Origin: Bilabrum cf. latius
Taxonomy: Eukaryota
Length of the DNA: 20,000 bases
Reading direction: 5' to 3'
Assembly: GCA_965178125.1 (NCBI GenBank)
Contig: OZ237767.1
Span: 788,522-808,521, forward strand
In this document: one piece after another, positions 1 through 20,000 of the stretch
How positions within the stretch are numbered: position 1 is the stretch's first letter
How the letters are laid out: every line of letters begins with the position of its first letter
The notes under the pieces: model-generated
Told to the model about the DNA's origin: nothing
Databases searched by the model: none
What the model saw: the letters and a program-made list of their open reading frames with translations, nothing else
Made by a program: the position numbers and the translations under genes

Positions 1-2436
1 CAGCTTTTCTATCTCCTTGTCTCGGTCCTGGCACCGAGCCTTCTCCCGGGCCAGCTGGGTCCTCGCCCGCAGCAGGTCCTGCTTGGCGCGTGTGGCGCCA
101 GCACCCGAATCTGCCCCGCTCGGCCCTGCTCCCTGCTGCCTCTTGGCGGCGGCTCGCCCAAGTTGGACCTTGGCCGCCCGCACCGCGAACTCCAACGTGC
201 ACGTGCTCTCCTGCGCATCGGCGCTTACCGGTGAGACGTGAGCGAACAGGATCGCCCTGCCGCCACTGCCCGGGGTCAGGCAAGGCGACAGCAGGCTCGT
301 CAGCGCGGAGTCTCGGAACGGCACATGGGGAGACTTGCGCTGCAGGGCTGCGAGCACGCTCCCCAGCGTGCTCAGGCTCTAGTTGATGTGCTGTGCCTCC
401 TTGCGAGCACTACCCACGGCACCTGACCTGGCCAGCCGTTCGGACCCTGCTAGATCCACCAGAGTCAGAACGCCTTCCCTGAACTCAGCCGGGGGTGCGT
501 CGCTTCCGTCGTCACGATCTGACTCGCCCGCTAGGCCTGCAGTCAGCCGTGCTCTCACTCTCACCACGAGGTGCGATCGGGAGGACCGCTCGTTCATGTC
601 AGTCTTGGACGAGGCGCGCTGCTCCAGACCGTGCAGTACCGCCCGCATCACCTCGCGGGGCTCGTGCACGGCCTGCTCGGCGAGACCCTCCAGTAGGACA
701 CCCCCATGACTCGGGTGCTCCGAGGCTGCAGCTCGACTGGGGTCCACCATACGGGCTAGCACCTTGCGGGGTCCTGCAGTCGAGTCGTCAGCCGCGGATA
801 GCCTGGGCAGCAGGTCCCTGATCTGCTCGTTGTAGATCTCCATCATGCTCAGGTGCAGCTCAACGGTGCCCTCCCCGCATGCCCTTACCTCCTCTGCGGC
901 TTCGAACAGCTGCAGCACGGCCCGCGGGATGAGGCCAGCCTGGGCCAACTCTGGGCCGGCACCATCCCCGGCTTGCTCGTTCCCAGCGGCTCCCGGCTCG
1001 GCAGCAAGATGAGTAGAGTACTCCTCCGGGCCTAGCATGGTGTACGTCTTGCCAGATCCAGTTTGCCCGTAGCTCAGCACGGCGCAGTCCACACCCTGCA
1101 CCACGGATGCAACGCTGTCCCTCACCTCGGAGAAACACTCCTGCTGGGTAGATGCGGGGCCGTGCACGCTGTCCACATCAAAGGAGCGGACAGACTTGCG
1201 GCTGCCTTCTCGTGTGCCTCCAGACTCAGTGTCCACCAGAAGCCTGCCCTCGCCCGTGGCAGTGGCCCCGGGAGCCACCCGAAGCGCCTCCACGTCCTCC
1301 CTGGCCTGTGCCCCCGAGCGGCGTGGGGGCGGCCTCACCCTCACCACGACCCGGATGGCGCCCTTCAGTTCTGCCACCTGGTTGCGGAGAGCACGCGCCT
1401 CCTTCACTGCGAGCCTTACCCTGGCCTGCAGCTCCTGGGCCTGCTGGCTGGCCTTCTCTTGCGCCTGCTGCCTCTCGAGGCGAGCATCCTGCAGCGCCCG
1501 CCCCAGTGCCTCTGCCTCCTGCTGCGCTTTTGCCGCGCGGCAAGCGGCCGCCTCGAGAGCTTGAGAGCCTTCTTTCGCACTAGAGGTTGCCGATGCATCC
1601 TGCTCTGCCCGTGCACTCTCCATCTCCCGCCGGGCCAGGTCCAGCTCAGCCCTCGCCGCCTCCAAGTCAGCGCGCACAGCGGACAGCTCGTGCTCGTGAG
1701 ACTCTTGAGCGGCAAGGGACGAAGCCGCGGAATTATCTCTCCTCAATTTGCGCGCATGCGCTGCTTCTTCTTGCGCTCGTTGTGCCTGCTGCTCTGCACT
1801 TGCTGCTCGCTTGAGCGCTGCAACACGGGCAGCATCCGTTCCAACTCGTGCCTACTCTGCTTGTCTCGCGCGATACCGGGCGTCCCTCAGGCCTTCCTGG
1901 GCCCTCTTTGCATCTTGTTTGCACTCCTCTAGCTGCTGCTCGGCAGAACTCGCTCTCGATTCGGCTAGCTGGACTGCAACCGAGAGTCGTTGCAGCTCAG
2001 CTTTCATCGCTGAAACCTTCGACTTCGTCGTGTCCAGGGTCACCTTGTGAGCGTCAGAAGATCTTTTTTTCTCCATTGTTGTTGTGATTGCATCGCAGTG
2101 AGTTCGGGCGAGGTCGGACTTTAGCTATTCGTTGGTCCGCTCCAAGATCTCTCGCGAGCGCTCAGACTCTTCCAGAGCATCTCGCAGCTTCATTAGCTCT
2201 GACGCTTGCAACGACATTTCGTTTTCAAACTTTCGAGATAGTTCTCTCTCCCGTTGCTTCATCTCCAGCTTGTGGTCCTCATCCCGTCGCTGTATCTCTT
2301 GCAGCAGCACTTGCGTCTCCTCGGACTCGGACACGCCATCTATTGCACTGCTCGCCCCGCTTCTCTACAAAATTGATGCTTTATTACGTTCAATTAAAGG
2401 TTGACTGCCTTCAGCCTTGGTGAAAAACCCAAACAT
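1..2436 (-). CDS. Kinesin-14-type motor protein (N-terminal coiled coil, neck, motor domain, C-terminal coiled coil); 3' end runs off the window; requires TAG as sense
   Basis: ORFs 2125-2334, 1852-2076 and 379-1746 share one frame and are separated only by TAG (2365-2367, 2125-2127, 1852-1854, 379-381). Motifs: neck LRNQVAELKGAIRVVVRVRP, P-loop YGQTGSGKT, EIYNEQIRDLL, switch I NERSSRSH, switch II LVDLAGSER. After TAG 379 the domain continues as SLSTLGSVLAALQRKSPHVPFRDSALTSLL...VSP...ESTCTLEFA. The only ATG between the upstream in-frame TGA (2518-2520) and 2334 is 2436-2434 (MFGFFTKAE). The frame stays open to position 1. Confidence 0.93.
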
Positions 2437-2616
2437 GCTCCAATTGCTCAACCTTTCGGAATGGCGCGAACCGCAACTCTCACCAAACCGGAACAACTCG
2501 GGAAAACAGAACGTTCGTCACGCGGGGCTTCAAAGTTCGTTTCTCTGATCCGGGATCCTCCCGACAGTCCTGCAGAAACACGTTCACAGGGACTTGTCAT
2601 CAAGCAAAAGTTTAGC

Positions 2617-4236
2617 ATGCTAGTTTTGAGCTTGGTGGCGCTGGTATCGAGTTCGAGTGCTTAGAATGATGGATTCTATTCTGGAAGATCGGAGTGGACG
2701 CGTCATTTGCTCGGTATGCCTAAACGCACAACCGTGATGACCGCCCAACAGATCATGTATGATCGCCATCTGCACGTGCGCTCTCAATCAAGCAACCAGT
2801 CTGCATGGATCTCGGTGCTAGATTACGGTGCAGACCCAACAGGCGAGTCTGACAGCTCCACAGCTGTGCTTGCCGCGTTGTCGGCGGCTGCAAACTTGTC
2901 ATCACGAGCCGATCCAAACGTAGGGTCGGCTGATGTCCAAGTGAGCCTTGAAGGGGGTTTGTACCGCATCGACTCGCCGCTCCAGATTCCAGGCAACTCC
3001 AAGGGTGTCTCGCTCGTCGATGGCGCACTAGTCGCTGGGCCGGGGTTCCCATCATCGAGGCACATGATCGAGGTGATGCCGCAGCCGGGGACTGGCACTC
3101 CGACAGAATTAGCGTTTACGAATCTCGTGCTGGATGCATCCCACCGAGGGGGGTGCTTCCGCTCGGACAGCATCGTGCAGATGACCGTGCAAGAGGTCTT
3201 CTTCTTGCACTACTCATCGGAGGGAATCTTGGGGTCCTCGGAGCATGGATCCGGGCACGAGCTCATGGTGAGCAAGTGCTTCTTTGCCGAGTACATGTGG
3301 GGCGAGCCTGGATTCAACGTGAAGGCCATGAAGACAGGCACCGCCGTGCACATGACCTACCCGGACTCGCACGTGATCGACTCGATCATCCGCTGCTCGA
3401 AGGTGGGCGTGTACAACGAGGGCGGCTCTAACCTGTTCCAGGGCCTCCACATCTACACCACGTGCGATCACGGATCAGACGCTGCCAACATGACGGACGG
3501 GTACATTGCGGCCGGCACACAGCAGAGATTCATTGATGGTTACATCGACAGCTGCGTAGCTCGAGTGAAGACGTTCGGGGGCACTTCAATCCAGAACACG
3601 CTATTTTTTGGGCAAGGCCGGCTCGTGCTGGATCCAAAACGTTGGAGCAAGTCCAGCAACTTCGCTCACGTGCAGGGTCTAATCGTGGAGGGCAACCACT
3701 TCACGTGCGCGGGGGCACCATGGGGCCAGGCGTGCGGCAACATGACCATCGAGTCTACCGAGGGTGTGCGGCTGCTGCCCAACGCGGTTTTTTCCTCCTC
3801 CGTCGTGGACAACAACTGGGCGAATGCCCCCGACGCAGCCAGCACCAGGCCGCAGGGACGTGTGTTCTTGAATGCCACCCTGGCTGAGCTATCGCAGGGG
3901 CCGGGCGGTGGCGGTGGCGTGGTGGTGAATGTGACGCTTGATCAGCGGTTTGCTCTACCCGTGACCCTGGCCAAGGTCGGCCCCGGTGCCACCATTGGCA
4001 TTGACAGCGAGGCTTCCCCGCTGCGGCGGGTGCAAGCAACCGCCACATCGTCGACGCCCGTAGGTAGCGGCTCGTGTGGGTCTGCAAGGGTGGCGCCATT
4101 GGTAGCAACCCCGCTGTCGCTCGGTGCCGAAGGAACTAGCATGCAGGTGATGGTACACTCGACGTGCCAGGTCCAAGGTGCGGACTCTTCGCAGATCTCC
4201 GTGGGTGTGTATGTCCAGGCGGATCAGTCCACGTGA
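2617..4236 (+). CDS. Secreted beta-helix (pectate lyase superfamily) protein resembling plant QUARTET3 (QRT3) polygalacturonase; ~539 aa with TAG as sense
   Basis: ATG 2617 gives a signal-peptide-like MLVLSLVALVSSSSA, then TAG 2662-2664, then an open frame into ORF 2707-4236, ending TGA. ISVLDYGADPTGESDSSTAV is the Pectate_lyase_3 N-terminal motif. LEGGLYRIDSPL, LDASHRGG, SGHELMV and NLFQGLHIY recall QRT3 (recognised from memory, not from a search). Confidence 0.8.
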
Positions 4237-4358
4237 TTTGCGCTGCGTGCACGGGGCCTCGAGCGACTGGGGCCTACATCCGGACTGTGCGCGCATGCGT
4301 GCGATCGAGCGAGCGAGCATGTGTATTCAGATTATCAATCCGTGCAGTCGTGTATTCT

Positions 4359-5877
4359 TTAGTCCAACTCGCCAACAACAACCGCAGCCGCTCCCTCCTC
4401 GCTGCCAGGCGCCTCACCATCCCCCCCTGCATCCGCCACCGCACCCTCGCTTCCGTCTGCATCTCCAGCTTCAGCCGCAGCCTTCGCCCCAGACTCGGCA
4501 GCTTCGTCCTGCCCTGCGTCCCCCTTTATCCCCGCAGCTGTATCCTCCCCCTCATCCCCCGGCTAGGCTTTCCCTGTGTCGCGGAGGCTGCTCTCCACTG
4601 GCACTGCAGAAGCTGCAGGGGAAGGGGCGGCAGCGCCACCTGCGTCCAGCGGCGGCACATCTTGCTCCTTCGATGCGGTCGCCTGCTCACTCGCGATGGT
4701 AGCATCCTTCGAAACTGCTCCCATGGCCTTCTTGAGCTGCTTGACCGCCCTCCCTTGCAACTGCCGGCACAAACTCTCTAGCTTCGAGTTGCGGGACTGC
4801 AGCCGAGCGCACAGCCGAAGCGCCTCCGCTGCCTCCTCGCCCCTTCGCGCTGCCAGCTTCTCCAGCTCCCGGGTGCGCTTGTTCAGCATTGAAGAACGCT
4901 TACTGGCCTCTTGCAGCGTGCGCGTAGTCTCCGTAATCAAGGCCTGCTGCTCTGAAAGCTGCGCTCTCAGCGCATCTACCTCCTTCTGCTTCGAATCCAA
5001 GGCATCCTTCTGCTGGTCCATCAGAGCGGCCATTTTCTCAAGGTGGGCCATGGCTTTCGTCGACTTCTCTTCTGCTATCTATTTTTCCAGCTTTGCGATG
5101 CGCAGTTCCGCCACGTGACTTTGCTGAACCATGTCAATCTAGCGCTCGAGTGCAGCGGCGCGGTCGACAGCGCTGCGTAGTGGGGGCAGAGACAAGTCTA
5201 GATCATCTGCCTTAATGACACAAACACATCATGAATACGGTATATAAGCTAGAACTTGCATGAAATTGAAACGGATTAACCACAAAGAATACTTACGCCG
5301 CCCTGGCCTTGTCGAGGGCCCCGTGGTCGTCAACTTTTTTCATCACATCCTGCGATAACGTACCGGTGGCCCGGATCGGATGGACAAGTATTATAGTCGT
5401 GCTAACAAGGTGGCAAAGTAGCACTACTAGCAGACTACCCGAGCGCCTCAGCTCAATCAAGTCTGCATGGCTTTAGCCCAAGCATCTAACCTCAATGCGT
5501 CGTTCAAACTCCGCCCTATCCTGCTTTTGCCGCTCAGAAACTTCCAAATTTAGCTTTTCTACCCTTTCTGCGTGAGCCTTTTGGTGTGCCTCTTGCTCTT
5601 TTGCTTTCTGTTTCAAAACAGATGTCAAACGCTGCAACACCTCATTCTACCGCTAAAGCTTCTCAGTCTTTTGTTTTTCGCTGCCTAATGCACGTTGCGA
5701 TACTTGTAGATCCCCTTTATGCTGTTCCACCTCAGATTTGAATCGTTTTGTAGCCTCCGTGGCTTGCTGCAGTTGTGCCCGCAACTACAAACGACTTGAT
5801 ACGTTCTTTTCCTGCTCCGATTTCAAGAGACTCCGAAGCTCTTTGACCTGTTGCTCTAGTCTACCGGTATCAGACAT
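4359..5877 (-). CDS. Taxilin-like long coiled-coil protein, 3 exons (5877-5491, 5349-5297, 5172-4359), ~417 aa with TAG as sense
   Basis: Exon lengths 387+53+814 = 1254 nt, divisible by 3. In-frame TAG at 5785, 5653, 5647, 5139, 5079 and 4563. KLESLCRQLQ resembles the taxilin motif LE(K/S)LCR.LQ. An acidic Ala/Gly tail follows TAG 4563 and ends GELD-TAA (4361-4359), where GC content drops. Confidence 0.75.
5173..5296 (-). other. Spliceosomal intron (124 nt) in the taxilin-like gene
   Basis: Donor GTAAGT (5296-5291), acceptor TACGCAG (ending 5173). The join GC|C restores the coiled-coil frame. The interior is AT-richer. Confidence 0.75.
5350..5490 (-). other. Spliceosomal intron (141 nt) in the taxilin-like gene
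   Basis: Donor GAG|GTTAGA at 5490, acceptor CGCAG ending 5350. The phase-0 join gives FERRIE|DVMKKVD. Confidence 0.65.
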
Positions 5878-6052
5878 GTGATGGTCAAATTCTGAGCAGA
5901 AAAACGCGCTTAAATGACATAACACGCAGATTGGTGAATCGCTCGTCACACTAGTAGGAGTACGCACCGCAGCAGTGCCCCCAGCCTAGATGTTTATCCA
6001 CATGTCTGTCCGGTTTCCAGCGGCCGTCGAGGCACGTCATTGCAGTAGAGAC

Positions 6053-7387
6053 TTACAAGGCTGATCCAGAACTGGGGGCAGCACCAGCACCAGCACCAGC
6101 ACCAGCACCAGCACCAGCACCAGCACCAGCACCAGCACCAGCACCAGCACCAGCACCAGCACCAGCACCAGCACCAGCACCAGCACCAGCACCAGCACCA
6201 GCACCAGCACCAGCACCAGCACCAGCACCAGCACCAGCACCAGCACTCTCGGTCTCAAGTTCTTCGATGCTCCGCTTGGCCTCAAGCAGACGGGCCAGCC
6301 GGGCCTTCTTGGTCGCGACTTTCGCCCGAGCATCAGCCACTAGAGTGCTTCTTCGCGCAGCTTCTATTCGAACGCGTTCCGCCCGAACCTTGAGGTCTTC
6401 CGCAGCAGCCCATGCGTGACCCTCCACGCCGGCGCTCCAACCGATCAGCGCATCTGCTAGCCGGTGGTGACCCGCCCTTCGTGCCACCTCGGCTACGGAT
6501 GCCCCCGTCCCGGGGTCAGCCGGTGCATGCACCCAGGCGGCAGAGGGGGCATCCGCCGAGAGCGCGCGCAGAGTCCCAATCCGACCAGCAGCCGCGGCGA
6601 GCGTCACTGCAAGCCCGCCTCCCGCCCCGGAATCAGGTGCGGAGACCCTTGCCGCCCGGGAGGCCCCTGCCGCCACGAGCACGCGCACCGCCTCAGTGTG
6701 GCCCTTCCTCGCCGCAATGTGCAGCGCGGTCTCTCCCGCTCCTGTGCGCGCCTCCAGGTCCAGCCCAAGCGAGCCCCGAGGAGGTGGAGCCGGGCCCGCA
6801 CTTGAGACTAGCAGTGCGCGAAGGACCGCCGCGTGACCCCCGGCCGCTGCCAAGTGTAGTGGCGTCCAGCCGTTTCTGGGATCGCGTGCCAGCAATGCGC
6901 CGGCCTTTGGCGAAGCGTGGCCTGTTCCGCCTCCCGCAGTTTTGGCCAAGGCACCAGGTCGCACGTCCATCACGGGTTGGTTCAGATCAAAAAGCAGCAG
7001 TCGCCCGCCTGTCGCGCGATTCTAGGCGTGTCCCAGTCGCACCAGCTCTTCTACTACATCAACTTCTCCTCTACGGCAGGCATCGTGCAGGGCTGAGCGA
7101 CCGTTGCCATCAAGAGCAGTGACGTCGGCTCCAAGCCTCTGCAACATCCGCAGGATTTCAAAGGAGCGCACGCCTCCTCTAGCTGCAACATGCACACATG
7201 TTTTGCCAAAATGGTGCATCCAGTCCCTAGCATTCAGGTCTCCCCCACGGGCCACAGCCGAGGCCAGCAATGTAGTGTCACGCCGCTCCACAGCCTCGAA
7301 TGCCTCCTACTCGGGCAAAGACAAAGGTCTCTCCCCGCGGGCTATGTCACAGAGCACAATTTCGGCCGTTTCAGAGTCTGCGATCAT
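6053..7387 (-). CDS. Ankyrin-repeat protein with C-terminal poly(Gly-Ala) tract, ~444 aa with TAG as sense
   Basis: ORFs 7022-7291 and 6053-6973 are in frame, joined through TAG 7022-7024, with another TAG at 7307-7309. ATG 7387 is the first ATG after the upstream in-frame TGA. Ankyrin motifs: GKTCVHVAA, GRSALHDAC, GWTPLHLAA, GETALHIAARKGH. It ends at TAA 6055-6053, which overlaps a GTAAGT, so the 3' end is uncertain. Confidence 0.85.
6078..6246. repeat. (GCACCA)n hexamer microsatellite, ~28 perfect copies, encoding (Gly-Ala)n on the minus strand
   Basis: Read directly from the sequence; lies in the ankyrin gene frame. Confidence 0.95.
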
Positions 7388-7672
7388 GTTGCTAGCCAGG
7401 AAACCAATGCTACCACGACCCCAACGGATCCAATCGCTTCTCAGCGTGCAATCGCTACAATTCTCAGTATTCACTCCACGACATGCTCCTCAATCCAGAT
7501 AAACACCTGCTGCTAGTAGATTATGTCTGAGACATTTCATTTATGTGTTTCTCTCAATGTGAATATCGCTTTGAATGTAAACGCTGCCGATCTGCGAATT
7601 ATGAAGATGAAAACTATGCTGCAACGCCACAGGACTCTCAGAAGGCCTTCACCCGTCGTGCCAATACACGCA

Positions 7673-8443
7673 ATGTCTGGGAAAGCAGATTCGAATATAA
7701 CGGTTCGAATGGGGGAAGGCCGTAGGCGTATTGTCCGGTAGGTTCAAGCTTCCAGGGGGGCAGCGACCTTGTCGGAGCGATTCGCGCAGATAAGACGCAG
7801 GGCAGCAGCCCTGTAGCGAGAAAGATCAAAGCAGCCGGCGGTTGTTGTTTAGGTGCCCCGAGTGTCTGTGCAGCAAAGCCAGCGCCCTCAGCTGCAGGTT
7901 GACCGCCCGAAATCCAATGGTCGTTTAGAGATTCGCAAGTCACCGGGAGGTCGCCAGCGTTTCTTGGATGTTCAGCCCAAGAGTTCCAAGTATCAAGCCA
8001 TGGACGCGTCATACAAGCGTGGCGATGCTGGCAAGCGATCGTCTGGCAGTCCCCGGGTTCGTGGCGGTGGCCGGGATCGGGCAGACCAGCCTCAACGTGG
8101 CCCCAAGCAGCAAGCGAAGAAGCAGACCGCCCGAGCTCCGTAGCGCAAGGCTGCATCACAGGCTGCTGCCGCTCCAGGTGGCAAGAAGAATGGGGTGGCA
8201 AAGGCAGGTGCTGGCGCCGGCGCAAAGCCGAAGGGCAAGGAATCGAAGAAGCAGGAGAAGGGTGCTGACTTGGGGCTGTCCAAGAGCGTAGACCCCGCGA
8301 GTCTTGACTACGAAATGGACCGCTACAGGCACCAGGCAGGGCGAGGTCCCGACCCAGATCAGGCCCGGTTGGATCGGGAGCTGGAGGGGTACAGGGCAGG
8401 TCGCAAAGGCAAAGGGACTGCGGGAGCCGAGGGGTCGACCTGA
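7673..8443 (+). CDS. Chtop/FOP (chromatin target of PRMT1)-like RNA-binding/mRNA export protein, ~256 aa with TAG as sense
   Basis: ORFs 7523-7741, 7853-8143 and 8195-8443 share a frame, with TAG at 7739, 7814, 7850 and 8141, ending TGA. TLSERFAQI resembles the Chtop N-terminal SL.ERF motif and is visible only after reading through TAG. There is an R/G-rich middle and a duplicated C-terminal motif SLDYEMDRY / RLDRELEGY (FoP duplication type). The start ATG 7673 is inferred; other in-frame ATGs lie upstream. Confidence 0.75.
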
Positions 8444-8644
8444 AGACAGAGCGGGCCCCTGGCCGTCCATCGGATGACACTCACAGTTTTAATCATGACG
8501 ATTTGCAACCGTTTCTATAACCCACTAGGCTCTGTAGCAGAAACCCAACGATTTCCCAGGCCAGCAATTATTCCAGGTCCATGTGACGATCGTCACACGG
8601 GATCGACTGGGGAACTTCGCGAGCACAACAAACAGGCATCAGCA

Positions 8645-9976
8645 ATGTTTGCGAGCACGAATCAGCTAGAATCGGCTATACTAGAATACTTTGATGGCCG
8701 CTCCTGCAGGGCTGCAGTGAAGTCTCTGGAATCCGCAGGTTGGGCACGAAATGTGAGACAAACGAGCAGTTGCAGTTTTGAGATATGACCATTGGGCATG
8801 CAGGTGCGTTTTCCGAATACTAAGTTAGCATCGCTGGCTTGTGTTATTTTCTGTATGTTGCAGGTGCACCAGGGCTCCCTACGGGAGCGTGCCAAACAAT
8901 TGCTGGGGTCATCAAGGCTATCCCAGCGACCAGGTAGCGAGCAGCTCGACACAGGAAGCCGGTCATCCTCAGATTCCAGCTCAGATTCTAACTCAAGCTC
9001 TGACAGTGACAGTGGTACCGACAGTGATAGTGACAGGGATGACGCTAGCGAAAATCAGAGTGTGCCCATAGCTGCTGCCGTTGCTGCCGCTTCGGGAGAG
9101 GTCAAGGTACAGGTAGTCCCTCAAGATGGAGCCGACGCAGACGACGAGTCTTCATCTTCCAGTGACAGTGACAGTGATAGTGATAGTGATAGTGATAGTG
9201 ATAGTGATAGTGATAGTGACAGTGATAGTGATAGTGATAGTGATGGGGGCGCCAAGGCTGGTGCCGCCGATGAGACTTCACAGAAGCAAGCCAGCGGCAG
9301 TGCTGGCAGCAGCAGCAGTGACAGTAGCAGCAGCAGCAGTGACAGTAGCAGCAGCAGTGACAGCAGCAGCAGCAGTGACAGCAGCAGCAGCAGTGACAGC
9401 GATTCCTCGTCAGAATCTAGCGACGATGAGAAGGAGAAGGACGAGGAGAAGGACGAGGAGGAGGCGCGGGCAGGGCTGGGACAGAAACGGCCGCGACCGA
9501 CCTACGGGTCAGATGAAGCAGGAGGGGCCGAGCTTAAGTTCATGCAGAAACCTGATGAGGAGCTCGAAGACGGTCACGTGGCCAAGCGAGGGAGGACTGA
9601 AGCAGCACCCACCACGCCGGGCGCTCCCCCAGTGGAGTCCGAGTTCTACAATGCTGGAATTGCAGGGTACGGCATCGGTTCGGCTGCTCCTCGCCCCAAT
9701 GGCAGAGTGAGTGATGGGAAGCGCAAGGCTTTTTGCCGCATCAACGTGGAGGAGGAAGCCGCCAAGCTGCAGGGCGCCGACCATCGGATCAGGGACAACA
9801 GCTATGCTGGCACATTTGGCGACAAGGGCTGGGGTGCTCGAGCTAGTCAGGCAATGATGCGGGTGCGTGGCAAGGATTTCAGGCATGAAAAGACGAAGCG
9901 CAAGCGGGGTGGATATCGCGGGGGTCGTATCGACCCGATGGCAGTGACGTCATACATCTTCGAGGACAGTGACTGA
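8645..9976 (+). CDS. Nopp140/SRP40-like nucleolar phosphoprotein (N-terminal LisH-like helix, Ser/Asp tracts, SRP40_C domain); exons 8645-8752 and 8864-9976, ~406 aa
   Basis: The C-terminus WGARASQAMMRVRGKDFRHEKTKRKRGGYRGGRID...SYIFEDSD is the SRP40_C signature. Long SD/SS tracts are present. Exon 1 MFASTNQLESAILEYFDGRSCRAAVKSL is LisH-like. Ends TGA; no internal TAG. Confidence 0.9.
8753..8863 (+). other. Spliceosomal intron (111 nt) in the Nopp140/SRP40-like gene
   Basis: Donor AAT|GTGAGA, T-rich tract and TTGCAG acceptor; the phase-0 join keeps the frame. Confidence 0.65.
9161..9400 (+). repeat. (AGTGAY)n and (AGC)n coding microsatellites (Ser-Asp and poly-Ser tracts)
   Basis: Read directly; typical low-complexity acidic-serine tracts of the Nopp140 family. 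Confidence 0.9.
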
Positions 9977-10228
9977 TAGACAGTTGCAGCGTTTACGTTT
10001 GTCGGGCAAGCTTCGTTAATCCACTAACCCTGTAACTATTCGACATTCCAATCAAAGCATTCGCTGCCCGAATCGCCCCCCGGGGAGTCAATCCTGTAGC
10101 TCAAGTGGCGCTTGGAGGTCAGGTGTGCAGCTCTGGCTGCCGTTGAGGGTGGGAACCCTATCTAATCCTGTGAGCGGAAGGGACCTGTCGGTAACAGATG
10201 TCAGGCGGGCAGCTATACCTAACCCTAG

Positions 10229-10792
10229 CCAGCACCATGGCCTCATCCACGGCCCTCTCCACCCATCCACTGCCCGCCCCACCAGCACCATGGCCTCATC
10301 CACGGCCCTCTCCACCCATCCACTGCCCGCCCCACCAGCACCATGGCCTCATCCACGGCCCTCTCCACCCATCCACTGCCCGCCCCACCAGCACCATGGC
10401 CTCATCCACGGCCCTCTCCACCCATCCACTGCCCGCCCTACCAGCACCATGGCCTCATCCACGGCCCTCTCCACCCATCCACTGCCCGCCCCACCAGCAC
10501 CATGGCCTCATCCACGGCCCTCTCCACCCATCCACTGCCCGCCCCACCAGCACCATGGCCTCATCCACGGCCCTCTCCACCCATCCACTGCCCGCCCCAC
10601 CAGCACCATGGCCTCATCCACGGCCCTCTCCACCCATCCACTGCCCGCCCCACCAGCACCATGGCCTCATCCACGGCCCTCTCCACCCATCCACTGCCCG
10701 CCCCACCAGCACCATGGCCTCATCCACGGCCCTCTCCACCCATCCACTGCCCGCCCCACCAGCACCATGGCCTCATCCACGGCCCTCTCCAC
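10229..10792. repeat. 53-bp C-rich subtelomeric minisatellite, ~10.6 near-identical copies
   Basis: Unit CCAGCACCATGGCCTCATCCACGGCCCTCTCCACCCATCCACTGCCCGCCCCA recurs every 53 nt; one C>T variant near 10439. Confidence 0.95.
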
Positions 10793-11762
10793 TTAGGGGG
10801 TTTAGGGGTTAGGGTTAGGGTTAGGGTTAGGGTTAGGGTTAGGGTTAGGGTTAGGGTTAGGGTTAGGGTTAGGGTTAGGGTTAGGGTTAGGGTTAGGGTT
10901 AGGGTTAGGGTTAGGGTTAGGGTTAGGGTTAGGGTTAGGGTTAGGGTTAGGGTTAGGGTTAGGGTTAGGGTTAGGGTTAGGGTTAGGGTTAGGGTTAGGG
11001 TTAGGGTTAGGGTTAGGGTTAGGGTTAGGGTTAGGGTTAGGGTTAGGGTTAGGGTTAGGGTTAGGGTTAGGGTTAGGGTTAGGGTTAGGGTTAGGGTTAG
11101 GGTTAGGGTTAGGGTTAGGGTTAGGGTTAGGGTTAGGGTTAGGGTTAGGGTTAGGGTTAGGGTTAGGGTTAGGGTTAGGGTTAGGGTTAGGGTTAGGGTT
11201 AGGGTTAGGGTTAGGGTTAGGGTTAGGGTTAGGGTTAGGGTTAGGGTTAGGGTTAGGGTTAGGGTTAGGGTTAGGGTTAGGGTTAGGGTTAGGGTTAGGG
11301 TTAGGGTTAGGGTTAGGGTTAGGGTTAGGGTTAGGGTTAGGGTTAGGGTTAGGGTTAGGGTTAGGGTTAGGGTTAGGGTTAGGGTTAGGGTTAGGGTTAG
11401 GGTTAGGGTTAGGGTTAGGGTTAGGGTTAGGGTTAGGGTTAGGGTTAGGGTTAGGGTTAGGGTTAGGGTTAGGGTTAGGGTTAGGGTTAGGGTTAGGGTT
11501 AGGGTTAGGGTTAGGGTTAGGGTTAGGGTTAGGGTTAGGGTTAGGGTTAGGGTTAGGGTTAGGGTTAGGGTTAGGGTTAGGGTTAGGGTTAGGGTTAGGG
11601 TTAGGGTTAGGGTTAGGGTTAGGGTTAGGGTTAGGGTTAGGGTTAGGGTTAGGGTTAGGGTTAGGGTTAGGGTTAGGGTTAGGGTTAGGGTTAGGGTTAG
11701 GGTTAGGGTTAGGGTTAGGGTTAGGGTTAGGGTTAGGGTTAGGGTTAGGGTTAGGGTTAGGG
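10793..11762 (+). repeat. Telomeric (TTAGGG)n array, ~160 copies, G-strand pointing away from the genes
   Basis: Two variant proximal units (TTAGGGGG, TTTAGGGG), then perfect TTAGGG from 10809 to 11762. Confidence 0.98.
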
Positions 11763-11823
11763 TATCTAATATAAAGTCAGGGACAGGGTCGGGGAAAAAA
11801 AATTTTCATCTTCACTTTTTGTC

Positions 11824-13319
11824 GAAAAAATGCGCGCGACGATCTCGGCAACCAGATGAGATATGAGGACCGTTCAAACTGCATCGGGACGGCCTGGGGG
11901 TACAATGTGGGGCAAATGTTCCCCAGGTTCCGTTTTGACCGCGCGGCGACAATATGGCTGGACGAAGATTGTCATGCAGAAAAAATGCGCGCAACGATCT
12001 CGGCAACCAGATGAGATATGAAGACTGTTCAAACTGCATCGGGACGGCCTGGGGGTACAATGTTAGGCAAATGTTCCCCAGGTTCCGTTTATACCGCGCG
12101 GCGACAATATGGCTGGACGAAGATTGTCATGCAGAAAAAATGCGCGCGACGATCTCGGCAACCAGATGAGATATGAAGACCGTTCAAACTGCATCGGGAC
12201 GGCCTGGGACCACAACTGGGGGCAAATGTTCCCCAGGTTCCGTTTATACCGCGCGGCGACAATATGGCTGGACGAAGATTGTCATGCAGAAAAAATGCGC
12301 GCGGCGATCTCGGCAACCAGATGAGATATGAAGACCGTTCAAACTGCATCGGGACGGCCTGGGACCACAACTGGGGGCAAATGTTCCCCAGGTTCCGTTT
12401 ATTCCGCGCGGCGACAATATGGCTGGACGAAGATTGTCATGCAGAAAAAATGCGCGCGACGATCTCGGCAACCAGATGAGATATGAAGACCGTTCATACT
12501 GCATCGGGACGGCCTGGGGGTACAATGTGGGGCAAATGTTCCCCAGATTCCGTTTTGACCGCGCGGCGACAGTATGGGGGGACGAAGATTTTCAGGCAGA
12601 AAAAATGCGCGCGGCGATCTCGGCAACCACAGGAGATATGAAGACCGTTCAAACTGCATCGGGACGGCCTGGGACCACAACTGGGGGCAAATGTTCCCCA
12701 GGTTCCGTTTATACCGCGCGGCGACAATATGGCTGGACGAAGATTGTCATGCAGAAAAAATGCGCGCGGCGATCTCGGCAACCAGATGAGATATGAAGAC
12801 CGTTCAAACTGCATCGGGACGGCCTGGGACCACAACTGGGGGCAAATGTTCCCCAGGTTCCGTTTATTCCGCGCGGCGACAATATGGCTGGACGAAGATT
12901 GTCATGCAGAAAAAATGCGCGCGACGATCTCGGCAACCAGATGAGATATGAAGACCGTTCATACTGCATCGGGACGGCCTGGGGGTACAATGTGGGGCAA
13001 ATGTTCCCCAGATTCCGTTTTGACCGCGCGGCGACAGTATGGGGGGACGAAGATTTTCAGGCAGAAAAAATGCGCGCGGCGATCTCGGCAACCACAGGAG
13101 ATATGAAGACCGTTCAAACTGCATCGGGACGGCCTGGGACCACAACAGGGGGCAAATGTTCCCCAGGTTCCGTTTATACCGCGCGGCGACAGTATGGTGG
13201 GACGAAGATTGTCATGCAGAAAAAATGCGCGCGGCGATCTCGGCAACCAGATGAGATATGAAGACCGTTCAAACTGCATCGGGACGGCCTGGGACCACAA
13301 CTGGGGGCAAATGTTCCCC
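11824..13319. repeat. 155-bp satellite array A1 (~9.7 copies) with an internal 465-bp (3-mer) higher-order repeat
   Basis: Unit GAAAAAATGCGCGCRRCGATCTCGGCAACCAGATGAGATATGAAGACC... Spurious ORFs recur every 155 nt and are identical at 465-nt offsets (12244/12709, 12399/12864). Confidence 0.95.
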
Positions 13320-13616
13320 GTGATTCTATTACATCAAGCATTGCAAGTATGGGGTTTGCACACCTACATGGTTGGGTTTGCATACGTACATGGGTTCGGG
13401 TTAGGTAAGAGGTTTTCCTTAGGGGCGTTCATTAGCTGTAAATGAGATTTCTTGATTTCAGCCGTTCATTCGCACTTTGAGTCATCATCATGTGTCATGT
13501 GTGCGAAGTTTGGAGAATGGCTGGCACACAGCTCTCGAGCAATCGAGCAATACAAGTAAGTGCTCATCTGGTCGGCGCCACGCCCACAGTGACTGGGTGA
13601 CTGGCGATCTTCATTA

Positions 13617-14075
13617 ATGTCAGAAAACCAAGTACCGTAAATGATACAGTGCAATAATGCAAACTCATGAATCAGCAAATCGAATTTGCAACTCCCCCAC
13701 AAAGGGGCAAGGCTAGGAATAGGGTGTATGTCATATACCGGCGAGAGGAGGTTGGCCCCGAAAATTGGGTGGATTTTTTAATCATGTCAGAAAACCAAGT
13801 ACCGTAAATGATACAGTGCAATAATGCAAACTCATGAATCAGCAAATCAAATTTGCAACTCCCCCACAAAGGGGCAAGGCTAGGAATAGGGTGTATGTCA
13901 TATACCGGCGAGAGGAGGTTGGCCCCGAAAATTGGGTGGATTTTTTAATCATGTCAGAAAACCAAGTACCGTAAATGATACAGTGCAATAATGCAAACTC
14001 ATGAATCAGCAAATCGAATTTGCAACTCCCCCACAAAGGGGCAAGGCTAGGAATAGGGTGCATGTCACAGACCGG
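13617..14075. repeat. 167-bp AT-richer tandem repeat B1 (~2.7 copies)
   Basis: ATGTCAGAAAACCAAGTACCG starts at 13617, 13784 and 13951. Confidence 0.92.
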
Positions 14076-14358
14076 TAAGAGTGAGACTTGGTTGAAAATT
14101 ATGAAACTCCGAGTAATTCCAGGGAACAGAGGTGCGTAGACATCATGTGGAAGGTGTAAGGCATTGGACATATTTCCGGGCTGAGAAAACATGGATCAAA
14201 GATTCGGGCTAGCCCAAACATTTGCGCAAGTCCCGATAGCTCAGCAACCAGATGCGGCATGAGTGCGTTTGAATATGCATTCTATAAAAATGCCACGCCG
14301 GGCTACTTCGGCAATCCGAGATCACATATCCTGGAACACATGGATTTCATGGCTCTGA

Positions 14359-15851
14359 CTCTACCATTCGCCGTGATGCATGCTGGTGGTCAAACTGCGT
14401 CGCAGCACATGCCTGTGGGTCTGGAGCACCTCCATGATACAGTCCGAGGGCACAGTGAGGGCAGGAAGGGGTGTGAAATTCGACTCCGAGTTCGAAAAGT
14501 AACCGACGCGAAAGCAGTCGTGACCCGGCTATGACGAAGCCGCAGCCATCAACGACCAGTATCGGCTGAGATATGGACCATTAAACACCCAAATATGCCA
14601 CTTTCGTAACCCTAGCTATACGGAGAACGCCGATTTCTCGGCCCACAGACAGGATGTGCGTGCTATACGATGCGGGTTAGATAGGCCGGAGTCAGAACTA
14701 GTCGAGACGACGCGGGCACATGTTCGCTTGCAATCCGGAATCAGATAGGAGCAGGTAAACTGGTTCGGCTCTACCATTCGCCGTGATGCATGCTGGTGGT
14801 CAAACTGCGTCGCAGCACATGCCTGTGGGTCTGGAGCACCTCCATGATACAGTCCGAGGGCACAGTGAGGGCAGGAAGGGGTGTGAAATTCGACTCCGAG
14901 TTCGAAAAGTAATCGACGCGAAAGCAGTCGTGACCCGGCTATGACGAAGCCGCAGCCATCAACGACCAGTATCGGCTGAGATATGGACCATTAAACACCC
15001 AAATATGCCACTTTCGTAACCCTAGCTATACGGAGAACGCCGATTTCTCGGCCCACAGACAGGATGTGCGTGCTATACGATGCGGGTTAGATAGGCCGGA
15101 GTCGGAACTAGTCGAGACGACGCGGGCACATGTTCGCTTGCAATCCGGAATCAGATAGGAGCAGGTAAACTGGTTCGGCTCTACCATTCGCCGTGATGCA
15201 TGCTGGTGGCCAAACTGCGTCGCAGCACATGCCTGTGGGTCTGGAGCACCTCCATGATACAGTCCGAGGGCACAGTGAGGGCAGGAAGGGGTGTGAAATT
15301 CGACTCCGAGTTCGAAAAGTAACCGACGCGAAAGCAGTCGTGACCCGGCTATGACGAAGCCGCAGCCATCAACGACCAGTATCGGCTGAGATATGGACCA
15401 TTAAACACCCAAATATGCCACTTTCGTAACCCTAGCTATACGGAGAACGCCGATTTCTCGGCCCACAGACAGGATGTGCGTGCTATACGATGCGGGTTAG
15501 ATAGGCCGGAGTCGGAACTAGTCGAGACGACGCGGGCACATGTTCGCTTGCAATCCGGAATCAGATAGGAGCAGGTAAACTGGTTCGGCTCTACCATTCG
15601 CCGTGATGCATGCTGGTGGTCAAACTGCGTCGCAGCACATGCCTGTGGGTCTGGAGCACCTCCATGATACAGTCCGAGGGCACAGTGAGGGCAGGAAGGG
15701 GTGTGAAATTCGACTCCGAGTTCGAAAAGTAGCCGACGCGAAAGCAGTCGTGACCCGGCTATGACGAAGCCGCAGCCATCAACGACCAGTATCGGCTGAG
15801 ATATGGACCATTAAACACCCAAATATGCCACTTTCGTAACCCTAGCTATAC
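14359..15851. repeat. 410-bp tandem repeat C1 (~3.6 copies)
   Basis: CTACCATTCGCCGTG at 14361, 14771, 15181 and 15591; copies nearly identical. Confidence 0.93.
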
Positions 15852-16730
15852 GCAGAAAAAATGCGCGCGGCGATCTCGGCAACCAGATGAGATATGAAGA
15901 CCGTTCAAACTGCATCGGGACGGCCTGGGACCACAACAGGGGGCAAATGTTCCCCAGGTTCCGTTTTGACCGCGCGGCGATAATATGGTGGGACGAAGAT
16001 TGTCATGCAGAAAAAATGCGCGCGACGATCTCGGCAACCAGATGAGATATGAAGACCGTTCATACTGCATCGGGACGGCCTGGGACCACAACAGGGGGCA
16101 AATGTTCCCCAGGTTCCGTTTTGACCGCGCGGCGACAGTATGGGGGGACGAAGATTTTCAGGCAGAAAAAATGCGCGCGGCGATCTCGGCAACCAGATGA
16201 GATATGAAGACCGTTCATACTGCATTGGGACGGCCGGGGACCACAACTGGGGGCAAATGTTCCCCAGGTTCCATTTTGACCGCGCGGCGACAATATGGTG
16301 GGACGAAGATTTTCAGGCAGAAAAAATGCGCGCGGCGATCTCGGCAACCAGATGAGATATGAAGACCGTTCAAACTGCATTGGGACGGCCTGGGACCACA
16401 ACAGGGGGCAAATGTTCCCCAGGTTCCGTTTTGACCGCGCGGCGACAGTATGGGGGGATGAAGATTTTCAGGCAGAGAAAATGCGCGCGGCGATCTCGGC
16501 AACCAGATGAGATATGAAGACCGTTCATACTGCATTGGGACGGCCTGGGACCACAACTGGGGGCAAATGTTCCCCAGGTTCCGTTTATACCGCGCGGCGA
16601 CAATATGGCTGGACGAAGATTGTCAGGCAGAAAAAATGCGCGCGGCGATCTCGGCAACCAGATGAGATATGAAGACCGTTCAAACTGCATCGGGACGGCC
16701 GGGGACCACAACTGGGGGCAAATATTCCCC
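15852..16730. repeat. 155-bp satellite array A2 (~5.7 copies)
   Basis: Same unit as A1, and ends at the same phase (TTCCCC|GTGATTCT). Confidence 0.95.
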
Positions 16731-17027
16731 GTGATTCTATTACATCAAGCATTGCAAGTATGGGGTTTGCACACCTACATGGTTGGGTTTGCATACGTAC
16801 ATGGGTTCGGGTTAGGTAAGAGGTTTTCCTAAGGGGCGTTCATTAGCTGTAAATGAGATTTCTTGATTTCAGCCGTTCATTCGCACTTTGAGTCATCATC
16901 ATGTGTCATGTGTGCGAAGTTTGGAGAATGGCTGGCACACAGCTCTCGAGCAATCGAGCAATACAAGTAAGTGCTCATCTGGTCGGCGCCACGCCCACAG
17001 TGACTGGGTGACTGGCGATCTTCATTA

Positions 17028-17486
17028 ATGTCAGAAAACCAAGTACCGTAAATGATACAGTGCAATAATACAAACTCATGAATCAGCAAATCGAATTTGC
17101 AACTCCCCCACAGAGGGGCAAGGCTAGGAATAGGGTGTATGTCATATACCGGCGAGAGGAGGTTGGCCCCGAAAATTGGGTGGATTTTTTAATCATGTCA
17201 GAAAACCAAGTACCGTAAATGATACAGTGCAATAATGCAAACTCATGAATCAGCAAATCGAATTTGCAACTCCCCCACAGAGGGGCAAGGCTAGGAATAG
17301 GGTGTATGTCATATACCGGCGAGAGGAGCTTGGCCCCGAAAATTGGGTGGATTTTTTAATCATGTCAGAAAACCAAGTACCGTAAATGATACAGTGCAAT
17401 AATACAAACTCATGAATCAGCAAATCGAATTTGCAACTCCCCCACAAAGGGGCAAGGCTAGGAATAGGGTGCATGTCACAGACCGG
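17028..17486. repeat. 167-bp tandem repeat B2 (~2.7 copies)
   Basis: Copy of B1 at +3411 nt. Confidence 0.9.
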
Positions 17487-17769
17487 TAAGAGTGAGACTT
17501 GGTTGAAAATTATGAAACTCCGAGTAATTCCAGGGAACAGAGGTGCGTAGACATCATGTGGAAGGTGTAAGGCATTGGACATATTTCCGGGCTGAGAAAA
17601 CATGGATCAAAGATTCGGGCTAGCCCAAACATTTGCGCAAGCCGCGATAGCTCAGCACCCAGATGCGGCATGGGTGCGTTTGAATATGCATTCTATAAAA
17701 ATGCCACGCCGGGCTACTTCGGCAATCCGAGATCACATATCCTGGAACACATAGATCTCAGGTCTCTGA

Positions 17770-18086
17770 CTCTACCATTCGCCGTGACGCATGCTGGTGG
17801 TCAAACTGCGTCGCAGCACATGCCTGTGGGTCTGGAGCACCTCCATGATACAGTCCGAGGGCACAGTGAGGGCAGGAAGGGGTGTGAAATTCGACTCCGA
17901 GTTCGAAAAGTAGCCGACGCGAAAGCAGTCGTGACCCGGCTATGACGAAGCCGCAGCCATCAACGACCAGTATCGGCTGAGATATGGACCATTAAACACC
18001 CAAATATGCCACTTTCGTAACCCTAGCTATACGGAGAACGCCGATTTCTCGGCCCACAGACAGGATGTGCGTGCTATACGATGCGG
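17770..18086. repeat. Partial 410-bp unit C2
   Basis: Matches the C1 unit up to GATGCGG, then switches to the minisatellite. Confidence 0.88.
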
Positions 18087-20000
18087 AATGTCATGCTGCT
18101 TGGGGTTTTAGCATGGTAACATTGAGTTTGTGCATGGCTACATGAGGATCTTGCAAATGTGTATGGGGGTATGTGCATGCCTACATGGGCGGTATGTCAT
18201 GCTACATGGGGTCTGTGTATGGCTACATTGGGTGTGTGCATGGCTACATGGAGATCGTGCAAATGTGTATGGGGGTATGTGCATGGCTACATGGGCGGTA
18301 TGTCATGCTACATGGGGTCTGTGTATGGCTACATGGGGTGTGTGCATGGCTACATGGAGATCGTGCAAATGTGTATGTGAGGAGTGTGTATGGCTACATG
18401 GGCGGTATGGCATGCTACATGGGGTGTGTGCATGGCTACATGGAGATCTTGTAAATGTGTATGGGGGTATGTGCATGGCTACATGGGCGGTATGTCATGC
18501 TACATGGGGTGTGTGCATGGCTACAATGGAGGTATGGCATGCTACATGGTGTGTGTGCATGGCTACATGGAGATCTTGCAAATGTGTATGGGGGTATGTG
18601 CATGGCTACATGAGCGGAATGGCATCCTACATGGGGTCTGTGCATGGCTACATGGAGATCTTGCAAATGTGTATGGGGGTATGTGCATGGCTACAATGGA
18701 GGTATGTCATGCTACATGGGGTGTGTGCATGGCTACATGGAGGTCTTGCAAATGTGTATGGGGGTATGTGCATGGCTACATGAGCGGAATGGCATGCTAC
18801 ATGGGGTCTGTGCATGGCTACATGGAGGTCTTGCAATTGTGTATGGGGGTATGTGCATGGCTACATGAGCGGTATATCATGCTACATGGGGTCTGTGTAT
18901 GGCTACATGGTGTGTGTGCATGGCTACATGGAGATCGTGCAAATGTGTATGTGAGGTGTGTGTATGGCTACATGGGCGGTATGGCATGCTACATGGGGTG
19001 TGTGCATGGCTACATGGAGGTCTTGCAAATGTGTATGGGGGTATGTGCATGGCTACATGAGCGGTATATCATGCTACATGGGGTCTGTGTATGGCTACAT
19101 GGTGTGTGTGCATCGCTACATGGAGATCGTGCAAATGTGTATGTGAGGTGTGTGTATGGCTACATGGGCGGTATGTCATGCTACATGGGGTGTGTGCATG
19201 GCTACAATGGAGGTATGGCATGCTACATGGTGTGTGTGCATGGCTACATGGAGATCTTGCAAATGTGTATGGGGGTATGTGCATGGCTACATGGGCGGTA
19301 TGTCATGCTACATGGGGTGTGTGCATGGCTACAATGGAGGTATGGCATGCTACATGGTGTGTGTGCATGGCTACATGGAGATCTTGCAAATGTGTATGGG
19401 GGTATGTGCATGGCTACATGAGCGGAATGGCATGCTACATGGGGTGTGTGCATGTCTACATGGAGGTCTTGCAAATGTGTATGGGGGTATGTGCATGGCT
19501 ACATGAGCGGTATATCATGCTACATGGGGTCTGTGTATGGCTACATGGTGTGTGTGCATGGCTACATGGAGATCGTGCAAATGTGTATGTGAGGTGTGTG
19601 TATGGCTACATGGGCGGTATGGCATGCTACATGGGGTGTGTGCATGGCTACATGGAGGTCTTGCAAATGTGTATGGGGGTATGTGCATGGCTACATGAGC
19701 GGTATATCATGCTACATGGGGTCTGTGTATGGCTACATGGTGTGTGTGCATCGCTACATGGAGATCGTGCAAATGTGTATGTGAGGTGTGTGTATGGCTA
19801 CATGGGCGGTATGTCATGCTACATGGGGTGTGTGCATGGCTACAATGGAGGTATGGCATGCTACATGGTGTGTGTGCATGGCTACATGGAGATCTTGCAA
19901 ATGTGTATGGGGGTATGTGCATGGCTACATGGGCGGTATGTCATGCTACATGGGGTGTGTGCATGGCTACATGGTGTGTGTGCATGGCTACATGGAGATC
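18087..20000. repeat. Complex G/T-rich minisatellite built on CATG(G)CTACATG, with ~20-22 and ~43-nt subunits and a ~638-bp higher-order period; runs off the window
   Basis: The core motif recurs throughout. Identical spurious ORFs lie at 18958/19596 and 19069/19707 (638-nt offset). Degenerate copies occur at the left edge, 18087-18130. Confidence 0.93.

What the first reader, a model, noticed from the sequence alone, without database searches (positions are those of the whole stretch)
1..8443. Non-standard nuclear genetic code: UAG is a sense codon (probably Gln) while UAA and UGA stay stops
Seen in sequence: five neighbouring genes are interrupted by 17 in-frame TAGs (kinesin 379, 1852, 2125, 2365; QRT3-like 2662; taxilin-like 4563, 5079, 5139, 5647, 5653, 5785; ankyrin 7022, 7307; Chtop-like 7739, 7814, 7850, 8141), with no internal TAA, TGA or frameshift. 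Reading through TAG restores conserved domains and a signal peptide. Inferred ends are TGA (3 genes) and TAA (2 genes), never TAG. CAA and CGA codons are common in these genes, so random C>T decay or RIP-like mutation should also have produced TAA and TGA. Established knowledge: in eukaryotic nuclear codes UAA and UAG are nearly always reassigned together; UAG-only reassignment is known from few lineages (e.g. the fornicate Iotanema spirale, UAG=Gln; a rhizarian, UAG=Leu; some ciliates). Inference: Gln fits the contexts (IN*SL, KL*R*NE, polar coiled-coil positions, one transition from CAG), equivalent to translation table 15. This GC-rich, TTAGGG-telomere genome does not look like a ciliate, so it may be an independent, undescribed case.
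Basis: partly seen in the sequence, partly recalled or inferred. Interest (0 to 1): 0.96.

Follow-up and report, generated by a model that had tools for sequence, protein, structure and literature searches.

The report
UAG read as glutamine, nuclear genes
This unidentified GC-rich eukaryote and a distant relative found in metagenomes use the stop codon UAG inside ordinary genes, almost certainly as glutamine, while UAA and UGA still end genes, which is a rare kind of genetic code change.

Summary
All 17 in-frame TAGs lie at the stated coordinates, with no in-frame TAA or TGA in 2,860 codons of six genes.

Contigs from three runs that behave as RNA splice out two GT..AG introns. They keep 10 of the 11 TAGs in the stretch that could be laid, with no base differences.

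A metagenome contig, L001, carries the same six genes in the same order at 38-61% protein identity. It has 46 in-frame TAGs, 0 TAA and 0 TGA in 3,936 codons. A second sample (L002) is 99.95% identical to it.

At 31 well-aligned TAG sites, 2 are TAG in both species. At the other 29 the partner residue is Q 16, K 5, A 3, H 2, E 1, S 1, R 1. Gln beats Lys, the next best, by 17-33 log-likelihood units.

Conserved C-termini end directly at TGA or TAA, never TAG.

So UAG=Gln with UAA and UGA as stops (table-15 type) is well supported. The tRNA and eRF1 mechanism is inferred, because no whole genome was held. The best named matches are green-lineage organisms, but the taxon is unresolved.

This code is known from a few other lineages. 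No paper found describes one like this.

The parts
1..2436 (-). Kinesin-14 gene. Start ATG at 2434-2436; the 3' end runs off the window. In-frame TAG codons at 379-381, 1852-1854, 2125-2127 and 2365-2367.
   Evidence: Pfam Kinesin 2e-75 and Microtub_bd 2.7e-25. The best named hits are plant KIN-14 proteins at 35-37% identity. The L001 orthologue is 55% identical over 804 columns, with the start Met aligned. RNA-type contig X5 record 7 covers 1-2441 with 0 differences.
2617..4236 (+). Secreted beta-helix (QRT3-like) gene. TAG at 2662-2664 follows the hydrophobic N-terminus. Stop TGA at 4234-4236.
   Evidence: In the L001 orthologue (P0126) this TAG aligns with Q. The C-terminus ADQST is conserved and followed by TGA in both species. 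RNA-type contig covers 2577-4330 with 0 differences. Pfam Pect-lyase_RHGA_epim scores only 17.2 bits against a cut-off of 27. A Curcuma QRT3-like protein matches at 7e-18.
4359..5877 (-). Exons 5877-5490, 5348-5297 and 5172-4359. 417 codons. TAGs at 5785, 5653, 5647, 5139, 5079 and 4563. Stop TAA at 4359-4361.
   Evidence: The spliced reading frame was computed from the RNA joints. The orthologue in L001 is 48-50% identical. The C-terminus VVVGELD is conserved, followed by TAA here and by TGA in L001. No family was found.
5349..5489 (-). Intron 1 (141 nt, GT..AG on the minus strand; the boundary can shift by 1). It is absent from the L001 orthologue.
   Evidence: The joint 5348>5490 appears in contigs of X5, X6 and X7 and not in DNA run X1. 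L001 reads straight through the corresponding residues.
5173..5296 (-). Intron 2 (124 nt, GTAAGT...CAG on the minus strand).
   Evidence: The joint 5172>5297 appears in contigs of X5, X6 and X7 and not in X1. Intron ends were read.
6053..7387 (-). Ankyrin-repeat gene. TAGs at 7307-7309 and 7022-7024. Stop TAA at 6053-6055. Its 3' part holds a (CAGCAC)x28 repeat that encodes Gly-Ala repeats.
   Evidence: Pfam Ank_2 7e-27. The L001 orthologue is 38% identical. The TAG at 7307 aligns with Q, and the TAG at 7022 aligns with a TAG in L001. The repeat is reported.
7673..8443 (+). FoP/Chtop-like gene. TAGs at 7739, 7814, 7850 and 8141. Stop TGA at 8441-8443.
   Evidence: Pfam FoP_duplication 8e-5, 23.6 bits against a cut-off of 24.6. 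The L001 orthologue is 45% identical, with an aligned start Met and a conserved C-terminus EGST followed by TGA in both. The TAG at 7739 aligns with Q.
8798..9976 (+). SRP40/Nopp140-like gene. No TAG. Stop TGA at 9974-9976. Included as the sixth syntenic gene and as a stop-codon control.
   Evidence: Pfam SRP40_C 9e-21. The L001 orthologue is 52% identical, with the conserved C-terminus FEDSD followed by TGA in both.

Best explanation
The window comes from the nuclear genome of a GC-rich eukaryote in which UAG is an ordinary sense codon decoded as glutamine, while UAA and UGA still terminate translation. This is the same assignment as NCBI table 15.

UAG makes up about 10% of Gln-type codons here and about 22% in a relative that has diverged to about 50% protein identity, so the change is old and fixed in a clade.

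Shown here:
- TAG is in frame in conserved, spliced and transcribed genes.
- TAG is exchanged with CAG and CAA between orthologues.
- TAA and TGA are excluded from coding frames and sit at conserved C-termini.

Inferred from how other UAG-only codes are thought to work (passages of PMC5304391):
- a tRNA-Gln with anticodon CUA, one mutation away from CUG, which pairs with UAG but not UAA;
- an eRF1 whose N-terminal domain has lost efficient recognition of UAG.
For: 1. Positions and counts. The window has 17 TAG, 0 TAA and 0 TGA in 2,860 codons of six genes. L001 has 46 TAG, 0 TAA and 0 TGA in 3,936 codons of seven genes, counted as eight frame pieces because its coiled-coil gene was taken as two exon pieces.

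2. Synteny. All six window genes have orthologues in the same order and orientation on L001, at 38-61% identity. L002, from another metagenome, is 99.95% identical to L001 over 3,748 nt and repeats 18 of its in-frame TAGs.

3. Residue identity. There are 31 well-aligned TAG sites (at least 5 of 14 flanking identities, no gaps). Two are TAG in both species. At the other 29 the partners are Q 16, K 5, A 3, H 2, E 1, S 1, R 1. The log-likelihood for Gln exceeds the next residue, Lys, by 33.4 with the matrix taken from these same alignments and by 16.9 with BLOSUM62. The 16/29 share matches the Q-to-Q conservation of 68/134 in the same alignments. The partner codons are CAG 8 and CAA 8.

4. UAA is not Gln. 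The CAA share of CAR codons is 0.31 in the window and 0.45 in L001. The chance of no TAA at that share is 1.9e-3 and 1e-12. The coiled-coil gene's conserved C-terminus ends at TAA in the window and TGA in L001.

5. Gene ends. Of 12 gene ends, 9 are TGA, 3 are TAA and 0 are TAG. At 8 of them (4 orthologue pairs) conserved residues abut the stop.

6. RNA. Contigs of X5, X6 and X7 (two studies) skip 5173-5296 and 5349-5489 with GT..AG ends, while DNA run X1 does not. They show 0 other letters over 10 of the 11 TAGs in 1-6070.
Against: - At the one TAG in a deeply conserved motif (379, HIN-x-SLS of the motor), 113 of 120 kinesin homologues and L001 have Lys, and 6 have Arg.
- Lys is the partner at 5 of 29 sites, more than the Q-K exchange seen in the same alignments (4 of 134).
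- No tRNA gene lies in the window, L001 or L002, and no eRF1 sequence or whole genome was available. The decoding machinery is therefore entirely inferred.
- The sample is 13 genes from two syntenic loci, not a genome.
- The tool labels the RNA status of X5-X7 as a guess. Splicing is the only sign that they are cDNA.
- Use of TAG as an occasional terminator is not excluded. The DUF6739 gene of L001 has TAGs 13 and 3 codons before its TGA, with no orthologue to judge by.
Confidence: 0.88

Rival explanations
1. UAG is ambiguous. It is read as Gln inside genes but also terminates some genes, depending on context, as in codes where stop codons have two meanings.
For: Only 12 gene ends were seen, so 0 TAG ends is weak evidence. 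The L001 DUF6739 gene has two TAGs within 13 codons of its TGA. The base after TAG differs from that after CAG: A 38% against 18%, G 19% against 38%, with n=68 and 199.
Against: At 8 gene ends with conserved C-termini the terminator is TGA or TAA directly after the last conserved residue. In L001, ankyrin TAGs close to the C-terminus are followed by sequence conserved with the window. In a standard-code genome some of 12 ends would be expected to be TAG.
Confidence: 0.07
2. UAG is a sense codon but encodes another residue, Lys being the best alternative, or is decoded as a mixture of Gln and Lys.
For: The conserved kinesin site has Lys in 113 of 120 homologues and in L001. Lys is the partner at 5 of 29 sites. 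The partner codon AAG (4 sites) is one step from TAG.
Against: Gln is the partner at 16 of 29 sites. Lys is 16.9 to 33.4 log-likelihood units worse. Lys-to-Lys conservation in these alignments is 94/136, so a Lys codon should pair mostly with Lys. Ser (1 of 29) and Leu (0 of 29) fit worse still.
Confidence: 0.03
3. Both UAA and UAG are reassigned to Gln (the table-6 type, as in some ulvophycean green algae and ciliates), and UAA is simply rare because the genome is GC-rich.
For: This is the common form of the change. In Ulvophyceae TAG is used more than TAA (passages of PMC2984419). The best named matches of three window genes are green-lineage organisms.
Against: There are 0 TAA against 63 in-frame TAG, while CAA is 31-45% of CAR codons (P 1.9e-3 and 1e-12). 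TAA ends the coiled-coil gene exactly at a conserved C-terminus where L001 has TGA. TAA also ends the window ankyrin gene and the L001 kinesin gene.
Confidence: 0.01
4. The genes are decaying pseudogenes or carry assembly errors, or the TAGs are corrected by RNA editing or bypassed by site-specific readthrough.
For: The locus is next to telomeric repeats and satellites, a region where pseudogenes gather.
Against: There are no TAA, TGA or frameshifts in 6,796 codons of two species. Gene order and C-termini are conserved. The same TAGs appear in a DNA run and in spliced RNA-type contigs with 0 differences, and in two independent metagenomes. With 63 sites at about 1% of codons, this is not site-specific recoding.
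Confidence: 0.01

Closest known systems
UAG-only reassignment to Gln with UAA kept as a stop: the fornicate Iotanema spirale, the ciliate Protocruzia tuzeti and two phyllopharyngean ciliate lineages. Seen in passages of PMC5304391 and PMC11687900. The assignment is called 'genetic code 15' in the abstract start of PMC9523058 (listing).
   Same: In-frame UAG at Gln positions. UAA and UGA are the only terminators seen. No in-frame UAA.
   Different: This genome is GC-rich (49-67% per kb), carries TTAGGG-type repeats and short GT..AG introns, and its best named protein matches are plants and green algae. That does not fit a ciliate or a fornicate. The tRNA and eRF1 could not be compared.
TAR (UAA+UAG) to Gln in the ulvophycean green algae Dasycladales, Trentepohliales, Cladophorales and Blastophysa. 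Seen in passages of PMC2984419 and PMC8271138.
   Same: Stop-to-Gln change by a single C>T step from CAG. Possibly the same broad lineage (green algae), judged only by best named hits.
   Different: In that code TAA is also Gln and TGA is the only stop. Here TAA is never in frame (0 against 63 TAG) and ends genes.
UAG to Ser with UAA as a stop in the green alga Scotinosphaera. Seen in passages of PMC8271138.
   Same: Only UAG is reassigned. UAA and UGA stay stops. A green-lineage organism.
   Different: The residue differs. Ser is the partner at 1 of 29 sites here, against Gln at 16.
UAG to Leu in the rhizarian exLh. Seen in passages of PMC5304391.
   Same: UAG-only reassignment, with terminators exclusively UAA or UGA.
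   Different: Leu is the partner at 0 of 29 sites here.

Membership tests
Nuclear code with UAG=Gln and UAA/UGA as stops (table-15 type) | UAG occurs in frame inside conserved protein-coding genes | tested here: met
   17 in six window genes and 46 in seven L001 genes. The Pfam kinesin domain spans one of them.
Nuclear code with UAG=Gln and UAA/UGA as stops (table-15 type) | UAG aligns with Gln in orthologues | tested here: met
   Q at 16 of 29 informative well-aligned sites. Gln is best by 16.9-33.4 log-likelihood units. One deeply conserved kinesin site is Lys in homologues.
Nuclear code with UAG=Gln and UAA/UGA as stops (table-15 type) | UAA and UGA are not sense codons | tested here: met
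   0 TAA and 0 TGA in 6,796 codons. Conserved C-termini end at TGA or TAA.
Nuclear code with UAG=Gln and UAA/UGA as stops (table-15 type) | UAG is not used as a terminator | tested here: inconclusive
   0 of 12 gene ends, but the sample is small. The L001 DUF6739 C-terminus is ambiguous.
Nuclear code with UAG=Gln and UAA/UGA as stops (table-15 type) | UAG is present in the mature mRNA (no editing) | tested here: met
   10 of the 11 TAGs in 1-6070 are covered by contigs of runs that show splicing, with 0 differences.
Nuclear code with UAG=Gln and UAA/UGA as stops (table-15 type) | A tRNA-Gln gene with anticodon CUA, and no tRNA(UUA) | not testable with these tools
   No genome is held. There are no tRNA genes in the window, L001 or L002.
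Nuclear code with UAG=Gln and UAA/UGA as stops (table-15 type) | eRF1 N-domain changes that weaken UAG recognition | not testable with these tools
   No eRF1 sequence of this organism was reachable.
TAR=Gln code (table-6 type) | In-frame UAA at Gln positions, with UGA as the only stop | tested here: not met
   0 TAA against 63 TAG (P 1.9e-3 and 1e-12). TAA ends 3 of 12 genes.
UAG=Ser (Scotinosphaera type) and UAG=Leu (rhizarian exLh type) | UAG aligns with Ser or with Leu | tested here: not met
   Ser at 1 of 29 sites and Leu at 0 of 29.
   Pfam gave no taxilin hit at E<=0.01 for either exon piece; the only hit was ANG-1 at 22.8 bits, below its cut-off. phmmer of exon 3 against 1.84 billion representatives gave 0 hits at E<=0.001.
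Kinesin-14 | Kinesin motor with a preceding microtubule-binding/neck region and an N-terminal coiled coil; nearest relatives are KIN-14 | tested here: met
   Pfam Kinesin 2e-75 and Microtub_bd 2.7e-25. The top named hits are KIN-14C, KIN-14D and KIN-14N. Unlike typical members, the L001 orthologue continues 243 residues beyond where the window copy runs off the window, which is itself 56 residues after the motor.

The most novel reading that the evidence does not exclude
This is an undescribed clade of GC-rich, probably green-lineage microbial eukaryotes. Three members were seen: this organism, a relative at 95% identity known from one Logan protein (P0125), and a species at about 50% protein identity present in two metagenomes.

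The clade independently fixed UAG=Gln while keeping UAA and UGA as stops. That would be a new origin of a UAG-only code outside ciliates and metamonads.

It would also come with a genome assembly and RNA data already public, so the tRNA(CUA) and eRF1 changes could be read off directly. If the clade sits near the Ulvophyceae, it could show a UAG-only stage of the TAR=Gln change.
Probability: 0.45. Interest if true: 0.85.

Novelty: new member of a known kind. Interest (0 to 1): 0.74.

Why it matters
UAA and UAG almost always change meaning together. Nuclear codes that split them are known from only a handful of lineages (passages of PMC5304391 and PMC11687900).

A further case, in a GC-rich, intron-bearing genome that is neither ciliate nor metamonad, would matter in three ways:
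- It adds an independent test of what lets eRF1 and a tRNA(CUA) separate UAG from UAA.
- It shows the change is old, since it is shared by species at about 50% protein identity.
- The organism evidently has public DNA and RNA data, which makes it accessible for tRNA, eRF1 and proteomic work.

There is also a practical consequence. Standard gene callers truncate this lineage's proteins. The database copies P0125 and P0126 are cut at, or start after, TAGs. Its genes are therefore under-represented and mis-annotated in public protein sets.

Tried and rejected
- **Whole genome:** not held. Codon inference across the assembly, and tRNA, eRF1 and 18S searches, were therefore impossible.
- **tRNA and RNA family scans:** no tRNA genes in the window, L001 or L002. 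No Rfam family in the window.
- **Read laying:** Only 1-6070 was laid, so the ankyrin and FoP-like TAGs were not checked in RNA. No listed run is on record as RNA; X5-X7 are treated as RNA only because their contigs are spliced. RNA contigs of the coiled-coil gene stop at 4572/4573 in X5 and X7, and the TAG at 4563 has no listed cover. This is left unexplained. The conserved C-terminus shows that the coding sequence goes on to 4359.
- **Related loci:** scans with alignment A1 found nothing in genome contigs or viral contigs.
- **Representative-library search:** the coiled-coil exon 3 gave 0 hits, so deep conservation at its TAG sites could not be tallied.
- **Placing the organism:** not achieved. 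The best named matches are plants and green algae: KIN-14 at 35-37%, Elliptochloris bilobata SRP40_C at 55%, a Curcuma QRT3-like protein and Streptophyta clusters in the Atlas. These are best hits, not a phylogeny. The listing of cluster members gave no organism names. A search for 'DUF6739' in papers gave 0.
- **Literature:** eight searches found no paper describing a UAG=Gln, UAA-stop code in an alga or other GC-rich non-ciliate eukaryote. The library lacks most subscription journals, and supplements were closed.
- **Rejected readings:** pseudogenes or RIP, RNA editing, table-6 type, UAG=Ser and UAG=Leu. The reasons are given under the rival explanations.

Full report
**1. The observation**

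Reading the window with TAG as X gives long open frames where the standard code gives fragments.

- kinesin: 379, 1852, 2125, 2365
- QRT3-like gene: 2662
- coiled-coil gene: 4563, 5079, 5139, 5647, 5653, 5785
- ankyrin gene: 7022, 7307
- FoP/Chtop-like gene: 7739, 7814, 7850, 8141

With start codons fixed by orthologue alignment or by the first ATG of the transcript, the six coding sequences hold 2,860 codons with 17 TAG, 0 TAA and 0 TGA. Over all frames of 1-9976 the trinucleotide frequencies are TAG 0.90%, TAA 0.32% and TGA 1.47%. TAG therefore sits in frame at about its background rate, while the other two stops are completely excluded.

Pfam supports the genes:
- Kinesin 2e-75, spanning the TAG at residue 713, plus Microtub_bd
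- ankyrin repeats
- FoP_duplication just under its cut-off
- SRP40_C 9e-21 for a sixth gene at 8798-9976 that has no TAG

**2. Transcripts**

Runs X1-X4 hold 98-99% of the stretch's sampled words. X5-X7 hold 43-84% of them.

Laid on 1-6070, the DNA-type run X1 covers the stretch in one piece without joints. Contigs of X5, X6 and X7 (two studies) skip 5173-5296 and 5349-5489, both with GT..AG ends on the minus strand. These contigs are therefore spliced cDNA, although the tool labels their RNA status only as a guess.

They show no other letters. Between them they cover the four kinesin TAGs, the QRT3-like TAG and five of the six coiled-coil TAGs. The spliced coiled-coil coding sequence is 417 codons with 6 in-frame TAGs and ends in TAA. 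Editing of TAG, and untranscribed pseudogenes, are thus excluded for these genes.

**3. A second species with the same feature**

A protein search with the QRT3-like gene found three kinds of hit:
- P0125: 95% identity, beginning after the TAG position
- P0126: 64% identity, ending where the window has Gln-Gln
- only distant hits after those

A scan of metagenome contigs returned L001 (14,386 nt) and L002 (3,748 nt). L001 positions 2846-13660 carry orthologues of all six window genes in the same order and orientation, at 38-61% protein identity. Upstream lies a DUF6739 gene.

Its frames hold 3,936 codons with 46 TAG, 0 TAA and 0 TGA. L002, from another metagenome, is 99.95% identical to L001 and repeats 18 of its in-frame TAGs.

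The L001 orthologue of the coiled-coil gene lacks the window's 141-nt intron and reads straight through the same residues. This independently confirms the splice.

**4. Which amino acid**

I took TAG sites in pairwise alignments with at least 5 of 14 flanking identities and no gaps. That gives 31 sites, of which 2 are TAG in both species. At the remaining 29 the residue in the other species is:

| Partner | Sites |
|---|---|
| Q | 16 |
| K | 5 |
| A | 3 |
| H | 2 |
| E | 1 |
| S | 1 |
| R | 1 |

- The log-likelihood of these partners is highest for Gln. Lys, the next best, is lower by 33.4 with a matrix taken from the same alignments and by 16.9 with BLOSUM62.
- The 55% share of Q matches the conservation of ordinary Gln (68 of 134).
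- The partner codons are CAG 8 and CAA 8.
- Gln dominates for the window's own TAGs as well as for L001's.

Evidence on the other side:
- The single TAG in a deeply conserved motif (379, in the motor) aligns with Lys in 113 of 120 kinesin homologues and in L001.
- Lys is a more frequent partner (5 of 29) than Q-K exchange elsewhere in these alignments (4 of 134).

From memory only, kinesin-5 motors carry Gln at that motif position, so Gln would be tolerated there. No call checked this.

**5. UAA and UGA**

If TAA were used as CAA is (31% of CAR codons in the window, 45% in L001), the chance of seeing none beside 17 and 46 TAGs is 1.9e-3 and 1e-12.

Four orthologue pairs have C-termini conserved up to the stop:

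| Gene | Window stop | L001 stop |
|---|---|---|
| QRT3-like | TGA | TGA |
| FoP-like | TGA | TGA |
| SRP40-like | TGA | TGA |
| coiled-coil | TAA | TGA |

Over all 12 gene ends the terminators are TGA 9, TAA 3 and TAG 0. Twelve ends are too few to exclude occasional termination at TAG. The L001 DUF6739 gene has TAGs 13 and 3 codons before its TGA, with no orthologue to judge by.

**6. Mechanism**

What is shown is the codon usage. How it is decoded is inferred.

A tRNA that reads UAG but not UAA must have anticodon CUA, which is one change from tRNA-Gln(CUG). eRF1 is expected to be altered in its N-domain. This is argued for Iotanema and the rhizarian exLh (passages of PMC5304391).

Neither a tRNA gene nor eRF1 was within reach. 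No genome is held, and there are no tRNAs in the 38 kb at hand.

The base after TAG is more often A and less often G than after CAG. The meaning of this is unknown. It is not the classical leaky-stop context, which I state from recall.

**7. What organism**

This is not resolved. The sequence features are:
- GC of 49-67% per kb
- a (GGGTTA)x160 array
- short GT..AG introns
- six genes in 10 kb

The best named protein matches are plants and green algae. This points to the green lineage, but it rests on best hits only, not a phylogeny.

**8. Comparison with what is known**

UAG-only reassignments reported in the passages I read are:
- Leu in the rhizarian exLh
- Gln in Iotanema
- Ser in the green alga Scotinosphaera
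- Gln in Protocruzia tuzeti and twice in phyllopharyngean ciliates
- Leu in other phyllopharyngeans

(PMC11687900; PMC5304391; PMC8271138.)

The ulvophycean TAR=Gln code differs in that it uses TAA as Gln and only TGA as a stop (PMC2984419; PMC8271138).

The present case has the same assignment as the Iotanema and Protocruzia type, but in a genome that looks like neither. Eight literature searches found no description of such a lineage. The library omits most subscription journals, supplements were closed, and the sequencing runs date from 2025, so a recent report may exist.

**9. Verdict**

- The kind of code is known, and the lineage appears to be a new member of it.
- Confidence in UAG=Gln with UAA and UGA as stops: about 0.88.
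- Main open points: the tRNA and eRF1 basis, whether UAG ever terminates, Gln against Lys at the protein level, and the organism's identity.

Noticed in passing
window 10806-11763: A perfect (GGGTTA)x160 telomere-type array lies in the middle of the window, G-rich strand on +, as at a right chromosome end. It is followed by more than 8 kb of further sequence. It is either an interstitial telomeric array or an assembly join.
   Followed up: no
window 10229-10792: A 53-bp unit is repeated 10.6 times at 99% identity, directly abutting the telomere-type array.
   Followed up: no
window 11824-19995: A satellite field. The block of a 155-bp array, a 22-bp pair and a 167-bp array occurs twice (11824-14075 and 15852-17502), with a 410-bp array (14359-15857) between. 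From 18083 onward there are degenerate repeats of roughly 21 to 234 bp.
   Followed up: no
window 6079-6246: (CAGCAC)x28 at 100% identity at the 3' end of the ankyrin gene encodes a long Gly-Ala repeat before the TAA stop. The L001 orthologue lacks it.
   Followed up: partly
window 5349-5489 and L001 9036-9536: Intron presence or absence between the two species. The window's 141-nt intron and 52-nt micro-exon correspond to uninterrupted coding sequence in L001.
   Followed up: yes
window 4572-4573: RNA-type contigs of two studies (X5, X7) both stop here, about 10 nt before the TAG at 4563, although the conserved coding sequence continues to 4359. The cause is unknown; a graph branch, a coverage drop or an alternative 3' end are possible.
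   Followed up: partly
all in-frame TAGs, window and L001: The base after TAG is A in 38% and G in 19% of cases (n=68). After CAG it is A in 18% and G in 38% (n=199). Lys is an unexpectedly frequent partner of TAG: 5 of 29 sites, 4 of them as AAG.
   Followed up: partly
window 7638-8480 (-): A 280-codon open frame without any stop runs antisense to the FoP-like gene. It has no Pfam match and is probably a by-product of GC-rich sequence.
   Followed up: partly
L001 140-2677: An 822-codon DUF6739 gene (Pfam 2.6e-75) with 12 in-frame TAGs lies upstream of the kinesin orthologue. Its counterpart would lie beyond the window's start.
   Followed up: partly
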